A DNA stretch of 64,000 bases from an uncultured Bacilli bacterium (lineage in GTDB: Bacteria > Bacillota_I > Bacilli_A > RF39 > UBA660). A model generated the notes under the pieces. That model was not told where the DNA came from, did no database searches, and saw nothing but the letters and a program-made list of their open reading frames with translations. The DNA is taken from positions 72,589 through 136,588 of the forward strand of contig CALVJR010000002.1 in the NCBI GenBank assembly GCA_944332295.1, written 5' to 3'. The translations under genes and the position numbers were made by a program. Below, piece after piece: positions 1-64,000 of the stretch (within the stretch, counting starts at the first letter, position 1; each line of letters opens with the position of its first letter).

Positions 1-33
1 TTACAGCTAAAGTGTTCACTTTATTATTATAAT

Positions 34-612
34 GTGGATGATTTTATAGAATTGTGTAAGGATGAAAAGCAGTACGCTACTTTTCTTGATTCGGCTTTGT
101 TATTAACAGAATATGATGAGGGATTTTTACGTTTGGATTCGGAATTCCTTGAGAAAATTTCTAGAGTGATAGAAGAGTACCGGTTTATTTATACTGATTC
201 TTCTTATAATCCTGGTGTAAATGATATGATTTGTCGGTTAAATGTTATTAAGTCTGATTCGTCAAAATTAGCCGATGCTAAAATGGAGCATTATTTATGT
301 TGGCAAGAAGATAGTAGAGATGTTTATTTTACGGATTTAGATGATTTTATTAGTACTATGGCAGATGATTACTTCGTTTATCAAAAATTTTTATCTGGTT
401 ATGATCAAAAGATTTCTGATGTTACGATTTATTCTTCTTTGAATTATTTTGCTGCGATGTGTCCTCAAGTTTTTTTAGATTCTAATTTTTATCAAAGTTC
501 TATGGATTATTTAGATGGTCAGGCTAATAGATATCTAATACGTAAGAATCATAAAATGGCTGCTATTAGGGCAAGAGATAATATTCAGAAAATCAAAAAG
601 GGCTTAAATTAA
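34..612 (+). CDS. hypothetical protein (192 aa), upstream of the spoVID-like gene
   Basis: Complete ORF with sensible codon usage; I recognise no motif in it. Confidence 0.4.
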   Translation: MDDFIELCKDEKQYATFLDSALLLTEYDEGFLRLDSEFLEKISRVIEEYRFIYTDSSYNPGVNDMICRLNVIKSDSSKLADAKMEHYLCWQEDSRDVYFTDLDDFISTMADDYFVYQKFLSGYDQKISDVTIYSSLNYFAAMCPQVFLDSNFYQSSMDYLDGQANRYLIRKNHKMAAIRARDNIQKIKKGLN

Positions 613-668
613 GTCCTTTTTTTTCATATTCTTTTTTTTAAGTCATATAATCTGTTAGGAGGGATGAT

Positions 669-1547
669 ATGAGAAAAGTTATTTCTTTTGATAAAGAGTT
701 AGAATTTAAGACTATGATAGGTGAGATTACTTCTATTTCTTTAGATCAAAATTTATTGTTTGAAGATGATAGTACTGTTTCTGGTGAATTGATTGTTTCT
801 GGTAAATATAAATTAACAGCGGCATCTAGATTAGAAGAGGATTTTTCATTTCATTTACCTATGGAAATTGTTCTTACAGAACGACTAGATTCTGAAACGA
901 GAAATGTTAATATTGAAGATTTTAGATATGAAGTAGAAGATAATGACATTTTACTTTGTCATATTGATTTATTAGTTGAAGGGGTAGAAATTATTGATGA
1001 TGTAGAGAGTGATTGTGAGGATATTAGGGAAAGTTCAGATACTGTTTCTATAGAAGCTACTGATGATAATCCGTCTGTTGAAGAAATTAAGACAGTACAA
1101 ACATCTGATATTGCTGCTCCAATAGATATTTCTACTTCTCCTGAGATAGTTTCACCAAGACAAGAGGTAGTATCTAATGACTCTGCTAATTTTTCTAATG
1201 CTTTAGATAAGCCTGTTGATGTAGATGTTAATGTTAACGTTAATACTAATTCTAACTCTAACATTAATTCTAATATTAATACTATTGATTCTACTGTTGA
1301 AGTTGATAATACTGTTGTTAATGATAGTGATGATGTACATGATGGGGTAGGGTCATTATTCTCTTCCTTTAAGGATAGTGATGAGACTTTTGCTACTTAT
1401 TCTGTATATATTTTCCGAGCCAATGATACTATAGAAATGATTATGGATAAATATCAAGTTACAAAAGAAGAATTGGAGAATTATAATGATTTATCTACAT
1501 TAACTATCGGTTCTAAAGTAATTATTCCAACGCAAATTCATGAGTGA
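669..1547 (+). CDS. SpoVID-like sporulation protein with C-terminal LysM domain and an internal Asn-rich (VN/SN) repeat
   Basis: Strong RBS (AGGAGGG). The N-terminal region resembles the SpoVID N-domain. The C-terminal ~45 aa (YSVYIFRANDTIEMI...LTIGSKVIIP) is LysM-like. A CotS/YsxE-like gene follows, as in the B. subtilis spoVID-ysxE operon. Confidence 0.5.
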   Translation: MRKVISFDKELEFKTMIGEITSISLDQNLLFEDDSTVSGELIVSGKYKLTAASRLEEDFSFHLPMEIVLTERLDSETRNVNIEDFRYEVEDNDILLCHIDLLVEGVEIIDDVESDCEDIRESSDTVSIEATDDNPSVEEIKTVQTSDIAAPIDISTSPEIVSPRQEVVSNDSANFSNALDKPVDVDVNVNVNTNSNSNINSNINTIDSTVEVDNTVVNDSDDVHDGVGSLFSSFKDSDETFATYSVYIFRANDTIEMIMDKYQVTKEELENYNDLSTLTIGSKVIIPTQIHE

Positions 1548-2424
1548 TTTAAAAATTCGTAGATGTTTTTATATTCATGGAGAAAAAATTATAGATACTC
1601 CTGATGGAGAGTTTTTGGTTACACCTAGGTGCAATGATAAATTAAAAATTTTTGATTATTTAGAAAATAAAGATTTTCCTTTCTTTTTACCTATGAGAAA
1701 TTCGAGTTCTGATTCTTATGAAGTTTATCCATATATAGTTGATTCTATGGAGCCTAGTGATAAAGCTGTTGACTTGATACATGTTTTAAGTTTATTGCAT
1801 ATAAAAACTACCTCTTATCGTGAAGTTCAAATGGATTCTATTAAAGAAATTTATGAAACGACATTACAGAAAATTGATAGTTTGAAGGAATATTATTATC
1901 AATTGCAGGATGTGATTGAAGAACATATCTATATGGCTCCTGATGAGTATTTATTAATTCGTAATATTAGTTTGTTATATGAGAATTTGAATCTTTCTAG
2001 AGAGTATTTAAATGAATGGTATGAGAGTAAAAAAGATGAAAAAAAAGAAAGGGTGGTTTTTCTACATAGGCAACCCTCTCTTTCTAATTTTATAGATTTT
2101 AAGACACCTTATTTTATTCACTGGGATTTATCGGAGAAAGGTTATCCTATTTATGATTTTCTATATTTTTATAGATGTCATTATCTGGAATTGGAGATGG
2201 ACTCTTTATTTCAGGTTTATCAAAGTAAATTTTTATTTACATCAGATGAAAAAGCGTTATTTTTATGTTTGTTATTATTAGATGAAAAAATTGAACTTTC
2301 AGACAATCATTATCAGAATACTATTTTAGTACATCATCGTATTTTGTATTCCGCTAAGGCAAGGGATTTTGTATTAAAACAAAATCAAGAATATCAAGAA
2401 GCAAATGAGAACAAATTCTATTAA
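1540..2424 (+). CDS. CotS/YsxE-family spore-coat kinase-like protein
   Basis: 294 aa; its start overlaps the SpoVID-like stop by 8 nt; aminoglycoside-kinase/CotS-like architecture. Assignment rests partly on synteny. Confidence 0.4.
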   Translation: MSDLKIRRCFYIHGEKIIDTPDGEFLVTPRCNDKLKIFDYLENKDFPFFLPMRNSSSDSYEVYPYIVDSMEPSDKAVDLIHVLSLLHIKTTSYREVQMDSIKEIYETTLQKIDSLKEYYYQLQDVIEEHIYMAPDEYLLIRNISLLYENLNLSREYLNEWYESKKDEKKERVVFLHRQPSLSNFIDFKTPYFIHWDLSEKGYPIYDFLYFYRCHYLELEMDSLFQVYQSKFLFTSDEKALFLCLLLLDEKIELSDNHYQNTILVHHRILYSAKARDFVLKQNQEYQEANENKFY

Positions 2425-2625
2425 TAATATGATGGCATTTAGTCTTGTGGTTATGAAAATTAATAGTATGATTTGATAGAATATTATGATTATGGTTGCT
2501 ATTATGCCTAGAAGATATAGTAGACTATTTCTTCTTTTTTGCTTGCAAAAATTACATCTACAGAAGAGATTGTGTTTTGTTTTCATTTTATCACCTATAA
2601 TAATGTATGCATATCTTTTTTTGTG

Positions 2626-2675
2626 TTGACAAAGTAGTAAATTTTTAATATAATTTTATTGATAATTATTATCAA
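2626..2675 (+). promoter_or_regulatory. sigmaA-type promoter (TTGACA 2626-2631, 17-bp spacer, TATAAT 2649-2654) followed by a perfect 7-1-7 Fur/PerR-type operator palindrome TTGATAATTATTATCAA (2659-2675)
   Basis: The hexamers and the palindrome are read directly; the palindrome lies between the -10 and the RBS of the Fur-family gene, implying autoregulation. Confidence 0.6.
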
Positions 2676-2687
2676 TAAGGAAGGCTT

Positions 2688-3065
2688 ATGAATACACGAA
2701 ATACAAAGCAAAAAGAAATTATTTTGAGTGCATTACAACAGATGCATAATCATCCATCTATTTTGGAATTGTATGAACAAGTTAGGGAATTTGACTCTTC
2801 TATAGGACAAGCTACAGTTTATAGAAATGTATCTAAATTAGTGGAAGAAGGATTGATTTTGAAAATTCCAACGAATGATGGTGTGGATCATTATGATGGT
2901 AATTGTATGAATCATTATCATTTTATGTGTCAAAAATGTCATAAATTATATGATTTATATGATGATAGTTTTGTACCGTTTTTGAAAAAAGTGGGAAAAG
3001 GACGTAATTTTAAAGTAGATCGTGTTCATCTGTTACTTGAAGGCATATGTCACGAGTGTGAATAA
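2688..3065 (+). CDS. Fur-family metalloregulator, probably PerR-like
   Basis: 125 aa with CxxC...CxxC zinc-site cysteines (CQKCH...CHEC) and a winged-helix N-terminus. It sits immediately upstream of rubrerythrin and has its own operator. Confidence 0.7.
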   Translation: MNTRNTKQKEIILSALQQMHNHPSILELYEQVREFDSSIGQATVYRNVSKLVEEGLILKIPTNDGVDHYDGNCMNHYHFMCQKCHKLYDLYDDSFVPFLKKVGKGRNFKVDRVHLLLEGICHECE

Positions 3066-3202
3066 TGATTAAGTTTCTTTACTGATTTAATAATTATAAA
3101 GGGACTCTTGATATACTTGTTTGTTTATGTTACTATACAGGTGATAAGTATATTAGGGATTTGTTCCTTTAATATAAAATAATTTAGAAAGAAGGTATTT
3201 TA

Positions 3203-3745
3203 ATGGAATTAAAAGGATCTAAGACTGAACAAAACTTAATGACTGCTTTTGCAGGAGAAAGTCAAGCTAGAAATAAATATACTTTTTATGCTAGTAAGGC
3301 TCGTAAAGATGGTTATGAACAATTAGCTGCTATATTCGAAGAGACTGCTAATAATGAAAAAGAACATGCTAAACTTTGGTTTAAAGAGTTACATGGTGGT
3401 GAAATTCCTGAGACTACTGTTAATTTAGAAGATGCTGCTGCTGGTGAAAACTATGAGTGGACAGATATGTATAAGAGTTTTGCAGAGACTGCTAGAGAAG
3501 AAGGATTTACAAGACTTGCTACATTATTTGAAAAAGTTGGCGAGATTGAAAAAGAACATGAAAAGAGATATTTAACATTACTTCAGAATATTAAAGATGA
3601 TAGAGTATTTAAAAAAGATGGAGACAAAATTTGGGTATGCCGCAATTGTGGATATGTTTATACAGGAAAAGAAGCTCTTGCAGTTTGTCCAGTTTGTGCT
3701 CATCCACAAAGCTTCATGGAAGTTAAAGCTGACAATTACGAATAG
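3203..3745 (+). CDS. rbr: rubrerythrin (ferritin-like diiron domain plus C-terminal rubredoxin-like CxxC...CxxC)
   Basis: The ExxH diiron motifs (EKEH twice) and the C-terminal CRNCGY...CPVC are diagnostic. Confidence 0.85.
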
Positions 3746-3816
3746 TTCGGATTATTTGATTATGAAATCTACACCGTATGGTGTGGATTTTTTAGTTAGT
3801 ATTGGGATGAGTTTTT

Positions 3817-4116
3817 TTATACAAGTTTATCTTGTTGTGCTAAATAGTATAAATATGAGAAGGTACTTGCGAAAATAATAACGCTATTAATTAGCCTTCT
3901 TTCCTGGGTGTTAGGGATGGTTTGTTCTGTGATGTATATACATAATAAAGTGATGATTGTGATAGTCCAACCTAATTTTTGTAAATTTTTTCTTTGATTA
4001 TAAGGAGGTTCTTGTAAGAGTTTATTTCCATAGTTAATAAATATCGTTGCTAAGACTATACTTATGATTGCCCAGGTTATGAAGACTTGGTTGTTGATTA
4101 ATGAGTATTTTTTCAT
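3817..4116 (-). CDS. small membrane protein (99 aa, 3 predicted TM segments), hypothetical
   Basis: Hydrophobic ORF between convergent or flanking genes; weak RBS. Confidence 0.3.
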   Translation of the reverse strand: MKKYSLINNQVFITWAIISIVLATIFINYGNKLLQEPPYNQRKNLQKLGWTITIITLLCIYITEQTIPNTQERRLINSVIIFASTFSYLYYLAQQDKLV

Positions 4117-4174
4117 ATTATAGTATATGTCGAAATATTGGCTTATTATGTTATAATAATGATGGTGATTTGGA

Positions 4175-6358
4175 ATGAAAAAACATGAACTTTTAGTACC
4201 TGTTGGTAATATGGAATGTTTACATCAAGCTATTGCTAATGGAGCGGATGCTGTTTATGGAGCTTGTCAGTGTTTTGGAGCTAGAAAGTTTGCTAAGAAT
4301 TTTACGAATGAAGAGATAGTTGATGCTATTAAGTTATGTCATTTGTATGGTGTTAAGTTTTATGTTACAATGAATACTTTGGTTAAAGATAGTGAGGTTT
4401 CTTCTTTTTTAGAACAAGTAGAGTTTTTATATAAAAATGGTGTCGATGCTATTATTATGCAAGATTTTGGAATGATTTCTTATGTTTTAAAGCGATATCC
4501 TAATTTAGAAGTTCATGCTTCTACGCAATTGAATAATTCTTCTTATGATATTGTAAAATTACTTTATGAGATGGGTGTCAAAAGGGTAGTATTGTCTAGA
4601 GAGATGTCTTTGGAAGAGATTGAAAAAATAGATGTACCTATTGAAAAGGAAGTTTTTATTCATGGTGCACTTTGTATTTCTTATTCCGGATGTTGTCTTA
4701 TGAGTTCAATGATTGGTGGTCGTAGTGGTAATCGAGGAGAATGTGCAGGATCATGTCGGTTACCTTATCAATTATATGAAGGTGATACATTGTTATCGGA
4801 TTCTAAATATTTGCTTAGTACGAAAGAATTAAATACTAGTTATCATTTTCGTAAGTTACTTGATAGTAATATTTATAGTTTTAAAATAGAGGGACGTATG
4901 AAAAGTCCAGAATATGTTGGATTTATTACTAGGATGTATCGACATTTGATAGATTCTAATGCTAATGATTTTGATTTGGATGTAGAAAATGATAAATTAA
5001 AGACGATTTTTAATCGGGAGTTTACTAAGGGACATTTGTTTCAATCAAGTGTTAGTGAATTAATGAATACTTCTAGTCCCAATCACATTGGACTTATGAT
5101 TGGTAAAGTTATTTCTTGTGATAATAAGCGGATAGGAATTCGTTTGGAGCAAACGCTTCATCAAGGGGATGGCATTCGTTTTTTAGAAAGTGGTAAGGGA
5201 CTTATTATAAATTATTTATATGATGCTAAAGGGTTGCTTGTATCGGAAGTATATAAAGGTAATGTTTGTTATATTGATAATAAAATAGGACTTACTGGTT
5301 TTGAGACGGTTTCTAAAACTTCTGATTCTTTATTGATGGAGGAGTTGAGAAAACTTCCTCATAGAAGAGTTCCTGTTAGTTATTCTGTTACTGCGCGGGA
5401 GGGAGAGCCTTTTACAGTGTCTATTAGTGATAGGGTTCATACTGTTTCGGAGGCAGGAAGCATTGTACAAAAATCTATTACATCTCCAGTTAGTGCGGAT
5501 AGGATTCGTACTCAACTTGAAAAATTAGGAAATACACCATTTATTAGTGAGGCATTTGAAATTGATAAGGATGAAGATATATTTATTTCATTACGTGATA
5601 TTAATGAAATTCGTCGTACCTTGGTGGATAAATTATCTTGTGCTAGGATGATGGTAGGTTATTCACCAGTGATTCGTGAAGTTGTATTTGATCATTTAAA
5701 TCTTTCGCGTGATACGGAAAAAAGTTGCTCAGTCTTTAATGAAAAGCAGTTGTTAGCTTGTTTAAAATTAGGTTTTAGCCGAGTTTATGTAAATAATTAT
5801 TCTTTGTTTTTGAAATATCAATCTAATTCTTCTGTTTATTATTCTATTCCTAGATGTTTATTTTCTATGCAAAGAGAGATTCCATCCCGGACTTTGGTTA
5901 AAGATTTGTTTTCTTTTTCTAATAGAGATTCTTTCATTGGAGATTATACTTTAAATGTATGTAATATTTATACTGCTTATTATTTATATCAATTAGGGTT
6001 ATCTAAGATTACACTTTCTGTTGAACTTTCTTCTAGCGAAGTGAATAATTTTGTTGATTTGTTCTATCATACTTTTGGTTGTTTTCCTAATGTTGAAGTG
6101 GTTCGATATGGTGCGGTTGAAGTTATGGTTATTAAAGATAATATTTTAGACTTAAAAGAGAATGTATTTTCTTACTATTTAAAGGATTTACATCAACGTT
6201 TATTTCCTGTTTATTTCAATGGAGTTCAAACGATTATTTTAAATTATAATACACAGCCTAAATTAGATTTTCATTCTTTGTGCAAAGACGTATCTGTTCG
6301 TTATCAATTTTATCAAGAGAATGAAAATGAGATTTTTGAAATTGTAAAAAACAATTAA
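4175..6358 (+). CDS. U32-family peptidase (collagenase-like PrtC family), 727 aa
   Basis: The U32 signature region (...FKIEGRMKSPEYV...) and Cys-rich segment are present. Confidence 0.75.
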   Translation: MKKHELLVPVGNMECLHQAIANGADAVYGACQCFGARKFAKNFTNEEIVDAIKLCHLYGVKFYVTMNTLVKDSEVSSFLEQVEFLYKNGVDAIIMQDFGMISYVLKRYPNLEVHASTQLNNSSYDIVKLLYEMGVKRVVLSREMSLEEIEKIDVPIEKEVFIHGALCISYSGCCLMSSMIGGRSGNRGECAGSCRLPYQLYEGDTLLSDSKYLLSTKELNTSYHFRKLLDSNIYSFKIEGRMKSPEYVGFITRMYRHLIDSNANDFDLDVENDKLKTIFNREFTKGHLFQSSVSELMNTSSPNHIGLMIGKVISCDNKRIGIRLEQTLHQGDGIRFLESGKGLIINYLYDAKGLLVSEVYKGNVCYIDNKIGLTGFETVSKTSDSLLMEELRKLPHRRVPVSYSVTAREGEPFTVSISDRVHTVSEAGSIVQKSITSPVSADRIRTQLEKLGNTPFISEAFEIDKDEDIFISLRDINEIRRTLVDKLSCARMMVGYSPVIREVVFDHLNLSRDTEKSCSVFNEKQLLACLKLGFSRVYVNNYSLFLKYQSNSSVYYSIPRCLFSMQREIPSRTLVKDLFSFSNRDSFIGDYTLNVCNIYTAYYLYQLGLSKITLSVELSSSEVNNFVDLFYHTFGCFPNVEVVRYGAVEVMVIKDNILDLKENVFSYYLKDLHQRLFPVYFNGVQTIILNYNTQPKLDFHSLCKDVSVRYQFYQENENEIFEIVKNN

Positions 6359-6418
6359 TTATAGTACTAAAATTAGTCGTTTTATGATAAAATATTTTTA
6401 GATAGGATGTGATATTTA

Positions 6419-6949
6419 GTGGCTAATGATACTGAAGAGAAAATTATACCAAAGAAAAATTATATCATAGTTGCGATTATGTTTCTTGCAGTAGTGATTT
6501 TAGTTGTTTATTTATGTGGTTTATATCATGTATATGACGAACATCAACGTGAGATACCTGTAATTCGAGGAACATTATCTGAAATTTTACCGGATGAGTT
6601 AGATCATTATATTATGGAAAATCCAACTACTGTTATTTATATGTGCACTGCTTCTGATTCTATATGTAGGGATTACGAGAAAAATTTTAAAAAGTTGATT
6701 AAGCAAGATGATTTACAAGAAAGTATCATTTATTTGAATTTAAGTAGTATTGATCAAGAAGAGTTTGTTGATACTTTTAATCGTACATATCCATATAAAA
6801 ATTCTTTGACGAAACATTATCCTGCCTTGGTTTCTTTTGAAGATGGCGAAATAGAAGGAATTTTACAAGGAACTTCTAATCAGGAGTTAACCATTTCTAA
6901 AACAGAGCAATTTATAGATATGCATCAAATAAAAAAACAAGGTGAATAG
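6419..6949 (+). CDS. membrane-anchored hypothetical protein (GTG start)
   Basis: N-terminal TM helix; no recognised catalytic motif. Confidence 0.4.
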   Translation: MANDTEEKIIPKKNYIIVAIMFLAVVILVVYLCGLYHVYDEHQREIPVIRGTLSEILPDELDHYIMENPTTVIYMCTASDSICRDYEKNFKKLIKQDDLQESIIYLNLSSIDQEEFVDTFNRTYPYKNSLTKHYPALVSFEDGEIEGILQGTSNQELTISKTEQFIDMHQIKKQGE

Positions 6950-7095
6950 TTGAAGAAGGAAAATAAATGTAGACATAACAATATGTCTACTTTTTATTGA
7001 TAAGTTCAGTGAGTAGTCTTGTTTTTTACTTTTTTATGGTTTAAAATAAATTATTCAGATGAGTGATTAATTATTTTGAGAAGTGGAGGGATATG

Positions 7096-7620
7096 ATGAA
7101 TCATATAGTTTTATTTGAACCTGAAATTCCACAGAATACAGGGAATATAATGAGAACATGTGTTGCAACAGGTACAAAATTACATTTGATAAAACCATTA
7201 GGTTTTTCTTTAGATGATGCTCATTTAAAGAGAGCTGGTGTTAATTATATTGACAGGTTAGAGTATCAAGTATATGAGAACTTTGATGACTTTGTGTCTA
7301 AAAATCCGGGTGTTTATTATTATTTTACGAGGTATGGAAAAAAGCCACATTCTAGTTTTGACTATAGTAATCCTAGCAAAGATAATTTATATTTTATTTT
7401 TGGAAAAGAATCTACTGGTATTCCAAAAGAAGTTTTGAAGCGTGATTTGGAGCATTGCATGCGTATTCCTATGACTGATGGTGTGCGTGCTTTGAATGTT
7501 TCGAATAGTGTTGCTATTGTTATTTATGAGGCTTTGAGGCAGCAAAATTATGAAGGTTTATTACTTACAGAGCCTTCTACAGCACAACATAAAGGTGCTG
7601 ATTATTTGGAGAGAGAATGA
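7096..7620 (+). CDS. trmL: tRNA (cytidine/uridine-2'-O)-methyltransferase TrmL (SpoU/TrmH class)
   Basis: The N-terminus IVLFEPEIPQNTGNIMRTC is the TrmL signature. The start is moved to the second ATG after GGAGGG. Confidence 0.75.
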   Translation: MNHIVLFEPEIPQNTGNIMRTCVATGTKLHLIKPLGFSLDDAHLKRAGVNYIDRLEYQVYENFDDFVSKNPGVYYYFTRYGKKPHSSFDYSNPSKDNLYFIFGKESTGIPKEVLKRDLEHCMRIPMTDGVRALNVSNSVAIVIYEALRQQNYEGLLLTEPSTAQHKGADYLERE

Positions 7621-8285
7621 TGTTAAATAAGGAATTGGTTTCTTATATTGAACGTTGTATTTTCCCAAAATATGATAGGTTATATGCTCATGGTTTGTTA
7701 CATATTCAGTATGTGATTGATCATTCTTTTATAATTGCTAAAGAGTATGATGTTGATTTAAATATGGTTTATTGTATAGCTTGTTATCATGATTTGGGTC
7801 TTTTAGCTATTGATATGAACCGAGAAGATCATGCTATAGAATCAGGGAAAATATTAATGGCGGATAATAATTTGCAACGTTTTTTTGATGATAATCAATT
7901 ACGGATTATGAAAGAAGCAATAGAAGATCATTCTGGTTCTTTAAATAGGCGTCCTAGAAATATTTATGGTGAGATTGTCAGTGATGCTGATAGAGATGTT
8001 GATATTTACATCTTAGCAAAGCGACAGCTACAAACAAGTATTAAATATTATCCTGAATTGAATACGTTTGATGAGCACTTTGATAGATGTTATCAATATA
8101 TTTTATATAGAAATAAAAAGCCATTTCATTTATGGACAGGAAATTTTAAAGTTTTGCAAATGATGGAAAAATTTAGGAGTGATTTTTTAGATAAAGATTT
8201 TGCAAGGAAAGTTTATTTGGATGCATGGAATTATATAGAAGAAGAGGGATTGAAAGAGAAGTTTATATCTTTTTATGAAGATTGA
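7617..8285 (+). CDS. HD-domain phosphohydrolase
   Basis: H...HD motif (CYHDLGL); the start overlaps the trmL stop. Confidence 0.5.
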   Translation: MMLNKELVSYIERCIFPKYDRLYAHGLLHIQYVIDHSFIIAKEYDVDLNMVYCIACYHDLGLLAIDMNREDHAIESGKILMADNNLQRFFDDNQLRIMKEAIEDHSGSLNRRPRNIYGEIVSDADRDVDIYILAKRQLQTSIKYYPELNTFDEHFDRCYQYILYRNKKPFHLWTGNFKVLQMMEKFRSDFLDKDFARKVYLDAWNYIEEEGLKEKFISFYED

Positions 8286-8304
8286 GTAGTTCTTTTATAA
8301 GGTT

Positions 8305-9159
8305 TTGTTTGATATTTTATTTGATTTGAAAGTAGTGATAGAAATGTTATCAAGAAAAGAAGAAATTGAACGTAGTATTATTACAAAATTTCGTAAAGAA
8401 ATTTGGAGACCTTTTACTAAAGCTGTTCGAGAATATCAGCTTATTCAAGAAGGAGATAAGGTTGCTGTGTGTATTTCTGGTGGTAAAGATTCTATGCTTT
8501 TGGCTAAATGTATAGAGGAGTTACAGAAACACGGAAAGGTTAAGTTTGATGTTTGTTATATTGTGATGAATCCTGGATATCGTCCGGAGATTTATGAGCA
8601 GGTTTTGGAGAATGCTAAAATTTTAGGAATCGATATTCAGGTTTTTTCTTCTAATATTTTTGATGTTGTAGATAGTCAGAATTCCTCTCCTTGTTATTTG
8701 TGTGCTAGAATGCGAAGAGGCTTTTTGTATGCTCGTGCTCAAGAGTTAGGGTGTAATAAGATTGCGTTAGGTCATCATTTTGATGATGTTATTGAAACAA
8801 TTTTGTTGTCTATTTTTTACGGGGGAGAATATAAAAGTATGCCACCAAAGTTGTGGAGTACCAATTTTGATGGTATGGAACTTATTAGACCACTTTATTT
8901 AGTTAGAGAAGATGCTATTATTCGTTGGGCTAAATATAACAATTTAGATTTTATTAATTGTGCTTGTAAGTTTACAGATTCTTCACATATTGATTCTAAA
9001 CGATTAGAAATGAAGAAATTGATTCATCAGTTTGAAAAGAGAAATCCTCATGTAGCTGCTAATATATTTAAGTCTTCAGAAAATGTTAATATTGAAACGG
9101 TTTTAGGTATTAAGAAAGATGGAGAAAAAATTTCTTTTTTAGATAACTATGATAAGTAG
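8305..9159 (+). CDS. ttcA: tRNA 2-thiocytidine biosynthesis protein TtcA-like (PP-loop ATPase)
   Basis: PP-loop CISGGKDS motif, conserved Cys pairs, 284 aa. Confidence 0.7.
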   Translation: MFDILFDLKVVIEMLSRKEEIERSIITKFRKEIWRPFTKAVREYQLIQEGDKVAVCISGGKDSMLLAKCIEELQKHGKVKFDVCYIVMNPGYRPEIYEQVLENAKILGIDIQVFSSNIFDVVDSQNSSPCYLCARMRRGFLYARAQELGCNKIALGHHFDDVIETILLSIFYGGEYKSMPPKLWSTNFDGMELIRPLYLVREDAIIRWAKYNNLDFINCACKFTDSSHIDSKRLEMKKLIHQFEKRNPHVAANIFKSSENVNIETVLGIKKDGEKISFLDNYDK

Positions 9160-9265
9160 ATTTATCTTTTTTAAGATATAGTGTGAAGTTATAATATGAA
9201 AAATATTGATATTGTTGAATAAAAAAGCTCTTTTCATCTCATAAGAAAGATGAAAGGAGCTTTTT

Positions 9266-10042
9266 ATGTCTAAATATAAAGTAGAAATTAGTGGTGTAGA
9301 TACTAGTTATATAGAGGTTCTTAGTAATTCAGAGATGAACGAGTTGTTTCAGGAGATGCAAAATGGTAATTTGGAGGCAAGGACTAAATTAGTTGAAGGT
9401 AATTTGAAGTTGGTTTTATCTATTTTGCAAAGATTTCATCATCGTGTTGAAAATATGGATGATTTATTTCAAATAGGTTGTGTTGGGTTGTTAAAGGCCA
9501 TTGATAATTTTGATTTATCTCATGAAGTAAAGTTTTCAACTTATGCAGTTCCTATGATATTAGGGGAGGTGCGTAGATATTTAAGGGATAATAATAGTGT
9601 GCGTGTTAGTAGATCTTTGCGGGATATTGCGTATAAGTCTTTAAAGTTTAAAGAACAGGTGTATAATCAAACTGGAAAAGAACCATCGATTGAGGAAATT
9701 GCTACACAGTTGGAGGTTAAACCATTTGAAGTTGTTCAGGCTTTGGATTCTTTGCGGGAACCTGTAAGTATGTTTGAACCTATTTATTCTGATGGTGGAG
9801 ATACCATTTATTTGTTTGATCAGTTAGAAGATAAAACTAATAATAGTGATGATGTATCTTTAAAAATGGCTTTAAATGATGCCATTCAACAATTGGAAGA
9901 TAGGGAACAACATATTTTGGATGAACGGTTTATTGTTGGAAAGACACAGATGGAAATTGCAGAAGAATTGAATATTAGTCAGGCACAAGTTTCAAGAATT
10001 GAAAAGGGTGCGATTAAACAATTGAAGAAAGTTTTGAAATGA
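9266..10042 (+). CDS. sigG: sporulation sigma factor, SigG/SigF-type (sigma-70 regions 2-4)
   Basis: The N-terminal motif and the region 2.x and 4.2 HTH are consistent with forespore sigma factors. A YlmC/YmxH gene follows, as downstream of sigG in spore formers. Confidence 0.7.
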   Translation: MSKYKVEISGVDTSYIEVLSNSEMNELFQEMQNGNLEARTKLVEGNLKLVLSILQRFHHRVENMDDLFQIGCVGLLKAIDNFDLSHEVKFSTYAVPMILGEVRRYLRDNNSVRVSRSLRDIAYKSLKFKEQVYNQTGKEPSIEEIATQLEVKPFEVVQALDSLREPVSMFEPIYSDGGDTIYLFDQLEDKTNNSDDVSLKMALNDAIQQLEDREQHILDERFIVGKTQMEIAEELNISQAQVSRIEKGAIKQLKKVLK

Positions 10043-10069
10043 GTTGCATATATTTTATTAGGTGGTAGA

Positions 10070-10300
10070 ATGCGTTTGTCAGAGCTTCAAGGTAAAAACA
10101 TTGTCAGTGTTGTAGATGGAAGAAATATTGGTAATATTATTGATGTTAATATTATGATGGATGGACGTATTGAGTCTTTAATTATAGAAAGAGGAAAATC
10201 TATTTTTAGTTTTAATAGAGATGGGGATACAAAAATTTTATGGAAGGATATTACTAAAATAGGGGAAGATGTTATTTTGGTAAATGTTAATATGAAATGA
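10070..10300 (+). CDS. YlmC/YmxH-family sporulation protein (PRC-barrel-like)
   Basis: 76 aa, MRLSELQGKNIVSVVDGRNIGNI...; family signature. Confidence 0.7.
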   Translation: MRLSELQGKNIVSVVDGRNIGNIIDVNIMMDGRIESLIIERGKSIFSFNRDGDTKILWKDITKIGEDVILVNVNMK

Positions 10301-11022
10301 AAATTGCTAAGAAGATAGGGGGAGTTTTTCTTTTTTCTATTCTCATTTCTTTTTTTTGTGTTTCATTATTGGGGGAAAAGGTAAATCCTATTTTGTCAAA
10401 TTATTTAAATCTGGAAGTAGAGAGGATAACTTCGAATGTTATTGATTCTACAGTAAATGATGTTTTAGCACAGGGCTTAACACAAGAATTGTTTATTGTT
10501 TCCAAAAATAGCAATGATGAGATTGAAATGATTGATTATAATTCTAAGGAAGTTAATGTTTTATTATCTGATATTAATCAAAGGATTTATTTAAAACTGA
10601 AAAAATTAGAAGAAGGAAATGTGAAGGATTTTGATTTATCTTCTTCTTTATTAGGTTCTGGTTTTCGAAGTGTTAAAAATGGAATAGTCTGTGAAATACC
10701 AATTGGATCTTTGACAAATAATGGCTTTTTAAATAATCTAGGTCCTGTTATTCCTATTAAGATGTCTTTTTTAGGTCAGGTTAATAGTAGTTTAAGAACA
10801 AAAGTTACTAGTTACGGAATTAATAATTTATATTTAGAAGTATATGTTGATGTAGAAGTGAAAGAGCGTATATCTTTGCCTAAATCTTCTAAGGATGTTA
10901 CAATTCATGTAGAAGCACCTTTAAGTATTAAGATCATTTCTGGTAGTGTTCCAGATTATTATGGTGGGATTGTTGGAAAAAATTCTGAGACAGTTTTTTT
11001 AGAAGAATATAATTTGTATTGA
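10297..11022 (+). CDS. YunB-like sporulation membrane protein
   Basis: N-terminal TM, size and synteny after sigG-ylmC; the homology is recalled from memory, not verified. Confidence 0.4.
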   Translation: MKIAKKIGGVFLFSILISFFCVSLLGEKVNPILSNYLNLEVERITSNVIDSTVNDVLAQGLTQELFIVSKNSNDEIEMIDYNSKEVNVLLSDINQRIYLKLKKLEEGNVKDFDLSSSLLGSGFRSVKNGIVCEIPIGSLTNNGFLNNLGPVIPIKMSFLGQVNSSLRTKVTSYGINNLYLEVYVDVEVKERISLPKSSKDVTIHVEAPLSIKIISGSVPDYYGGIVGKNSETVFLEEYNLY

Positions 11023-11049
11023 CATTATATGTTATAATTTTTATAGAGT

Positions 11050-11355
11050 ATGTTAAAGATTGGACGTGATGGAATGAAAGTTTATACATTTAATGGTAAT
11101 GAATATGAATTGTTATCTGATGATGGTTGTTTTTCATATGATTATATTAAGGATTATATTACCGATTATTTTAAGGATTTTGATTATATTTTTGGTGATT
11201 TTTCAGGTGATAAAGTTAGACTAAAAGGTTTTTTTCAAAGTGATTATAAGAATGTTAAGAAGTATAATGATATCAAATATTTAGATTATTATCGTAAAGA
11301 ATATTGTAATTATGGAGCAAAAACCTTCTTATTAAAAAAAGTTAGTAAAAAATAG
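11050..11355 (+). CDS. YutD-like protein (DUF1027)
   Basis: Small acidic protein resembling the YutD family. Confidence 0.35.
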   Translation: MLKIGRDGMKVYTFNGNEYELLSDDGCFSYDYIKDYITDYFKDFDYIFGDFSGDKVRLKGFFQSDYKNVKKYNDIKYLDYYRKEYCNYGAKTFLLKKVSKK

Positions 11356-11416
11356 TTGTAATTTCTTTAAAATACGATATAATTATATTATATGGATAAT
11401 AAAGGGAGGACAATTT

Positions 11417-11680
11417 ATGGAAGAAAAGAAAATGATGAAAATCGTAGCGGAAGATGGCTCTACTGAAGATGTAGAAGTTGTGTTTGCTTTCGAGTTTAAA
11501 GATAATAAAAAAGAGTATGTAATTTATACAAAAAATGAACGTGATGATGATAATAATATTACTATCTATGTTTCACATGTAGATCGTTCGAATGGCAGTG
11601 CGAGACTTTTAGGCGTTGATAGTGAAGAAGAATGGAATAGAATAAAAGATGTTTTACGTGAACTTGCTAAAGGAGAATAA
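11417..11680 (+). CDS. DUF1292-family small protein
   Basis: 87 aa; the pattern IVAEDGSTEDVEVVFAFEFKDNKKEYVIYT is typical of DUF1292. Confidence 0.45.
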   Translation: MEEKKMMKIVAEDGSTEDVEVVFAFEFKDNKKEYVIYTKNERDDDNNITIYVSHVDRSNGSARLLGVDSEEEWNRIKDVLRELAKGE

Positions 11681-11699
11681 TGTTTGAGGAGGGATATTT

Positions 11700-12953
11700 A
11701 TGAATGAAAATGTAGTTTTCAAGGAGATGTCTTTTGATGAGATGCAGACTGTCATGGGTAGTAGACGAATTAAGATGAAACCTATGTCAATGGATCAGCT
11801 TTTGCTTAAGGTGGCTAAGTTTAGTCCTATATCTGTTACTAATATGGGTGCTCCTGAAGTAACACAGACTCCTTCTACTTCTGTAGTAGTTCCTGTTTCT
11901 GATGAAAAACCTGAAAATGTTATTAAAATTTCTACTTTAGATAATATTGAAAAAGAGAATATTAATGATTATGTATTACAATTTTTTCCTTTTATTGAGT
12001 CTAAACCTATTCGATTAACTGATTCTATGTATTTAAAAGTTGGAGCAAATGCTTTAATTACTAAAGAAAACTCTTCAGAAGCAACAACTGTTGCTGAGTT
12101 TCCTTTTAATACTCCTGTTTTTGATTCTGTAGCTGAGACTAGTACGAGTAGTGGTTTAGTTACCGTCAATTCTATTGATACTAGTGCTATTGATGCTCAG
12201 AAAATTCAAGATACAGTTAGTGATGCATTTAATGTTACTGAGGAAAATATGAAAAAAGTAGGATATTCTAATTCTAAAGCTAAAGTTGAAAAATATAATG
12301 GTGATATTGAAGTTGCAAAAGAAATTCCTAAATTTGGTCACATTAATGATGGTATTTTTTCTAATACTGTTAGTAGTTCTGTAGAAGATACAACTAGTAT
12401 TCAAGCAGATGCTGTTGAAAATAATAAAGATAGAGTTGTTCCTATTGTTGCTCCTGTTAGAGAAGAGAAGATAATGGTTGTAGAAGAGAAAAAAGAACCT
12501 GAAGTTAAGCAGTTTGTTTTTGAACAAGATACGAATAATGATAAAAATGAAGTTGTAGAAAAGCCAATTGTTTTAGAAAATTCTGCTGTTGATACAGATG
12601 TTTTTGATTTTGCAAAGGCTAAGGCTATTATTGAGGAAGAAAAGAAAAAAGCAGCTAGTTTGGATGAAAAGAAGCAAGAAGAAGAACAAAAATTAGAAGC
12701 GGCTGTTAAAAATTGTAATGAGCAGCGTGAGGATTATAAGAAAGTTTGTCAGCAAGTTAGAGAAGAGATTGCTTTTTGGCAAAAAACTAATGAGGATAGA
12801 CAACAGGAAGTTCAGCAACTTGAAGAAAAACGTCTTCAACAAGAAAAGATTGCTGCAGATTATGCTCAACAGAAAGCGGAAATTACAAGTTTAATTTCTG
12901 GAACTATGGATTATTCAGAGTCTGCACAATTTGTTAAGTATAGGGCTGCTTAG
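11700..12953 (+). CDS. hypothetical protein with a C-terminal E/K/Q-rich coiled-coil region
   Basis: 417 aa; the C-terminal 150 aa are strongly heptad and charged. Confidence 0.4.
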   Translation: MNENVVFKEMSFDEMQTVMGSRRIKMKPMSMDQLLLKVAKFSPISVTNMGAPEVTQTPSTSVVVPVSDEKPENVIKISTLDNIEKENINDYVLQFFPFIESKPIRLTDSMYLKVGANALITKENSSEATTVAEFPFNTPVFDSVAETSTSSGLVTVNSIDTSAIDAQKIQDTVSDAFNVTEENMKKVGYSNSKAKVEKYNGDIEVAKEIPKFGHINDGIFSNTVSSSVEDTTSIQADAVENNKDRVVPIVAPVREEKIMVVEEKKEPEVKQFVFEQDTNNDKNEVVEKPIVLENSAVDTDVFDFAKAKAIIEEEKKKAASLDEKKQEEEQKLEAAVKNCNEQREDYKKVCQQVREEIAFWQKTNEDRQQEVQQLEEKRLQQEKIAADYAQQKAEITSLISGTMDYSESAQFVKYRAA

Positions 12954-12983
12954 GATATTGGGATTATAAAGTAATAATTATAA

Positions 12984-13010
12984 GGATGACGTCAGTCATT
13001 CTTTTTTTTT
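12984..13010 (+). terminator. rho-independent terminator (GATGAC...GTCATT stem plus T9)
   Basis: Hairpin followed by a run of 9 T immediately after the 11700..12953 stop. Confidence 0.6.
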
Positions 13011-13120
13011 GAAGGAATTGCAATGATATTCTTTTTTTATTGTGGCGTGTAGTAAGGTTGTTAACAATCCGTTTTTTGATAGTCAAGTTATATTTTTGAT
13101 TTTATTTCATATTATTAATT

Positions 13121-13999
13121 ATGAAAAATAAAATTAGATATTATTATAATTTTAATGATTTTAGTCTTACTAGAATTAAAGATTGCTATTATTTTAGATA
13201 TCAAAATATACTTTATTCATTTGAAAGGATAGAGAATATTGAGTATTTTCAAGTAATACTTTCTATTCTTAAGTCAATTCCTAGTTCACGGTTTTTTAAG
13301 GTTGTTCCTAATATTTATAATGATGACTTTTGTACTATTAATAATCAGTCTTATGCTTTATTTATGCATAGGTCAAGTGATTTTTCTCTTTATAAAGAAA
13401 TAATTAATTTGCCTATGTTTAATTATCATATACCTAATATTAAAATCTTTCCCTGGGATTTTTTATGGATAAAAAAAATTAATTATTATGAGTATCAAAT
13501 AAAACATATTTTTAATGTTGATACTTCATTAATAATTAATGATTGTTTTTATTATTATGTTGGTATGGCAGAGAATGCAATTTCTTACTTAAAGTATAAT
13601 TCTGCATTTTTTTCTTCTAATTTATGCTTATGTCATAAACGCATTTCAATTAAAGATTTTTTTCATCCACAAAATATTATTGTTGATTGCTATCCTAGAG
13701 ATGTATCTGAGTATATAAAATATTTATTTTTTTCTAATACGTATCAGGGATTTTGTTTTTCTTCTTTTTTTGAATTATTACATTTTTCCTATAATGATTT
13801 TGTATTATTATACGCAAGGCTTCTTTTTCCTTCATATTTTTTTGATATATACGATAATATTGTCAATACACATTCGGATTATTCTGCGTTAAAATCTATA
13901 TTATTACGTGTGGATGAATATAATAACTTTTTACATTATATTTATACTATTATTTGCAAGTTTATTGAAATACCAGAAGTTTTATGGATAAAAAATTAA
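13121..13999 (+). CDS. hypothetical protein, possibly CotS-family spore-coat kinase-like
   Basis: 292 aa, Tyr/Phe/Asn-rich; weak resemblance to CotS-like proteins. Confidence 0.3.
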   Translation: MKNKIRYYYNFNDFSLTRIKDCYYFRYQNILYSFERIENIEYFQVILSILKSIPSSRFFKVVPNIYNDDFCTINNQSYALFMHRSSDFSLYKEIINLPMFNYHIPNIKIFPWDFLWIKKINYYEYQIKHIFNVDTSLIINDCFYYYVGMAENAISYLKYNSAFFSSNLCLCHKRISIKDFFHPQNIIVDCYPRDVSEYIKYLFFSNTYQGFCFSSFFELLHFSYNDFVLLYARLLFPSYFFDIYDNIVNTHSDYSALKSILLRVDEYNNFLHYIYTIICKFIEIPEVLWIKN

Positions 14000-14235
14000 T
14001 TTTCTGGTATGTTTTGTACTTCTTTTATTTCTGGTATTTCATTCTTTAGGATTTCTTCTATTCCATCTTTTAAAGTGATATCCATCATAGGACATCCTTC
14101 ACATGCTCCTGTTAATTGTACATATACTATATTTTCTTCATATTTGACAAATTTTAAATCTCCACCATCATTAATTAAATATGGTCTTATTTTTTCAATT
14201 AATAATTTTATTTTTTCTTCTGTTTCCTTTTTCAT
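13996..14235 (-). CDS. NifU-like Fe-S cluster scaffold protein (Nfu type)
   Basis: CxxC motif TGACEGCPMM and the flanking conserved NifU C-terminal domain pattern. Confidence 0.75.
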   Translation of the reverse strand: MKKETEEKIKLLIEKIRPYLINDGGDLKFVKYEENIVYVQLTGACEGCPMMDITLKDGIEEILKNEIPEIKEVQNIPEN

Positions 14236-14348
14236 TTTTTATCACCAATGTTATTATATCTCTTTTTTTTTTATTGGTAAAGAGTATTATCTTCTCCTTG
14301 TGATTACATTGTTTTAGTGCTATACTGTTTATGTTGGGATGTGTTTGA

Positions 14349-14723
14349 ATGAATCAATACAAAAAAAATCAAATAGTTAAGGGTTGTGTTACTGGTATAG
14401 AAAAATATGGAATTTTTGTGAGTTTAGATGATTACTATAGTGGATTAATTCATATTTCAGAAATTTCTGATTTCTTTGTTAAAAATCCTGCTGATTATGT
14501 ACATATAGGAGAAACAATTAGAGCTAGGGTTGTTGATGATAGTGAACTTGAATCTTTTCATGTTAAACTTAGTATAAAGAATATGGATTATAGATTTAAT
14601 AAACAATGTAGGAGAGTAAAAATTGTAGAGACTAGTAAAGGTTTTATGACATTAGGTGAAAGCTTACCTATATGGATTTTATCAAAAAAAGAGGAAATTA
14701 AAGAAAAGATGCAAAAAAATTAA
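14349..14723 (+). CDS. S1 RNA-binding domain protein (YugI / general stress protein 13-like)
   Basis: Single S1 domain (VKGCVTGIEKYGIFVSLDD...). Confidence 0.65.
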   Translation: MNQYKKNQIVKGCVTGIEKYGIFVSLDDYYSGLIHISEISDFFVKNPADYVHIGETIRARVVDDSELESFHVKLSIKNMDYRFNKQCRRVKIVETSKGFMTLGESLPIWILSKKEEIKEKMQKN

Positions 14724-14741
14724 AAAAATTATGTTGATAGT

Positions 14742-14770
14742 ATTGACAAACAGTATTTTTATTGGTATAT
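14742..14770 (+). promoter_or_regulatory. sigmaA promoter for the first tRNA operon (TTGACA, 17 bp, TATATT)
   Basis: Hexamers read directly, about 25 bp upstream of tRNA-Val. Confidence 0.55.
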
Positions 14771-14794
14771 TTAGTACTGTCAACTGACATTAAC

Positions 14795-14871
14795 GGGCGA
14801 TTAGCTCAGTTGGTTAGAGCACCTGCCTTACAAGCAGGGGGTCACAGGTTCGAGTCCTATATCGCCCACCA
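14795..14871 (+). tRNA. tRNA-Val (anticodon TAC)
   Basis: Cloverleaf, CTTACAA anticodon loop, encoded CCA. Confidence 0.9.
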
Positions 14872-14872
14872 T

Positions 14873-14948
<76 letters not shown>

Positions 14949-14956
14949 TTTTTTTT

Positions 14957-15040
14957 GGAGAGGTAGCGAAGAGGCTAAACGCGACAGACTGTAAATCTGT
15001 TCCTTCGGGTTCAATGGTTCGAATCCATTCCTCTCCACCA
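14957..15040 (+). tRNA. tRNA-Tyr (anticodon GTA), long variable arm
   Basis: CTGTAAA loop, class II variable arm, CCA. Confidence 0.9.
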
Positions 15041-15046
15041 CTGTAT

Positions 15047-15121
15047 TGCCTCGTAGCCAAGTGGTAAGGCATCAGACTTTGACTCTGACATGCGTTAGTT
15101 CGAATCTAACCGAGGCAGCCA
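15047..15121 (+). tRNA. tRNA-Gln (anticodon TTG)
   Basis: U1-A72, CTTTGAC loop, CCA. Confidence 0.85.
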
Positions 15122-15130
15122 TTATTATTT

Positions 15131-15206
15131 GATCTGTTAGCTCAGTCGGTAGAGCATTTGACTTTTAATCAAAGGGTCATGAGTTCGAATCTCATACAGA
15201 TCACCA
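15131..15206 (+). tRNA. tRNA-Lys (anticodon TTT)
   Basis: CTTTTAA loop, CCA. Confidence 0.9.
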
Positions 15207-15209
15207 GTT

Positions 15210-15298
15210 GCCTGAGTGGCGGAATTGGTAGACGCACAGGACTTAAAATCCTGCGAGATTCAACCCTCGTGCCGGTTCAAGTCCGGCCTTAGGCACCA
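15210..15298 (+). tRNA. tRNA-Leu (anticodon TAA), long variable arm
   Basis: CTTAAAA loop, long extra arm, CCA; only a 3-nt spacer after tRNA-Lys. Confidence 0.85.
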
Positions 15299-15308
15299 TT
15301 TTAATAAT

Positions 15309-15337
15309 TACTCATTAGTTACTGATGAGTTTTTTTA
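15309..15337 (+). terminator. rho-independent terminator ending tRNA operon 1
   Basis: Hairpin CTCAT...ATGAG followed by T7. Confidence 0.6.
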
Positions 15338-15366
15338 TAAACTATGCTCTAGATTTTTAAAAAGTG

Positions 15367-15395
15367 TTGACATAGTTAAAATGTTTTGTTATAAT
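15367..15395 (+). promoter_or_regulatory. sigmaA promoter for tRNA operon 2 (TTGACA, 17 bp, TATAAT)
   Basis: Perfect consensus hexamers about 28 bp upstream of tRNA-Ser. Confidence 0.65.
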
Positions 15396-15423
15396 CATTT
15401 TGTCGTCTGGAAAAGACGCATTC

Positions 15424-15516
15424 GGAGGAATACCCAAGTCTGGTTGAAGGGACCGGTCTTGAAAACCGGGAGGTCGTGCGAGCGGCGCAGGGGTTCGAAT
15501 CCCTTTTCCTCCGCCA
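15424..15516 (+). tRNA. tRNA-Ser (anticodon TGA)
   Basis: CTTGAAA loop, long variable arm, CCA. Confidence 0.9.
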
Positions 15517-15522
15517 TTATAT

Positions 15523-15599
<77 letters not shown>

Positions 15600-15603
15600 A
15601 TTT

Positions 15604-15680
15604 GGTCTCATGGTGCAGCTGGTTAACACGTCTGCCTGTCACGCAGAAGATCGCGGGTTCGAGTCCCGTTGAGACCGCCA
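15604..15680 (+). tRNA. tRNA-Asp (anticodon GTC)
   Basis: CTGTCAC loop, CCA. Confidence 0.9.
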
Positions 15681-15683
15681 TAT

Positions 15684-15759
15684 GGCTTCATAGCTCAGTC
15701 GGTAGAGCAAGGGACTGAAAATCCCTGTGTCGCTGGTTCGATTCCCGCTGGAGCCACCA
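15684..15759 (+). tRNA. tRNA-Phe (anticodon GAA)
   Basis: CTGAAAA loop, CCA. Confidence 0.9.
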
Positions 15760-15800
15760 TTTTGTTAATAACTTAGTTTTATATAAATTGGTTACGTACT

Positions 15801-15877
15801 GCGCTCGTAGCTCAGTTGGATAGAGTGTTTGGCTACGAACCAAAAGGTCAGGGGTTCGAATCCCTTCGAGCGCACCA
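15801..15877 (+). tRNA. tRNA-Arg (anticodon ACG)
   Basis: CTACGAA loop, CCA. Confidence 0.9.
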
Positions 15878-15882
15878 TATTT

Positions 15883-15959
15883 CGGGAAGTGGCTCAACTT
15901 GGTAGAGCACTTGGTTTGGGACCAAGGGGTTGCAGGTTCAAATCCTGTCTTCCCGACCA
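15883..15959 (+). tRNA. tRNA-Pro (anticodon TGG)
   Basis: TTTGGGA loop, CCA. Confidence 0.9.
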
Positions 15960-15970
15960 TTTGATTATAG

Positions 15971-15995
15971 ACGTTGATAATTCAACGTTTTTTTG
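15971..15995 (+). terminator. rho-independent terminator ending tRNA operon 2
   Basis: ACGTTGA-TAAT-TCAACGT hairpin plus T7. Confidence 0.7.
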
Positions 15996-16071
15996 TGCTC
16001 TAATGTGTTTATGGTGTAATTTTGAATATTTTAGATTTATTTGTACTATGTGCTATAGCTTATATTTAAAA

Positions 16072-16120
16072 AAATAAATATTAATAATAGTTAATAAAAT
16101 AAATATTAATAATAGTTAAT
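16072..16120. repeat. two tandem copies (25-bp period) of AAATAAATATTAATAATAGTTAAT
   Basis: Exact 24-nt unit at 16072-16095 and 16097-16120, between the tRNA terminator and the 3' end of the endonuclease-like gene. Confidence 0.8.
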
Positions 16121-16130
16121 ATTTATTTAT

Positions 16131-16895
16131 TTATAAACGATAATATAACATTGAGATATTTTCTTTTTTTATTTCAAAGTTAGTCCCATGATCATAAGTT
16201 TGTCCGCATTTTTTGCCATTTCGATATATTCCAATATTAAATACAATTTTTATTTCTCCTTTTTCTATTAATGATAGAAATGTGCTAAAGTCTTTAATTT
16301 TATAGAAGGTTATATTTGTATATCGAAAATAAGTTGTACTGTTTTTTTTCTTTTTTTCAGCTTCAATAAATGCTAAATATTTCATTTTGGCATCTAATTT
16401 TTCTTGTAATGTTTTAAAATTCCAAAAACAGTTTTTTTCTATAAGATTATAATGATTGTCTAAAATTACTAGATATACTTTTTGATAAAAATAATCTATT
16501 TCTAGCTTCATAAAATAGCTATTATTTATTTTTGTTAATTTGTTCGCTGTAATTGTTGCGTAGAAAATTTTATTTTGAGATAAGACTTTATCACTCCATC
16601 CATATTGATCTTTTAAATATTGTGTTCCGAAAATGTATGGTCCATCAAATGTAGCACTAAATAGTGTTATGTTTAATCTACTATTATATTTTAAGCTTGT
16701 TTTAATTTCTATTCCATTATAGTCTGCAATTGGAAAGTTTTCTCTTTCTTTCCCAATTATATTCTCAAATGTAATTCCAACGTTACCTTTTCCATTCGAT
16801 GTTCCTTCTATCCAATTAAGATTTTTGATTTCTGTAAATTTTAGTGCGAATTCTTCTATATTTTGTTCCATATTTTGCCTCCTCATATATATCAT
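16131..16895 (-). CDS. MvaI/BcnI-family Type IIP restriction endonuclease-like protein (254 aa), with no adjacent methyltransferase
   Basis: The segment PIADYNGIEIKTSLKYNSRLNITLF fits the D-x4-E-x-K catalytic motif and the following SNLTLF-type block as I recall it from BcnI/MvaI. The size (~250 aa) fits this monomeric family. Confidence 0.45.
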   Translation of the reverse strand: MIYMRRQNMEQNIEEFALKFTEIKNLNWIEGTSNGKGNVGITFENIIGKERENFPIADYNGIEIKTSLKYNSRLNITLFSATFDGPYIFGTQYLKDQYGWSDKVLSQNKIFYATITANKLTKINNSYFMKLEIDYFYQKVYLVILDNHYNLIEKNCFWNFKTLQEKLDAKMKYLAFIEAEKKKKNSTTYFRYTNITFYKIKDFSTFLSLIEKGEIKIVFNIGIYRNGKKCGQTYDHGTNFEIKKENISMLYYRL

Positions 16896-17034
16896 TATAG
16901 AAAAAATAGGATGTTCACATGAAAATTAATCTAAATAGTAATTTTATGTTTATGCTAAAAATATATATTTTAAATAAAATATAATTTTGTTTTATATAAT
17001 CAAAAGTATCATATACTTTAATAGGTGATTTCTT

Positions 17035-18093
17035 TTGAAAAAATTTTTTCTTTTTTTAACTTTTTTTCTTTTTTTTCTACCATTCACTGTTGCTGCAGAT
17101 TCAGCTAAATCTACTATTGTAATGGATTTAGATACTGGAAGAATTTTATATGAGAAAAATGCGGAACAGAGGAGATTAATAGCATCAATTACAAAAATTA
17201 TGACGGCGATTGTTGCTATTGAAGAAGGAGATTTAACAGAAAAAATTACTGTTGGTGAAGAAGTCCTTTCTATGTATGGGACTAATATCTATGTAGAAGT
17301 AGGAGAAAAAATGAAACTTCGAGATTTATTATATGGTTTACTTCTTCGGAGTGGAAATGATGCTTCGGTTGTGATTGCTAAAGCTGTTGCAGGTAGTGAA
17401 GAAAAGTTTGTAGATATGATGAATCAGAAAGCACAAGAAATAGGTATGAAAAATACGACTTTTAAGAATCCACATGGTTTAGATGAGGAGTCCGAAAATT
17501 ATTCTACAGCTTATGACATGGCATTACTTTCTAAATATGCATATAAAAATAAAACTTATCGCAATATAGTTTCTACTGATAAGTATGAAGTTTCTACTGG
17601 TAAAAAAACATATCTTTGGTATAATCGTAATAAATTGTTGACAACTTATGAATATTGTACGGGTGGCAAAAATGGTTATACTCCAAGAGCAGGAAAAACC
17701 TTAGTTACAACAGCTTCGAAAAATGGACTTAATTTAACTATTGTTACTTTATCTGATGGAGATATATATAATAATCATCTTGAATTGTATGAAAATATGT
17801 TTTCACAGTATCATCGCTATAAAATAATTGATAAAAATAGTTTTTCTATTGATAAACAATTTGTAGATGAAGAAGTATACCTTAAAGATTCTTTTTATTA
17901 TCCTCTTACTCTGAATGAAATAGATAATATAAAGACAATTGTTCATTTTTTTGAGGACTCTGCTATTGATGAGATTGGTAATATCGAAATCTTTTTAAAT
18001 GATCAAAAGATAGGGGAAGTTCTAATTTATTCCAAATTAAAAAGGAAAGATCAATTTTCTTTCCTAACCTGGTTAAAAGAATTATTTTCTTGA
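17035..18093 (+). CDS. D-alanyl-D-alanine carboxypeptidase (S11 family, DacB/DacF-like) with signal peptide; TTG start
   Basis: SxxK motif (ASITKIMT), SGN motif (RSGNDA) and KTG motif (GKTL). Confidence 0.75.
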   Translation: MKKFFLFLTFFLFFLPFTVAADSAKSTIVMDLDTGRILYEKNAEQRRLIASITKIMTAIVAIEEGDLTEKITVGEEVLSMYGTNIYVEVGEKMKLRDLLYGLLLRSGNDASVVIAKAVAGSEEKFVDMMNQKAQEIGMKNTTFKNPHGLDEESENYSTAYDMALLSKYAYKNKTYRNIVSTDKYEVSTGKKTYLWYNRNKLLTTYEYCTGGKNGYTPRAGKTLVTTASKNGLNLTIVTLSDGDIYNNHLELYENMFSQYHRYKIIDKNSFSIDKQFVDEEVYLKDSFYYPLTLNEIDNIKTIVHFFEDSAIDEIGNIEIFLNDQKIGEVLIYSKLKRKDQFSFLTWLKELFS

Positions 18094-19002
18094 TAATCTG
18101 AAAAAATTGATACTTGGTCTACAGAATAAACGAAATCCGTTATCTGTAGTTCCAATTCCACTTGATATATATAATTTTGATTGTTCAAGTTGATAAAATT
18201 CATTTATGTATTTATTTGCACCTTCTTTTTTGAGAATACCTCCAAGATATGGTATAGCCACTTGTCCGTTATGTGAGTGTCCTGCCAAAAATAGGTCTGT
18301 TTGGTAGCTTGCGATAATATCATCTACAGAATCTGGTTCATGTAATAAAGTTATTGTATATATATTTGAATTATGAGTTGGTTCTTCAAAGTATTGGTAT
18401 GCTTGGTTAATGTTTATATTTCCTGATATGCTACTATTTAGGCCAATTAAAAGAATAGGTGTGTTACTGTTGTTATAGATTAATTCATAGCTATTATTTA
18501 GTATTGTAAATTCACTTTGATTCATGATTGTCGTAAACTGTTCTTTATCTTCTTCTCCTAAGATAGCATATTTTCCAATTGTAGATTTAATTTTTTTAAG
18601 TTCTTTAATTAGCGTTTCTTGTTCTTTTGATTTTAATTTATAATCTTTGTTGATTAGGTCTCCTGTAAATACTACCAGGTCTGGATTTCTACGATTAATT
18701 GTTTTTACTAATTTTTTTATGTCGTTTATAAATATGGTAGAACCATAATGAATATCTGATAGTTGAATGATTTTTAGACCATCAAAACTTTCTGGTATTT
18801 TTTCATCTATGATACGTTCTTCTTTCACAGTAATTAATTTAGATGAGATGTATGTAGTGTACAGAAAAAATGAGATACTTATTATAATTACTATGAAGAT
18901 GACTTTTAGACTTGTTAAAACAATTTTTTTACGTAGTTCTCTATTTTCTTCTTTTATAATTTCTTTTTGTTTTTCTTCATTTCTTTCTGTTCTTGTCGTC
19001 AT
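18082..19002 (-). CDS. membrane-anchored calcineurin-like metallophosphoesterase (YkuE-like)
   Basis: GDLIN and GHSHNGQ motifs, with an N-terminal TM helix. Confidence 0.6.
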   Translation of the reverse strand: MTTRTERNEEKQKEIIKEENRELRKKIVLTSLKVIFIVIIISISFFLYTTYISSKLITVKEERIIDEKIPESFDGLKIIQLSDIHYGSTIFINDIKKLVKTINRRNPDLVVFTGDLINKDYKLKSKEQETLIKELKKIKSTIGKYAILGEEDKEQFTTIMNQSEFTILNNSYELIYNNSNTPILLIGLNSSISGNININQAYQYFEEPTHNSNIYTITLLHEPDSVDDIIASYQTDLFLAGHSHNGQVAIPYLGGILKKEGANKYINEFYQLEQSKLYISSGIGTTDNGFRLFCRPSINFFRLSRK

Positions 19003-19120
19003 CTTATCACCAATATTATTGTATCATAATTTAGAGTAAGTATAAAATAATTCCTATGCTTTTATTTTAGGGTTGACATTAGAAAAATAGAAGAAATTTA
19101 TTTTTTATGATACAATAATA

Positions 19121-20515
19121 TTGGTGATGAAAATGAAATATGATGTTGTAATTATAGGAGCAGGACCAGCAGGGTTATTTACAGCGTATGAACTTATCAC
19201 AAAAAATAAGAGTTTAAAAGTGGCTTTAATGGATAAGGGTCAAAAAGTAAAAACTAGATTTTGTCCTATGAATAAATATAAAACAAAGTGTGTAAATTGT
19301 AATCCTTGCCGTATTTTATCTGGTTATGGTGGTGCTGGTACGTTTTCTGATGGAAAATTGAATTTTATTCCTAAACTTGGGAAAAGTGATTTATTTAAAT
19401 ATATGAGTGAAAGTGAAGCTAATCAACTGATTGATGATACTGAAGAGATATTTACTAAGTTTGGTATGGATAGTGAGGTTTTTCCTAGTAATATGGAGGA
19501 AGCATTAGAGATTAAGAGAAAAGTTGCAATCCAAGGTGCTAGGTTATTATTAATTCGTCAAAAACATTTGGGTAGTGATCATTTGCCTGAATATATTGAT
19601 GATTTTAGTAATTATTTAGAAGAGCATGGTGTTACTTTATATGAAAATACAGATGTTTCTGATATAGTTGCTATTGATAATGGATATGAGGTTATTTATG
19701 GAAAGAAGAAGCTTATTGCACGTAAAGTAGTTGTTGCGCCTGGTAGAACAGGGGCAAAATGGATTCAAGAATTAGCTGATAAGTATCATATTCCATATTT
19801 ATCTCAGAGTATTGAAATAGGTGTTCGTGTTGAGGTAAGGAAAGAAATTTTAGAGGCAATTACTAATGTAATATATGATCCTACTATTTTTATACGTACA
19901 GATACTTATGGTGATGAAATCAGAACTTTTTGTACGAATCCTGGTGGATTTGTAGCAAAAGAAAATTATTATGGCTATATTTGTGTTAATGGTCATGCAT
20001 TAAAAGATGTGAAGTCTAATAATAGTAATTTTGCATTTATTAGTCGTGTTCATTTGACTGAACCAGTTACTAATACTAGACTTTATGGTGAATCTATTGC
20101 TAGAATTGCTAATGTATTAGGAGATTCTAAACCAATTATTCAATCTCTTAAAGATTTAAGGAGTGGAAGAAGATCTACTTGGCATCGTATTAATCAAGGA
20201 TTTGTGGAACCAACGCTAAAAGATTGTGTTGCAGGGGACCTTGCTTTGGTTTTACCACATCGTATTATTACTAATATTTTGGAAGGTTTACAAAAATTAG
20301 ATAAGATTATTCCGGGTGTTAATAATGATGAAACGCTTCTTTATGGACCTGAGATTAAATTTTTTAGTAATGAGATTGAAACAGATAATCATTTTAAATT
20401 AAAGTCAGAAGATATTTATTTTATCGGTGATGGTGCTGGTAAAGCTGGAAATATTGTAGTTGCTGCTGCAACTGGATTAGTTGCAGCACGCGATATTTTG
20501 GAGAAGGAGAAGTAG
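19121..20515 (+). CDS. FAD-dependent oxidoreductase (COG2509-like uncharacterised dehydrogenase)
   Basis: N-terminal GAGPAG dinucleotide-binding motif, 464 aa. Confidence 0.55.
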   Translation: MVMKMKYDVVIIGAGPAGLFTAYELITKNKSLKVALMDKGQKVKTRFCPMNKYKTKCVNCNPCRILSGYGGAGTFSDGKLNFIPKLGKSDLFKYMSESEANQLIDDTEEIFTKFGMDSEVFPSNMEEALEIKRKVAIQGARLLLIRQKHLGSDHLPEYIDDFSNYLEEHGVTLYENTDVSDIVAIDNGYEVIYGKKKLIARKVVVAPGRTGAKWIQELADKYHIPYLSQSIEIGVRVEVRKEILEAITNVIYDPTIFIRTDTYGDEIRTFCTNPGGFVAKENYYGYICVNGHALKDVKSNNSNFAFISRVHLTEPVTNTRLYGESIARIANVLGDSKPIIQSLKDLRSGRRSTWHRINQGFVEPTLKDCVAGDLALVLPHRIITNILEGLQKLDKIIPGVNNDETLLYGPEIKFFSNEIETDNHFKLKSEDIYFIGDGAGKAGNIVVAAATGLVAARDILEKEK

Positions 20516-20516
20516 T

Positions 20517-21188
20517 ATGAAAAAAATATTATTAGTGTTTGTTACTATTGCTACACTGTTTACTTTAACAGGTTGTGGTGTGGAAGAAGATTTACTTGGT
20601 ATTTCTTATGATGTTGATGGAAACGAAGCTGCTCTTGATCAATATGATACTGAGAACCCTGTTGTTGCGATGTATGTAGAGGATTACGGATCTATTGTTA
20701 TAGAGCTTTATCCTGATATTGCTCCTAATACTGTTAATAATTTTATTTCTTTGGTAAAATCCGGGTTTTATGATGATAATACTTTTCATCGTTTGGTGAA
20801 GGATTTTGTATTACAAGGAGGAGATCCTAACGGGAATGGTTCTGGTGGTCCTGGATATACTATTAAGGGTGAGTTTAGCGAAAATGGATTTGAAAATGAT
20901 TTAAAACATAATAAATGGGTAGTTTCTATGGCACGTAGTGAGGATTATGATTCTGCGGGTAGTCAGTTCTTTATTATGTTGGGTGAAGCAGAGCATTTAG
21001 ATGGACAATATGCGGCTTTTGGTAAAGTTATTGATGGTAAAGATAATATTAATCGAATTGTTAAAAATGAGGGTATTTCTGATCCTAATTCTGGAAAACT
21101 TACTCATAATTTGACTATTAAGAAAGCAATTATTGATTTAAAAGGAAAAGAATATTCTGATGTTAAAAAGATTGAAAAAAACAGTTAA
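20517..21188 (+). CDS. peptidyl-prolyl cis-trans isomerase (cyclophilin-type) lipoprotein
   Basis: Lipobox LTGCG and the cyclophilin core (FHRLVKDFVLQGGDP...). The start is set at the ATG after GGAGAAGGAG. Confidence 0.8.
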   Translation: MKKILLVFVTIATLFTLTGCGVEEDLLGISYDVDGNEAALDQYDTENPVVAMYVEDYGSIVIELYPDIAPNTVNNFISLVKSGFYDDNTFHRLVKDFVLQGGDPNGNGSGGPGYTIKGEFSENGFENDLKHNKWVVSMARSEDYDSAGSQFFIMLGEAEHLDGQYAAFGKVIDGKDNINRIVKNEGISDPNSGKLTHNLTIKKAIIDLKGKEYSDVKKIEKNS

Positions 21189-21202
21189 GATAAGTAATAT
21201 TC

Positions 21203-21231
21203 TTGAAAAAATAGTTAATATACGTTATAAT
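21203..21231 (+). promoter_or_regulatory. sigmaA promoter (TTGAAA, 17 bp, TATAAT) for the T-box leader
   Basis: Hexamers read directly. Confidence 0.5.
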
Positions 21232-21237
21232 CATTCG

Positions 21238-21461
21238 TAGATGCGATGATACTGAGGAGTAAAAATAGAAAGTCTTTAGAGAGGTTATGGTTGGTGTAAA
21301 TAGCTGATGGACTATTTTGAAGGTAGCAGTGGAGCAGAATTTCTGAAATAGTAGTAAGAAATATCCGTTCATCACGTTACGATGTTGAGATAGGGTTTTT
21401 AATTCTATAAAATAAGGTGGTACCACGAGCTTTCGTCCTTTGGATGAGGCTCGTTTTTTTA
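21238..21461 (+). promoter_or_regulatory. T-box riboswitch leader
   Basis: K-turn-like GATGA...GAGTA near the 5' end. A GAAGGUAGC segment is the specifier-loop candidate. The conserved T-box sequence AATAAGGTGGTACCACG lies at 21411-21427, immediately followed by the terminator hairpin ACGAGC...GCTCGT and T7. Confidence 0.75.
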
Positions 21462-21476
21462 TTAAGAGGTGATGCT

Positions 21477-21923
21477 ATGAGAGGAAAAGTTGTTATTATA
21501 CCTGACGATAGACAAATTTTGGCTGATTCTTTTGGGCGAGATGTATTTTATGGTGAGGATCATATAGAGGTTTATCAGGAATTTTCTGATAAATATCAAC
21601 TTGGTTATTCTTTTTCTAAAGATGATTCTCAATATGCATCTTTAGAAATTGCACGTTTAGGTCATTTTTCTTATAAAACTGAAAATGATACGCGTATTAT
21701 TATTTTTTATTTACCTAAAGAAATAACTGATCAGCAATTGAATTTTTTTGAAGCACATCAATATGAATTTTCTTCTTGGAATATGGTCTTTGCTTATAGC
21801 TTTTCGGAAGATAATAAGGAACAGGAAGTTATATCTTTAAAAGGTTTATCTACAATTTTACAAACGATGCGAGTCAAAAACCAGTTGTTTCGTTCGAATC
21901 AAATAAATTTAAAAAGTAAATAG
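21477..21923 (+). CDS. hypothetical protein (148 aa), first gene downstream of the T-box
   Basis: The ORF starts after the T-box terminator with RBS AAGAGGTGA. I recognise no motifs. Confidence 0.45.
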   Translation: MRGKVVIIPDDRQILADSFGRDVFYGEDHIEVYQEFSDKYQLGYSFSKDDSQYASLEIARLGHFSYKTENDTRIIIFYLPKEITDQQLNFFEAHQYEFSSWNMVFAYSFSEDNKEQEVISLKGLSTILQTMRVKNQLFRSNQINLKSK

Positions 21924-21935
21924 AAGGGTGATGTT

Positions 21936-24347
21936 ATGTTAGATAAAAAATATAATGCGAAAGAAAAAGAAGAAAAATGGTTGAATTATTGGAATGATAA
22001 TAGAATATATCGATTTGTTCCAGATGGTAGAGAAGTATTTTCAATAGATACTCCGCCACCAACAGTAAATGGTAAAATTCATATTGGACATATTTTTTCT
22101 TATTCACAGACAGAAATGATTGCTAGATATAAAAGATTGAGAGGGTATAATATTTTTTATCCTTTTGGTTTTGATGATAATGGTTTACCAAGTGAAAGAC
22201 TTGTTGAAAAAGAGCAGGGTAAAAAAGCTCATGAAATCGGTAGAGAAGAATTTTCAAAATTGTGTTATAAAACTACAGATAGATATGAAGAAGAATTTCA
22301 AGAGTTGTTTAGTAAAATGGGAGTAAGTACTGATTGGGATATTCATTATAAGACAGTTAGTCCTTCAACTATTAAGATTAGTCAGTTATCTTTTTTAGAC
22401 TTAGTCGATAAGGGACATTGTTATCACAGAGAATCTCCTGCTTTATGGTGTAATGAATGTTTAACATCTATTGCTCAAGCCGAGTTAGAAACCAAGACTA
22501 TTAAAACGACATTTAATTATATTAATTTCAAAACAGTAGAAGATGGTGAAGAATTTACTATAGCAACAACTCGTCCGGAATTATTACCAGCTATTGTATG
22601 TGTATTTGTTAATCCTAATGACGATGAACATAATCATTTAATTGGTAAGACAGCACATATTCCCATTATAGATGTAGAAGTACCTATCATGGCTGATGAG
22701 AAGGTTGCTATAGATAAAGGTACGGGTGTAGTAATGTGTTGTACTTTTGGTGATCAGACAGATATTGAATGGTGGAAGAAATATAATTTACCGTTGAAAT
22801 ATATTTTTACTAATGATGGAAGAATTATAGATGATGTACCAAATTATGGCGGATTAAAAATTAAGGAAGCTAGAAAGAAAATTATTGAAGATTTACAAAA
22901 TGGTGGATTTATAGTAAAAATTGAAGAATTAGAGCATGAAGTTCAAACGCATGAAAGATGTGGTAAGGAAGTAGAGTATTCTGTTATGAGGCAATGGTTT
23001 ATAGATACTATGAATCATAAAGAAGATTTTTTGAAAATAGGAAATGAAATTCACTGGCATCCTAGTCATATGAAAAATAGATATAATGAATGGGTTGAAA
23101 ATATTATGTGGGACTGGTGTATATCAAGACAAAGATACTTTGGTGTTCCATTCCCAGTTTGGTATTGTAAAGATTGTGGAGAACCAATATTTGCTAGAAA
23201 AGAAGATTTGCCAGTTAATCCATTAGTGGATTTGCCAAAGGTAGATAAATGTCCTAAATGTGGCTGTACTGAATTTGTTTCTGAAACCGATGTCATGGAT
23301 ACCTGGGCAACATCTTCAGTAACACCATTAATTAATATGCATTATGGTGAAAAAGACAACTATGAAGATATTTTAAAACCTATGAGTTTAAGAACGAATG
23401 CTTCTGAAATTATTAGGACATGGGATTTTTATACAATCGTTAAGAGTTTTTATCATTTTGGCAGGAGACCATGGGATAATGTTATGATTTCTGGATTTGT
23501 TATGGCTGATAAGGGACAGAAAATAAGTAAGAGTAAAGGTAATAGTAAAGTAGAACCGTTATCTCTTATAAATCAATATTCTGCTGATGTGATACGTTAC
23601 TGGGCTGGTTCAGGACGGTTAGGTACAGATATTGTTTATAGTGAAGAAACATTACAAAGGGGACGTAAATTAGTAAATAAGATATGGAATGTATCTAAAT
23701 TTATTGAAATGCATCTTCAAGATTATGAAGATAGAGAGTTTAGTAATTATGAATATATTGATAAATGGATTTTAGGAAAATTTCAAGAAATGGAAAAAGG
23801 ATTTTTAAAATATCTTGATGATTATGAAGTTGGTCTGGCCTTAAATCACTTAGAGAAATTTTTCTGGAATTTTTGTGATAATTACATTGAAATAGTAAAG
23901 CACAGGTTATATCGTCCTGAGGAATTTGGTGAAGAAGCTAGATATTCTGGGCAAAAGACAGTTTATACTTTACTTTATAAGTTGTTGCAAGATTTTAGTA
24001 TATATTTTCCATTCATTACCGAAGAAATTTATCAAGAGTTGTATCGTGAAAAGCAATCTATTCATTTGACAGAAATTAAAGAGTTAAATAATAACTTTGA
24101 TAAAGAAATGAAACTTGGAGATCAAATTGTTGAAATTATTGGTCTCGCTAGAGGAGAAAAAACAAATCATAATGTGTCTTTGAAAACACCAATTAGCTTA
24201 TTAGAATTAGAAGTTACGAAAGAATTAAAGAATGCGATTGAATGTTCAATGCAAGATTTTAAAGCTACTTTATTTATTGAAAACATTCATATGAGTCTTA
24301 TAGATTGCAATTATCATGTTAAAAATATTGAGTTAGAATTAGAATAG
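21936..24347 (+). CDS. valyl-tRNA synthetase paralogue, divergent type (803 aa, lacks the C-terminal coiled coil)
   Basis: PPPTVNGKIHIGH (HIGH), KISKS (KMSKS), the editing-domain TTRPE block and WCISRQRYFGVPFPVWYC are ValRS-family signatures. It differs from the canonical bacterial motifs of the downstream copy. Confidence 0.65.
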   Translation: MLDKKYNAKEKEEKWLNYWNDNRIYRFVPDGREVFSIDTPPPTVNGKIHIGHIFSYSQTEMIARYKRLRGYNIFYPFGFDDNGLPSERLVEKEQGKKAHEIGREEFSKLCYKTTDRYEEEFQELFSKMGVSTDWDIHYKTVSPSTIKISQLSFLDLVDKGHCYHRESPALWCNECLTSIAQAELETKTIKTTFNYINFKTVEDGEEFTIATTRPELLPAIVCVFVNPNDDEHNHLIGKTAHIPIIDVEVPIMADEKVAIDKGTGVVMCCTFGDQTDIEWWKKYNLPLKYIFTNDGRIIDDVPNYGGLKIKEARKKIIEDLQNGGFIVKIEELEHEVQTHERCGKEVEYSVMRQWFIDTMNHKEDFLKIGNEIHWHPSHMKNRYNEWVENIMWDWCISRQRYFGVPFPVWYCKDCGEPIFARKEDLPVNPLVDLPKVDKCPKCGCTEFVSETDVMDTWATSSVTPLINMHYGEKDNYEDILKPMSLRTNASEIIRTWDFYTIVKSFYHFGRRPWDNVMISGFVMADKGQKISKSKGNSKVEPLSLINQYSADVIRYWAGSGRLGTDIVYSEETLQRGRKLVNKIWNVSKFIEMHLQDYEDREFSNYEYIDKWILGKFQEMEKGFLKYLDDYEVGLALNHLEKFFWNFCDNYIEIVKHRLYRPEEFGEEARYSGQKTVYTLLYKLLQDFSIYFPFITEEIYQELYREKQSIHLTEIKELNNNFDKEMKLGDQIVEIIGLARGEKTNHNVSLKTPISLLELEVTKELKNAIECSMQDFKATLFIENIHMSLIDCNYHVKNIELELE

Positions 24348-24364
24348 TGTAAGGAGGATGAGTT

Positions 24365-26908
24365 ATGTTAGATAAAAAATATAATCATGTAGAAGTTGAA
24401 AAAAATAAGTATGAAGAATGGAAGAGTAAAGGCTATTTTAAGTCTGATAGTAAGAGTGATAAAACACCTTATTGTATCGTAATACCTCCTCCAAATGTAA
24501 CTGGAAAGCTTCATTTAGGTCATGCCTGGGATACAACGCTTCAAGATATTTTGATTCGTTATAAGAGAATGCAAGGATATGACGCATTATGGCTTCCGGG
24601 TATGGATCATGCGGGTATTGCGACTCAAGCTAAAGTTGATAAACGTCTTCGGGATATAGGAATAAATCCTCGCGGGATCTCTCGTGATGAATGGCTTAAT
24701 CATGCTTGGAGTTGGAAAGATGAGTATGCAAATACTATTCACGAGCAATGGGCAAAGTTAGGACTAAGTCTTGATTATACGAAAGAAAGATTTACTTTGG
24801 ATCAAGGACTTAATGATGCAGTTAATTATGTGTTTGTTAAACTTTATGAAAAGGGTTTAATTTATCGAGGAGAAAGAATTATCAACTGGGATTCAGTTCA
24901 GATGACTGCTCTTTCTAATGAGGAAGTTATTTATAAAGAAGATAAGGGTGCTTTTTATCATATTAAGTATTTTATTACTGGAACAGATGATTATTTGGAT
25001 GTAGCGACGACTCGTCCTGAAACTCTATTTGGTGATACAGCAGTTGCAGTTAATCCAAAAGATGAACGTTATAAGCATTTGATTGGAAAAACGGTTATTT
25101 TACCAATTGTTAATAAGGAAATTCCTATTGTTGGTGATATGCATGCTGATCCAGAGTTTGGTACTGGTGTTGTTAAGATTACACCTGCTCATGATCCTAA
25201 CGATTATGAAGTAGGAATGCGTCATAATTTGCCTAGAGTTGTGGTTATGAATTTAGATGCTACCATGAACGAGAATGCTCCTGGATATGAAGGAATGACT
25301 CGTGAGGAGTGTCGTGAAAAATTATTAGAGGATTTGAAAGAGAAAGATTTATTAATTCGTGTTGAAGAAATGGTACATAACGTTGGTCATAGTGAGAGAA
25401 GCGATGCGGTAGTTGAGCCAACACTTTCTAAGCAATGGTTTGTTAAAATGCGTCCTCTTGCCGATCGAGTTTTAGAAAATCAAAAAAATAAAGATACAAA
25501 AGTTAATTTTGTACCTGAGCGATATGAGAAGACAATGAACCATTGGATGGAAATTACCTATGACTGGTGTATTTCTAGACAATTATGGTGGGGACATAGG
25601 ATTCCTGCTTGGTATCGTGGAGATGAAGTTTATGTTGGAGTTGTTGCTCCAGAAGGAGATGGCTGGGTACAAGATGAAGATGTTTTGGATACTTGGTTTT
25701 CATCAGCTTTATGGCCATTTTCTACCTTGGGCTGGCCAGAAGAGACTGAATTATTTAAAAGATATTATCCCAATAACGTATTAGTTACTGGTTATGATAT
25801 TATTCCATTCTGGGTAAATCGTATGACTTTCCAAGGGTTAGAATTTACTGATAAACGTCCGTTTAAAGATTGTCTTATTCATGGACTTATTCGTGATAAA
25901 GAAGGGCGTAAGATGAGTAAGTCTTTAGGTAATGGTGTTGATCCTATGGATGTTATTGACGAGTATGGTGCGGATAGCTTACGTTTCTTTTTAACAACCA
26001 ATACAGCCCCTGGTACTGATTTACGTTATGATGAGGAAAAAGTTAAATCTACTTGGAATTTTATTAATAAATTATGGAATGCATCTCGTTATGTTTTAAT
26101 GAATATTGAAGATTTAACGAAAGAAAAAATTACATTTAATCATTTAAGTAAAGCAGATAAGTGGATTTTGACAGCTAAAAATTATTTAATCCAAGAAGTT
26201 ACTAAAAATATGGATAGTTATGATTTTCATAATGTAGGTAATACTTTGTATCAATTCATTTGGGAAGATTTTTGTGATAATTATATAGAACTTAGTAAAG
26301 CATTGATGAATGATACTACTAAGAGTGTTTTATTAGATGTTCTTACAACAATTTTGAAGTTACTTCATCCATTTATGCCTTATGTAACGGAAGAAATTTA
26401 TTCTATGTTACCAGTGAAAGATACTGAGTCTATCATGATTAGTTCTTATCCTATATATAATGAAAAAGAAGTTTATGCAGAGGATTATGAAAATGTAAAA
26501 AAAGTGATTACTGATTTAACAGAGATTCGTAATTTAAAAGTTACAAATGGTGTTAAGAAGGATGCTAAAGTTCAGTTAGAAACTGATAAAGATTTGGAAT
26601 ATATTTATCGTTCTCAACTAAAAATTGCAGATGATAATTTCATCACTAATAACGATGATATTACTAATTATCAAACGATTTCTTACCAATCTTCTTTGGT
26701 TCAGATTACTTATTATTTTGAAAATGAGGTTAATAAAGAACAATTACAAGAAGAAATTAAGAAACTAAAAACTTCTATCGAAAGACGGGAAAAACTTCTT
26801 TCTAATGAAAATTATGTAAATAAAGCACCAAAGAATATTGTAGATATGGATCGTGAAAAGTTAAAAGAAGAACAAGAAAAACTATTATCTTTACAAGCAC
26901 AATTATAG
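24365..26908 (+). CDS. valS: valyl-tRNA synthetase, canonical bacterial type (847 aa, C-terminal coiled coil)
   Basis: [48 protein letters not shown] and KMSKS, plus the C-terminal coiled coil. Confidence 0.85.
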
Positions 26909-26913
26909 TCGAT

Positions 26914-26945
26914 AAGCAATAGAATTTCTATTGCTTTTTTTGTGG
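26914..26945 (+). terminator. rho-independent terminator after valS
   Basis: AAGCAATAGAA...CTATTGCTT hairpin plus T7. Confidence 0.7.
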
Positions 26946-26977
26946 TTGTTTAGTATTCTTATGATAGGAGTGGTTGT

Positions 26978-27829
26978 ATGAGAGAAGTGTTGGATCAACT
27001 AATTGCTGGTGATGATTTTGATAAGGTGTTAGTAGAACATCAATTGGATAAGTATGAATTATTAGCATTTTTACGTCAAGAGGTGCTTGCATATAAAAAA
27101 GAATTTGATTTAAATCAAAGAGAACAATTGAAATCCATTTATTTAAAATTTTATAGTATGGTAGATTTAACAGGACAAAAAGTGGCTTTTGTTTCTGATA
27201 CTCATTTTGCCAGTAAATATGAAAATACTGAATATTTTCCCGTGGTTTTAGACTTTTGTCGTAATCATGGGATTTTTTATTTATTTCATGGTGGGGATAT
27301 TGGTGATGGGATGGTAGAGGCTCGAAGGGAATATCAAACACATTTAAAACAGATAGATCATATTGTGGATGTATATCCAGAAGATAAGTATATTCGTCAG
27401 TATATACTTGGTGGTAATCATGATGCTAAATACATGAAAAATGGTTATGATATATTAAAGATTTTATCTACAGAAAAACGTAATGTTTTTCCTTTAGGAT
27501 ATTTACAATCTTATTTTACTGTTTTTGGATATCCTATTTCTTTTGAACATCATTCTAAAATTCGTTTGCAATATCGGTTAGTAGAATTTCCATTTGTTAT
27601 TACTGGTCATGCACATAAAAGCCGATTTGCTGATGATTTTATTAAACTACCTACACTTAGTGATGATATTCATTATAAAAATTTGCCTGAAGGGGTACCT
27701 GGGTTTGTGGTTATGGAGACAACTTCTTATGGAATACATTTTGATATTACTCTTTCAAGATATTCTTTTGATTCATCGGAACCTAGAAAAGAAGAGGCTT
27801 ATACATATCAGTTTATTAAAAAATTATGA
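26978..27829 (+). CDS. calcineurin-like metallophosphoesterase
   Basis: VAFVSDTHF, GGDIGDG and GGNHD motifs. Confidence 0.6.
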   Translation: MREVLDQLIAGDDFDKVLVEHQLDKYELLAFLRQEVLAYKKEFDLNQREQLKSIYLKFYSMVDLTGQKVAFVSDTHFASKYENTEYFPVVLDFCRNHGIFYLFHGGDIGDGMVEARREYQTHLKQIDHIVDVYPEDKYIRQYILGGNHDAKYMKNGYDILKILSTEKRNVFPLGYLQSYFTVFGYPISFEHHSKIRLQYRLVEFPFVITGHAHKSRFADDFIKLPTLSDDIHYKNLPEGVPGFVVMETTSYGIHFDITLSRYSFDSSEPRKEEAYTYQFIKKL

Positions 27830-27912
27830 TGCTTTGTAAATTTTTGAAAGTGTCTTTTTTTTCGACAAATATTTTACTTTCTTTTTGATATTCTGTAGAT
27901 GGTGATGAAGAA

Positions 27913-28365
27913 ATGAAAAAGACAATGTTATTAGCTGTAATTTTTGTAGTGCTTGGTGCTGTTTGTGGTAATTATTTATATCAGAAAGCACCTGATAGTA
28001 TTTCTGTATTCCAAGAAGATAATGCTTATTATTTTTTACAGGAGGGAGTTTATTCATCTAAAGAGATTATGCAGGAGAATGTCGGTGATTTAGCGAATAA
28101 ATTAACAGTTTTAGATGATAATAAGTATTATGTATATGTTGGTATTACTAAAAGTCGTGAAAATGCAGAAAAAATCCAAAAGATTTATAAGAATATGGGA
28201 TATCAGATTTATATTAAAGAAGTAAAATTAGATAATGAAGAGTTTTCTAATAATGTAGTTCAATTTGATTTGTTAGTAAAAGAGTCAGATTCTACGGATG
28301 ATATTTTAACTATTGAAGAAGTTGTACTTGCTAATTATGAGGAATTAATTGGAACAGGAATGTAG
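27913..28365 (+). CDS. membrane-anchored hypothetical protein, possibly with a SPOR-like C-terminal domain
   Basis: N-terminal TM; the C-terminal region is weakly SPOR-like. Confidence 0.3.
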   Translation: MKKTMLLAVIFVVLGAVCGNYLYQKAPDSISVFQEDNAYYFLQEGVYSSKEIMQENVGDLANKLTVLDDNKYYVYVGITKSRENAEKIQKIYKNMGYQIYIKEVKLDNEEFSNNVVQFDLLVKESDSTDDILTIEEVVLANYEELIGTGM

Positions 28366-28391
28366 AAGTTTTTTCTTATAATAATATAGAG

Positions 28392-29084
28392 GTGATTATT
28401 ATTTATAAGATGAAAGAACTTCCTGATGATGAACGACCTAGAGAGAAGTTGATTATGAATGGTGCTCAGTCATTATCAGATTCGCAGGTATTATCTATTC
28501 TTCTTCGTAACGGATGTCATAATAAAAATGTACATGAATTAGCGATTGAAGTTTTACAAAAATATCCTATTTCCATAATTAAAGAGTGTAGTTATTATGA
28601 TTTTATTTCTGTTAAGGGAATAGGAAAAGTAAAAGCAATCGAAATATTAGCAGCTATTGAATTGGGTAGACGTATTTTTTTACGAGATAAAGAATCATTA
28701 GTTAAATTTCAATGTGCGGAGGATATCTGGAAAGATATTAAATATTATATTGCTGATTTAAAACAAGAATATTTTTATTGTTATTATTTTAATCAAAAAC
28801 AAGAATTATTGGAAAGGAAGTTGTTGTTTATGGGAACTATTAATCGTAGTATTGTTCATCCAAGAGAAATTTTTAAGGAGGCTTATCGTTTGAGTGCATC
28901 TAGTATTGTATGTATTCATAATCATCCTTCTAATCATGTTATGCCTAGTAAAGAAGATGTTTTACTTACTGATCATTTAGTTAAAACTGGCTATGTTCAA
29001 GGTATTCCTATTCGTGATCATATTATTGCAGGAGAAGATTCTTATTATAGTTTTTATGAACATCATAATATTTTAAATCTATAG
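28392..29084 (+). CDS. radC: RadC-family JAB/MPN-domain protein
   Basis: The N-terminus LPDDERPREKL and the JAMM motif HNHPSNHVMPSKED. Confidence 0.8.
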   Translation: MIIIYKMKELPDDERPREKLIMNGAQSLSDSQVLSILLRNGCHNKNVHELAIEVLQKYPISIIKECSYYDFISVKGIGKVKAIEILAAIELGRRIFLRDKESLVKFQCAEDIWKDIKYYIADLKQEYFYCYYFNQKQELLERKLLFMGTINRSIVHPREIFKEAYRLSASSIVCIHNHPSNHVMPSKEDVLLTDHLVKTGYVQGIPIRDHIIAGEDSYYSFYEHHNILNL

Positions 29085-29134
29085 TTGCGAGGCTAATTTA
29101 TTTATATTATAATAAGTTAGAATGGGATGATGTT

Positions 29135-29935
29135 ATGTACAAGAGTAGAAAAAGAAAAAATTTAAATTTTAAAATTGTAGTTATAGCTGTTATCTTTTTA
29201 GTAATATTTGGTCTTACGATTTCTATTAAGATGAATCGTTCTAATTTTTTTGGTGAAGGCATTGTTAAAGATGTAATTACAATGATAGATAAGGTAGTGA
29301 TGTATCCTTTTACGGCTTTAAATGGAGAAAAAGATGTTGATCAGACAGAGAGTTATCTTATCCAAAAAAATGTTAATGCTTCTTTAGAACAAGAAATTCA
29401 AGAACTTAAAGAAGTATTAGATTTAAATAGAACACTTACTGAATATACACCTGTTAACGCTACGATTTTATCTAGAAATAAAAATTATTGGTTTAATCAA
29501 TTAATGATAGATAAAGGATCTAAGGATGGAATAAAAAAGGATATGGCTGTTGTTACTAAACATGGTTTGGTTGGTAAAGTTTCTAGAGTATATAGAAATT
29601 CGAGTGAAATAAAATTAATTACTTCAGATGATGTGAATTATAAAGTTAGTGTTACTATTCAAACTGGTACAGGTGATAGTTATGCTATTTTAAATGGATA
29701 TGATTCTGATACTGAATGTGTAACAGTTACTGGTGTAGATAAAATGAGTACGGTACAAAAAGGGGATACTATTGTTACTAGTGGTTTAGGTGGTATGTTT
29801 CCTGGAGGAATTTATGTAGGTGTTGTACAAGATATAAAAAGTGATAAGTATGATTTAAGTAAAACTCTATATATTAAAACGTCACAGGATTTTAATGATA
29901 TTCATTATGTTACTGTTTTAAAGGAGAAAGAGTAG
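29135..29935 (+). CDS. mreC: rod shape-determining protein MreC
   Basis: N-terminal TM, coiled coil, then the MreC beta domain; followed by mreD. Confidence 0.75.
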   Translation: MYKSRKRKNLNFKIVVIAVIFLVIFGLTISIKMNRSNFFGEGIVKDVITMIDKVVMYPFTALNGEKDVDQTESYLIQKNVNASLEQEIQELKEVLDLNRTLTEYTPVNATILSRNKNYWFNQLMIDKGSKDGIKKDMAVVTKHGLVGKVSRVYRNSSEIKLITSDDVNYKVSVTIQTGTGDSYAILNGYDSDTECVTVTGVDKMSTVQKGDTIVTSGLGGMFPGGIYVGVVQDIKSDKYDLSKTLYIKTSQDFNDIHYVTVLKEKE

Positions 29936-29936
29936 T

Positions 29937-30449
29937 ATGATGATTCCAATTGTTATCTTAGTTATCTCTTTTCTTTTAGATGGGGTGCTTTCTAATTTCT
30001 TACCTTATATGGTTGGTGATTTATCTTTATTTACACCTATGCTTACGATTGTCTCTTTGGTTATTATTTATCCCTTTTTTACTAAAAAGAAGCGTAACTA
30101 TTTTATTATTTGTTTTGTATTAGGTTTGATTTATGACTTTATGTATACTAATTTATTGTTTTATAATGCGATTTTGTTTTTAGGATTAGGTGTTATTATT
30201 ATGTTTTTACATCGTTATATTCGTTTGAATTGGTTGAGTTTGTTATTATTTATCAGTTTGGCGATTATTGGATATGAAGCTATGAACGTAATAATTATTT
30301 TGATTTTTCAATTAGTTCCGATGACATTTTATCGTTTTCTTTATAAAATTAGTCATAGTTTATTACTCAATTTAATTTATGGAGAACTTCTTTATTTGAT
30401 TATTATTCTTATTCCTAAAAAATATAAGAGGTTTGCTATTAATTCTTAA
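29937..30449 (+). CDS. mreD: rod shape-determining protein MreD
   Basis: 170-aa polytopic membrane protein immediately after mreC. Confidence 0.6.
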   Translation: MMIPIVILVISFLLDGVLSNFLPYMVGDLSLFTPMLTIVSLVIIYPFFTKKKRNYFIICFVLGLIYDFMYTNLLFYNAILFLGLGVIIMFLHRYIRLNWLSLLLFISLAIIGYEAMNVIIILIFQLVPMTFYRFLYKISHSLLLNLIYGELLYLIIILIPKKYKRFAINS

Positions 30450-30506
30450 GAAAAGTAGAATATCTGCTTTTCTTTTTTCATATCCTTTATTAGAGGAGAT
30501 TATACT

Positions 30507-31082
30507 ATGAATACAAAGAAAACAGTAAAGAAGAAACTAGTACTTAAAAAAAGTGTTAAATCATTTATGACCAGAGCGCTTATTACAGTAATTATATTTT
30601 TAGTAGGTATGATACTCATAAAGAAGGATAATAATATTAAGAATACTATATTGGAGAATGTGTATGATAAGAATTTTGAGTTTACTAAAATAAAAAATAT
30701 ATACCAAAAATATTTTGGTAATATTTTATCTGTTGATCAATTGGCTGTTAAAGAACAGGCTGTTTTTCAAGAGACTTTATCTTATAAAAAGGCTCATACA
30801 TATTTAGATGGTGTGAAGTTAACCGTGGATCAAAATTATATGGTTCCTGTGCTTGAGAGTGGTATTGTTATTTTTTTAGGTGAGAAAGAAGGGTATGGTA
30901 ATACGGTTGTTATAGAGCAGGTGGATGGTGTAGATGTGTATTATTCCAATATTTCGACTGATGGTATAAAACTTTATGATTATGTAGAAAAAGGGACGTT
31001 GTTAGGTGAGGCAGAAAATAAGAAACTTTATTTAGTTTTTCAAAAAGATGGGAAGTTTTTAAATTATAAAGACTATATTTAG
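30507..31082 (+). CDS. membrane-anchored M23/LytM-domain protein, SpoIVFA-like
   Basis: N-terminal TM, C-terminal M23-like fold region, and synteny with the downstream M50 protease as in spoIVFA-spoIVFB. Confidence 0.45.
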   Translation: MNTKKTVKKKLVLKKSVKSFMTRALITVIIFLVGMILIKKDNNIKNTILENVYDKNFEFTKIKNIYQKYFGNILSVDQLAVKEQAVFQETLSYKKAHTYLDGVKLTVDQNYMVPVLESGIVIFLGEKEGYGNTVVIEQVDGVDVYYSNISTDGIKLYDYVEKGTLLGEAENKKLYLVFQKDGKFLNYKDYI

Positions 31083-31101
31083 TTATATTGAAGTTCATCC
31101 T

Positions 31102-31815
31102 TTGTTTTATTTGCTTGCTTTTTTTGCAGTTATTACGGCTTCCTTTTTTTCTTTTTGTGTTATTACTTTTTTAATTGTTATTCATGAAATTGGACATTTT
31201 CTTATGGCCTATTTATTAGGAGGAAAGATTTATAAGATATTAATTTATCCCTTGGGGGGAATTTCAAAGTTTTCTACTTCTTATAATATTTCATTATTTA
31301 AAGAATTTATTATTTTACTATTTGGACCGTTATTTCAGATTTTGGGATGGCTCTTACTAATTCATTTATTTCCTGAAAAAGAAGTCTTAATCTCTACTTA
31401 TCATTATGGAATTTTGTTTTTTAATTTATTACCAATTTATCCTTTGGATGGTGGAAAATTATTATGTTTAGTTTTTCATACTATTTTTTCTTATAAAAAA
31501 GCTTTTTATTTTACTTTTTGTGCTGGTTATTTGTTATTACTTTGTTTTTTTATTTTTATAGTTTTTTCATTTTCATTTAATATTCTTTTTTTATCTGTTT
31601 TTTTACTTATTAAACTTATGAAAGAGTATCAGCAAATTCCTTATTTTTATGAGAAATTTTTATTAGAGAGATATTTAAATCATTATTATTTTAAGAAGAG
31701 TAAATTGATTCGGGATTCTGATAAATTTTGTCGAGGGTATCGTCATTTAATTAAAGAAGGGGATTTTTATTATCTTGAAGATGAATATTTAGAAAAAAAG
31801 TACAAAAATTGTTGA
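31102..31815 (+). CDS. M50 site-2 protease, SpoIVFB-like (no CBS domain)
   Basis: HEIGH zinc motif in a TM helix and the NLLPIYPLDGG motif. Confidence 0.6.
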   Translation: MFYLLAFFAVITASFFSFCVITFLIVIHEIGHFLMAYLLGGKIYKILIYPLGGISKFSTSYNISLFKEFIILLFGPLFQILGWLLLIHLFPEKEVLISTYHYGILFFNLLPIYPLDGGKLLCLVFHTIFSYKKAFYFTFCAGYLLLLCFFIFIVFSFSFNILFLSVFLLIKLMKEYQQIPYFYEKFLLERYLNHYYFKKSKLIRDSDKFCRGYRHLIKEGDFYYLEDEYLEKKYKNC

Positions 31816-31840
31816 CATTTCATATTTTGCTTGCTATAAT
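31812..31840 (+). promoter_or_regulatory. sigmaA promoter (TTGACA, 17 bp, TATAAT) for tRNA-Ala
   Basis: Perfect consensus; overlaps the last codons of the M50 protease gene. Confidence 0.65.
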
Positions 31841-31873
31841 CAATTTGTCGACTTGAGAAAGGGAGACAAATAT

Positions 31874-31949
31874 GGGGCATTAGCTCAGCTGGGAGAGCGC
31901 CACGTTTGCACCGTGGAGGTCAGCGGTTCGATCCCGCTATGCTCCACCA
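31874..31949 (+). tRNA. tRNA-Ala (anticodon TGC)
   Basis: G3-U70, TTTGCAC loop, CCA. Confidence 0.9.
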
Positions 31950-31960
31950 TATTGATGATT

Positions 31961-31984
31961 ACGCTACTAAGTAGCGTTTTTTTA
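31961..31984 (+). terminator. rho-independent terminator after tRNA-Ala
   Basis: ACGCTACT-AA-GTAGCGT hairpin plus T run. Confidence 0.7.
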
Positions 31985-32008
31985 TTTTTGTTTTCTATAT
32001 AAGGAAGG

Positions 32009-32467
32009 ATGTTTATGAGTAAACTGTTATTAGTATTTGATTGTTTTTTAAATCGTGATATTAAAGAGTATTTATCTATTATACCAGGTGTTATCGATGT
32101 TAATATTCATCATTGCACCTTAATGATAGAGTATGATAATCAAAAACTTAGCGATTATATTTTACGCATGGAAGTTTTTTTGTTTTTAGATATTTTTAAA
32201 AGGCCATCTTTAATTTCTTTTGATAAATATGCGAATAAAGAATTACTAAGTTATTGTATGAAGATATCTGACTTTTGTTGTGAATACTGTTTAAAGGGAA
32301 TGCTAGATGAGTTGTTTTTAACGAATGGTGTTATAAGTGCCTTTATGGAATATGATGATATAGTGGAAAACGATAAGTGTGATGCAGTTATCAATATTAC
32401 ATATGATCCTTCTATTATTAATGAAAAAATGCTTACTATTTTAGAAAGTAAGTTTAATACCAAATAA
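32009..32467 (+). CDS. hypothetical Cys-rich protein (152 aa)
   Basis: ORF with several CxxC-like pairs (CCEYC); unknown family. Confidence 0.4.
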   Translation: MFMSKLLLVFDCFLNRDIKEYLSIIPGVIDVNIHHCTLMIEYDNQKLSDYILRMEVFLFLDIFKRPSLISFDKYANKELLSYCMKISDFCCEYCLKGMLDELFLTNGVISAFMEYDDIVENDKCDAVINITYDPSIINEKMLTILESKFNTK

Positions 32468-32490
32468 AAAAGCACAATGTTGTGCTTTTT
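32466..32490. terminator. bidirectional terminator hairpin between convergent genes
   Basis: AAAAAGCACAA-TG-TTGTGCTTTTT palindrome flanked by A and T runs. Confidence 0.6.
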
Positions 32491-32644
32491 ATCTGCAACC
32501 GTTTCCTCCGTTGTTGCAGCAATTATTATTTCCTCCCCAGATGAAGAAAATAATTATAATAACGATGATGATTGCCCAGATCCATCCTGAACCAAAACCA
32601 TCATTATTTCCATAATTGTATGGATAAGGATACATTCCGTACAT
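32489..32644 (-). CDS. YjcZ-like tiny Gly/Tyr/Asn-rich membrane peptide (51 aa); below the ORF-track size cut-off
   Basis: Translated by hand: MYGMYPYPYNYGNNDGFGSGWIWAIIIVIIIIFFIWGGNNNCCNNGGNGCR, with a single central TM helix. It resembles sporulation-associated YjcZ-type peptides. Confidence 0.5.
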   Translation of the reverse strand: MYGMYPYPYNYGNNDGFGSGWIWAIIIVIIIIFFIWGGNNNCCNNGGNGCR

Positions 32645-32774
32645 ATTACTTCATTCCTTTCATTATAGTATAATCAAAAGAATAATAAATATATACAGCA
32701 AACGCCTAATTTATGGAATAATTTATCATATCAGAAATGTATGCTATAATATTTAACAAGTGATAGGTGATGTT

Positions 32775-33533
32775 ATGAAAACGTTAGAAGAGTTAGATTT
32801 ATCTAAAAAGAAGTATATTATTTTTGATATGGATGGTACCCTTATTGATTCTATTGGAATATGGAATGAAGCAGATTGTCGGATTATTGATAAGTTTGCA
32901 GGTATCAAGATTGATTATGATGAAATACAAAAAGAAAGAGAATGGTTTTTAGAAACTCATTCTAATGAAGATATTTATGTTGCATATTGTGATTACTTAA
33001 TTCAAAAGTATCATATGAATGTTTCTAAGGAAGAGTTGATTTTAGAGAGATGGGGTAGTGTTGAGTCAATTTTAAAATATGAATTGACATATAAACCTGG
33101 TGTTCCGGAGTTGTTGCAGCAATTGAAAGAACAAGAGTTTACTTTGATACTTGCAACTGCCACGACACAAAGACAGATTGATATTTATGCTAATAAAAAT
33201 ATTATGATGGTAAATTCTGTTCCATTTTATGATACATTTGATTTTGTGCTTAGAAAAGAAGATGTTACTTATAAAAAGCCTCATCCCGAGATTTATCTGA
33301 AAGTTTTAGAGCATTATCAAACAACTCCGGATTTATGTTTAGTGTTTGAAGATTCTCTACATGGTGTTATAGCTGCTAGGGAAGCAGGAATAGAAACTAT
33401 TAATGTGTATGATAAATATTCTGATAAGGACCGATTAAGAATTGATTCTTTGACGGATTATAAAATTGATTCTTATCCAGAGTTTATAGATTGTTGTTTG
33501 TTAAAAAAAGGTTATCAATATAAAAAAAGATAA
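32775..33533 (+). CDS. HAD-superfamily hydrolase (beta-phosphoglucomutase-like subfamily IA)
   Basis: DMDGTLIDS motif I; the start is set at the ATG after AGGTGA. Confidence 0.7.
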   Translation: MKTLEELDLSKKKYIIFDMDGTLIDSIGIWNEADCRIIDKFAGIKIDYDEIQKEREWFLETHSNEDIYVAYCDYLIQKYHMNVSKEELILERWGSVESILKYELTYKPGVPELLQQLKEQEFTLILATATTQRQIDIYANKNIMMVNSVPFYDTFDFVLRKEDVTYKKPHPEIYLKVLEHYQTTPDLCLVFEDSLHGVIAAREAGIETINVYDKYSDKDRLRIDSLTDYKIDSYPEFIDCCLLKKGYQYKKR

Positions 33534-33638
33534 AATGTTTCTTATGAAAAATCAAAAAAATGTTATAATTAAATTACAACGAGTAGTTATTTATTGGTGT
33601 AAGTCCAGTTGATAGCTACTTTTTTTAGGAGGCTTAAA

Positions 33639-34127
33639 ATGTATAAATCTGGAGATGTTGTTGTATATAGAAGAGATGTCTGTAGAATAAAGGATGTGAA
33701 GGAACATTATTTTTTTGATAAAACTTATTATATTATGAGTCCTATTGATGATGATTCCTTGGTTACCAGTATTCCTGTAGATACTACATCTTATTTACGA
33801 GATGTTATTACGAAAGAGGAAGCGGAAGAATTGATTTCTAAGATTCCATATATTGAAACTGTTCAAGTAAGTGATAGAGATATTGAATATGAATATAAAC
33901 GATTATTAGGTGAAAATACTTTGGAAAGTTTAATAAAGATTATTAAAACTACTTATATGAGAAATGCTAAGAGATTAGAGCAAAATAAAAAGGTTAGTGA
34001 AAAGGACGAACAATATTTTAATCAGGCTGAAAGACGGTTATATAATGAATTATCTATCAGTTTACAGTTATCTTTTGATGATACAAGGCAATATGTTCTT
34101 GATTCTGTAGAGGCTTTGTTAGCATAG
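33639..34127 (+). CDS. CarD/CdnL-family RNA polymerase-binding transcription factor
   Basis: The N-terminal Tudor-like domain MYKSGDVVVYRRDVCRIKDV; the start is set at the ATG after AGGAGG. Confidence 0.65.
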   Translation: MYKSGDVVVYRRDVCRIKDVKEHYFFDKTYYIMSPIDDDSLVTSIPVDTTSYLRDVITKEEAEELISKIPYIETVQVSDRDIEYEYKRLLGENTLESLIKIIKTTYMRNAKRLEQNKKVSEKDEQYFNQAERRLYNELSISLQLSFDDTRQYVLDSVEALLA

Positions 34128-34189
34128 GATTTAGTAGATTATTCCAATCTACTTTTTCTATGGTATAATTTTTATGGAAGGGTGGTACT

Positions 34190-34669
34190 ATGGATAAAAC
34201 TAATGTCATGCGAATTTTAAAGCAACATAAAATAAAATATCAATCTTATTATTATGGCGATACTTCTGTTGTTAGTGGTGTTGAAGTGGCGACTGTTTTA
34301 AATCAAGATTTTAGAAGAGTTTTTAAAACATTGGTTACTGTTTCTAATTCAAAGAAATATTATGTGTTTATGATTCCAGTAGATAAAGAATTAGATTTAA
34401 AAAAAGCTGCTAAAAGTGTTTCCTGTAAGTCTATTTCTATGTTACCTTCCAAAGAGTTACTTCCTCTTACAGGATATGTTCATGGAGGTTGTTCTCCAAT
34501 TGGTATGAAGAAAAGATTTTTTACAGTTATTGATTCTAGTGCTAAAGAGTTTTCTACGATTATTTTTAGTGCAGGAAAGATTGGATATCAAGTAGAAGTT
34601 TCGGTTGATGATTTGGTTCAGCTGCTTGAGTGTCAATTTTCTAGTATTTTGGAGGGTGCTTGTTTATGA
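34190..34669 (+). CDS. ybaK: Cys-tRNA(Pro)/Cys-tRNA(Cys) deacylase YbaK-like
   Basis: 159 aa with the YbaK/ProX deacylase domain pattern. Confidence 0.65.
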   Translation: MDKTNVMRILKQHKIKYQSYYYGDTSVVSGVEVATVLNQDFRRVFKTLVTVSNSKKYYVFMIPVDKELDLKKAAKSVSCKSISMLPSKELLPLTGYVHGGCSPIGMKKRFFTVIDSSAKEFSTIIFSAGKIGYQVEVSVDDLVQLLECQFSSILEGACL

Positions 34670-35043
34670 CATTAGAGGAATATCAGGATATAGAGATAGA
34701 TAAGTTATTTTTAAGACTTGAACATTCTAAATTTCGTAGTCGATTTCATTTAACTGAGAAAGATAAGAAATATATTTTAGAAAAAGGTATGGATGTGATA
34801 TCATCTCATGCATATGATTTTATTTCTAAGCGATTAGCTCCTGCTAATTTAGTTAATGATGGAAAACAGACTCCGATGAAGGGACATCCTGTTTTTGTGG
34901 CTCAACATGCTACTGCTACCTGTTGTCGAGGGTGTCTTTATAAATGGCATCATATTTCTAAAGATAAAGATTTAACAAAAGAACAAGTGGATTATGTTGT
35001 TCATGTTATTATGCGTTGGATAAAAAAAGAGGTGATAAAATGA
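34660..35043 (+). CDS. DUF4186-like protein
   Basis: Conserved Cys cluster CCRGCLYKWHHI. Confidence 0.35.
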   Translation: MFMTLEEYQDIEIDKLFLRLEHSKFRSRFHLTEKDKKYILEKGMDVISSHAYDFISKRLAPANLVNDGKQTPMKGHPVFVAQHATATCCRGCLYKWHHISKDKDLTKEQVDYVVHVIMRWIKKEVIK

Positions 35044-35348
35044 CATTGAAAGATGAGTTTAAGTATTTGGTTGGTGGATATTATGGAATTATGGAAATGG
35101 ATGAGTATGATTTAAAAGTTTATGTATTAAAAGATATAGAAAATTATATTCGTGCTTTTATTGAGGAGAACCCTATTCCTAATTTTGATTATAAAAAAGA
35201 AGCAGAAAATATTAAAGATACTATGTCTCTTAGAACTAAGTTACAAGATAGTTTATTAATTTTATATAAAATAGATGCTTCAATGGATTTGGTGTTTATG
35301 GTTAAGGCAAGATTAAAACAATTGGATAAAGAAAAAAATGCTTCTTAA
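35016..35348 (+). CDS. hypothetical protein (110 aa)
   Basis: ORF only. Confidence 0.35.
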   Translation: MDKKRGDKMTLKDEFKYLVGGYYGIMEMDEYDLKVYVLKDIENYIRAFIEENPIPNFDYKKEAENIKDTMSLRTKLQDSLLILYKIDASMDLVFMVKARLKQLDKEKNAS

Positions 35349-35463
35349 TATAGAGATATCGTTTAGGTATTAAACATTAGAACTTGCAATTTAGTATTAT
35401 TTTCAGTTTCTCTTGTTTATTTTGTGATATTGTAGTATAATAAGCATAAATTTTAGGGGGATT

Positions 35464-36342
35464 GTGATGGAATTTTTAGTATTTATTAGTTATATCTTTT
35501 TTGCATTTTTGTTATTTTTATTTCTTAATTTTATGGTAGAAAAATTTTCTTTAACTAAAATTCAATATGTTTTATTTACGAATATTTTTTTAGTTTTTTT
35601 GGCAAGTTTTGCTAGTTACTTCCACTTAAATGTTTTTTGTGATAATATTTTTATAATTGTTGTTTTTGAATTTTTAATTCGTATGATTTATACTACTTAT
35701 TTATTAGAAAAAGATTTCTTTTCTAAAGAAGAAGGGAATTTGGTTTTATATTTAAGTAATTTAATAGTAGCATATCTATTAAATCAGTTTATTATTCGTC
35801 AAGTAGACATGGTCTTTTTAAATCCGGAACAGTTAAAGTTTTTACTCTGGGTATTTATTATTTTATTTATCTATCAATTTTTTTATAAGAAAGATGCTAC
35901 TACTTTTAGAGAGAAATCTTCTAAAAAAATATCTATTGCAGATAGAGGACAATATATAGTTTTACAATATGCTAAGATGAAACAGAAATTTGGAAAAGAG
36001 ATTAGAGTACAAGGTGATATACGTTTATTAGTTTATGCTATTATGATTTTTGAAAACTATAGACGTCCTAGTTTCTTTAGACAGTTAGACTATTTTCGTT
36101 ATCAGTTTGATCATGTTCCTAGAAAACAGGGTATTATGCAGATTGATAGTAAGAAAATTATTAATGATTTAGAAAGTATTGAAATCATTGAGAAGAAATT
36201 TGAAAAATTACAAGAGAAAAAGAAAACAAAGAAGAATGATATTGATGTTTCTTTCTTGTTAAAGGGTGTTGGTAAAAAACAAGAAGAAATTGAACAAATA
36301 GAAGAGATTTATCAATATTTGAAAGATTTTTCAGCCTTGTAA
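35464..36342 (+). CDS. polytopic membrane protein with a charged C-terminal tail, hypothetical
   Basis: Four or five TM helices followed by a K/E-rich tail. Confidence 0.4.
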   Translation: MMEFLVFISYIFFAFLLFLFLNFMVEKFSLTKIQYVLFTNIFLVFLASFASYFHLNVFCDNIFIIVVFEFLIRMIYTTYLLEKDFFSKEEGNLVLYLSNLIVAYLLNQFIIRQVDMVFLNPEQLKFLLWVFIILFIYQFFYKKDATTFREKSSKKISIADRGQYIVLQYAKMKQKFGKEIRVQGDIRLLVYAIMIFENYRRPSFFRQLDYFRYQFDHVPRKQGIMQIDSKKIINDLESIEIIEKKFEKLQEKKKTKKNDIDVSFLLKGVGKKQEEIEQIEEIYQYLKDFSAL

Positions 36343-36926
36343 ATTTTTCTTTTTTTTATTTATAAAAATGGTATGGTGATTTTTGATATTTATGGTTAGT
36401 GCTTATGGTTTAGATATTTTATTTTCATGCAATTCTATTGGAAAGAATAAAGATTGTTTGGCTTATGTGTGAAAATTTAGCGTTTATTTTGCCTAGAAAT
36501 TTTAGTGTTTATGATTTTTGTTTAAAATTAGATTGTAATATTTTGAGAAATTAACAAGTAGTTATTTCTGATTTGAATGTGGAAGTTTTTCATATTAATA
36601 ATCAATTTTTTGATTATGTTTTTTTGATTCAATAAATTTTATCAAAGTACTAAATGAACTGAAAAGGAAGTTTTTTGAATAGTTAACGATTAGTTGATTA
36701 TTTTGCAAATTGTTGTTGTGTGAATGAAGCGGTTGAGAAGAAGCGAGATTATGATAAATTAGAGTAATTTAAAACCTTACGCAAAAATATTGGTGAATTA
36801 ATAGATTATGTTATTAGTCAAATTAAAGAAGATAATTTAGAAGCATATGTTAAAAGAAAAGTAGCGTAACTTGCTTGTCTTTTTTTCTTTTCTATAGTAA
36901 AATTTAAGGAGTTTTGAGGTGATAAA
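36343..36926 (+). promoter_or_regulatory. long (about 580 bp) AT-rich leader upstream of the ABC-F gene, containing mini-ORFs (e.g. MKRLRRSEIMIN)
   Basis: No ORF of 60 aa or more; the short uORF is at about 36723-36761. Resistance-type ABC-F genes are classically controlled by leader-peptide attenuation. Confidence 0.3.
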
Positions 36927-38510
36927 ATGATTCAAGTAAATAATGTTAGTTTAAAGTTTGGAAAAAGAACTTTATTTGAAGATGTTAATATTAAGTTTAC
37001 CAGTGGTAATTGCTATGGACTAATCGGTGCTAATGGATCTGGTAAAAGTACTTTTTTAAAAGTATTATCTGGAGAAGTGGAAACTACAACAGGAGAAGTA
37101 ATTGTTTCTAAAGATGAACGGATTTCTTTTTTGAGACAAGATCATTATCAATATGAAGATGATATTGTTTTGGATGTTGTTATGATGGGAAATGAAAAAT
37201 TATATAGTATCATGACAGAAAAAAATAAGATGTATATGCAAACAGAATTTAGTGAAGAAGATGGTATGCGACTTGCTAATTTGGAAGCTGAATTTATGGA
37301 GCTTGATGGTTGGAATGCAGAGGCTGATGCTGCAACCTTACTAAATAGTTTAGGTGTTGATATGGAGTATCATTCTATGAAAATGAAAGATATTCCAGTT
37401 AAGTTAAGGGTAAAAGTATTACTTGCACAAGCTTTATTTGGTGATCCTGATATTTTGCTTTTAGATGAACCTACTAATAGTTTGGATATCGAAGCAATTA
37501 AATGGTTAGAAGAGTTTTTAATTAATTTTAATAATACTGTTATTATTGTTTCTCATGATCGTCACTTTTTAAATAAAGTATGTACTCATATTGCGGATAT
37601 TGATTATGGTAAGATTAAATTATATGTTGGTAATTATGATTTCTGGTATGAGTCTAGTGAACTTTTACAAAAACAGATGAAGGAGTCTAATAAGAAAAAA
37701 GAAGAAAAAATTAAAGAATTGCAAGCATTTATTGCTAGGTTTAGTGCGAATGCTTCTAAATCAAAACAAGCAACATCTCGTAAGAAATTGCTTGATAAGA
37801 TTCAATTAGATGAAATTGTTCCTTCTTCTCGTAAGTATCCATATATTGATTTTAAAATAGAAAAAGAAGCTGGAAAAGAAATCTTAAAAGTTGAGAATTT
37901 AACAAAAATCATTGATGGAAAAACAATTTTAGATCATGTTTCATTTACGATATTAAAAGGTGATAAGATTACATTTTTAGCACAAGATGATTTTGTTAAG
38001 ACTACATTATTTAATATATTAGCCGGAAAAGAAGAGTATGATGAAGGTACTATCGAATGGGGTAAGACTATTAATTATAGGTATTTACCACAAGATAATA
38101 CAGAGTACTTTAATACCGATAAAAATATTATGGAGTGGATTGGGCAATATTATGATATTAAGGATGAAACGGTTCTTCGAGGATTTTTAGGTAGAATGTT
38201 ATTTTCTGGTGAAGATGTGTTTAAGAAAGTATCTGTTTTATCTGGAGGAGAAAAAGCTCGTTGTATGTTATCTAAGATGATGTTAGAAGAACCTAATTTC
38301 TTAATTTTGGATGAACCAACAAATCATTTGGATTTGGAAAGTATTACTTCTTTAAATAAAGGTATGGTTAATTTTAAAGGTGAAATTTTATTTACTTCCA
38401 GGGATTATGAGTTAAATAGTACAGTAAGTAATCGAGTTATTGAAATTTTAGAGGATGGTAAAATTGTTGATAGAGCTATTCCTTATGAGGAGTATTTGGA
38501 GAAGAAGTAA
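36927..38510 (+). CDS. ABC-F family ATPase (two ABC domains, no TM domain); translation factor or ribosomal-protection type
   Basis: Two Walker A motifs (GANGSGKST and a second), two LSGGE signatures, an inter-domain linker; 527 aa. Confidence 0.8.
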   Translation: MIQVNNVSLKFGKRTLFEDVNIKFTSGNCYGLIGANGSGKSTFLKVLSGEVETTTGEVIVSKDERISFLRQDHYQYEDDIVLDVVMMGNEKLYSIMTEKNKMYMQTEFSEEDGMRLANLEAEFMELDGWNAEADAATLLNSLGVDMEYHSMKMKDIPVKLRVKVLLAQALFGDPDILLLDEPTNSLDIEAIKWLEEFLINFNNTVIIVSHDRHFLNKVCTHIADIDYGKIKLYVGNYDFWYESSELLQKQMKESNKKKEEKIKELQAFIARFSANASKSKQATSRKKLLDKIQLDEIVPSSRKYPYIDFKIEKEAGKEILKVENLTKIIDGKTILDHVSFTILKGDKITFLAQDDFVKTTLFNILAGKEEYDEGTIEWGKTINYRYLPQDNTEYFNTDKNIMEWIGQYYDIKDETVLRGFLGRMLFSGEDVFKKVSVLSGGEKARCMLSKMMLEEPNFLILDEPTNHLDLESITSLNKGMVNFKGEILFTSRDYELNSTVSNRVIEILEDGKIVDRAIPYEEYLEKK

Positions 38511-38812
38511 TGAGAGTAGCAATTATTTCTATTAGTAACAGAGTGTATTTTTTAGATTACATTTCTTGTTTTTATGATATCAACGAAAATCAGGATGAGA
38601 TTTTAAGATATTTAATGAATCAAAAAAGTGCTGATTTTATTTCTAATATTTTTGAACTTTTTTCAGGTGATGATAAAAAACAGGATTCTTCTTTTGGTAT
38701 TATGATTATTGATGATAAAAGTCAAGTTATGGATATAGAGCAAGATTCTTATAAAATGGTTAATACTGATATAAAAAGAATGATAAAACAACAAAATATT
38801 ATGGTTAATTAA
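38510..38812 (+). CDS. hypothetical protein (100 aa)
   Basis: ORF; its start overlaps the ABC-F stop. Confidence 0.35.
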   Translation: MRVAIISISNRVYFLDYISCFYDINENQDEILRYLMNQKSADFISNIFELFSGDDKKQDSSFGIMIIDDKSQVMDIEQDSYKMVNTDIKRMIKQQNIMVN

Positions 38813-38872
38813 AGATTAAGACAAAGCCGAAGATAAATGTGATATAATGTAAATATAGTTGGAGGAAAATAT

Positions 38873-39442
38873 ATGGAAGCAATTGATTTTATGAATGGAA
38901 GTAGTTATTTAAAAGAACCTGGAACAGTAGATGATATAGCGAGTCATCCTAAGTTTGTTCTTATTCGTCCAGATGGAACTATTCTTTATTCTGATACTAG
39001 TAATGATGGAAAAATGATTTCACTTCATGGTACTGAAGTAAAATGTACTCATCATGAACATTATATGGCTAAATTAGTCGAAAATTTTTTCCCGGAAAAA
39101 GTGGAGTTAGCAAATAAAATAGAGCAAGGAAATATTTTTGCTCCAATCTTTGAATTTTTGGGGGAAGGGAATATTTTATTTAATAATACTACTACTTATG
39201 AGGGACCAACATTCTTTTTGCATGGTATTCATGGACAGTTATTGATTCCTGAGAATCCAACGAATGCTCAGAAAGAAGCGATGATGCAATTAGATCCTTA
39301 TGTTAATTATTTTAAAGAAATTGAAGTGAAAGAGTATCAAGATGTGGTACGAAATATTAAAGATAATTATTATGAAGATGGCTCGGTAGCAATAAAAAAT
39401 TATTTAGATAGACATCCTGTATATGGAAAAGCAAGACATTAA
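38873..39442 (+). CDS. hypothetical protein (189 aa)
   Basis: ORF with good RBS (GGAGGAAAATAT ATG). Confidence 0.4.
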   Translation: MEAIDFMNGSSYLKEPGTVDDIASHPKFVLIRPDGTILYSDTSNDGKMISLHGTEVKCTHHEHYMAKLVENFFPEKVELANKIEQGNIFAPIFEFLGEGNILFNNTTTYEGPTFFLHGIHGQLLIPENPTNAQKEAMMQLDPYVNYFKEIEVKEYQDVVRNIKDNYYEDGSVAIKNYLDRHPVYGKARH

Positions 39443-39866
39443 AATTTTTGTTATTCATAAAGAATTTCCAATTTATCGTGCTGTTGACATATTATATGAA
39501 AATCCAATTTATTATAATCATTTAGAATATTGGGAAGAACATTTATCAAAAGTACAGTATGAAACTGTTAGTTTAGATGATTTATATCAAGATACGAGAA
39601 ATTTGATTGCTATTAAGATAGCTATGGAAGGAAATATTGTGTTTATGGATACCTCTAAAAGAAATGGAAGTTATCGTTCTGGTGTAATATGTTTGCCATC
39701 TTCTATTTCTTCTGCCAGAAAAAAGTTAGCTGCTATGCTAACATCATCTTATGATTATTTAAATGTTATTTATGATATTTATTATGATGGGAAATCCTAT
39801 CGTGCTAAGGAAAAAGATATTATTCGATCTTCCGATTCTTCTAAAGTTCTAACATATCGTTTTTGA
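39423..39866 (+). CDS. hypothetical protein (147 aa)
   Basis: ORF overlapping the previous stop. Confidence 0.35.
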   Translation: MEKQDIKIFVIHKEFPIYRAVDILYENPIYYNHLEYWEEHLSKVQYETVSLDDLYQDTRNLIAIKIAMEGNIVFMDTSKRNGSYRSGVICLPSSISSARKKLAAMLTSSYDYLNVIYDIYYDGKSYRAKEKDIIRSSDSSKVLTYRF

Positions 39867-40806
39867 GTTCTTTTTTTCCTTTCTCGCAGCGGTTTCCCCA
39901 GGAATCTAATAATTTATCATCTTTTTTTATGCAAATAATTTCACAATTATTAGGACATCCTGAACAGTTGATACTTGATGTTTCAAATTCTTCTTCTATA
40001 ATGTCAAAAGAAAAGTTAATTTCTGGTTCTTTTTTAGAAAGAATCGCTACTCCTAGGGCTCCCATTAGGTGTCCATTTTCATCAGTAATGATTTTTTCAT
40101 TTAATATTTTTTCAAAAGCTTTTACAACACCAATGTTTTTAGATACTCCTCCTTGAAAGATAATAGGGGAGGCTATCTTTTTTCCTTTTCCAACATTATT
40201 TAAATAATTTAGAGCAACACTTTTACAAAGACCTGCAACAATGTCTTCTTTTTTATGACCCATTTGTGCTTTATGAACTAAATCACTTTCTGCAAATACG
40301 GTACATCTAGCAGCAATAGGAGTAGGATTATTACTTGTTAGTGCAATAGAACCAAACTCTTCTACAGGGATATCTAGTCTTTCTGCTTGACTAGAAAGAA
40401 AAGCTCCTGTACCTGCTGCACAGAGTGTATTCATCGCATAATCTATTACTACTTGGTCTTTTAATAAAATGATTTTGGAGTCTTGTCCTCCAATTTCGAT
40501 AATGGTTTTAATATCTGGATATTTTGATAGTGTTCCAATGGCATGAGCAGTAATTTCATTTTTTATAATATTTGCTCCTAGAATGGTACCTACTAATTTT
40601 CTTGCTGAACCTGTTGTTCCGACACCTACTACTTTATAATTTTTTGGTAGTTGTTTTTTTATTTCTACTAAAACTTCTTTTACTGCTTTTAGTGGATTTC
40701 CTTTGGTCCAAAGATAGGTGCTTGCTACAATGTTATTATCTTTATCAATTACAACACCTTTTGTGGAAATGGAACCGATATCAATCCCTAGATAAGCTTT
40801 TGTCAA
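39841..40806 (-). CDS. CoA-substrate-specific enzyme activase (BadF/BadG/BcrA/BcrD ATPase, HgdC-like) with a C-terminal Cys cluster
   Basis: N-terminal LGIDIGSISTKGVV, actin-like ATPase motifs, and C-terminal CSGCPNNC. Confidence 0.75.
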   Translation of the reverse strand: MTKAYLGIDIGSISTKGVVIDKDNNIVASTYLWTKGNPLKAVKEVLVEIKKQLPKNYKVVGVGTTGSARKLVGTILGANIIKNEITAHAIGTLSKYPDIKTIIEIGGQDSKIILLKDQVVIDYAMNTLCAAGTGAFLSSQAERLDIPVEEFGSIALTSNNPTPIAARCTVFAESDLVHKAQMGHKKEDIVAGLCKSVALNYLNNVGKGKKIASPIIFQGGVSKNIGVVKAFEKILNEKIITDENGHLMGALGVAILSKKEPEINFSFDIIEEEFETSSINCSGCPNNCEIICIKKDDKLLDSWGNRCEKGKKELKNDMLEL

Positions 40807-41869
40807 CTTTATTCCTCCTTATCGTAATTAAATCTTTGAATGCTTCTAATCTAGTATTTATCCCTTCTGATCCTGTTTCTGAATCATAGGAGAAGAATAT
40901 AATAGGAATTTCATAATTGTTACACACTTTTTGAATGATTGGTATTGCTGTTATTTCTGGCGTACAGCCAAATGGCTTTATATGAATAATTCCATCATAT
41001 TTTTTCTTACCTAAATAAATAGAACGATAAACATTATCTAGACCATCTGCTCCTAATTTATATTTACAATATTTTTTTGCTTTTTTTCGCATACTTCGTC
41101 TTAATAGTCGTTTTTGCCATAATAAGTAAGACAGGTTAGTAAATCTTTTAATTTCTATATGTTCTTTTGCTAGTTCTTTCTCTAGGTCATAATTAGAATA
41201 TGGTTCCATGGATGTATATAATTCGCCAATAATTCCAACTCTTAAACAATTTTTTGGTTTATTGATTTTTATTTTTTTAAATCTTTTTTTATATTTTTTA
41301 TATAATAATGTTAATTTTATTATGGATGATGTTTTGTTAAATGTACGAAACATTTTTTTTTGAAGAGTTTGATGTGCATTTTTTTCTACTTCAAATCCTA
41401 TATTTTTTCTAATTATTTTATCTATCTCATCCATATAAAAAATATATAGTAAAGTATAAATAACACTATGAATGAAGTGAGAAAGTGTTAATGTTGGATT
41501 AATTTCTTTAAAGATATTATAGGTGTTTTTCCAATTAATTTTGTCTTGTTTTATTAATTTATAAAATTTAAATTCATATCCTAAGTCTTTTAGAATAGTT
41601 TCTGTTACTTCGGCATAATATCGATATCTGCATCCTCCTCCGGCTGTAAATAAGACATTTGCACCTTGCTCTAGACTTTCAATAAAGTTACCTAAATTAT
41701 ATTTGAAGGGAATACAAACTGTATCTGGTGCGTACTTTGTTCCGAGTTCTAGTGTTTTTTTTGTGATAGGTGGTGCTGGTATAATTTTATCTTTGGTGAG
41801 TAGTGACAATAATTTTGATATGGGATGATAGTAATTTCCTAGATGTGGAAAACTAATTATATTATTCAT
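40781..41869 (-). CDS. activase-associated dehydratase-like protein (DUF2229 / 2-hydroxyacyl-CoA dehydratase-related)
   Basis: Co-oriented and overlapping with the activase gene; Cys-containing family. The homology is recalled from memory, not verified. Confidence 0.4.
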   Translation of the reverse strand: MNNIISFPHLGNYYHPISKLLSLLTKDKIIPAPPITKKTLELGTKYAPDTVCIPFKYNLGNFIESLEQGANVLFTAGGGCRYRYYAEVTETILKDLGYEFKFYKLIKQDKINWKNTYNIFKEINPTLTLSHFIHSVIYTLLYIFYMDEIDKIIRKNIGFEVEKNAHQTLQKKMFRTFNKTSSIIKLTLLYKKYKKRFKKIKINKPKNCLRVGIIGELYTSMEPYSNYDLEKELAKEHIEIKRFTNLSYLLWQKRLLRRSMRKKAKKYCKYKLGADGLDNVYRSIYLGKKKYDGIIHIKPFGCTPEITAIPIIQKVCNNYEIPIIFFSYDSETGSEGINTRLEAFKDLITIRRNKVDKSLSRD

Positions 41870-42701
41870 GAGGATTCTCCTTTAAATTATTTAAAATATC
41901 TATGAAGCTTTCTAATCTAGTAATAATCCCGGCGTCATTATTTAAATCTTCAAAGATTAAGGTGATGATTGGAATTTTTTTAATTTTATGACAGATTTGC
42001 TCATTCATTAACGAATCTGGTCCACAAGGGAAAGATGAAATTAGAATGATACCATCTACTATATTTTCATAGTATTTTGTACTTGCAACGATTTCTTTAT
42101 TGTGAGTCCAGTGAATATCTGTTGATATTTTTCTACATTCTTCATCTACTATCGTATGATTAATTTTGTCACTATATAGTATTGTTATATTATTTTCTTT
42201 TAAAAAGTCGATTACTGATTTTCCAATTAAAGAATCATATAGATTATATGGATGACCTGCTAATAGTATTTTGATTTTATTTTTACTTTCTTCTATTTCT
42301 TTTTCTTGCATTAATTCTTGCTTTCTTTGTTTCATTTTTTTTATTTTTTCTGCATATTTATATGCTTTATAAGATTTTATGTAAGAAAAACCTAGTTGTT
42401 CTCCAATATTTAAGAAACCTAATAATTGATAATTTTTAGTGGAGACGTCTACATTATAATTTAAAATATTTACGTCAAATAAGCTATTTACTAAATCATA
42501 TAAGGCATTAAAATTAGTACATACTTGTTCATTTTTCTTTAATGAATATAATCTGGGTATCAATATATAGTCGCATTTATCTTTTAATTCTAGTATATGA
42601 CCTAAATATACTTTTAAGGATAGACAAGCTTCGGATGGTGCTAATTTTGTTCCAAGGTCTACCATTTTTTTGTTGGTGTTAGGACTGATTACTATATTCA
42701 A
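41862..42701 (-). CDS. second DUF2229-like activase-associated protein; the N-terminus may extend upstream with a non-ATG start
   Basis: Paralogue of the previous gene. The reading frame stays open about 32 codons upstream of the annotated ATG (to 42797), where there is a GAGGA RBS and an ATT codon. Confidence 0.4.
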   Translation of the reverse strand: MNIVISPNTNKKMVDLGTKLAPSEACLSLKVYLGHILELKDKCDYILIPRLYSLKKNEQVCTNFNALYDLVNSLFDVNILNYNVDVSTKNYQLLGFLNIGEQLGFSYIKSYKAYKYAEKIKKMKQRKQELMQEKEIEESKNKIKILLAGHPYNLYDSLIGKSVIDFLKENNITILYSDKINHTIVDEECRKISTDIHWTHNKEIVASTKYYENIVDGIILISSFPCGPDSLMNEQICHKIKKIPIITLIFEDLNNDAGIITRLESFIDILNNLKENPHE

Positions 42702-42933
42702 TCCTAATTTTTTTAAGAATTCAATCCATAAATCTTTATCATAGTAGTAAAGTAATGCTCTTGGTATTCCAATTGTAGTTTTGATAATATCACGTCCTCA
42801 TTTTACTTTATGACAGTATCTTTTAAAAAATAATTTTTTCTTTCGACAATTTTTATTGTGAAAATTGTTGAGGATTTATTCTATTTTTGATAAACTATGT
42901 TATAATGTATAAGTATGGAAGGAGTAGAATATA

Positions 42934-43503
42934 ATGAATAATAAGAGTAAAAAAATAGTTATAGGAATTGCAATTGCAGTTGGTGTTATTTTAGTTTGTG
43001 CATTATGTTATTTTGCTTCATCTGCAGTTAGTGCTGAAGCAGGAGATAATTATAGCGAGTCTGATAATAGTAGTTCTAGTGCTGCTAATAGTGCTGCAGA
43101 TATGACTGCTCGTGCTCAAGAAGAGAGTGCAAATGTTCCTGATGATGAGCAAAAGGATTTTAATGATATTGATATTGATGAATACTTAGACCTTTACGAG
43201 GGTAGTAAAAATAGTATTGTATTATTTTCTAGACCTACTTGTGGTTATTGCCAAATTGCAGAACCAATCTTACATCATATAGCATATCAATATGATCTTA
43301 CTATTAATCATATTAATACTGATGAGATGTCTTCTGATGATGAAACTAAATTAGTTGAGTCTGATGAATATTTTAGTGGAGGTTTTGGTACACCATTGTT
43401 ACTTGTTGTTTCAAATGGAGAAATTGTTGATATAGTTAGCGGGCTAGTGGATACTGAAAGTTATGTTAGCTTCTTTACTGATAATGGTTTTATTAGTGAA
43501 TAG
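42934..43503 (+). CDS. membrane-anchored thioredoxin-fold protein (CxxC)
   Basis: N-terminal TM, acidic Ser-rich linker, then RPTCGYCQ in a thioredoxin-like context. Confidence 0.55.
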   Translation: MNNKSKKIVIGIAIAVGVILVCALCYFASSAVSAEAGDNYSESDNSSSSAANSAADMTARAQEESANVPDDEQKDFNDIDIDEYLDLYEGSKNSIVLFSRPTCGYCQIAEPILHHIAYQYDLTINHINTDEMSSDDETKLVESDEYFSGGFGTPLLLVVSNGEIVDIVSGLVDTESYVSFFTDNGFISE

Positions 43504-43516
43504 GAAAGGGTAATTT

Positions 43517-43960
43517 ATGAAAAGTGTATATGAGTTAGCATTAGAGTTTAAAAAAAGACATCCTCTTACTGTTGGATGGAGAATTAGACAGAATTCCTCT
43601 GTCGTAGAAAAGCACTTAAATGATGACGAACAAGTTTTGTATGTTTTTGTAGCTCAGAAGAATAATAATCCATTTAATATTTTAGGAACAGCTGTTATTG
43701 CAATTACAAATAAGAGGATATTGATTGGTAGAAAAAGGGTAGTAATAGGATATTTTCTAAATTCTATTACTCCAGATATGTTTAATGACCTAAAAGTTAC
43801 TAGTGGTATTCTCTGGGGAAAAATATACATCGATACTGTGAAGGAATTTATTGCATTATCTAATATTTCTAAAGATGCTTTAGCAGAGATAGAAAATGCG
43901 ATATCTTCATATATGATGGAAGAAAAAAAGAAGTACGGTATTAATCCGGTACAAAAATAA
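43517..43960 (+). CDS. bacterial PH-domain-like protein (DUF304/YdbT-like)
   Basis: 147 aa; the pattern is weakly reminiscent of bPH_2. Confidence 0.3.
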   Translation: MKSVYELALEFKKRHPLTVGWRIRQNSSVVEKHLNDDEQVLYVFVAQKNNNPFNILGTAVIAITNKRILIGRKRVVIGYFLNSITPDMFNDLKVTSGILWGKIYIDTVKEFIALSNISKDALAEIENAISSYMMEEKKKYGINPVQK

Positions 43961-44008
43961 CTTTTTTTCTTTCTTTTTTTTTGATATACTAATTACAGTG
44001 GTGGTCTT

Positions 44009-45250
44009 ATGAAAAAACTTTTACCAATCTTAATTTTGCTTGCATTTGTTGCTTTTTGCTACCAAATTATAGTTACTTTTTTTATTACCGAGCATGAGAT
44101 TAATTATTCTTTAATTGCTTCTGATCAAAGACATTATACTATTTCTGAGAAATATCAAAGAGATGGTGAAAGACACTATTATTCTTTTTTAATAAAATCA
44201 AAAAATAAACATTATACTACTGCGGTTTTTAATGATTTCAATAAACAAGATAGAGTTATTACCGATATTAAATATTATAAAAAAAATAATTTACAATGTA
44301 TTTTTCCTATTTATAAGAGAAATCATACTTTTGATGTGGCTTGTTTACTTGATAATCAACAAGTATCTCCTTTTTATTTGTTAGAAAGTGGTAATTCGGA
44401 TTTTTCATTTATTTCAAAAAAATTTTCAGAAGAGGGTTATGATGAACGGTATTATAAATTAGAAGAAAATATTACAGAAGAAGAGAACCTATCTATTTAT
44501 TACGATTACATTCCTAAAAATTATTTGTTTGCTATTTGGAATTATCGAGGAATTTATATAGTTAATTCGGATGGTATTGAAAATAAAGTTTTTTTGAATG
44601 AGGATCATTATGAAAATAATTTATCTATTGTGGCTGGTAAATATTATGTTACTGTTAATACTGATGATGAAGAAGAGCAGTTAAATTATAATCAAATTAT
44701 TCTTTATAATTTACAGGATGGGGGAAAATCGTTGGTAGAAGTTGATTTGTCACAGGATTCTTATTTTAATGGTACATTTAATGATAAGGTTTATATTACT
44801 GATCCTAAGGCAAAAGTTCAGTATGTCTTAGATCCAAGTAAGAAAACAATTCAGGAAGTAAATCAACCTAAAGAGATTATTAACTCGCAGTTGAAGAATG
44901 CAGGTAAAGATTTTTTTGATTCTTTACATGTAGATAATAATAAGGTTAATAATAAGAAAATTTCTTCTTTATATGATACTACTGATATTAAGAAAAATGG
45001 TGAGGATTACTATTTTAAAACTAAAGATGGAGAATTGTATCGAGTTATTCAGAATGATTATGAACATCCCATTTTATTATGTCAATTCGATGATATTAAA
45101 GAATGGCAAGTTCATGACGATGGGCTTAGTTTTATTGTTGATGATACTTTATATTTTTATAGTGACATTTATGGTGTTAAACCTGTTGTTAAAAACTTGG
45201 AGTTTAAATATAACTATAAAAATATTACTCATTTCATTAGAGAGGAATAA
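44009..45250 (+). CDS. membrane-anchored or secreted hypothetical protein (413 aa)
   Basis: N-terminal TM or signal segment; Tyr/Asn-rich. Confidence 0.4.
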   Translation: MKKLLPILILLAFVAFCYQIIVTFFITEHEINYSLIASDQRHYTISEKYQRDGERHYYSFLIKSKNKHYTTAVFNDFNKQDRVITDIKYYKKNNLQCIFPIYKRNHTFDVACLLDNQQVSPFYLLESGNSDFSFISKKFSEEGYDERYYKLEENITEEENLSIYYDYIPKNYLFAIWNYRGIYIVNSDGIENKVFLNEDHYENNLSIVAGKYYVTVNTDDEEEQLNYNQIILYNLQDGGKSLVEVDLSQDSYFNGTFNDKVYITDPKAKVQYVLDPSKKTIQEVNQPKEIINSQLKNAGKDFFDSLHVDNNKVNNKKISSLYDTTDIKKNGEDYYFKTKDGELYRVIQNDYEHPILLCQFDDIKEWQVHDDGLSFIVDDTLYFYSDIYGVKPVVKNLEFKYNYKNITHFIREE

Positions 45251-45339
45251 AATCCTCTTTTTTTCATATAATGAATTAAGAAAAAAATAAAAATATTATT
45301 GAAATTTTATATGAGCTTTGATATAATCATAAGTGCAAT

Positions 45340-45413
45340 GGGGCTTTAGCCAAGTGGTAAGGCGTGGGTCTGCAACACCCTGATCACCGGTTCAAATCCG
45401 GTAGGCCCCTCCA
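45340..45413 (+). tRNA. tRNA-Cys (anticodon GCA)
   Basis: Cloverleaf, CTGCAAC loop, discriminator U, CCA. Confidence 0.85.
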
Positions 45414-45414
45414 T

Positions 45415-45489
45415 GCGGATGTAGTTTAGTGGTTAGAATACGGCCTTGCCAAGGCTGTGACGGGGATTCGATTTCCCTCATCCGCTCCA
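45415..45489 (+). tRNA. tRNA-Gly (anticodon GCC)
   Basis: TTGCCAA loop, CCA; 1-nt spacer after tRNA-Cys. Confidence 0.85.
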
Positions 45490-45528
45490 TAAGGTAAAAT
45501 CGTCGCACCAATGTGACGTTAATGATTA

Positions 45529-45556
45529 AATCAATCTGAAAAGATTGATTTTTTTG
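45529..45556 (+). terminator. rho-independent terminator after tRNA-Cys/tRNA-Gly
   Basis: AATCAATCT-GAAA-AGATTGATT hairpin plus T6. Confidence 0.7.
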
Positions 45557-45587
45557 TGCGTTATTGCAAAGAAAGGTGTGATGTGAT

Positions 45588-45860
45588 ATGATTAAAATAA
45601 TTAAAAAGAAAATCAATATGAGTGATGAACTCAAAACCAAAATTAATTGGTCTTGCAAATTTAATAACAGACCCTACCAGATTATTGAGGGTCACCTAAG
45701 AATTGTGGAACATACAAATCTAGCGTATGTTGAGCCACACAAAGTAATTATTGGAGAAACACTATATTTATTCTTCAATGAACAAAAACATTTTTATATT
45801 GGGAATTTAAAGAAGAAAATCCCTATCGCTGATTTATCAGAGTACATAGCAAGGCATTAA
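45588..45860 (+). CDS. small protein A (90 aa); paralogue of 50527..50817, and each precedes a large serine recombinase
   Basis: Shared block ...GHL-I-(E/D)(H/N)TN(L/I)-(Y/I)-EPH(K/R)(V/I)I... between the two small proteins. Confidence 0.5.
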   Translation: MIKIIKKKINMSDELKTKINWSCKFNNRPYQIIEGHLRIVEHTNLAYVEPHKVIIGETLYLFFNEQKHFYIGNLKKKIPIADLSEYIARH

Positions 45861-45928
45861 TTAATTGAGAGTTTATATACTCCCACAATATTGGTTTATT
45901 TTGTCGTGTAAATAAATTAATATGTTAG

Positions 45929-47833
<1,905 letters not shown>

Positions 47834-47836
47834 ATT

Positions 47837-48190
47837 ATGGAATTAAAATATACAAAAACTGGTGATTATGAATTACCAAATTTAACTTTAAATGATAATA
47901 AAAAAGGAACAATTAATAAGTATGGAATGTTAAGGCTTGATTATTTAAAGCAACATAAAAAAGCACTTTATATCACACTTTTAATGAAAGATGAACTTAC
48001 TAATCATCTTGTTTCAGTAAGTAAAGATGCAGAAAATTTATTAAATAATATGATGGAAAGTTATAAAAAATCAGATGAAAAACTATCTGAAAAAAGTAAA
48101 GAAATTAATCAACTTGAATGGGTAAAATTGATGAATAATTATAAAAATATGGCTGAGGAAATAATTTTAAAGGAGTTAATATATGTATGA
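47837..48190 (+). CDS. TnpV-like transposon protein (117 aa)
   Basis: Tightly coupled downstream of the recombinase as in Tn4451. Pattern YTKTGDYELPNL...KYGMLRLDYLKQH...LEWVKLMNN resembles the TnpV family as I recall it. Confidence 0.45.
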   Translation: MELKYTKTGDYELPNLTLNDNKKGTINKYGMLRLDYLKQHKKALYITLLMKDELTNHLVSVSKDAENLLNNMMESYKKSDEKLSEKSKEINQLEWVKLMNNYKNMAEEIILKELIYV

Positions 48191-48285
48191 TGTTGTCTAT
48201 AAGCAAGCACTGAATTTGTACTCCCGTACAAATTCTATTATGGGAATTCCCATACCCTTAAATTTTAGAAAGGAGACCTTAAATT

Positions 48286-48657
48286 ATGAGAATAAGAAAT
48301 AATAAAGTTAATGTATTTTTAAGTGATGATGAAAAATTTATTTTAAAAAGAGATTCTTCAAAACTAAAATTATCTCAATCTGAATATATTAGAAATTTAA
48401 TTATAGGATATGAGATTAAAATTCCAGAAGTCAAAGAAGAACAAAAGTCTAAAAAAGATGAATATATTATAGAGAATATTGCCAAATCATTAGAAGAAAA
48501 TATTGAATGCTTAATTAAAGTAAAAAATAAATTTCATTATCTTGGATATTTTGAAGATGAACGAGCAATCGGAGCTAAAATTGAATATTTAAAATTGCAA
48601 AATAGCACATTAAAAAAATATATTCCTATTGAAAATGATAAAGACAATGCCAACTAA
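48286..48657 (+). CDS. ribbon-helix-helix protein (MobC-like)
   Basis: N-terminal motif VFLSDDEKFILKRDSSKLKLSQSEYIRNLI, typical of MobC-type relaxosome accessory proteins. Confidence 0.4.
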   Translation: MRIRNNKVNVFLSDDEKFILKRDSSKLKLSQSEYIRNLIIGYEIKIPEVKEEQKSKKDEYIIENIAKSLEENIECLIKVKNKFHYLGYFEDERAIGAKIEYLKLQNSTLKKYIPIENDKDNAN

Positions 48658-50270
48658 ACATTGTCTTTTAATAATAATTTATGATTATCAAAGTGATAAA
48701 ACTTATTACATATTTCATTTATTTTTTCATTATGTGTAGCAATTATTAATGTTTTATCTTTAAAGTGTTTTAATATAAAATCCACTACAATTTCTTCCGT
48801 ATGTTTATCTAAATTAGATGTAGGTTCATCTAAAATATAAACATCTTTTCCCATTAGATAACTTCTTAAAATATTTATTCTTCTTTTTTGTCCAGTTGAA
48901 AGCTTTAATCCTTTTTCGCCAACTATTGTATATATTCCATCTTCAAACATTAGAATTTCATCTAGTTCTAATTCTTTTAAATAATTTATTATTTTTTCAT
49001 CTGAAATATTCTTATCTAAACATAAATTTTCTTTTATAGTCATATTAAATAATTCTATTTCTTGACTTACAACACCTATGTCAAGTCTATAATCTCTCAT
49101 ATTATTTTCATCTATTTTAGCCTGTCCTTTATAGATAGTTATATTTCCTAAAATCAAGTTTATTATAGATGTTTTGCCTTGACCAGATTTCCCAGTTATT
49201 GAAATTTTATCTTTGTTTTTTATTATCATATTATCAACTTTAATATTAAAATTAGATTCTTTATATTTTAAATCTATATTTGATAATTCTATTTTATTAA
49301 AATTAGTTAATAACTCTCTTTCATCCAATTTACTAAATAATTGAACACATTTTTTCTTTAATGCTTTTAATTCAAAACCACTAACTATTGTTCCAGACAA
49401 TTCATCAAATATAAATCCCATTTCTAAATAAATAGATATATAAAATGTAATTATTCCTAGTGTATCAATTCCATTAGATAAATCTACAACTGCTTTTATA
49501 ATTGCTAATGCAAAAGGTATCACTATTAAAATATTTCTTATAAGTTCTTCTAATGAATAGCATTTAACATACTTATTTTGCTTTTTATAACATTCTTTTC
49601 CTTCTTTTGATACAATTTTTTCAAAATATTTGTTATCGTTCAATGCTTTGACAGTTCTAATATTACTAATAAAATCTTGATATACAGATGAATACTCATA
49701 TTCTTTATCATACAATTCTTCAACGTGTTTATTAGATTTTTTTAATATATATACACTTATCATAACACATAAAATACTTAATACTAATGATACTAAGAAT
49801 AAAATTTTCGATTGTTGAAATACAGTAAAAAAGAAAAATCCAAAAGATAATAATATTCCTATGTATTCTGCACTAAGAATCTTTTTAACTAATTCAGATA
49901 TCTTTTCTATTATATTTTCTAAATATCCCGTTTGATACTTAGATAAAGTTTCTACTGGCACTTTTGTTAATTTCTTGTAATATTCTAAATATTGAACATT
50001 AGAATAATCATATAAATAATTATCCATAACTTTTCTTTCTAAATATAATACAAAACATCTAACTGATTTAGAAGCAATAAATATTGAAGCAACAATTATT
50101 GCTTTTTCAACAGTAAAAGGCATTGTTAAAAAAAGAGCAAAAGTATAAGGAATAACGTAGTAAATAAAATCTAAAAAAGCCTCAATAAACAAGCATAAAA
50201 AAACTTTTTTTCTGTCTAATAATCCAAATATAAAATTAATGTTGTTTTTTTTCATCTTAATCCTCACCAC
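48654..50270 (-). CDS. ABC exporter, fused permease (6 TM) plus ATPase, 538 aa
   Basis: Walker A GKSGQGKTS, signature LSTGQKRR, Walker B ILDEPTSNLD; TM domain N-terminal. Confidence 0.75.
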   Translation of the reverse strand: MVRIKMKKNNINFIFGLLDRKKVFLCLFIEAFLDFIYYVIPYTFALFLTMPFTVEKAIIVASIFIASKSVRCFVLYLERKVMDNYLYDYSNVQYLEYYKKLTKVPVETLSKYQTGYLENIIEKISELVKKILSAEYIGILLSFGFFFFTVFQQSKILFLVSLVLSILCVMISVYILKKSNKHVEELYDKEYEYSSVYQDFISNIRTVKALNDNKYFEKIVSKEGKECYKKQNKYVKCYSLEELIRNILIVIPFALAIIKAVVDLSNGIDTLGIITFYISIYLEMGFIFDELSGTIVSGFELKALKKKCVQLFSKLDERELLTNFNKIELSNIDLKYKESNFNIKVDNMIIKNKDKISITGKSGQGKTSIINLILGNITIYKGQAKIDENNMRDYRLDIGVVSQEIELFNMTIKENLCLDKNISDEKIINYLKELELDEILMFEDGIYTIVGEKGLKLSTGQKRRINILRSYLMGKDVYILDEPTSNLDKHTEEIVVDFILKHFKDKTLIIATHNEKINEICNKFYHFDNHKLLLKDNV

Positions 50271-50526
50271 ATAGTATTTTCTTACAAGTAAATTATACTA
50301 TATTTTGACATTTTTTTCTATACTACCTTGAAAATATCTAGGAAAATGATATAATTGATTCATCAGAGAGATTTAATCAATCTTGGGAGTATAATTTTCT
50401 CATACGTGTATAGTTTAGGCTCCATTGAGGTTGAAAGTCGCACATTTGGCGATTTCTATATAAAGAAAAGTTCATAGTATTTGATACTATGGACTTTTTT
50501 CATGCTCAAAGGAGGGATGAATATTT

Positions 50527-50817
50527 ATGAAAACAGTCATAACAGAATTACCTTTTCCTTGTGAAATTAAAAACAAAATTAAAATGAAAGTTAGTACAGG
50601 AAATTTGGAAATTAATTTTTTGTCGGGACATCTTATCAAAATCGATAATACCAATATCAGTATAGAAGAACCGCATCGAATTATTGTAAAGAAAGATAAT
50701 ATGATATTACTTGCTATGCTTTATAATAATGAAGATAAAATATATTTACCAAATAATAATATCATCATTACTTTAACCAAATACATTTCCATTCTAAACT
50801 CTATAAATAAAATTTAA
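50527..50817 (+). CDS. small protein B (96 aa), paralogue of 45588..45860
   Basis: See small protein A; RBS AAAGGAGGGATGAATATTT ATG. Confidence 0.5.
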   Translation: MKTVITELPFPCEIKNKIKMKVSTGNLEINFLSGHLIKIDNTNISIEEPHRIIVKKDNMILLAMLYNNEDKIYLPNNNIIITLTKYISILNSINKI

Positions 50818-50987
50818 AAAAATTTTTGGGGGTATATTTTTATTTAATAGTTTAATTAATGGTTTATTTTAACCATTTGCTTAATAATTTAAACATTTTT
50901 GTAAAATTCAGTTCGACTATTTTTCCTACTAAAATTCCTATAAAATTCCCTACTGACTTTTCGATTGTCAAGTTTTATAATTAAGTA

Positions 50988-51007
50988 AGGTAGACAAATT
51001 TCTACCT
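50988..51007. repeat. perfect palindrome AGGTAGA-CAAATT-TCTACCT upstream of recombinase 2
   Basis: 7-bp arms. Same AGGT...ACCT arm ends as the 45932-45955 palindrome before recombinase 1, but not followed by a T run. Confidence 0.6.
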
Positions 51008-51055
51008 AATAATGATTAGGACTTAGTCTTTATATAATTTTTAGTTATTGTTTGA

Positions 51056-51087
51056 AACACAAGGAAAATTACTCCCTTGTGTTTTTT
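51056..51087 (+). terminator. hairpin AACACAAGG...CCTTGTGTT plus T6 immediately upstream of recombinase 2
   Basis: Read directly. Confidence 0.55.
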
Positions 51088-51115
51088 CGTGTGCAAAGGA
51101 GTTGGTAAAAAATAA

Positions 51116-52858
<1,743 letters not shown>

Positions 52859-53056
52859 AACTATCTCAATTTTTTATTTTAAAAGGGGGTTATATATTGA
52901 ATGAATTTTTTAAATATCTACTACCACAGTTATTAAGTTATTTTGGTAGTGAAAAACTAGTTTTAGAGGACTTTATACCTAAAGCAATAGAAAATCATTA
53001 CGGAAATCTATTGCTTCCGTATGAGCCAAATAATAAAGAAAATATGGAGAATAAAG

Positions 53057-53299
53057 ATGATGAAATTAACAAATGAAGATATTAATAAAAATCATGTGGA
53101 TACTATTTCTCAATATTATGTATTAGATTATCTAAAAAGGCAGCTTAACATTAACGAATTTGAAATTTATCTATATGACAAAGATACAATAAAAGTCATT
53201 GATAAAAACCTAGAAACTGGGTACTTTAAATATAATAGTTGCACCAAAAATATAGACTTTTTTGAGAATTTGGAAAATGAGCGAGAAATGGAAATTTAA
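53057..53299 (+). CDS. hypothetical small protein (81 aa from the ATG after GGAGA)
   Basis: ORF with RBS; the upstream in-frame extension is unlikely. Confidence 0.3.
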   Translation: MMKLTNEDINKNHVDTISQYYVLDYLKRQLNINEFEIYLYDKDTIKVIDKNLETGYFKYNSCTKNIDFFENLENEREMEI

Positions 53300-53410
53300 A
53301 CACTTTTTTATAAAAAGGTAATACCTCTAAAGACTTATAAAATAAGGGAAAATCGAAGGTGTGTATTACCAAATGTGTCAAATTGTGGTTATTTCGGCAA
53401 GTGCCGAAAA

Positions 53411-53480
53411 ATTTTTGCACCAAAAAAACGGCGAAAAATCCTTATAAAATAAGGGTTTTCGTTTTTTTTTGGTGCAATTC
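53411..53480. repeat. about 65-bp hyphenated palindrome between convergent genes (arms GCACCAAAAAAACG / CGTTTTTTTTTGGTGC around a near-palindromic CTTATAAAATAAGGG core), within a region of reiterated TTGCACCAAAAAAA-type and CTTATAAAATAAGGG motifs (53330-53600)
   Basis: Read directly. CTTATAAAATAAGGG occurs at 53334-53348 and 53441-53455; GGTGCAA/TGCACC copies at 53417, 53471, 53524 and 53567. Confidence 0.6.
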
Positions 53481-53631
53481 CCATATCCTGTTGTATTTTT
53501 TTTAGGTATAAAAATGAGTTTTTTTACCAAAAAAGCATATGCGATCAAAAAAATATTGGTGCAACATTTTTTCGATTTTTTGTGAAGTAAAAAACAACTC
53601 CTGTACTAGCAAGTTGTTTGCATTTTAATAT

Positions 53632-53850
53632 TTATAACTTTTGTAAATTTCCATAATTACTAGATATAAAAACATTAAAAACTTTATGTTCGTATTTTTT
53701 CTGCAAATCAGTAATATCAAGAATTATTTTTTTTAATGTTTTTATGTTTTTAGTAAGAATGATAAAATTAATTATTTCGTTTTCTTCTATGACATTATAT
53801 GAAATGACTGTATCTTCATCGAGAAAAATATTATTATTAGTTTTATTCAT
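53632..53850 (-). CDS. hypothetical small protein (72 aa)
   Basis: ORF whose start overlaps the stop of an upstream reading frame (ATGAATAA). Confidence 0.35.
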   Translation of the reverse strand: MNKTNNNIFLDEDTVISYNVIEENEIINFIILTKNIKTLKKIILDITDLQKKYEHKVFNVFISSNYGNLQKL

Positions 53851-54146
53851 ATTGTATGCTCATCAATTCTTCTAAAGATTTACATTCTTCAAGATATTTT
53901 CTAAATGTATCATCATATTTTTTCTCAAGTTGTAGTTTCTCATTTTCCCATTCCCTATGAGATTTACGAAATAATTTACAAGGCTCATTATCAATTAACA
54001 CATCATATTGTTCTCTAATGATTTTACATTGATTATCATAGAAATTAGCAAAAGTTAAAGTACTATCTCTTAAATGAATGAATTGTATAGTAAATAGTTT
54101 ATCTATTATTACTTCATTAGATAGTATTTCATTTTTTCTTTTTCAT
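53843..54146 (-). pseudogene. about 100-codon ORF interrupted by a frameshift in an A6 (T6 on the plus strand, 54132-54137) homopolymer; translationally coupled to 53632..53850
   Basis: ATG AAA AAG AAA AAA TGA in frame 0. Removing one A fuses it to a 95-codon open frame ending in TAA that overlaps the downstream ATG. Confidence 0.3.
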
Positions 54147-54289
54147 ATAGACCACCTTTTGTTTTTGTGAATAATTTTTCCAATTCTGCAAACCCTATTC
54201 CTAGTACTAATAGGAATTTCAAACCAAAAAAATATTTTTAGTATATCATTGACTTATGATTTTAAACAAAGAATTGGAGGTGTGTAGAT

Positions 54290-54502
54290 ATGCAACTTAA
54301 GGCGACTGATTATAAACCAAAAGAAATCATTAAATTCATTCGTGAATGGACAGAATTAACTCAAAATGATTTTGCAAAATCTATACACCGTAGTAGAAAG
54401 ACTATTGAAGGTTATGAATATGGAACAATTAATGTTAGTCTTGCTACACTTTTAAAAATTTGTAAGACACATGATATAGAAATTATTATTCGCAAGAAAT
54501 AG
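54290..54502 (+). CDS. XRE-family HTH transcriptional regulator (70 aa)
   Basis: HTH_3 pattern (IREWTELTQNDFAKSIHRSRKTIEGYEYG). Confidence 0.6.
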   Translation: MQLKATDYKPKEIIKFIREWTELTQNDFAKSIHRSRKTIEGYEYGTINVSLATLLKICKTHDIEIIIRKK

Positions 54503-54660
54503 TTTCTTTTTTTTATTTTCACTTCATTTACTTCTTTATACTTAATGTACTATCTATTGTTGTCATAATGATTATATCATATTTTTGCTCATATACACCG
54601 AAGAAAATTAAAAATAGCCGAATTTAATGTCATTATTTTTATTGAGGATAGGTGAAAATA

Positions 54661-55107
54661 ATGAATCAAAGGTTAGAAGATTTAAGAGACGAAAAGAACT
54701 TATTGAAAAAACAAGTAGCAAAAGACATTGGTGTGGTGGAATCGGTTTATTCAGAATGGGAAAATGGAAAGCTATCTATTCCAACTAAAAGAATATTTCA
54801 ATTAGCAAACTATTTTGAGGTAAATATTGATTATATGTTAGGCATTTCAAATAATAGAACACATATCAAATCTAATTGTAATATTGATATTCATGTAGTA
54901 GCAAGCAGAATTAAGGAAATAAGAAAATCACTCAAACTAACTATGAGAGAACTAGCAAGTAAGTTTAATACATCTTCTTCTGCTATTAGTAATTATGAAA
55001 ACGAAAAATATTTAATATTAAGTCCATTTTTAGTTGAATTATGCAAATCTACTAACTATTCTATTGACTGGGTACTTGGTAGATCTAATAAAAAGTATCG
55101 CGATTAA
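54661..55107 (+). CDS. XRE-family regulator with two tandem HTH domains
   Basis: Two HTH_3-like repeats (LLKKQVAKDIGVVESVYSEWENG... and LTMRELASKFNTSSSAISNYENEK...); the start is set at the ATG after GGTGA. Confidence 0.55.
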   Translation: MNQRLEDLRDEKNLLKKQVAKDIGVVESVYSEWENGKLSIPTKRIFQLANYFEVNIDYMLGISNNRTHIKSNCNIDIHVVASRIKEIRKSLKLTMRELASKFNTSSSAISNYENEKYLILSPFLVELCKSTNYSIDWVLGRSNKKYRD

Positions 55108-55201
55108 TCGTTAATTTATCTAAAATCAAAGTCAAAATCAAAAAACATTGTTATTAAATTAATGTTATGGTATAATAAAACTCGATTGAGGGGGAATTTG
55201 C

Positions 55202-55741
55202 ATGGAAAAAACGCGAAGAAACAGAATTATAGTTATGTCTATTATGACTTACTATGCACGACAAATATTTGATGAAACCAAAGGATATGAGTTTAGAAAA
55301 TCACCATTAAAGGACCAAGATTTAGATAAAAAAATTTATGTTTATTCTGCAAAAGAAGATAAAGCTCTAATTGGATACATGAAAGTTTCAGAAATTTTAA
55401 AGGGTAATACTACACAAATTTTAAAATCTACCGGTTATGATGTGAGACCAGATGGTCATGAAATCGTTGATTATTATGGAAAAGACTTTCAAAGATGTTG
55501 TGCTTTAAAATTATATGACGTAACTGAATTTGAAGAATATCTTACATTAAGAGATATGCGAAAAATTGATCCTAATATTAATCTACCACAATATTATTCC
55601 TATATTTATGAAAGTAATCCTTTATATGATGTTATTAGAGAATGGGATGAAGCATTTAGTTTAGATGGAAATTTGTGTAAAAATCCAACTAAACAGAAAC
55701 AATTGATTTTACAAAGAGGTATAGAAAGAAGGAGAAAATAA
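55202..55741 (+). CDS. ASCH/PUA-like domain protein (179 aa)
   Basis: N-terminal block SIMTYYARQIFDETKGYEFRK resembles the ASCH beta-barrel start (SIKP-YAE-I--G-K-YEFRR). Confidence 0.4.
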   Translation: MEKTRRNRIIVMSIMTYYARQIFDETKGYEFRKSPLKDQDLDKKIYVYSAKEDKALIGYMKVSEILKGNTTQILKSTGYDVRPDGHEIVDYYGKDFQRCCALKLYDVTEFEEYLTLRDMRKIDPNINLPQYYSYIYESNPLYDVIREWDEAFSLDGNLCKNPTKQKQLILQRGIERRRK

Positions 55742-55742
55742 A

Positions 55743-56087
55743 ATGATTCATGAAATGAAATTACAACCAGAATATTACAATTTTATATTGAATGGTACAA
55801 AAAGAATTGAAATAAGATTATATGATGAAAAAAGACAAAGTATAAAATTAGGAGATACAATTAAATTTTTAAAGGAGCCTGAATTATCAGAATCTTTTAA
55901 TGCAAAAGTTATAGGTTTATTAAGATATAATTCTTTCAAAGATATGTTTAAAGATTTTGATATTTCTATTTTGTCTGATAAATCAATGACAAAAGAAGAA
56001 TTAATTAAAGTGCTAGAACAATTTTATACTAAAGAAAAACAGGAACAATATGGTGTATTAGGTATAAGAATAGAATTGATAGATTAA
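55743..56087 (+). CDS. ASCH-domain protein (114 aa)
   Basis: MKLQPEYYNFILNGTKRIEIRLYDEKRQ is a classic ASCH N-terminus. Confidence 0.55.
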   Translation: MIHEMKLQPEYYNFILNGTKRIEIRLYDEKRQSIKLGDTIKFLKEPELSESFNAKVIGLLRYNSFKDMFKDFDISILSDKSMTKEELIKVLEQFYTKEKQEQYGVLGIRIELID

Positions 56088-56169
56088 CTGATAGTCTATC
56101 TTTTTATTATTGTCAAAATAACAAAAAAGTGTTAGAATAAACAACATATTGTGAGGGAGGCTTGGTTTT

Positions 56170-56727
56170 ATGGTTTATATTGAAAGTTTAAAAAGTTATA
56201 TTGGAAAAATAAGTGATGAAGAATTTGCAGATTTAGCTAAAAGAATCTATGATATTACTGATTTTATTTGTGAAGATTATCCAAAACATAAAGAATGGTA
56301 TTTTCATAAACAACTACCTAGAATTTTTACACCAAGTGGCGAGATTTTGTTTGCAAGATCAAATGAAGATGATAACACTATATTGGCAATGTCATGCTTA
56401 AAGAAAGATGAAGAAGAAAAGAAGATTTGTACTTTATATGTGTCAGATCAATGTAGAGGTCAACATTTAGGGACAAGAATGGTGGAAGCTTCTATGAAAT
56501 TTTTAGAAACTACAAAACCACTAATTACTTTGGCAGATTATAAATTACCTATGTTCCAACCAATAATAGATAAATATGGATGGGAATTAACTGAAATTGT
56601 TGAAGGATTATATAATGATAGAGCTAAAGAACTATGTTTTAATGGAACACTTACAAAACAAGCTAACATGGATAAACAAGGACCGTCTTTAGTAAAAAAA
56701 CTTAAAGATGATAATTCAAATACTTAA
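56170..56727 (+). CDS. GNAT-fold acetyltransferase-like protein
   Basis: Motif-A-like CRGQHLGTRMVEA within a 185-aa protein of GNAT size. Confidence 0.45.
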   Translation: MVYIESLKSYIGKISDEEFADLAKRIYDITDFICEDYPKHKEWYFHKQLPRIFTPSGEILFARSNEDDNTILAMSCLKKDEEEKKICTLYVSDQCRGQHLGTRMVEASMKFLETTKPLITLADYKLPMFQPIIDKYGWELTEIVEGLYNDRAKELCFNGTLTKQANMDKQGPSLVKKLKDDNSNT

Positions 56728-56912
56728 AAATGTTGTTGTAATAAAAAAATATATACGGTATAATTAATACATCAAATACGAATGAACTTTTTACTAAAGT
56801 GTGCGTAACCCCTTTAGTAAACGCTCCATAAGAGCAATTAAAACTCATACTGTTTGGTATGAGTTTTTTATAATGCATTTTTATTGCATTTTTAAGTGCA
56901 ATTGTAGTTTAG

Positions 56913-58154
56913 CTATTTTTTTTGTAAATGTTTTTTTAAAGATTTTGATATCTGGTCACATTTTTCTTTATATGGTTTGCTATTTATTTCTAAATATATA
57001 TTAGGAACATTTGGATTAATCATTAACGAAAGTATATTGTTTAGCATATTATTATATTCTGTTAGAGTGTTTTTACTTACTATACTTTCTAATTTGTCGG
57101 TGTCATTATTGATTGCGATTTCATCAAAAAAGCCTTCAAATGTAGTAAACAAGTCACCTGATAAAGGTAATATAGAAAGATACACAGATTGACATTCTCC
57201 ATTATTATCAAATAGTTGTGGTAAAATATTTTTATCTTCGAAAGCATGCTTATCAGTTCTTAGTTCATTAATTACATTATAGTCAATACCTCCGTTTTCG
57301 ACAGCATGCCTTATTTCATGATAGAAATTATGATTTAGATTAAATCCTTTATTTTCTAATATAGGAGATATAATCCAATTATTTATTGTCTCTATATTAT
57401 TTTCTTTAATGTAGAAATGTGCACATTGCATTTGTCCATTTTGTAAAAAGATATCTTGTTGTAACATTCTGTATAATAAATCTTCTAGGCTTGTCTGTTT
57501 TAGATCGTTTTCACTAATACCATTATTTTTTGTAAAGTATCTAAATAGTCTTTGTCCCCATAATGTTTTCTTTAGTAAGGATATTTGATATTCTGTTTCT
57601 ATTTTCTTCATTTTATCTAATATTGAATCGATAATGTGAGTATTAGTTACGGGCTTGCATCCTAAATTGTTGCATTGCGTAAAATATTTTTGCTGTGATT
57701 TGTGTATTTGATTTTTCATATCATCAAGCGTATATGGATTATTTAATATGTTAATTACATCGCTAGAGTAGCTACTTAAAGATAATTCTTCAATAGGTAT
57801 ATCTTTTTTATTTAATACTGCTTCAGAGATTCCATATTCTTTACATAATAATCTTCTTATGTTCATTATTTTCATTTTTTTTAATTCTTTATTAATTTTT
57901 ATGTAATCTAAATATTCTGTAATCATGTTATCATATTCTATTTGACTTTTAAAATGATTATTAAAATCTTTTAGTTCTTCGTATATTAAATCTGGTGTAG
58001 AACTCATTAAATAGAAAGTATGATTTATTCTGTGTTCTATCAGTTCTTTATTTTTTTTACCATATTGTGACGTGTAATAAGATATTAATGTCTTATTCAT
58101 ATCCGCTAGTATTTCTTGGCAATAAATAACTTGCTCTATAAATTTTGTTGTCAT
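56913..58154 (-). CDS. hypothetical 413-aa protein containing an HExxH motif (FYHEIRHAVENGG)
   Basis: Motif read directly; family unknown. Confidence 0.4.
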   Translation of the reverse strand: MTTKFIEQVIYCQEILADMNKTLISYYTSQYGKKNKELIEHRINHTFYLMSSTPDLIYEELKDFNNHFKSQIEYDNMITEYLDYIKINKELKKMKIMNIRRLLCKEYGISEAVLNKKDIPIEELSLSSYSSDVINILNNPYTLDDMKNQIHKSQQKYFTQCNNLGCKPVTNTHIIDSILDKMKKIETEYQISLLKKTLWGQRLFRYFTKNNGISENDLKQTSLEDLLYRMLQQDIFLQNGQMQCAHFYIKENNIETINNWIISPILENKGFNLNHNFYHEIRHAVENGGIDYNVINELRTDKHAFEDKNILPQLFDNNGECQSVYLSILPLSGDLFTTFEGFFDEIAINNDTDKLESIVSKNTLTEYNNMLNNILSLMINPNVPNIYLEINSKPYKEKCDQISKSLKKHLQKK

Positions 58155-58226
58155 TGATTATTTACCTCTTTCTGCTGTTTATGAAGTATTATAGATTATA
58201 TCAGTTTAAAAGAAAAGGTTGCTAGT

Positions 58227-58781
58227 CTATTTTTGTAATTCTTTTAATAATTCTTTCGTATCATCATGCATTTTGATTTCTTTTTCTTTTAGTCTTATTT
58301 TTTGTTTTTCTAGACAATAGAGTAGAGCATTGTCTATATTTTGATATGCTATCTCTTTTACTGGTTTTAATGCTTCTGGAATTTTTTCTCTACCGATTTT
58401 ATCTGCAATATAAATAATTTTTGCTAGTAAATCCATACTTTTATTTCCTATTGTATGGTATTTTATAGCATTACAAATATCGTCATCTAAATTATATTTT
58501 TCTTTTGCTATTACGGCTCCAATATCGGCATGTTTAATATTTATGTTTTCTTTATTTTCTAAATCTTTCGATAATTTTCCTTTTTCTATCCAATAAATAT
58601 TTTCTTCTTCTGTTAATTCTTTTGCAACATCATGAATTAATCCTGCTAGGTATGCTTTATCTTCATTTATATGATAATGTTTTGCTAAAGACTTTGCTTC
58701 TTTTGCAACCATAATACTATGATTATATCTTTTTGGTGAAAGAGAGTTTTTTAAATCTTCGTTTATCTGGTCTATTTTCAT
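58227..58781 (-). CDS. YqeK-like HD-domain hydrolase (bis(5'-nucleosyl)-tetraphosphatase family)
   Basis: HD motif (LIHDVAKE) and IKYHTIGNKSMDLLAKIIYIADKIG, matching the YqeK pattern IRYHTSG...LEKVIYVADYIEP. Confidence 0.55.
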   Translation of the reverse strand: MKIDQINEDLKNSLSPKRYNHSIMVAKEAKSLAKHYHINEDKAYLAGLIHDVAKELTEEENIYWIEKGKLSKDLENKENINIKHADIGAVIAKEKYNLDDDICNAIKYHTIGNKSMDLLAKIIYIADKIGREKIPEALKPVKEIAYQNIDNALLYCLEKQKIRLKEKEIKMHDDTKELLKELQK

Positions 58782-58905
58782 GGTTATCCATCCTTTTCTT
58801 AATGAAAGTATATCATATTTTTCTTTTATTAAAAATTTAATTAACTACTTCTCATCTTTTTAAAATTATGATACAATGATTTCATAATAGGAAGGGTAGG
58901 ATAGT

Positions 58906-59544
58906 ATGACTGATGAAAATATAAGAAAAGTTAAACGAAGAGGAAGAAATGTACCAAAGAGATATACAAAAGAACAAAAGGAAGTTCTGGAAGTTGAACA
59001 AGAAGGATGCTGGGTATATATTTTATTATTATCTACTATAGTAATACTTGCTCATTCTTTAAAAGATTATACTTTTTCTTTTGATAATATAACTTTGACA
59101 TATTCTTTATTTGTATTACCAGTGGTATATTTTGTTACTAATTATATTACTAAGAAATATGGTTATGCGAAATCTGTTGTTAGTATTGCTATGTCAGGAT
59201 TATTGTTAGTATTGTTTAGTATTATTATGAGCTTTGTAATAGGTAAAAGTTTTAATTTTTATGATATTAGTGGTGAGTTTTGCGGGTATGTTGTTAGTCA
59301 GTTTGTTAACTTGACTATTTATCAATTTTTATTAGTAAATACTACAGGTTCATTTATTTTAATTTATTTAACTTATATGTTTGCTTTTGTTGTTTTTTAT
59401 TTATTCTATACATTGCTTTATATGAATCTGTTAGTATTTGATAATTATTGGACATCATATTTTTCAACACTTCTTCTTCAAGGTATTATTTGTTTGTTAT
59501 TAACATTCTTTGATGTTAATACGAAGCCGGGCTTAGAAATTTAA
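58906..59544 (+). CDS. polytopic membrane protein, possibly a VUT/DUF165-type (queuosine-precursor transporter-like) transporter
   Basis: Basic cytoplasmic N-terminus then about six TM segments; family assignment tentative. Confidence 0.3.
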   Translation: MTDENIRKVKRRGRNVPKRYTKEQKEVLEVEQEGCWVYILLLSTIVILAHSLKDYTFSFDNITLTYSLFVLPVVYFVTNYITKKYGYAKSVVSIAMSGLLLVLFSIIMSFVIGKSFNFYDISGEFCGYVVSQFVNLTIYQFLLVNTTGSFILIYLTYMFAFVVFYLFYTLLYMNLLVFDNYWTSYFSTLLLQGIICLLLTFFDVNTKPGLEI

Positions 59545-59567
59545 AAAATCGCTTGATAGCGATTTTT

Positions 59568-60263
59568 TTATGTGATAATTGATAATATTATTAATATTGT
59601 ATTATGAAGCATATGCATTAACATTGATGTGTATATTGTGTCTGTTTTTTGATACATTATGGCAAATGCTGCTCCTAGACTTCCATATGGTATAATAAAT
59701 AATAAATCCATAGGGGATGTCATACTTGTTATTACGTGTAATGAACCAAATACTAAACTAGATAGTCCGATGAATAACCATTTATTAGGAAATGCATTTT
59801 TGTAACATTTTCTAAATATAATTTCTTCTACACAAGGAGCAATAATTCCAGCATTTATTACCATTACCCAGGGTAAGTAAGAGATTAATTGTTGTACTGC
59901 TTGTTCGTTAGCTGCTTGTCCCATTTTTAATACAAATGTAAGAATAGTATTAGATACCATCATTACGATTAAGCCAATAATCCAATATTTTATTCCAGTA
60001 TCAATATTTTCTAAAAGTTTTTCTTTAAATATTTTCCATTCATGTAGTAATTGTTTTCTGAATATGATGATTAGAATGATTAATATGATTGTATTTGAAA
60101 ATAGAGATAATAGTACTTGAGTTGAACCAGTGATTTTTTTAATATTAAATAAATATATTGGGATTAGTTGTAGATATGCACTAAAATAATATAGAATGAA
60201 TAATGCGATACCAATGATTACTCCTTTAATATTTATTAGTTCGTTTTTTTTAAATTTGCTCAT
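59568..60263 (-). CDS. CPBP-family intramembrane metalloprotease (CAAX protease / Abi-like)
   Basis: EEIIFRKCY and FGSLHV motifs in TM helices. Confidence 0.65.
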   Translation of the reverse strand: MSKFKKNELINIKGVIIGIALFILYYFSAYLQLIPIYLFNIKKITGSTQVLLSLFSNTIILIILIIIFRKQLLHEWKIFKEKLLENIDTGIKYWIIGLIVMMVSNTILTFVLKMGQAANEQAVQQLISYLPWVMVINAGIIAPCVEEIIFRKCYKNAFPNKWLFIGLSSLVFGSLHVITSMTSPMDLLFIIPYGSLGAAFAIMYQKTDTIYTSMLMHMLHNTILIILSIIT

Positions 60264-60447
60264 AATATAGTTTTTCCTTTCTTATAAATTGTGAATTATT
60301 ATTAAGTAATTCCTTCTTCAAGAATAGCATAAAAGTTATTAAAATTAAAGATATTTGTTTGTATTTTACAAAAAGTATGTTATACTATGTACAGAAAGGA
60401 GTGGGAAGAAAAAGGTCCCGCTCCTTATTATTTCTAGGAGGTGAAGT

Positions 60448-60702
60448 ATGAAAGAGAAAATAATTGATTTGGTGAGTGATCATTTAGTTGAATTTCAAGT
60501 CTATATTGATGATGTTTTTGTATCTGTAGAGGAAGGGAAAAAGTTATTAAATATTGTCTTGGATAGTAATTCTGTTATTATTGATTTAAATCTAATTACG
60601 GAGGCTTCTAGAGTTATTAACCAAATTATTGATAAAAACAATGTGTTAGATGATGATATTTATGAAGTAGATATTTATTCTAAAGAGAAGGGAGAAGATT
60701 AA
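60448..60702 (+). CDS. rimP: ribosome maturation factor RimP, N-terminal domain only (84 aa)
   Basis: Position immediately upstream of nusA and similarity to the RimP N-domain; no C-terminal Sm-like domain is encoded. Confidence 0.5.
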   Translation: MKEKIIDLVSDHLVEFQVYIDDVFVSVEEGKKLLNIVLDSNSVIIDLNLITEASRVINQIIDKNNVLDDDIYEVDIYSKEKGED

Positions 60703-60703
60703 T

Positions 60704-61873
60704 ATGAACGGAAAAGAGTTTTTAAAAGCATTAAATAATATTGTTAAAGAAAAAAATATTGATCCAGAAGTGGTGTATGATGCTATGGAATTAGCACTTA
60801 CTTCTGCTTATAAGAAAAACTTTAATTCTAAGACGAATGTAAAAGTATTGTTTGATCGTATTACTGGTGAAATTAAAGTGTATTCTTATTTGACTGTTGT
60901 TCCTGATGATAAGATGACAAAAGAAGAATATGAAGATTATTTGTTTGAACATTATACTGATGAGGATGACGAAGAAGAGGAAGAAGAAACTTTAGAAGAG
61001 GAAGCTCCTGTAAGTTACTTTAACCCTGAAACTGAAATTAAAGTAAGTGAAGCTAAGAAAATTGATAAAACTTTAGAGGTTGGAGATACTATTGATAAAG
61101 AAGTTACTCCAAAAGATTTTGGTCGTGTTGCTACTTCTACTGCTAAACAAGTTGTTATTCAAAAAATTCGTGAAGCAGAGAGAAATAGTATTATGGAAGA
61201 GTTTGGTGATAAACAAGATGAACTTTTAATTGGTACTGTAGCATTAGAAGATACAGATAATTACTTTATCGATTTAGGTCGTACTAATGGTATTTTACCT
61301 AAGAAAGATATTATTCCAGGAGAAAAAATTGAAATGGGTTCTCAAATTAAAGTATATGTTACTAAAGTAGATAATAATGGTAAGAACTTACTTATTTTAT
61401 TAAGTCGTAGTCATTATGGATTTGTTAAGAGATTATTTGAACTTGAGATTCCTGAACTTGCTGATGGTACTATTATGTTATATAGTGTAGCAAGAGATCC
61501 TGGAAATAGAAGTAAAGTTGCTGTTTATTCAGAATATTCTAATATTGATCCAATTGGTGCATGTATTGGTGAGAAGGGTAGTAGAATTGCTCGTATTATT
61601 GAAGAGTTACATGGAGAAAAGTTAGATGTTGTTAAATATGATAAGGATCCAGCAATTTTTATTGAGAATGCTTTAAGTCCTGCTAAAGATTTAACAGTAT
61701 GTATTACAGATCCTAAAAAACAAGAAGCTATGGTTATTGCTGATGGAGATAATTTTTCTTTAGCAATTGGTAAGAGAGGACAAAATGCTCGTCTTGCTAG
61801 TAAACTTACTCATTATAAGATTGATATTAAAACTACAGAACAAGCTAGAGAAGCTGGCATTAACTTTAGATAA
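60704..61873 (+). CDS. nusA: transcription termination/antitermination factor NusA
   Basis: N-terminal RNAP-binding domain, an acidic insertion, the S1 domain (DLGRTNGILPKKDIIPGE) and two KH domains. Confidence 0.85.
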   Translation: MNGKEFLKALNNIVKEKNIDPEVVYDAMELALTSAYKKNFNSKTNVKVLFDRITGEIKVYSYLTVVPDDKMTKEEYEDYLFEHYTDEDDEEEEEETLEEEAPVSYFNPETEIKVSEAKKIDKTLEVGDTIDKEVTPKDFGRVATSTAKQVVIQKIREAERNSIMEEFGDKQDELLIGTVALEDTDNYFIDLGRTNGILPKKDIIPGEKIEMGSQIKVYVTKVDNNGKNLLILLSRSHYGFVKRLFELEIPELADGTIMLYSVARDPGNRSKVAVYSEYSNIDPIGACIGEKGSRIARIIEELHGEKLDVVKYDKDPAIFIENALSPAKDLTVCITDPKKQEAMVIADGDNFSLAIGKRGQNARLASKLTHYKIDIKTTEQAREAGINFR

Positions 61874-61892
61874 TTGTTTTTGAGGAGGTTTT

Positions 61893-62156
61893 ATGAAAGT
61901 TAGAAAAATACCTTTAAGAACTTGTGTTGTTACGAAAGAAAAATTGCCTAAACAAGAGTTACTTCGTATCGTTCGTACACCGGAAGGTAGTGTTATGATT
62001 GATGAAGGTGGAAAAATGAATGGTCGAGGTGCATATATTAAAAGAGATGTTCAAGTTTTAGAACAAGCAAGGAAGAAAAAAGTTTTGGAAAGACACTTAG
62101 AATGTAGTATAGATGATAGTGTATATGAGGAAATAAAAAGTGTATTAGAAAAATAA
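61893..62156 (+). CDS. ylxR: YlxR-family RNA-binding protein (DUF448)
   Basis: IPLRTCVVTKEKLPKQELLRIV...GRGAYI is the YlxR signature; position after nusA. Confidence 0.75.
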   Translation: MKVRKIPLRTCVVTKEKLPKQELLRIVRTPEGSVMIDEGGKMNGRGAYIKRDVQVLEQARKKKVLERHLECSIDDSVYEEIKSVLEK

Positions 62157-62174
62157 ATGGAGGTGAAGGTAATC

Positions 62175-64000
62175 ATGAATATTGAAGATTATGCTTTAGA
62201 TGTAGGAAAAACAGTGGATGAAATTAAAGCTTTATGTGATAAGATTGGGATTGAATATAAAGATGAGAGCACTGTTTTAGATGAGACTGATATTATTTTG
62301 CTTGATAATGAAATTCAAGATCAAGAAGATTATGTTGAAGGTGATATTGAGGATTTAGAATCTAGACTTTATGAGGAAGAAGTTTATGATAAGGCAGAAG
62401 AGTTAGCGATGAATACTAAGATTGATTTAGATAATTCTACTTCTTTTGAGAAAGTAAAACCTAAGTCTCAAAAGAAAAATGATAATAAAAAGTCAGACTT
62501 TTTTAAAGAGAGAAAGAAAATTTATAAGCATCGCGAAAAATTACAGAAGAATGAAGCTGTTCAAGATGATAATGTTATTTTATATAAAGATGGCATGACT
62601 GTATCAGAACTTGCTGGTATTTTGGAAGTTGCAGCAGTAGAGTTAGTTAAAAAGCTTATGGGATTAGGTGTTATGGCTAATGTTAATCAGTCTGTTGATT
62701 TTGAGACTGCTGAAGTATTGGTTGCTGATTATAATAAAATATTAAAGAAAGAAGAAACTGCTGATATTTCTAATTTTGAAAATTTTGAGATTGACGATAA
62801 GGAAGAAGATTTAGTAGAACGTCCTCCTGTTGTTACTATCATGGGTCATGTTGATCATGGAAAAACTACATTACTTGATGCTATTCGTAAGAGTAATGTT
62901 GCAGTAGGAGAGGCTGGTGGAATTACACAAGCAATTGGAGCTTATTCTGTTTCTTGTAATGGCAAGAAGATTACTTTTATTGATACTCCAGGACATGCTG
63001 CTTTTACTGAGATGAGAGCACGTGGTGCTTCTATTACGGATATTGTTATTATTATTGTAGCAGCAGATGATGGTGTTATGCCACAAACAAAAGAGGCTAT
63101 TGATCATGCTAAAGCTGCGGGTGTACCGATTATTGTTGCGATTAATAAGATTGATAAACCTGAAGCTAATGTTGAACGTGTTATGACTGGTTTAGTTGAA
63201 AATGGTCTTACTCCAGAAGAATGGGGAGGAGATATTATCGTTAATAAGATTTCTGCTGCTACAGGAGAAGGAATTAATGAACTTTTAGAAAATATTTTAT
63301 TAGTTGCTGAGATGCAAGAATATAAAGCAAATCCATCTCGTTATGCTAGTGGTGTTGTTATTGAATCTAAGAAAAATAGTAAAGTTGGTTCTGTTGCAAC
63401 CTTACTTATTCAAAATGGTACGTTACGTTTAGGGGATCCTATTGTTGTTGGTACTATTTATGGAAAGGTTCGTACTTTAAAGAATGATTTAGGTCAAAAT
63501 ATTGTAGAAGCAACTCCATCTACACCAGTAGAAGTGACTGGTCTTAGTGATGTTCCTAATGCCGGAGATAAGTTTATGGCTTTTGAATCAGAGAAACAAG
63601 CTAAGCATATTGCTGATGAGCGAAGTTTAAGAGCGAGAGATGCAGATACTAATTTTAGTGGTATGTCTTTAGATGATTTATTTGGTCGTATTCAAGAAGG
63701 TGTTAAGGAAATTAACATTGTATTAAAAGCAGATGTTAATGGTAGTTTGGAAGCTGTTCGTGGTGCATTAGAAAAAATTGATGTAGAAGGCGTAAAAATT
63801 AATATTATTCGTGGTGCTGTTGGTGGTATTACAGAAAGTGATATTGTGTTAGCTCGTGCTAGTTCTGCAATTATTATTGGTTTTAATGTTCGTGCGAATA
63901 GTCAAGCTATGGATGATGCTAAACAGTATGGTGTAGAAATTAGAACTTATGATATTATTTATAAAGTAGTAGAAGACATGGAAGATGCTATGAAAGGTAT
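62175..64000 (+). CDS. infB: translation initiation factor IF-2 (5' part; runs off the window end)
   Basis: RBS GGAGGTGAAGG. N-terminal domain, then the G domain [23 protein letters not shown]...DTPGHAAF...NKIDK. No stop within the window. Confidence 0.85.

What the first reader, a model, noticed from the sequence alone, without database searches (positions are those of the whole stretch)
16072..16895. Solitary MvaI/BcnI-like restriction endonuclease gene, with no methyltransferase, wedged behind a 12-tRNA array next to a 25-bp tandem repeat
The 254-aa minus-strand protein carries IADYNGIEIK (D-x4-E-x-K) followed by SRLNITLF. This matches my recollection of the catalytic core of the monomeric MutH-related Type IIP enzymes MvaI (CCWGG) and BcnI (CCSGG). 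No DNA methyltransferase is encoded anywhere in the window, and its neighbours (tRNA operon terminator, DD-carboxypeptidase) are core genes. An exact tandem duplication of AAATAAATATTAATAATAGTTAAT lies between the tRNA terminator and the gene's 3' end, which looks like an insertion scar. Either the cognate methylase is unlinked, the sites are avoided or rare in this AT-rich genome, or the nuclease has been repurposed.
Basis: partly seen in the sequence, partly recalled or inferred. Interest (0 to 1): 0.55.

Follow-up and report, generated by a model that had tools for sequence, protein, structure and literature searches.

The report
Order-wide methylase-less MvaI-type nuclease gene
The gene is a genuine, intact relative of the restriction enzyme MvaI, but it is not a recent insertion: a whole group of uncultured gut bacteria has inherited it vertically beside the proline tRNA gene, never with a protecting methylase nearby, so how these cells tolerate it is an open and testable question.

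Summary
A 246-aa gene (16131-16871, minus strand; 254 aa as the longest ORF) matches Pfam MvaI_BcnI over its full length (E=3.6e-41). Its predicted structure overlays the MvaI-DNA complex (TM 0.91). All four MvaI active-site residues are present. No DNA methyltransferase lies anywhere in the 64 kb, and the 12 tRNAs and the exact 24-nt duplication are real.

The "wedged in / insertion scar" reading is not supported.
- Orthologues occupy the same slot in dozens of species, most likely of the order RF39.
- They diverge in step with their flanking genes (r=0.90, equal dS) and are under purifying selection (dN/dS about 0.2).
- The gene was present in 17 of 17 contigs sampled through the neighbouring gene.
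- In 65 of 78 loci it lies tail-to-tail with tRNA-Pro(UGG), whatever lies upstream.
- None of about 90 loci has a methyltransferase within 10 kb, whereas plasmid relatives carry the classic controller plus SPPY methylase.
- The duplication is species-specific.

CCWGG sites are common (28 in the window) but depleted across the lineage (O/E 0.73).

Best guess (about 0.4): a permanently chromosomal CCWGG-type nuclease, with host DNA protected in trans. The rivals are a modification-dependent nuclease or a domesticated repair or sporulation nuclease. I class it as a new variant of a known kind.

The parts
16131..16871 (-). Coding sequence of the 246-aa MvaI-clade endonuclease (stop codon included)
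   Evidence: ORF. PF15515 E=3.6e-41. R.MvaI E=1.3e-36. AF2 pLDDT 93 and TM 0.91 to 2oaa. The exact 246-aa protein is found in 47 blocks of the metagenome index.
16872..16899 (-). Translation and transcription signals: AGGAGG at 16878-16883, 6 nt before the ATG at 16871, and TATAAT at 16894-16899. The in-frame ATG at 16895 that gives the 254-aa ORF lies inside the -10 box.
   Evidence: Read directly from the sequence. The simple promoter scan reported no -35/-10 pair directly upstream of the gene (16872-17034), so the -35 is weak.
16701..16766 (-). Codons of the active site: E36 (16764-16766), D50 (16722-16724), E55 (16707-16709), K57 (16701-16703)
   Evidence: They align with MvaI Glu36/Asp50/Glu55/Lys57. 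They are invariant in 83 of 86 family members. The 3 exceptions are dead tandem paralogues.
16182..16196 (-). Codons of the Y226-D227-H228-G229-T230 loop, equivalent to the MvaI H223-D224-H225 loop that reads the CC/GG pairs in the major groove
   Evidence: Gap-free alignment to MvaI. Contacts taken from PMC1874612. Family frequencies: H43/Y35, D76/N10, H61/R21.
16072..16120 (.). Exact 24-nt tandem duplication (period 25) in the AT-rich 3' spacer
   Evidence: Fixed in the 9 other strains aligned (L001-L007, L009, L010), but not duplicated in sister species L022/L023.
16120..16134 (.). (TATT)n / (AAAT)n microsatellite overlapping the stop codon
   Evidence: TRF. The strains differ in the number of AAAT units between the stop codon and the 25-bp repeat (a range of three units in the alignment).
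15969..15997 (+). Intrinsic terminator of the tRNA operon (9-bp stem plus T-run). On the nuclease strand it reads as an A-run plus hairpin without a T-run.
   Evidence: and the sequence.
15883..15959 (+). tRNA-Pro(UGG), convergent with the nuclease gene. It is the one neighbour conserved across the family.
   Evidence: It is the first downstream feature in 65 of 78 related loci.
14795..15959 (+). 12-tRNA array (Val Thr Tyr Gln Lys Leu Ser Met Asp Phe Arg Pro)
   Evidence: The same array is found in L022, L059 and other loci.
17035..18093 (+). Divergently transcribed D-Ala-D-Ala carboxypeptidase (Peptidase_S11). It is the upstream neighbour in the window's clade.
   Evidence: It was used as a nuclease-independent probe, and the nuclease was present in 17 of 17 places.

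Best explanation
SHOWN:
- The gene encodes an intact MvaI-type PD-(D/E)XK endonuclease of 246 aa, with a two-lobe MvaI fold and the active site E36/D50/E55/K57.
- It is a fixed, vertically inherited chromosomal gene of a large group of uncultured, small-genome, roughly 28%-GC gut Bacilli, most likely order RF39.
- It lies tail-to-tail with tRNA-Pro(UGG), is under purifying selection, and never has a DNA methyltransferase or controller protein nearby.
- In an NJ tree without bootstrap, all 86 such chromosomal genes form one clade. MvaI and three plasmid-borne members fall outside it, and two of those three have an annotated methylase next door.

INFERRED from MvaI and BcnI biochemistry:
- It works as a monomer with one active site.
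- The recognition lobe reads a CC-W-GG-like pentanucleotide asymmetrically through the conserved (H/Y)-D-(H/R)-G-T loop.
- Two metal ions bound by D50/E55 cut one strand after CC. The enzyme must then rebind in the opposite orientation to cut the other strand.
- In this protein the residue that reads the central base pair (MvaI R209) is Asn. This may slow second-strand cleavage and make the enzyme nickase-like.

COMMITTED GUESS:
- It is a permanent, chromosomally anchored restriction-type nuclease aimed at CCWGG-like sites.
- The host's own sites (about one per 2.4 kb) are protected in trans by an unlinked, equally lineage-fixed modification enzyme, i.e. a split R-M system.
- The 27% lineage-wide CCWGG deficit would be the footprint of imperfect protection.
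For: Family, fold and active site:
-.

Vertical inheritance and fixation:
- Synteny.
- dS 0.50 against 0.44-0.72 for neighbours, and dN/dS 0.20.
- r=0.90 with flanking genes over 253 species pairs.
- GC3 the same as neighbours.
- 17 of 17 places sampled through the neighbouring gene.
- 345 species-representative genomes carry a relative.

No methyltransferase in cis:
-.
- Plasmid relatives have an SPPY-motif protein next door (annotated as a methylase in C. perfringens and L. lactis, as hypothetical in Macrococcoides) plus a small upstream ORF that is an annotated HTH regulator only in L. lactis.

Single clade:
-.

CCWGG as the site:
- The CC-reading loop is retained, and R209->K and T68->T/S are conservative changes.
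- CCWGG O/E is 0.73 (z=-6.9), the 4th lowest of 509 5-mers, while GGWCC is 1.18, GCWGC 0.98, CGWCG 0.92 and CCSGG 0.89.
- The deficit is the same in all four recognition-loop subgroups, 0.68-0.75.
- There is no CTWGG excess, so this is not a deamination signature.

Expression signals:
-.

Nickase precedent:
- BcnI H219N/Q.
Against: - No methyltransferase was found, and the rest of the genome could not be searched.
- Split Type II systems are rare (Ershova 2012). I know of none kept vertically across an order.
- MvaI D207 and R230 are replaced (T/S/C/N/V and E/D), and several contact positions vary between orthologues. That is awkward for a nuclease that must stay matched to an unlinked methylase.
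- There is no nuclease-negative control for the CCWGG deficit. Other sites (GATC 0.53, CASTG 0.64, CATG 0.73) are depleted as well, so the deficit may come from other, mobile R-M systems.
- About 25 relatives have a conserved Spo0A-box-like promoter, and base-excision-repair genes recur as neighbours. Both point to a regulated host function rather than constitutive defence.
Confidence: 0.4

Rival explanations
1. A domesticated host nuclease. The MvaI fold would have been recruited, as MutH was from a Sau3AI-like ancestor, for a housekeeping job. Candidates are latent strand nicking in a repair pathway (MutH-, Vsr- or EndoMS-like) or a Spo0A-controlled nuclease of stationary phase or sporulation. 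Activity would be held in check by partner proteins or timing, not by methylation.
For: - Conservation is order-wide, syntenic and vertical, with no presence/absence variation. That is typical of housekeeping genes, not defence genes.
- It is retained in 1.4-Mb streamlined genomes.
- Base-excision-repair genes lie within 3 genes in four independent contexts: MutY plus an ExoIII fusion plus NUDIX; ExoIII; a UDG-family gene; Nth/RecU.
- In about 25 species a perfect TTCGACA sits 20-21 nt upstream of the -10. This is the reverse complement of the 0A box TGTCGAA. There are 15 exact copies here out of only 43 in 1.17 Mb.
- The window locus sits among sporulation genes.
- The Asn at the R209 position parallels the BcnI nickase mutants.
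Against: - The protein is far closer to MvaI (TM 0.91) than to MutH (TM 0.35-0.38).
- DNA-contact residues vary between orthologues, which is unexpected for a fixed repair signal.
- The window's own clade lacks the 0A-box motif.
- The repair-neighbour association is post hoc, and those genes are on the opposite strand.
- The CCWGG deficit is not predicted.
Confidence: 0.25
2. A modification-dependent (Type IV / IIM-like) defence nuclease. It would cut only DNA that carries a foreign modification, for example m5C or m4C in CCWGG-like sites made by phage or plasmid methylases, so it needs no methylase of its own.
For: - It is consistently solitary in about 90 loci.
- MvaI itself nicks m5C-modified BcnI sites (abstract of PMC3001055).
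- MvaI D207, whose carboxylate clashes with N4-methyl, is replaced by small or hydrophobic T/S/C/V, which could make room for a methyl group.
- Free variation of contact residues is tolerable when no methylase has to keep pace.
Against: - There is no similarity to known modification-dependent families; all strong hits are Type II enzymes.
- The CCWGG deficit in host DNA is not predicted.
- Such enzymes are usually patchy accessory genes, not syntenic across an order.
Confidence: 0.2
3. A selfish, homing-type or island-borne nuclease gene that targets the flank of tRNA-Pro. This would explain why tRNA-Pro is the constant neighbour and why a partial tRNA-Pro copy lies in the spacer.
For: - tRNA-Pro(UGG) is the first downstream feature in 65 of 78 loci, despite 20 or more different upstream contexts.
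- An inverted partial tRNA-Pro copy lies in the spacer in 31-45 of 62 loci.
- Integrase elements do insert into this tRNA array in some strains.
Against: - The nuclease co-diverges with its flanks, and no species pair has an unexpectedly similar nuclease.
- dS equals that of the neighbours.
- No integrase or transposase travels with it.
- The tRNA fragment is inverted and internal (positions about 30-54), not an att-type direct repeat of the 3' end.
- The integrase elements sit beyond tRNA-Arg, not next to the nuclease.
Confidence: 0.05
4. One reading: a recently inserted orphan R gene, or a decaying remnant of an R-M system that lost its methylase, with the tandem repeat as the insertion scar.
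For: - It lies on the minus strand in a region where most genes are on the plus strand.
- Local GC is slightly low at 24%.
- A tandem duplication is adjacent.
Against: - The ORF is intact and the catalytic residues are invariant in 83 of 86 members.
- dN/dS is about 0.13-0.27.
- GC3 is 0.162, the same as the neighbours.
- Orthologues sit in the same slot down to 35% identity.
- The duplication is younger than the gene.
- No methylase remnant is detectable.
Confidence: 0.03

Closest known systems
R.MvaI (Type IIP, CC^WGG; PDB 2oa9/2oaa)
   Same: - 31% identity over the full length, E=1.3e-36.
- The predicted structure overlays the DNA-bound form (TM 0.91, rmsd 2.0 A).
- The active site E36/D50/E55/K57 is identical.
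- The H-D-H-G-T recognition loop is kept as Y-D-H-G-T.
- T68, Y213, K159 and K205 are identical or conservatively replaced.
   Different: - No M.MvaI-type methylase is adjacent.
- D207->V, R209->N and R230->E in this protein (T/S, K and E/D in most of the clade).
- It is chromosomal, syntenic and vertically inherited across hundreds of species instead of being part of a mobile R-M pair.
Plasmid-borne MvaI/BcnI-family R-M systems (C. perfringens pCPCPI18-6_1, L. lactis, Macrococcoides caseolyticum)
   Same: Same Pfam family, 29-33% identity, same length.
   Different: - Each has a small ORF just upstream (an annotated HTH regulator only in L. lactis) and an SPPY-motif protein next to the nuclease gene. 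That protein is annotated as a methylase in C. perfringens and L. lactis and as hypothetical in Macrococcoides.
- They sit on mobilisable plasmids.
- They fall outside the chromosomal clade in the NJ tree.
- Their SPPY-motif proteins find nothing in the window or in 101 related loci.
R.BcnI (CC^SGG)
   Same: - Same fold (TM 0.73) and the same monomeric one-site mechanism.
- BcnI H219N/Q mutants become strand-specific nickases. This is a precedent for what Asn at the central-base-pair reader could do here.
   Different: - Sequence similarity is only marginal (E=0.012).
- CCSGG is not depleted in the carrier genomes (0.89).
MutH (GATC nickase of methyl-directed mismatch repair)
   Same: - A related two-lobe PD-(D/E)XK fold.
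- A solitary, vertically inherited, chromosomal nuclease that relies on an unlinked orphan methylase. It is the best-known example of a restriction-type nuclease turned housekeeping gene.
   Different: - The structural match is only remote (TM 0.35-0.38, E about 0.06-0.1).
- The catalytic spacing differs.
- There is no evidence here for a Dam-like methylase or a MutL/MutS partner.
Solitary and 'separated' restriction endonucleases (Ershova et al. 2012, PMC3488263)
   Same: A Type II-like R gene without a linked M gene. That study predicted distant methylases for 57 of 272 solitary genes and left 116 unexplained.
   Different: - The paper never mentions MvaI or BcnI (0 occurrences).
- As far as the passages read show, its solitary R genes were related to R genes of annotated, linked R-M systems or explained by recent rearrangement. 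It does not describe an order-wide syntenic clade anchored at a tRNA gene.
Sau3AI / UbaLAI (monomeric Type IIE enzymes with a non-catalytic effector domain)
   Same: In L066, L078 and L095 a catalytically dead paralogue lies immediately upstream of the live gene. This resembles the dead C-terminal MutH-like domain of Sau3AI.
   Different: - Here there are two separate genes rather than a fusion, and only in a sub-lineage.
- The window has a single copy.

Membership tests
MvaI/BcnI restriction endonuclease family (Pfam PF15515) | Profile match above the curated threshold over the whole domain | tested here: met
   142.1 bits against a cutoff of 25, E=3.6e-41, profile positions 3-227 of 227. PADLOC REase_II E=5e-37.
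MvaI/BcnI restriction endonuclease family (Pfam PF15515) | PD-(D/E)XK active site Glu36, Asp50, Glu55-x-Lys57 (MvaI numbering) | tested here: met
   E36, D50, E55 and K57 align without gaps. They are invariant in 83 of 86 clade members.
MvaI/BcnI restriction endonuclease family (Pfam PF15515) | Two-lobe MutH-like fold (catalytic lobe plus recognition lobe) | tested here: met
   AF2 model with pLDDT 93.2 and pTM 0.87. Foldseek: 2oaa TM 0.91, BcnI 0.73.
MvaI/BcnI restriction endonuclease family (Pfam PF15515) | Base-reading residues of MvaI for CCWGG (H223, D224, H225, D207, R209, R230, T68) | tested here: inconclusive
   First half-site loop kept (Y/H-D-H/R). T68 kept. R209->K in 63 of 86 members (Asn in the window's protein). 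D207->T/S/C/N/V and R230->E/D. These could be alternative readouts of the same G:C pairs, or a changed specificity.
MvaI/BcnI restriction endonuclease family (Pfam PF15515) | Monomeric enzyme that cuts CC^WGG or CC^SGG | not testable with these tools
   Needs purified protein. There is only indirect support: a CCWGG-specific deficit in carrier genomes.
Type II restriction-modification system | Cognate DNA methyltransferase encoded next to the nuclease | tested here: not met
   None in the 64-kb window. None within +-10 kb in 91 related loci.
Type II restriction-modification system | Cognate methyltransferase somewhere in the same genome (separated system) | not testable with these tools
Type II restriction-modification system | Mobile, patchy distribution with signs of horizontal transfer | tested here: not met
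   Co-divergence with flanks r=0.90. Equal dS. Native GC3. Present in 17 of 17 independently sampled places.
MutH family (mismatch-repair nickase) | Close sequence or structural similarity to MutH | tested here: not met
   Foldseek E 0.06-0.1, TM 0.35-0.38. No MutH hit by sequence.
MutH family (mismatch-repair nickase) | Works with an orphan Dam-type methylase and MutL/MutS | not testable with these tools
   None of these genes is in the window, and the rest of the genome is not available.
Modification-dependent (Type IV / IIM) nucleases | Membership of a known modification-dependent family, or a modified-base binding domain | tested here: not met
   Only Type II models hit. It is a single domain with no extra reader domain.
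Modification-dependent (Type IV / IIM) nucleases | Cleavage requires modified DNA | not testable with these tools
   Needs biochemistry.
Free-standing homing endonuclease genes | Sporadic distribution and a phylogeny incongruent with the host locus | tested here: not met
   The largest positive residual in nuclease identity is 0.14.

The most novel reading that the evidence does not exclude
A Type II restriction endonuclease has been permanently domesticated by a whole bacterial order (RF39-type gut Bacilli) and works with no methyltransferase at all. It would serve as a host nuclease, for example a Spo0A-controlled nuclease of stationary phase or sporulation, or a MutH/EndoMS-like repair nickase. 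It would be physically and perhaps regulatorily coupled to the tRNA-Pro gene through convergent transcription and an inverted tRNA-Pro fragment.
Probability: 0.3. Interest if true: 0.85.

Novelty: new variant of a known kind. Interest (0 to 1): 0.6.

Why it matters
Restriction enzymes are textbook mobile, patchy genes that depend on a methylase. An intact MvaI-type nuclease that has stayed fixed at one chromosomal slot through the divergence of hundreds of species, in genomes of only about 1.4 Mb and never with a methylase nearby, points to one of two things.

- It is an unusually stable split R-M system. That would be a rare case of a core, vertically inherited restriction barrier shaping gene flow in an abundant but uncultured gut lineage.
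- It is a second MutH-like example of a restriction nuclease recruited to a host function.

Either answer is directly testable with a 246-aa protein and existing stool metagenomes. Natural variation at the central-base-pair reader (K/N/R) and the dead tandem paralogues could also supply natural nickases or effector-regulated variants of a well-studied enzyme scaffold.

Tried and rejected
1. Methylase in the window. Motif regex in six frames, Pfam on ORFs >=120 aa (plus) and tblastn with three cognate-type SPPY MTases found nothing.

2. Methylase near the orthologues. A motif scan of 91 loci gave 4 short hits. The only one next to a nuclease (L096, SPPF) is a spurious ORF across a tRNA array. 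The other three were not examined: L039 and L099 lie in the syntenic gene block, and L058 is a 129-aa ORF 6 kb away.

3. NCBIfam gave no hit, and the source databases give no names for cluster members.

4. 'Sites are rare' is rejected. There are 28 CCWGG and 10 CCSGG sites in the window.

5. A Dcm-type deamination signature is rejected. There is no CTWGG/CCWAG excess and CTAG is 0.94-0.96.

6. The insertion-scar reading of the tandem repeat is rejected by the strain and species alignment.

7. The homing or island origin is rejected by co-divergence.

8. Linking recognition-loop variants to different avoided sites gave no differential signal. The CCWGG deficit is the same in all subgroups.

9. 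A Spo0A box upstream of the window's own gene is absent. It is found only in other sub-lineages.

10. Literature searches for PF15515, MvaI-like solitary genes, and RF39 plus restriction-modification found no description of this clade.

11. Phage collection: one distant, unannotated hit.

Full report
**1. What is at the coordinates**

The minus-strand ORF 16131..16895 (254 aa) exists. The upstream ATG at 16895 lies inside a perfect TATAAT (16894-16899). The ATG at 16871 is preceded by AGGAGG with a 6-nt spacer. The real product is therefore almost certainly the 246-aa protein MEQNIEEF.... That exact protein has been called on contigs in 47 blocks of the metagenome index.

The other parts of the observation also hold:
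- The 12-tRNA array (14795-15959) ends in tRNA-Pro(UGG).
- The tRNA-operon terminator lies at 15969-15990.
- The 24-mer AAATAAATATTAATAATAGTTAAT occurs exactly twice, at 16072 and 16097.
- The peptides IADYNGIEIK and SRLNITLF are present.

**2. Family membership**

- Pfam MvaI_BcnI matches end to end (E=3.6e-41, 142 bits against a cutoff of 25).
- The best solved relative is R.MvaI (E=1.3e-36). BcnI is marginal at 0.012.
- PADLOC returns only Type II restriction models. NCBIfam returns nothing.
- An AlphaFold model built on 33 homologues is confident (pLDDT 93.2, pTM 0.87).
- The model superimposes on the MvaI-DNA complex 2oaa with TM 0.91 and rmsd 2.0 A over 246 columns. BcnI gives TM 0.73 and MutH only 0.35-0.38.
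- The MvaI paper names Glu36, Asp50, Glu55 and Lys57 as the active site (PMC1874612). The gap-free alignment puts E36, D50, E55 and K57 of the 246-aa protein on them.

**3. No methyltransferase in the window**

- No [DNS]PP[YFWH] or PCQ motif occurs in six-frame segments of 100 aa or more.
- Pfam on ORFs of 120 aa or more shows no DNA methyltransferase (plus the precomputed families for the region from about 4 to 27 kb).
- The SPPY-type methylases that accompany plasmid-borne family members find nothing in the window by tblastn at E<=1.
- The window does hold an unrelated mobile element after tRNA-Cys/Gly: two serine recombinases, a NikA-like protein, and GC of 22-26%. It also lacks a methylase.

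**4. The gene is old at this locus**

Homologues of 81% down to 35% identity lie in the same neighbourhood in other species. The order is Peptidase_S11 <- nuclease -> <- tRNA array, then S1, NifU, YutH, YunB and a sigma factor.

Evidence for vertical inheritance:
- Against the closest other species (L022), the nuclease has dS 0.50, while its neighbours have 0.44-0.72. Its dN/dS is 0.20, compared with YutH 0.175, YunB 0.12 and the carboxypeptidase 0.07.
- Over 23 species (253 pairs), nuclease identity tracks the identity of the two flanking genes (Pearson r=0.90). No pair has a nuclease much more similar than its flanks.
- Its GC3 (0.162) matches that of its neighbours.
- I sampled the locus through the neighbouring carboxypeptidase, which is independent of the nuclease. 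The PF15515 gene was found in 10 of 10 contigs of a sister species and in all places of three further species.

Extent and identity of the lineage:
- A scan of one genome per species found relatives in 345 species.
- The best 80 are almost all uncultured gut 'Bacilli/Tenericutes' MAGs from human, rabbit, mouse and chicken.
- One of them, Candidatus Faecimonas gallistercoris, is GTDB order RF39, family CAG-611, with 28.2% GC and 1.4 Mb. The window (28.3% GC) most likely comes from that group.

**5. Always solitary**

Across 91 related loci (+-10 kb), a motif scan found four short candidate ORFs. The only one beside a nuclease is a spurious ORF over a tRNA array. I did not examine the other three. 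Cognate-type methylases find nothing (phmmer E<=10, tblastn E<=1).

The 29-33% identical family members on plasmids of C. perfringens, L. lactis and Macrococcoides are different. Each has an SPPY-motif protein next door, annotated as a methylase in the first two and as hypothetical in the third. Each also has a small upstream ORF, which is an annotated HTH regulator only in L. lactis.

In an NJ tree (no bootstrap, few outgroups), MvaI and these plasmid enzymes fall outside a single clade that holds all 86 chromosomal genes.

**6. The tandem repeat is not a scar**

The nine other strains of this species that I aligned (L001-L007, L009, L010) all carry the duplication. They differ only in the neighbouring (AAAT)n run. 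The sister species, which also have the gene, have a diverged single-copy spacer. The duplication is therefore younger than the gene.

**7. The conserved partner is tRNA-Pro**

In 65 of 78 loci with enough sequence, the first feature after the nuclease stop codon is a convergent tRNA-Pro(UGG), usually 20-150 bp away (median spacer 94 nt). This holds whether the rest of the array has 12 tRNAs, Pro-Arg only, or Pro-Ala. It holds despite 20 or more different upstream neighbours.

The asymmetry is real but should not be over-read, because 13 loci have lost the tRNA neighbour.

There is an unexpected feature. In 31-45 of 62 loci the spacer contains a partial copy of tRNA-Pro itself (positions about 30-54). 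It is inverted relative to the intact gene and sits just before a terminator that is bidirectional in many of the loci. The window's own spacer keeps at most 8 nt of it. I read it as the remnant of a second, convergent tRNA-Pro that is retained as an extended inverted repeat between two convergent transcription units. This is not shown.

**8. What does it cut?**

MvaI's first half-site readers (H223, D224, H225) are kept as H/Y-D-H/R. This loop is the most conserved segment outside the active site. The other contact residues compare as follows:

| MvaI residue | In the clade | In the window's protein |
|---|---|---|
| T68 | kept (T/S) | T69 |
| R209 | Lys in 63 of 86 | Asn |
| D207 | T/S/C/N/V | V |
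| R230 | E/D | E |

These changes could be alternative ways of reading the same G:C pairs, or they could change the specificity. I cannot decide which.

Single substitutions at the equivalent central-pair reader of BcnI (H219N/Q) turn it into a strand-specific nickase (PMC3089477). A nickase-like enzyme is therefore plausible here.

Site statistics give indirect evidence:
- The window has 28 CCWGG sites, against 34.6 expected (not significant).
- In 1.2 Mb pooled from carrier genomes with tRNAs masked, CCWGG is depleted (497 observed, 678 expected, O/E 0.73, z=-6.9). It is the 4th lowest of 509 5-mers.
- Composition-matched GGWCC (1.18), GCWGC (0.98), CGWCG (0.92) and CCSGG (0.89) are not depleted.
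- The deficit is the same in all four recognition-loop subgroups, 0.68-0.75.
- No CTWGG excess accompanies it.
- Sites are still frequent, about one per 2.4 kb. Avoidance alone cannot protect the host.
- There is no nuclease-negative control, and GATC (0.53), CASTG (0.64) and CATG (0.73) are depleted too.

**9. Hints of regulation and of a host role (related loci only)**

- In about 25 species of other sub-lineages, the nuclease promoter has TTCGACA (15 exact copies) placed 20-21 nt upstream of a TATAAT-like -10. Only 43 copies of that heptamer exist in 1.17 Mb. It is the reverse complement of the Spo0A 0A-box core TGTCGAA (PMC3485338).
- From my own knowledge, the 21-22-nt spacing recalls the Spo0A-activated spoIIG and spoIIE promoters. 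Whether Spo0A would activate or repress here cannot be told. The window's clade lacks the motif.
- Base-excision-repair genes lie within three genes of the nuclease in four independent contexts: MutY with an ExoIII fusion and NUDIX; ExoIII; a UDG-family gene; Nth. This is a post hoc observation.
- In L066, L078 and L095 a second copy lies directly upstream with its catalytic residues destroyed (YRSK, FQDK, NEEK). The copy next to tRNA-Pro is intact. This resembles the dead effector domain of Sau3AI.

**10. Verdict**

Firmly supported:
- It is a true, intact MvaI-clade endonuclease.
- It is lineage-fixed, vertically inherited and methylase-less in cis.
- It is anchored at tRNA-Pro.
- It is not an insertion.

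Not resolved: how host DNA is spared. I commit, at about 0.4, to a permanent CCWGG-type restriction nuclease protected in trans by an unlinked methylase, because the CC-reading loop is kept and CCWGG is specifically depleted. The alternatives are:
- a domesticated host nuclease for repair or sporulation (0.25);
- a modification-dependent nuclease (0.2);
- a selfish, tRNA-targeted origin (0.05);
- the recent-orphan reading (0.03).

I found no description of such a clade in the literature searched. I class it as a new variant of a known kind, with interest 0.6.

Noticed in passing
window, whole 64 kb; also pooled loci L011-L101: GATC is the most under-represented palindrome. In the window there are 89 observed against 203 expected (O/E 0.44, z=-8). 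In 1.2 Mb of related genomes O/E is 0.53. CATG (0.73), CASTG (0.64) and GGCC (0.79) are also depleted.
   Followed up: partly
window 45340-56000: An integrated mobile element lies directly after tRNA-Cys/tRNA-Gly. It carries two large serine recombinases (45947-47833, 51116-52858), a NikA-like mobilisation protein (48286-48657), an ABC transporter and a double-HTH regulator. Its GC is 22-26%. It has no methyltransferase.
   Followed up: partly
L021-L099 (62 loci), spacer between nuclease stop and tRNA-Pro; window 15995-16130: An inverted partial copy of tRNA-Pro (positions about 30-54, e.g. TTTGGGACCAAGGGGTTGCAGG; positions 6-48 in L045) lies in the spacer of 31-45 of 62 loci. It sits just before the shared terminator. 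The window keeps at most TAGAGCAC.
   Followed up: partly
L047, L053-L055, L060, L066, L069, L074, L076, L079, L087, L091-L093, L095 and variants, 58-85 nt upstream of the nuclease start: A conserved promoter, TTCGACA-N20/21-TATAAT. The heptamer is the reverse complement of the Spo0A 0A-box core. Fifteen exact copies occur here out of 43 in 1.17 Mb. A second conserved AACATTC element follows the -10. Neither is present upstream of the window's gene.
   Followed up: partly
L066 9273-9998 and 10001-10738; L078 9160-9990 and 9992-10735; L095 570-1382 and 2803-3540: Duplicated nuclease genes: head-to-tail, 2-3 nt apart, in L066 and L078; separated by another ORF in L095. The upstream copy has lost the catalytic residues (YRSK, FQDK, NEEK). 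The copy next to tRNA-Pro keeps EDEK.
   Followed up: partly
L010 5760-7244; L102 754-2238; L106 753-2237: In some strains of this species and its sister species, an element with a 494-aa tyrosine integrase has inserted after tRNA-Arg. It cuts the 12-tRNA array down to Pro-Arg next to the nuclease. This may be how the Pro-Arg-only arrangement of other lineages arose.
   Followed up: partly
L057, L059, L065, L068 (MutY, ExoIII fusion, NUDIX); L051, L067, L088 (ExoIII); L053, L066, L069, L076, L078, L085, L091 (UDG-family); L021 11933-12559 (Nth): Base-excision-repair genes recur within three genes of the nuclease in four otherwise unrelated gene contexts.
   Followed up: partly
L011, L028, L030, L031, L115: Prolyl-tRNA synthetase lies directly upstream of the nuclease on the same strand (72-77 nt gap in L011, L028 and L031). 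This gives ProRS -> nuclease -> <- tRNA-Pro.
   Followed up: no
window 16120-16134 and L001-L010: The (AAAT)n run that overlaps the nuclease stop codon differs in length between strains, by up to three AAAT units, while the rest of the spacer is identical.
   Followed up: yes
window 669-1547, 9266-11022, 13121-13999, 17035-18093, 30507-31815: A roughly 28%-GC genome of probable RF39 affiliation carries a set of sporulation-type genes: a weak, sub-threshold SpoVID-N match (21.6 bits against a cutoff of 27.1), a sigma factor, YunB, YutH, an S11 carboxypeptidase, and M23/M50 peptidases.
   Followed up: no

What the first reader, a model, noticed from the sequence alone, without database searches (positions are those of the whole stretch)
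21203..26908. One T-box leader controlling an unknown 148-aa gene and two tandem, non-identical valyl-tRNA synthetases
A canonical T-box element (AATAAGGTGGTACCACG plus terminator, 21411-21461) precedes a 148-aa ORF of unknown function. An 803-aa ValRS-like enzyme follows (PPPTVNGKIHIGH, KISKS, TTRPE editing block, no C-terminal coiled coil). Then, 18 bp later, comes a canonical 847-aa bacterial ValRS. Tandem retention of two ValRS types is unusual. The divergent copy could provide resistance to a natural-product inhibitor, a stress- or sporulation-specific isoform, or misacylation control. The specifier region contains GAAGGUAGC; the register GUA (Val, matching the tRNA-Val UAC found at 14795) versus GGU cannot be fixed by eye.
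Basis: partly seen in the sequence, partly recalled or inferred. Interest (0 to 1): 0.6.

Follow-up and report, generated by a model that had tools for sequence, protein, structure and literature searches.

The report
Mobile second valine-tRNA synthetase gene
A gut bacterium keeps two different, apparently working copies of the enzyme that loads valine onto tRNA in one valine-sensing operon. In its relatives the extra copy is a travelling gene, often carried by a mobile element that cuts into the resident copy and over time replaces it.

Summary
One promoter and one T-box leader (Rfam 124.8 bits) precede orf148, an 803-aa ValRS (V2) and an 847-aa bacterial ValRS (V1). The only terminators are the T-box terminator and one after V1. 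The specifier is GUA (Val), not GGU: in 38 homologous leaders GUA is invariant while the preceding base varies.

The tandem is not a simple duplication. V1 sits in the ancestral valS position. Close relatives carry T-box–orf148–V1 or T-box–V1 without V2, and one species has both alleles around an identical V1 protein. V2 is therefore an inserted, strain-variable gene.

In other relatives V2 lies at the left end of an insertion that splits V1 inside its editing-motif codons (GVVKITP). A large serine recombinase with relaxase and ArdC genes abuts the right-hand V1 fragment at the same dinucleotide. Identical element ends occur in hosts whose V1 is diverged. Across the wider clade V2 usually stands alone, sometimes beside V1 remnants broken at that site.

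The window has both genes intact and under purifying selection (ω about 0.05–0.08). Its V1 carries an unoccupied attB at 25166–25185. Why both copies are kept is untested.

The parts
14795..14871 (+). tRNA-Val (anticodon UAC, discriminator A73), the presumed effector of the T-box
   Evidence: ARAGORN and Rfam tRNA at 71.1 bits. The anticodon UAC pairs with the GUA specifier. A73 pairs with the U of the T-box UGGU bulge (read from the sequence).
21203..21231 (+). Sigma-70-type promoter-like site, TTGAAA-17-TATAAT
   Evidence: Best consensus match in the region (11 of 12), ending 6 nt before the T-box leader. This is a consensus match only; no transcription data exist.
21237..21443 (+). T-box leader. 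Specifier loop 3' side is GAA-G-GUA-G at 21319-21326, with the GUA specifier at 21323-21325. T-box motif at 21411-21427.
   Evidence: Rfam RF00230, 124.8 bits. GUA is invariant and the preceding base is G or U in 38 homologous leaders. The closing stem covaries.
21425..21460 (+). T-box intrinsic terminator (hairpin 21425-21454 plus U-run)
   Evidence: Fold at -17 kcal/mol; terminator scan.
21477..21923 (+). orf148, a conserved small protein of unknown function and a native partner of valS in this genus
   Evidence: Homologues lie between the T-box and valS in L001, L002, L028, L047, L071 and L112-114. No Pfam, NCBIfam or PDB relative. AF2 pLDDT 90.4 with no Foldseek hit in PDB. ω about 0.3.
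21936..24347 (+). valS2 (V2): 803-aa ValRS of the NF009687/PRK13208 type, without the coiled-coil arm; the inserted, mobile copy
   Evidence: NCBIfam 999 bits. Best PDB match is T. thermophilus ValRS 1GAX at 329 bits, against IleRS at 248 bits. Absent from empty-site alleles L089-91, L111 and L112-114. ω=0.066-0.077.
24365..26908 (+). valS1 (V1): 847-aa canonical bacterial ValRS in the ancestral valS slot
   Evidence: NCBIfam NF004349 at 1106 bits and PF10458 arm. Synteny with radC-mreC-mreD downstream. ω=0.054-0.076.
25166..25185 (+). Unoccupied attB core GGTGTTGTT-AA-GATTACACC inside valS1 (codons G268-P274 of the editing motif [12 protein letters not shown]; central AA at 25175-25176)
   Evidence: Single exact match in the window. 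In relatives V1 is broken at exactly this dinucleotide by the V2- or LSR-bearing element.
26914..26946 (+). Intrinsic terminator ending the operon
   Evidence: 10-bp stem followed by a T-run, 6 nt after the V1 stop. No other terminator-like site lies between the T-box and this point.

Best explanation
The window holds one valine-responsive operon: promoter, T-box leader with GUA specifier, orf148, valS2, valS1, terminator.

When uncharged tRNA-Val(UAC) accumulates, it should pair with the GUA specifier and the UGGU bulge. That would stabilise the antiterminator and allow read-through into all three genes. This step is inferred from the family's known mechanism.

Both genes encode complete ValRS enzymes with synthetic and editing motifs. 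Both are kept by purifying selection.

The arrangement arose when valS2 was inserted between orf148 and the resident valS1 of an ancestral T-box-orf148-valS1 operon. valS2 is a ValRS of the ~800-aa type that lacks the coiled-coil arm, and it moves horizontally within this clade of uncultured gut Bacilli.

In relatives the same valS2 lineage sits at the attL end of an integrative element. The element carries a large serine recombinase, a relaxase and ArdC. It recombines at an AA dinucleotide inside the valS1 codons for GVVKITP. This splits valS1 and places valS2 directly behind the truncated valS1 reading frame, under the host T-box.

Decay of the element and of the valS1 pieces then leaves valS2 alone in the old valS slot, which is the commonest state in the wider clade.

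The window is the allele in which both genes are intact, and its valS1 still carries the unoccupied attB.
For: T-box and specifier:
-.
- tRNA-Val(UAC).

Single operon:
- One strong promoter-like site.
- Terminators only at the T-box and after V1.

Enzyme identity and motifs:
-.

Selection:
- Among the tandem genomes WIN, L001 and L088, V2 has ω=0.066-0.077 (dS 0.56-0.71).
- V1 has ω=0.054-0.076 (dS 0.50-0.65).
- Both are constrained and have diverged in step.

Ancestral slot and empty sites:
- L112-114 are cyclophilin-T-box-orf147-V1.
- L111 plus 22 similar contigs are T-box-V1.
- The identical V1 protein P0153 occurs with V2 (L088) and without it (L089-91), with flanks identical up to about 40 nt past the terminator.

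Mobility of V2:
- L002, L003 and L004 come from three named or unnamed taxa.
- They are 99-100% identical from the junction through V2 and at least 5 kb beyond.
- Their V1 N-fragments are 72-81% identical and their upstream DNA is unrelated.
- L074 and L015 show the same pattern: V2 100.0% and V1N 86%.

Recombinase end:
- An LSR that is 99.6-100% identical abuts V1 from aa 268 in four hosts whose V1C is 94, 91, 74 and 67% identical to the window.
- LSR homologues at 58-64% identity do the same in four more loci.

att sites:
- attL, attR and attB share the central AA.
- The reconstructed attP has 22-nt inverted arms.

Physical link:
- L100 carries a V2-type gene and an LSR of this family within 11.7 kb.

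Decay series:
- L021, L061, L107, L110, L006, L025, L037, L081-84 and L007.
Against: - No single contig was obtained that holds both the 99-100% conserved V2 end (L002-4) and the 100% conserved LSR end (L085/87/92-94). Their union into one element rests on matching att half-sites and on L100, a more distant family member.
- The window's own arrangement, V2 upstream of an intact V1, cannot be produced by LSR integration at the attB. How V2 got between orf148 and V1 is unresolved. The only clues are direct repeats of 34-47 nt flanking V2 in L028 and L073, which suggest recombination through the shared 5' ends.
- A third arrangement exists, with V1 before V2 (L109).
- If V2 were merely replacing V1, strong constraint on both over dS of about 0.5-0.7 is not expected. 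Some benefit of keeping both is implied and is not identified.
- No enzymology, transcription data or excision data exist. All genomes are MAGs or metagenome contigs.
Confidence: 0.72

Rival explanations
1. V2 is kept because it is insensitive to a natural ValRS inhibitor, as a resistance or self-resistance isoform. V1 would remain the more efficient housekeeping enzyme. The pattern would resemble IleRS1/IleRS2 in Bacilli or plasmid-borne mupA.
For: - V2 is carried on a mobile element with relaxase and ArdC and is strain-variable, as resistance genes typically are.
- Both copies are under purifying selection where they coexist.
- Inserts that carry V2 sometimes also carry peptide- or metabolite-modifying enzymes: a nitroreductase-YcaO fusion and radical-SAM genes.
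- Plasmid-borne extra valS genes exist in Streptomyces and Burkholderia.
- The IleRS precedent is in bioRxiv 10.1101/2022.02.09.479832 and PMC10485003.
Against: - I know of no natural ValRS inhibitor in gut communities, and none was found in the searches.
- V2 is co-transcribed with V1 from the same T-box rather than separately induced.
- Most of the clade lives on V2 alone, so V2 is a competent housekeeping enzyme.
- The biosynthetic-looking cargo is sporadic and is absent from the window.
Confidence: 0.2
2. The two enzymes have divided the work. They might differ in editing stringency, kinetics, temperature or stress optimum, or in a non-canonical role of one copy. The tandem would then be a stable adaptive state rather than a step towards replacement.
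For: - ω of about 0.05-0.08 for both genes over dS of about 0.5-0.7 in three tandem genomes.
- The tandem recurs in several lineages: window/L115, L001, L088, L116, L028 and L073.
- Precedents exist of coexisting, differently built aaRS pairs: ProRS1/2 in B. thuringiensis (PMC11229370) and duplicated ThrRS (PMC4787780).
Against: - Only one tRNA-Val gene is visible in the window, and one specifier serves both genes.
- Both proteins retain the full synthetic and editing motifs.
- Sister strains and species manage with V1 alone or with V2 alone.
Confidence: 0.2
3. The tandem is a neutral, short-lived redundancy immediately after acquisition. One copy is already dispensable and on its way to loss.
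For: - Presence or absence of V2 around an identical V1 protein within one species.
- Widespread V1 remnants next to V2.
Against: Both genes are intact and strongly constrained across WIN, L001 and L088, which differ by dS of about 0.5-0.7. That is far longer than a neutral gene would stay intact.
Confidence: 0.1
4. The split valS1 seen in relatives is a functional two-piece enzyme, or a developmentally rejoined gene like sigK with the skin element. It would not be a disrupted gene, and V2 would be incidental cargo.
For: - V1N is an intact 306-aa ORF in L002 and V1C ORFs are intact in L085, L087 and L093.
- Large serine recombinases do rejoin split genes in sporulating Firmicutes (established knowledge).
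- Class I synthetases tolerate splits in CP1 (established knowledge).
Against: - V1N carries internal deletions in L021 and L037 and is reduced to 54-121 aa in L081-84 and L110.
- V1C is truncated or missing in L061, L007, L006 and L025.
- The intact fragments are explained by very recent integration, since the element is 99-100% identical between hosts.
- The break removes the conserved editing-site His-Asp from the N piece.
Confidence: 0.07

Closest known systems
T-box leaders of Firmicute aminoacyl-tRNA synthetase genes (Rfam RF00230; for example Bacillus subtilis valS and tyrS)
   Same: Full-length match to the family model. It has a Stem I specifier loop with the codon followed by a purine, a UGGN bulge, and competing terminator and antiterminator. 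It lies upstream of valS in the classical valS...radC-mreCD neighbourhood.
   Different: It controls three genes, including two ValRS of different types and a small unknown protein. The purine after the codon is G rather than the usual A.
IleRS1/IleRS2 pairs in Bacillus/Priestia and plasmid-borne mupA/mupB (bioRxiv 10.1101/2022.02.09.479832; PMC10485003; NCBIfam NF000257/NF000258)
   Same: Two structurally distinct class Ia synthetases for one amino acid coexist in a Bacillota genome. The second type is horizontally mobile.
   Different: For IleRS the selective agent (mupirocin) is known, and the genes are at separate loci with separate regulation. Here no inhibitor is known, the genes are adjacent in one operon, and the mobile copy's vehicle inserts into the resident gene.
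Xenologous gene displacement and gene displacement in situ (concept reviewed in PMC2588523; term also used in PMC1274311)
   Same: A foreign functional equivalent takes over the exact operon position and regulation of the resident gene. An intermediate with both genes side by side is the state predicted by that model.
   Different: Here a concrete vehicle and the recombination sites are visible. All stages are found among close relatives: resident only, both, resident split, remnants, and invader only.
Large-serine-recombinase elements that insert into genes (Tn5397/TndX, phage A118 in comK, the skin element in sigK; from established knowledge). A weak DNA match to tndX was found.
   Same: The recombinase has Resolvase, Recombinase and Zn-ribbon domains. 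There is a short attB inside a coding sequence, a central dinucleotide crossover and an attP with inverted arms. Relaxase and ArdC indicate transfer by conjugation.
   Different: The target is an essential translation gene. The element carries a complete replacement enzyme of a different subfamily at the opposite end, oriented to be read from the host's own leader.
Coexisting P-type and E-type ProRS in Bacillus thuringiensis (PMC11229370)
   Same: Both architectural types of one synthetase are present and expressed in one Bacillota genome.
   Different: The ProRS genes are not in tandem and are not tied to a mobile element that targets the partner gene.

Membership tests
T-box riboswitch (RF00230) | Covariance-model score above the curated gathering threshold over the full model | tested here: met
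   124.8 bits against 93, model positions 1-219 of 219.
T-box riboswitch (RF00230) | Specifier codon in the Stem I loop matching the amino acid of the regulated gene, followed by a purine | tested here: met
   GAA-N-GUA-G. GUA is invariant in 38 leaders. N is G in 35 and U in L044, L077 and L112. The closing stem covaries.
T-box riboswitch (RF00230) | UGGN bulge complementary to the tRNA 3' end, and mutually exclusive terminator and antiterminator | tested here: met
   GGUGGUACC is present, with UGGU facing A73 of tRNA-Val. The terminator hairpin folds at -17 kcal/mol and has a U-run. Actual tRNA-dependent antitermination cannot be tested with these tools.
Valine--tRNA ligase (both genes) | Score above the NCBIfam equivalog cut-off for ValRS and higher than for IleRS, LeuRS or MetRS | tested here: met
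   V2: NF009687 at 999 bits (cut-off 738), against ileS at 404. V1: NF004349 at 1106 bits (cut-off 704), against ileS at 403.
Valine--tRNA ligase (both genes) | HIGH and KMSKS signatures and a CP1 editing domain with the Thr-rich peptide and conserved Asp | tested here: met
   V2: HIGH, KISKS, TTRPE and GTGVVMCCTFGDQTD aligned to the 1GAX editing site. V1: HLGH, KMSKS, TTRPE and [12 protein letters not shown].
Valine--tRNA ligase (both genes) | Charges tRNA-Val and clears Thr-tRNA-Val | not testable with these tools
   Indirect evidence only: ω of 0.05-0.08 for both genes.
Archaeal-type ValRS (the label often given to the PRK13208 group) | Groups with archaeal ValRS in a phylogeny | not tested
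   Only family-model membership and the lack of the PF10458 arm were established. No archaeal sequences were available for a tree. The 'archaeal' label is recollection.
Integrative conjugative or mobilisable element with a large serine recombinase (related loci, not the window) | Recombinase with Resolvase, Recombinase and Zn_ribbon_recom domains at one end | tested here: met
   L085, L087 and L100.
Integrative conjugative or mobilisable element with a large serine recombinase (related loci, not the window) | Same element in different hosts at the same site, with attL and attR sharing a central dinucleotide and attP having inverted arms | tested here: met
   The identical LSR end occurs in 4 hosts. 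Identical V2 ends occur in 3 hosts (L002-4) and 2 hosts (L074/L015). attB is GGTGTTGTT-AA-GATTACACC. attP arms are GGATTATGTACCATTGGGTGTAG and CTACACCCGATGGTACAAATCC.
Integrative conjugative or mobilisable element with a large serine recombinase (related loci, not the window) | Transfer functions (relaxase; a mating-pore apparatus for a full ICE) | tested here: inconclusive
   Relaxase PF03432, a NikA-like gene, ArdC and sortase were seen. No type IV secretion genes lie within the 10 kb available. The element could be an ICE or an IME.
Integrative conjugative or mobilisable element with a large serine recombinase (related loci, not the window) | V2 end and recombinase end are the two ends of one element; excision to a circle | tested here: inconclusive
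   This is supported by complementary att half-sites and by L100 (V2-type gene plus LSR within 11.7 kb). No contig spans the whole of the highly conserved element, and no circular junction was recovered.
Resistance-conferring second synthetase (mupA/IleRS2-like) | A known inhibitor and demonstrated insensitivity of the second copy | not testable with these tools
   No inhibitor is known to me. Literature searches gave nothing for ValRS.

The most novel reading that the evidence does not exclude
valS2 is the payload of a family of serine-recombinase elements whose attachment site lies inside an essential gene, valS1. The element can afford to destroy that gene because it delivers a complete ValRS of another subfamily at its attL end. 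That enzyme is translationally coupled to the truncated valS1 frame and so falls under the host's own T-box. Once the valS1 halves decay, the host depends on the element's gene. This would be a mechanistic route for in situ replacement of an essential translation gene by a foreign equivalent. It would also work as a form of addiction for the element. The window is a host that already owns valS2 and still offers an intact attB at 25166-25185.
Probability: 0.5. Interest if true: 0.85.

Novelty: new variant of a known kind. Interest (0 to 1): 0.72.

Why it matters
Aminoacyl-tRNA synthetases are classic examples of essential genes that have been swapped between distant lineages. How a cell survives the swap has mostly been inferred from end states, as has the reason the newcomer so often sits exactly where the old gene was.

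This group of uncultured gut Bacilli shows every stage among close relatives:
- resident gene only;
- both genes in one T-box operon (the window);
- resident gene split by an element that brings the replacement;
- decaying fragments;
- replacement gene alone.

The recombination sites are defined to the dinucleotide. That makes the process testable through recombinase assays, excision PCR and complementation.

It also raises a practical question. A ValRS gene that spreads on mobile elements through chicken, rabbit and human gut bacteria is what a resistance determinant would look like, should a ValRS inhibitor exist or be developed.

Tried and rejected
- **GGU (Gly) register of the specifier:** rejected. 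The first G varies to U while GUA never changes.
- **V2 as IleRS, LeuRS or MetRS:** rejected.
- **Assembly chimera:** rejected, because independent contigs show the same arrangement.
- **Internal promoter or terminator separating the genes:** none stands out. Promoter-like hits are no more frequent than in shuffled sequence, and the only terminators are at the T-box and after V1.
- **Prophage origin of the element:** no V2 or LSR relatives in IMG/VR. The gene content (relaxase, ArdC, sortase) points to a conjugative or mobilisable element.
- **Plasmid relatives of the element:** only trivial matches, to cold-shock genes and weakly to tndX.
- **Functional two-piece ValRS1, or a skin-like developmental element:** judged unlikely (see rivals).
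- **A contig joining the conserved V2 end to the conserved LSR end:** not found. Five V2 look-ups (P0037, P0024, P0023, P0017 and the window's V1) returned decayed or different arrangements. There was no sequence overlap between L085 and the V2 loci.
- **Literature precedent:** searches for an element inserting in valS or carrying a ValRS found nothing.
- **Origin of the window's own arrangement (V2 before an intact V1):** not derivable from recombinase integration, and left unresolved.
Full report
**Observation**

- Rfam places a full-length T-box leader at 21237-21443 on the + strand (124.8 bits, gathering score 93).
- A near-consensus promoter-like site (TTGAAA-17-TATAAT, 21203-21231) ends 6 nt before the leader.
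- The leader's terminator hairpin (21425-21454, -17 kcal/mol, then a U-run) precedes three ORFs on the same strand:
  - orf148 at 21477-21923;
  - an 803-aa gene at 21936-24347;
  - an 847-aa gene at 24365-26908, after a 17-nt spacer.
- The only other terminator-like site lies 6 nt after the last stop codon, at 26914-26936.
- The simplest reading is therefore a single T-box-controlled transcript.

**Specifier**

The Rfam alignment puts an 8-nt 3' side of the specifier loop (GAAGGUAG) before the closing stem ACUG/CAGU.

I collected 36 homologous leaders from related loci with nhmmer and read the loop in each.
- The sequence is GAA-N-GUA-G throughout.
- N is G in 35 leaders including the window, and U in L044 and L077.
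- A further leader, L112, also has U.
- GUA never changes.
- The stem below covaries: ACUG/CAGU, CAAG/CUUG, GUCG/CGAU and AUUG/CAAU.

The register is therefore GUA (Val). It matches tRNA-Val(UAC) at 14795-14871, whose discriminator A can pair with the U of the UGGU bulge.

**The proteins**

- The 803-aa protein (V2) passes NCBI's equivalog model NF009687/PRK13208 for valine--tRNA ligase (999 bits, cut-off 738).
- The 847-aa protein (V1) passes NF004349/PRK05729 (1106 bits, cut-off 704).
- Each scores far lower on the IleRS, LeuRS and MetRS models.
- V1 has the C-terminal tRNA-binding arm (PF10458) and V2 does not.
- V2's best solved relative is T. thermophilus ValRS (1GAX, 329 bits; IleRS 248). 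The alignment retains HIGH, KISKS, the Thr-rich peptide and the editing-site Asp.
- orf148 has no Pfam, NCBIfam or PDB relative.
  - It folds confidently (pLDDT 90.4) into an α/β domain with no Foldseek neighbour in PDB.
  - Its family is small, about 110 clusters at 50% identity among 1.84 billion representatives.

**What relatives show about the tandem**

A scan of species-representative genomes with V2 found more than 580 loci. The best 80 are 81-91% identical and all come from uncultured gut Bacilli (Ca. Onthousia, Ca. Ventrenecus, CAG:822 and many unnamed MAGs).

Within ±5 kb of V2:
- 3 loci have an intact V1 directly downstream (L001, L028, L073);
- 13 have V1 fragments;
- 64 have no V1 (one search counted 63, because it included a spurious 22% match in L055 among the fragments).

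Gene order shows that V1 occupies the ancestral position.
- The window's flanks are a cyclophilin lipoprotein upstream, and a metallophosphoesterase, a 150-aa protein, RadC, MreC, MreD and an M23 peptidase downstream.
- The same flanks recur around V2-only loci (L054, L060, L035, L044).
- They also recur around L007, which keeps only a V1 C-terminal remnant.

Searching with V1 found many full-length V1 proteins at 83-97% identity, for example in Ca. Faecimonas. Their contexts are decisive.
- L112-114 are cyclophilin-T-box-orf147-V1 with no V2.
- The species holding P0141 is T-box-V1 on all 23 contigs read.
- The exact V1 protein P0153 occurs both with V2 (L088 and three similar contigs) and without it (L089-91). 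The flanks are identical up to about 40 nt past the T-box terminator.
- V2 is thus an insertion into a pre-existing T-box-(orf148)-V1 operon, and it is polymorphic within a species.
- The window's allele recurs in an independent sample (L115). Sister lineages with the tandem are L001 and L116.

**Selection**

- Among the tandem genomes WIN, L001 and L088, V2 has ω=0.066-0.077 (dS 0.56-0.71).
- V1 has ω=0.054-0.076 (dS 0.50-0.65).
- Both genes are therefore strongly constrained.
- Their synonymous divergences match, so the pair has been inherited together for a substantial time in this lineage.
- V2's base composition (GC 0.30, GC3 0.18) does not differ from its neighbours.

**The mobile element**

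In ten of the 80 loci, V1 residues 1-274 lie upstream of V2. This fragment always ends at the same residue.

*The V2 end*
- L002 (Ca. Onthousia faecipullorum), L003 (Ca. Ventrenecus avicola) and L004 (another chicken MAG) have unrelated upstream DNA.
- Their V1 N-fragments are only 72-81% identical.
- From one point onward they are 99-100% identical for at least 7.4 kb.
- The identical block covers a 100-nt tail, V2, an HTH_36 replication-like gene, an XRE repressor, a MazF-like toxin, CspA and others.
- The switch point lies inside the V1 codons for the editing motif GTGVVK|ITPAHD.
- The truncated V1 frame reads on for 32 codons and stops overlapping the V2 start (ATGTTAG). V2 is therefore positioned to be expressed from the host leader.
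- L074 and L015 (human gut) repeat the pattern: tail and V2 100.0% identical, V1N 86%.

*The recombinase end*
- Proteins consisting only of V1 residues ~268-847 exist.
- Their contigs (L085, L087) show, immediately upstream, a 550-aa large serine recombinase (LSR). It is preceded by sortase, relaxase, NikA-like and ArdC genes.
- Downstream is the same neighbourhood as in the window.
- A metagenome scan with the recombinase found the same protein (99.6-100% identity) abutting V1 from residue 268 in hosts whose V1C is 94, 91, 74 and 67% identical to the window.
- Homologues at 58-64% identity do the same in four further loci.

*The att sites*
- The element-side sequence is constant up to GGTGTAGGG-AA, and the host side varies directly after it.
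- attB is GGTGTTGTT-AA-GATTACACC.
- attL is host-AA-GACTACACCCGATGGTACAAATCC.
- attR is GGATTATGTACCATTGGGTGTAGGG-AA-host.
- The reconstructed attP has 22-nt inverted arms, as expected for this recombinase class.

*Physical link and decay series*
- L100 carries a V2-type gene (51% identity) and an LSR of the family within 11.7 kb.
- Decayed versions connect these states to V2-only loci:
  - V1N-V2-cargo-V1C without a recombinase (L021, L061, L107, L110);
  - short V1 remnants starting at residues 269-273 after V2 (L025, L006);
  - a 54-aa V1 remnant plus a truncated HTH_36 gene in a widespread human-gut species (L081-84).
- Of the 13 fragment-bearing loci, 12 are broken at residues 265-274.

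*In the window*
- The attB core occurs once, intact, at 25166-25185 inside V1.
- There is no attP arm in the window.

**What is shown and what is inferred**

Shown:
- the RNA element and its codon;
- the identity and integrity of both synthetases;
- the operon layout;
- the insertion polymorphism of V2;
- purifying selection on both genes;
- identical V2-bearing DNA in hosts with diverged V1;
- identical recombinase-bearing DNA at the same dinucleotide in other hosts;
- the series of V1 remnants.

Inferred:
- that the V2 end and the recombinase end are the two ends of one element (supported by complementary half-sites and by L100);
- that the element excises and transfers;
- that V2 is expressed through the truncated V1 frame;
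- that the T-box responds to tRNA-Val.

Unresolved:
- How V2 came to lie upstream of an intact V1 in the window. Recombinase integration cannot produce that order.
  - V1 and V2 share their first 21 nt in every locus.
  - L028 and L073 have 47- and ~34-nt direct repeats (ribosome-binding site plus seven codons) flanking V2.
  - These repeats hint at recombination through the shared 5' ends.
  - L109 shows yet another order, with V1 before V2.
- Why both genes are retained is also unresolved.

**Comparison with what is known**

- The RNA is an ordinary member of the T-box family.
- Coexisting, structurally different synthetases for one amino acid are known: IleRS1/IleRS2 in Bacilli, ProRS1/2 in B. 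thuringiensis and duplicated ThrRS.
- Duplicated synthetases are common overall (PMC4787780).
- Replacement of a gene by a foreign equivalent in the same operon position is an established concept.
- Serine-recombinase elements that insert into coding sequences are also familiar.
- I did not find in the literature:
  - an element whose attachment site is inside an essential synthetase gene and which carries a replacement synthetase arranged to capture the host's regulation;
  - two ValRS types in one T-box operon.
- I therefore rate the window's feature as a new variant of a known kind. The element in its relatives is the more surprising part.

Noticed in passing
window 21936-21956 and 24365-24385; all related loci: V2 and V1 begin with the same 21 nt (ATGTTAGATAAAAAATATAAT, MLDKKYN) in every locus, including element-borne V2. 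In L028 a 47-nt direct repeat flanks V2, and in L073 one of about 34 nt (ribosome-binding site plus first seven codons). The window's repeat is degenerate. This may be the recombination substrate for the V2-before-V1 arrangement and for deleting the V1 N-fragment.
   Followed up: partly
L021 8044-10188; L006 9432-11552: A 706-714-aa fusion of a nitroreductase-family domain and a YcaO cyclodehydratase lies between V2 and the V1 C-fragment. This is a peptide-modifying type of enzyme inside the valS1-splitting insert.
   Followed up: no
L107 12440-15380; L110 7967-10901; L100 5760-6944: Radical-SAM, amidohydrolase and methyltransferase genes are alternative cargo between V2 and the V1 C-fragment or the recombinase.
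   Followed up: no
22 of the 80 related loci, e.g. L007 4232-4999, L005 2905-3651: An HD-domain protein of about 250 aa sits between the valine T-box and V2. It would be a second kind of passenger gene under the valine leader, besides orf148.
   Followed up: no
L109 5816-10771: A third arrangement: a 143-aa ORF, then V1 as two ORFs (481 + 356 aa, from a frameshift or an error), then V2. Here V1 precedes V2.
   Followed up: no
L055 2188-7406: Two V2-type genes lie in one region (51% and 82% identical to the window's V2), with a T-box between them. The 51% type is also the one linked to a recombinase in L100.
   Followed up: partly
PLSDB records NZ_CP109170.1, NZ_CP047317.1, NZ_CP013105.1, NZ_LR594668.1: Annotated plasmid-borne valS genes in Streptomyces, Burkholderia glumae, Paraburkholderia and Variovorax are the best plasmid matches to V2 (34-36% identity). 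Extra ValRS genes on replicons exist outside this clade.
   Followed up: no
L002 8380-13323 (identical in L003 and L004): The conserved element carries an HTH_36 replication-like protein, a divergently oriented XRE repressor, a MazF/PemK-like toxin, a cold-shock protein and a sigma-like regulator.
   Followed up: partly
window 14795-15959: A cluster of 12 tRNA genes (Val, Thr, Tyr, Gln, Lys, Leu, Ser, Met, Asp, Phe, Arg, Pro) lies 5 kb upstream of the operon. It includes the only tRNA-Val seen in the window.
   Followed up: no
window 21477-21923: orf148 belongs to a small family of stand-alone proteins of about 145 aa. The predicted fold is confident but has no structural or sequence relative. 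Where examined, family members lie between a valine T-box and valS.
   Followed up: partly

Follow-up and report, generated by a model that had tools for sequence, protein, structure and literature searches.

Large serine recombinases (LSRs) are sought-after tools in genome engineering. An element that both integrates and excises by means of an LSR usually needs a second protein, and the small recombination directionality factors (RDFs) TP901-1 Orf7 and SPbeta SprB are examples of such partners of large serine integrases. In Tn4451, a joint promoter is formed on circularisation of the element. The recombinase of this transposon needs no accessory protein, and no RDF has yet been proposed for an IME with a serine recombinase (PMC5704250). 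RDFs act by binding the DBD2/coiled-coil junction; the known ones share neither sequence, fold, motif nor gene position, which makes the directionality factors of LSRs hard to find (PMC12286644). The ssrA islands of Dehalococcoides are located at the 3' end of the tmRNA gene, are arranged in tandem arrays bounded by short direct repeats, and some of them have no integration module (PMC3146451).

We analysed a stretch of 64,000 nucleotides from an uncultured Bacilli bacterium (hereafter the window), in which a tRNA-Gly gene is followed by two islands in tandem, termed the A-island and the B-island (Table 1). This organisation follows from comparison with two other states of the locus. In contigs L013-L016, which are 99.9% identical to the window, the sequence runs from 45490 directly to 50419, so that the B-island is the sole island present; relative to these contigs the window contains a 4,935-bp insertion flanked by GCTCCAT, which includes gene A together with its upstream 97 nt, and does not include gene B. 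A search for the pattern in which the tRNA-Gly end is followed directly by the sequence after the third GCTCCAT (56823) identified an empty site in two further contigs (L102 and L103), where 45493 is joined to 56822 and neither A nor B is present. In the A-island the first gene is A, and in the B-island it is B. The attachment site is the 3' CCA end of tRNA-Gly. The GCTCCAT repeat is found at all three junctions (45484, 50419 and 56823) and, judging from the sequence, the crossover is located somewhere within it.

Table 1. Features of the tRNA-Gly locus and its two tandem islands (positions are those of the window).
Feature	Position	Strand	Details
tRNA operon promoter	45299-45327		TTGAAA-17-TATAAT (promoter scan)
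tRNA-Cys and tRNA-Gly	45340-45489	+	ARAGORN, Rfam; tRNA-Gly 45415-45489, ending 98 nt before A
Left junction of the array, GCTCCAT	45484-45490	+	From strain comparisons
A-island	45491-50425		Boundaries from strain comparison
A-island left end	45491-45587	+	Stem-loop 45501-45518, terminator 45528-45557, ribosome-binding site of A
Small protein A	45588-45860	+	90 aa; first gene of the A-island
Hairpin and T6 between A and LSR1	45931-45960	+	dG -10.8 kcal/mol, z -2.6
LSR1	45995-47833	+	612 aa; sole recombinase of the A-island
A-island cargo	47837-50270		TnpV (47837-48190, +), NikA-like RHH (48286-48657, +), ABC transporter (48654-50270, -)
A-island right end	50291-50425	+	Outward promoter 50328-50355 (TTGAAA-16-TATAAT), GCTCCAT 50419-50425
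B-island	50426-56829		Boundaries from strain comparison
B-island left end	50426-50526	+	Stem-loop 50435-50455, terminator 50464-50500, ribosome-binding site of B
Small protein B	50527-50817	+	96 aa; first gene of the B-island
Hairpin and T6 just 5' of LSR2	51054-51087	+	dG -13.0 kcal/mol, z -3.3
LSR2	51116-52858	+	580 aa large serine recombinase; sole recombinase of the B-island
B-island cargo	52897-56727		Small ORFs, two HTH proteins, 179-aa protein, ASCH protein, acetyltransferase
B-island right end	56736-56829	+	Outward promoter 56736-56764 (TTGTAA-17-TATAAT), GCTCCAT 56823-56829
Native tRNA-operon terminator	56840-56867		After the B-island right end

The right ends of both islands carry near-consensus promoters, which face outwards and are placed approximately 60 nt before the junction. 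Transcription from such a promoter would enter the following left end, small gene and LSR gene if the island is circular or part of a tandem array; with only one integrated copy it meets the native tRNA terminator. An exact search of viral contigs for the predicted circular junctions of both islands gave no match. The right-end block of the A-island (50291-50428), for which no match was found in Rfam, also delimits other islands on their right side, at 84-86% identity (L001, 10647-10784 and 13533-13640; L005, 4231-4382), and a copy of the A-type left end lies directly beside it in L003-L005. Some of the islands bounded by this block contain neither a small gene nor an LSR gene. The distribution of these blocks looks like that of arrays which include cis-mobilisable remnants. 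A different kind of rearrangement was observed in the B-type cargo: the block encoding the 179-aa protein, the ASCH protein and the acetyltransferase (55113-56701) is inverted in L004 (289-1900) and in L105-L112, beside a right end (56750-56830) which keeps its orientation. A search for inverted repeats around the inverted block revealed chance-level matches only.

Both small genes were found where the initial annotation had placed them and with the sizes given there (90 and 96 aa), and pairwise alignment supported its view that the two products are paralogous (BLASTP, E=3e-9, 28% identity over 64 aa). The conserved core that it described was recovered as GHLxI..TN(L/I)..EPH(K/R)(V/I)I, within which G35, T43, N44 and P50 are nearly invariant among 40 divergent members of the family. 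It had also been stated that the family could not be named, and the databases agree with this: A, B and the 40 divergent relatives gave no match in Pfam, NCBIfam or PHROGs, and no match for the family was found among PDB sequences. AlphaFold2 predicted the same topology for both proteins (b1-a1-b2..b8-a2), with a pLDDT of 95.0 and a pTM of 0.82 for A (40-sequence alignment) and a pLDDT of 87.7 for B. The two models had no match at E<=1e-3 in Foldseek searches of PDB and BFVD; thus, neither the sequence searches (Pfam, NCBIfam, PHROG, PDB) nor Foldseek revealed a known Xis, HTH or RHH family or fold in A or B. As known RDFs are themselves without a common fold or motif, the lack of a family match is no evidence against a function as a recombinase cofactor.

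The family is large. Clustering at 90% gave 546 relatives for A and 156 for B, and a third subfamily, here named C-type, comprises 4,427 clusters at 90% identity (one subfamily search). The joint profile yielded 590 family clusters at 50% identity, 231 of which were below E=1e-10. The A, B and C subfamilies are mutually 22-40% identical. The median dN/dS of A is 0.10 (51 comparisons), which indicates that this gene is under purifying selection. A tblastn search with A against plasmid and phage collections produced no match.

The initial annotation had reported an LSR gene just downstream of each small gene, which is correct: LSR1 begins 134 nt after A, and LSR2 298 nt after B. Both recombinases, which are 39% identical to each other, contain the Resolvase (PF00239) and Recombinase (PF07508) domains with scores above the cut-offs, the Zn_ribbon_recom domain (PF13408) scoring just below the curated cut-off in both, and roughly 150-190 residues extend beyond their coiled-coil region. 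The hairpins described between the small gene and the LSR gene are real at both sites, and each is followed by T6; a simple terminator scan missed the two of them, probably because their loops exceed its 8-nt limit. Downstream of LSR1 the cargo begins with a gene identified as TnpV (PF14198, E=4e-32), a component confined to A-type islands. Mob_Pre relaxases are encoded in related islands.

The two islands of the window belong to a widespread family of mobile islands of 5-7 kb, which are inserted directly after tRNA CCA ends and pile up in tandem, and which represent an abundant type in gut Bacillota. A literature search for this small-protein family and for this type of gut Bacillota island found no description of either. 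Their common layout starts at the tRNA-CCA with a stem-loop 10-14 nt further on and a strong terminator; the small gene then precedes a hairpin and the LSR gene, and cargo of variable content separates the latter from a right end that bears an outward promoter. We carried out a census of 119 sequences (the window and fetched loci), which were scanned with the family profile, an LSR profile and ARAGORN. The expected recurrence of the small gene beside LSR genes in other genomes was confirmed, since in 86 of the 94 informative copies (near-full-length small genes with at least 700 nt downstream) an LSR gene starts within 900 nt downstream on the same strand, in a sample which is biased towards A-type loci (80 loci came from one search seeded with A-like sequences). 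The pairing holds also for B-type and C-type genes and for three distant representatives, including P0340 and P0309. The small gene and the LSR gene are the sole genes common to all island subtypes, which differ in their cargo.

A tRNA gene is present on the same strand within 260 nt upstream of 63 out of 100 small genes, and several of those without a nearby tRNA belong to inner islands of tandem arrays. Together with its LSR, B (or a relative with 66% identity) is found in five other chromosomal contexts, in all of which the homology to the window starts at 50419-50425, directly after a tRNA gene (Gly, Phe or Leu). The A-type islands follow tRNA-Gly in most genomes. In L037 (6001) the target is tRNA-Thr, yet A and the LSR are both 97% identical to their counterparts in the window. 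Together with tRNA-Phe (L017), tRNA-Leu (L018), tRNA-His (L114, L116) and tRNA-Pro (L113), six tRNA species serve as targets, and every junction lies between CCA and T, either where a tRNA gene ends or at the corresponding junction within a tandem array. From these comparisons, what the recombinase recognises seems to be shared by tRNA 3' ends in general and not confined to one gene.

All 13 divergent left ends which were folded individually (among them the two of the window and those of L003, L004, L017, L034, L055, L066, L113, L114 and L116) contain a stem-loop of 6-8 bp located 10-14 nt after the CCA. The stems differ (CGTCGCA/TGTGACG, GCTCGAA/TTCGAGC, CTCACAC/GTGTGAG, CCTAC/GTAGG and others), with a loose left-arm consensus CTCG(C/A)AC. 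The stem-loop could belong to attP, stand in for a tRNA trailer or serve as a binding site for the small protein.

Another observation concerned the recombinase gene itself. In two unrelated genomes (L011 and L012) an LSR2-type gene is split after approximately codon 157 (the equivalent of 51585). In L011 (11046-19540) the gene is interrupted by an insertion of ~8.5 kb in the opposite orientation, with its own 572-aa LSR and a Mob_Pre relaxase; at the same break in L012 there is a 566-aa LSR, also in the opposite orientation. Judging from their organisation, these look like cases of a second LSR element targeting the recombinase gene of the first.

What, then, might be the function of the small protein? 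The best explanation, which we hold tentatively and at somewhat below an even chance, is that it is a candidate recombinase cofactor, either a directionality factor or an obligate partner of the LSR; A and B would then each be the first gene of a two-gene recombination module composed of the small protein and the LSR. We prefer this reading because the small gene and the LSR gene are the sole constant genes of the islands and elements with LSRs usually need a second protein. The initial annotation had argued more generally that serine integrases need a separately encoded directionality factor, and this is not universal: the non-phage LSRs TnpX and CcrAB work without an RDF. According to the proposed mechanism, the small protein would bind the neighbouring LSR and control recombination. 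It might favour excision (attL x attR) in the manner of a recombination directionality factor or, alternatively, act as an obligate partner in both directions, as CcrA does for CcrB. In the integrated state it would be expressed by read-through from the tRNA operon past two terminators; in a circular island, or in an island located behind another, expression would start from the outward promoter of a right end.

As is the case for RDFs and their integrases, A and B are each encoded within the same element as the cognate LSR (Table 1). The divergence of the small proteins is correlated with that of the LSRs (Spearman 0.73), and this correlation possibly reflects linkage alone. The small gene is constantly placed upstream of the LSR gene and co-oriented with it, in the integrated and in the circular form alike. 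With the same arrangement in both forms, a factor acting in excision only would be produced also when integration is needed, and a classical RDF therefore fits this layout poorly; in our analysis, an obligate partner acting in both directions, of the kind seen in CcrA/CcrB or in the proposed DsiA/DsiB pair (PMC3146451), would fit it better. The C-terminal extensions of LSR1 and LSR2 likewise count against a classical RDF, given that such extensions have been linked to LSRs without a predictable RDF (Shin et al., PMC12286644).

Some of the observations that count against a cofactor also favour a role unrelated to recombination, e.g. maintaining the circle, excluding rival islands or affecting the host, with the left-end site providing transcription from the tRNA operon. 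We consider this alternative rather unlikely, although genes that take advantage of host transcription are typically found where the small gene lies, directly 3' of a strong tRNA promoter; against this, a strong terminator separates the tRNA genes from the small gene. The small protein is also more conserved than the recombinase: among the A-type islands, the small proteins are 80-99% identical and their LSR partners 41-97%. Moreover, intact A genes persist under low dN/dS in islands devoid of an LSR, and in the distant member L113 the next gene encodes no recognisable LSR domains, though this contig is cut. Opposed to such an unrelated role are the free variation of the cargo around the constant pair of small gene and LSR gene, and the fixed distance between the small gene and the LSR start (110-300 nt across the subfamilies, ~600 nt in B-like islands).

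The copies without a recombinase were of special importance, as the initial annotation had considered that homologues occurring independently of recombinases would speak against the proposed association. Of the eight LSR-less copies counted in the census, five were inspected, and each of them looks secondary. Homology extends ~42 nt into the LSR gene in L031, L065 and L096; in L042 the sequence jumps from the start of the LSR gene to the end of the RHH gene; and L001 has lost exactly LSR1-TnpV, the segment between two AGAAAGGAGA ribosome-binding sites, in a clean deletion. L005-L010 and L082 have the RHH gene fused to the first 23 codons of the LSR gene, L005 being, like L042, a deletion scar. 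None of the copies inspected points to a homologue independent of recombinases. In L067, an A-type small protein is paired with a C-type LSR, a mismatch which also counts against the cofactor reading. The hybrid looks like the product of a crossover within the conserved 5' part of the LSR gene, and it may be a dead recombinant that arose in a tandem array. Four public gene calls (P0357, P0377, P0281 and P0334) are chimeras, in which the small protein is joined to N-terminal or internal segments of an LSR. These chimeras and L067 are signs that the small gene often undergoes deletion or recombination with the conserved 5' part of the LSR gene and with islands nearby.

It is also possible, if distinctly unlikely, that the small protein regulates expression of the LSR by acting on DNA or RNA signals of the left end or of the hairpin preceding the LSR gene, whether by repression, by antitermination or at the level of translation. 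Each small gene is indeed bracketed by two terminator-like hairpins. The hairpin preceding LSR1 is almost invariant in A-type islands and is kept also in copies without a recombinase (e.g. L001). It forms part of a spacer (45931-45975, compared with the same region in ~50 loci) which contains GGTGTC-N10-GACACC followed by GGTGCC, three GGTG(T/C)C elements in all, and which is almost invariant among A-type islands, where it is conserved more than the LSR itself. Given these elements, the spacer could serve as an operator in addition to being a terminator. The left-end stem-loops, with their fixed distance and differing stems, would suit a cognate binding site, and the small protein co-varies with the contiguous left-end and intergenic DNA even in the L067 hybrid. 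On the other hand, no HTH, RHH, AbrB or known RNA-binding fold or family was detected in the small proteins, the hairpins of the A-island and the B-island have no common sequence motif, and folds of the junction transcripts show no alternative structure competing with the terminators. A related idea, that RNA of the right end acts in the circle as an antiterminator of the left-end terminator, was rejected, as the minimum-energy folds keep the terminator in every context.

Finally, the reading of A and B as chromosomal target genes or chance ORFs, beside which LSR elements insert, might be suggested by the presence of A without a nearby recombinase in L001 and by the small-gene copies which flank an LSR segment on both sides in L003 and L004, but it is refuted, with a negligible residual probability, because the indel distinguishing the window from L013 takes in A with its upstream region, the empty site has neither gene, B travels with its LSR to unrelated chromosomal contexts, tandem islands account for the flanking copies, a deletion between two similar ribosome-binding sites is a better explanation of the L001 arrangement, and purifying selection together with the confident predicted folds excludes chance ORFs. 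A variant in which A is the target and LSR1-TnpV a 2.3-kb mini-element inserted behind it was ruled out by the strain without the A-island and by the empty site.

Whichever of these readings applies, a large unannotated protein family is tied by its position to LSRs. If the small protein is a cofactor, as we tentatively prefer, pairs of LSR and cofactor would be readable directly from sequence, and the 7-bp repeat at the CCA end of the tRNA gene already delimits their att sites. If it is not, there would still be useful outcomes, namely the island family itself, its tandem accretion, and near-identical recombinases which target several tRNA species. A more far-reaching possibility, which we regard as doubtful, is that the A/B family constitutes a new, strictly syntenic class of LSR cofactors, the first for non-phage integrative mobilisable islands. 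In concert with the conserved left-end stem-loop, the small protein might then make the direction of recombination at the CCA ends of tRNAs depend on read-through from the tRNA operon or on circularisation, and thousands of natural pairs of LSR and cofactor would be recognisable from their position.

In comparison with known systems, A and B resemble the phage-type RDFs (TP901-1 Orf7, SPbeta SprB and phiRv1 Xis) in being small proteins encoded on the same element as the LSR, Orf7 and SprB being set beside them by description only. They differ in that known RDFs show inconsistent synteny with the integrase gene, whereas the small genes described here almost always precede the LSR gene directly and in the same orientation. 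The islands are also not phages. The CcrA/CcrB pair of SCCmec and the proposed DsiA/DsiB pair of the Dehalococcoides ssrA islands (PMC3146451) likewise consist of two adjacent, co-oriented genes at the left edge of the element. However, a partner of the CcrA/DsiA type is itself a serine recombinase (a small one in the case of DsiA), while A and B have no resolvase domain. The module described here points into the island, in contrast to Dehalococcoides and SCCmec, where it is directed towards attL. With the ssrA islands our islands have in common an LSR, the location at the 3' end of a tRNA or tRNA-like gene, a short direct repeat, tandem arrays and, in other loci, members without a recombinase; the Dehalococcoides target is tmRNA, whereas the islands of this study use the CCA end of several ordinary tRNAs.

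The similarity to Tn4451 and Tn4453 lies in the TnpV homologue encoded downstream of the recombinase in the A-island. The recombinase itself is different: LSR1 matches the N-terminal domain of TnpX (2mhc) with E=5e-4 and the TP901-1 integrase with E=4e-21, and being far closer to the latter it is not a TnpX-type enzyme. Tn4451 and Tn4453 have low target specificity, whereas the islands are site-specific at tRNA ends. A right-end promoter feeding the recombination genes after circularisation is similar in Tn4451, with the difference that in our islands the promoter is complete within the right end. To conclude, these islands are closest to the ssrA islands of Dehalococcoides in architecture and to Tn4451-type elements in gene content (TnpV, Mob_Pre), and are members of neither group.
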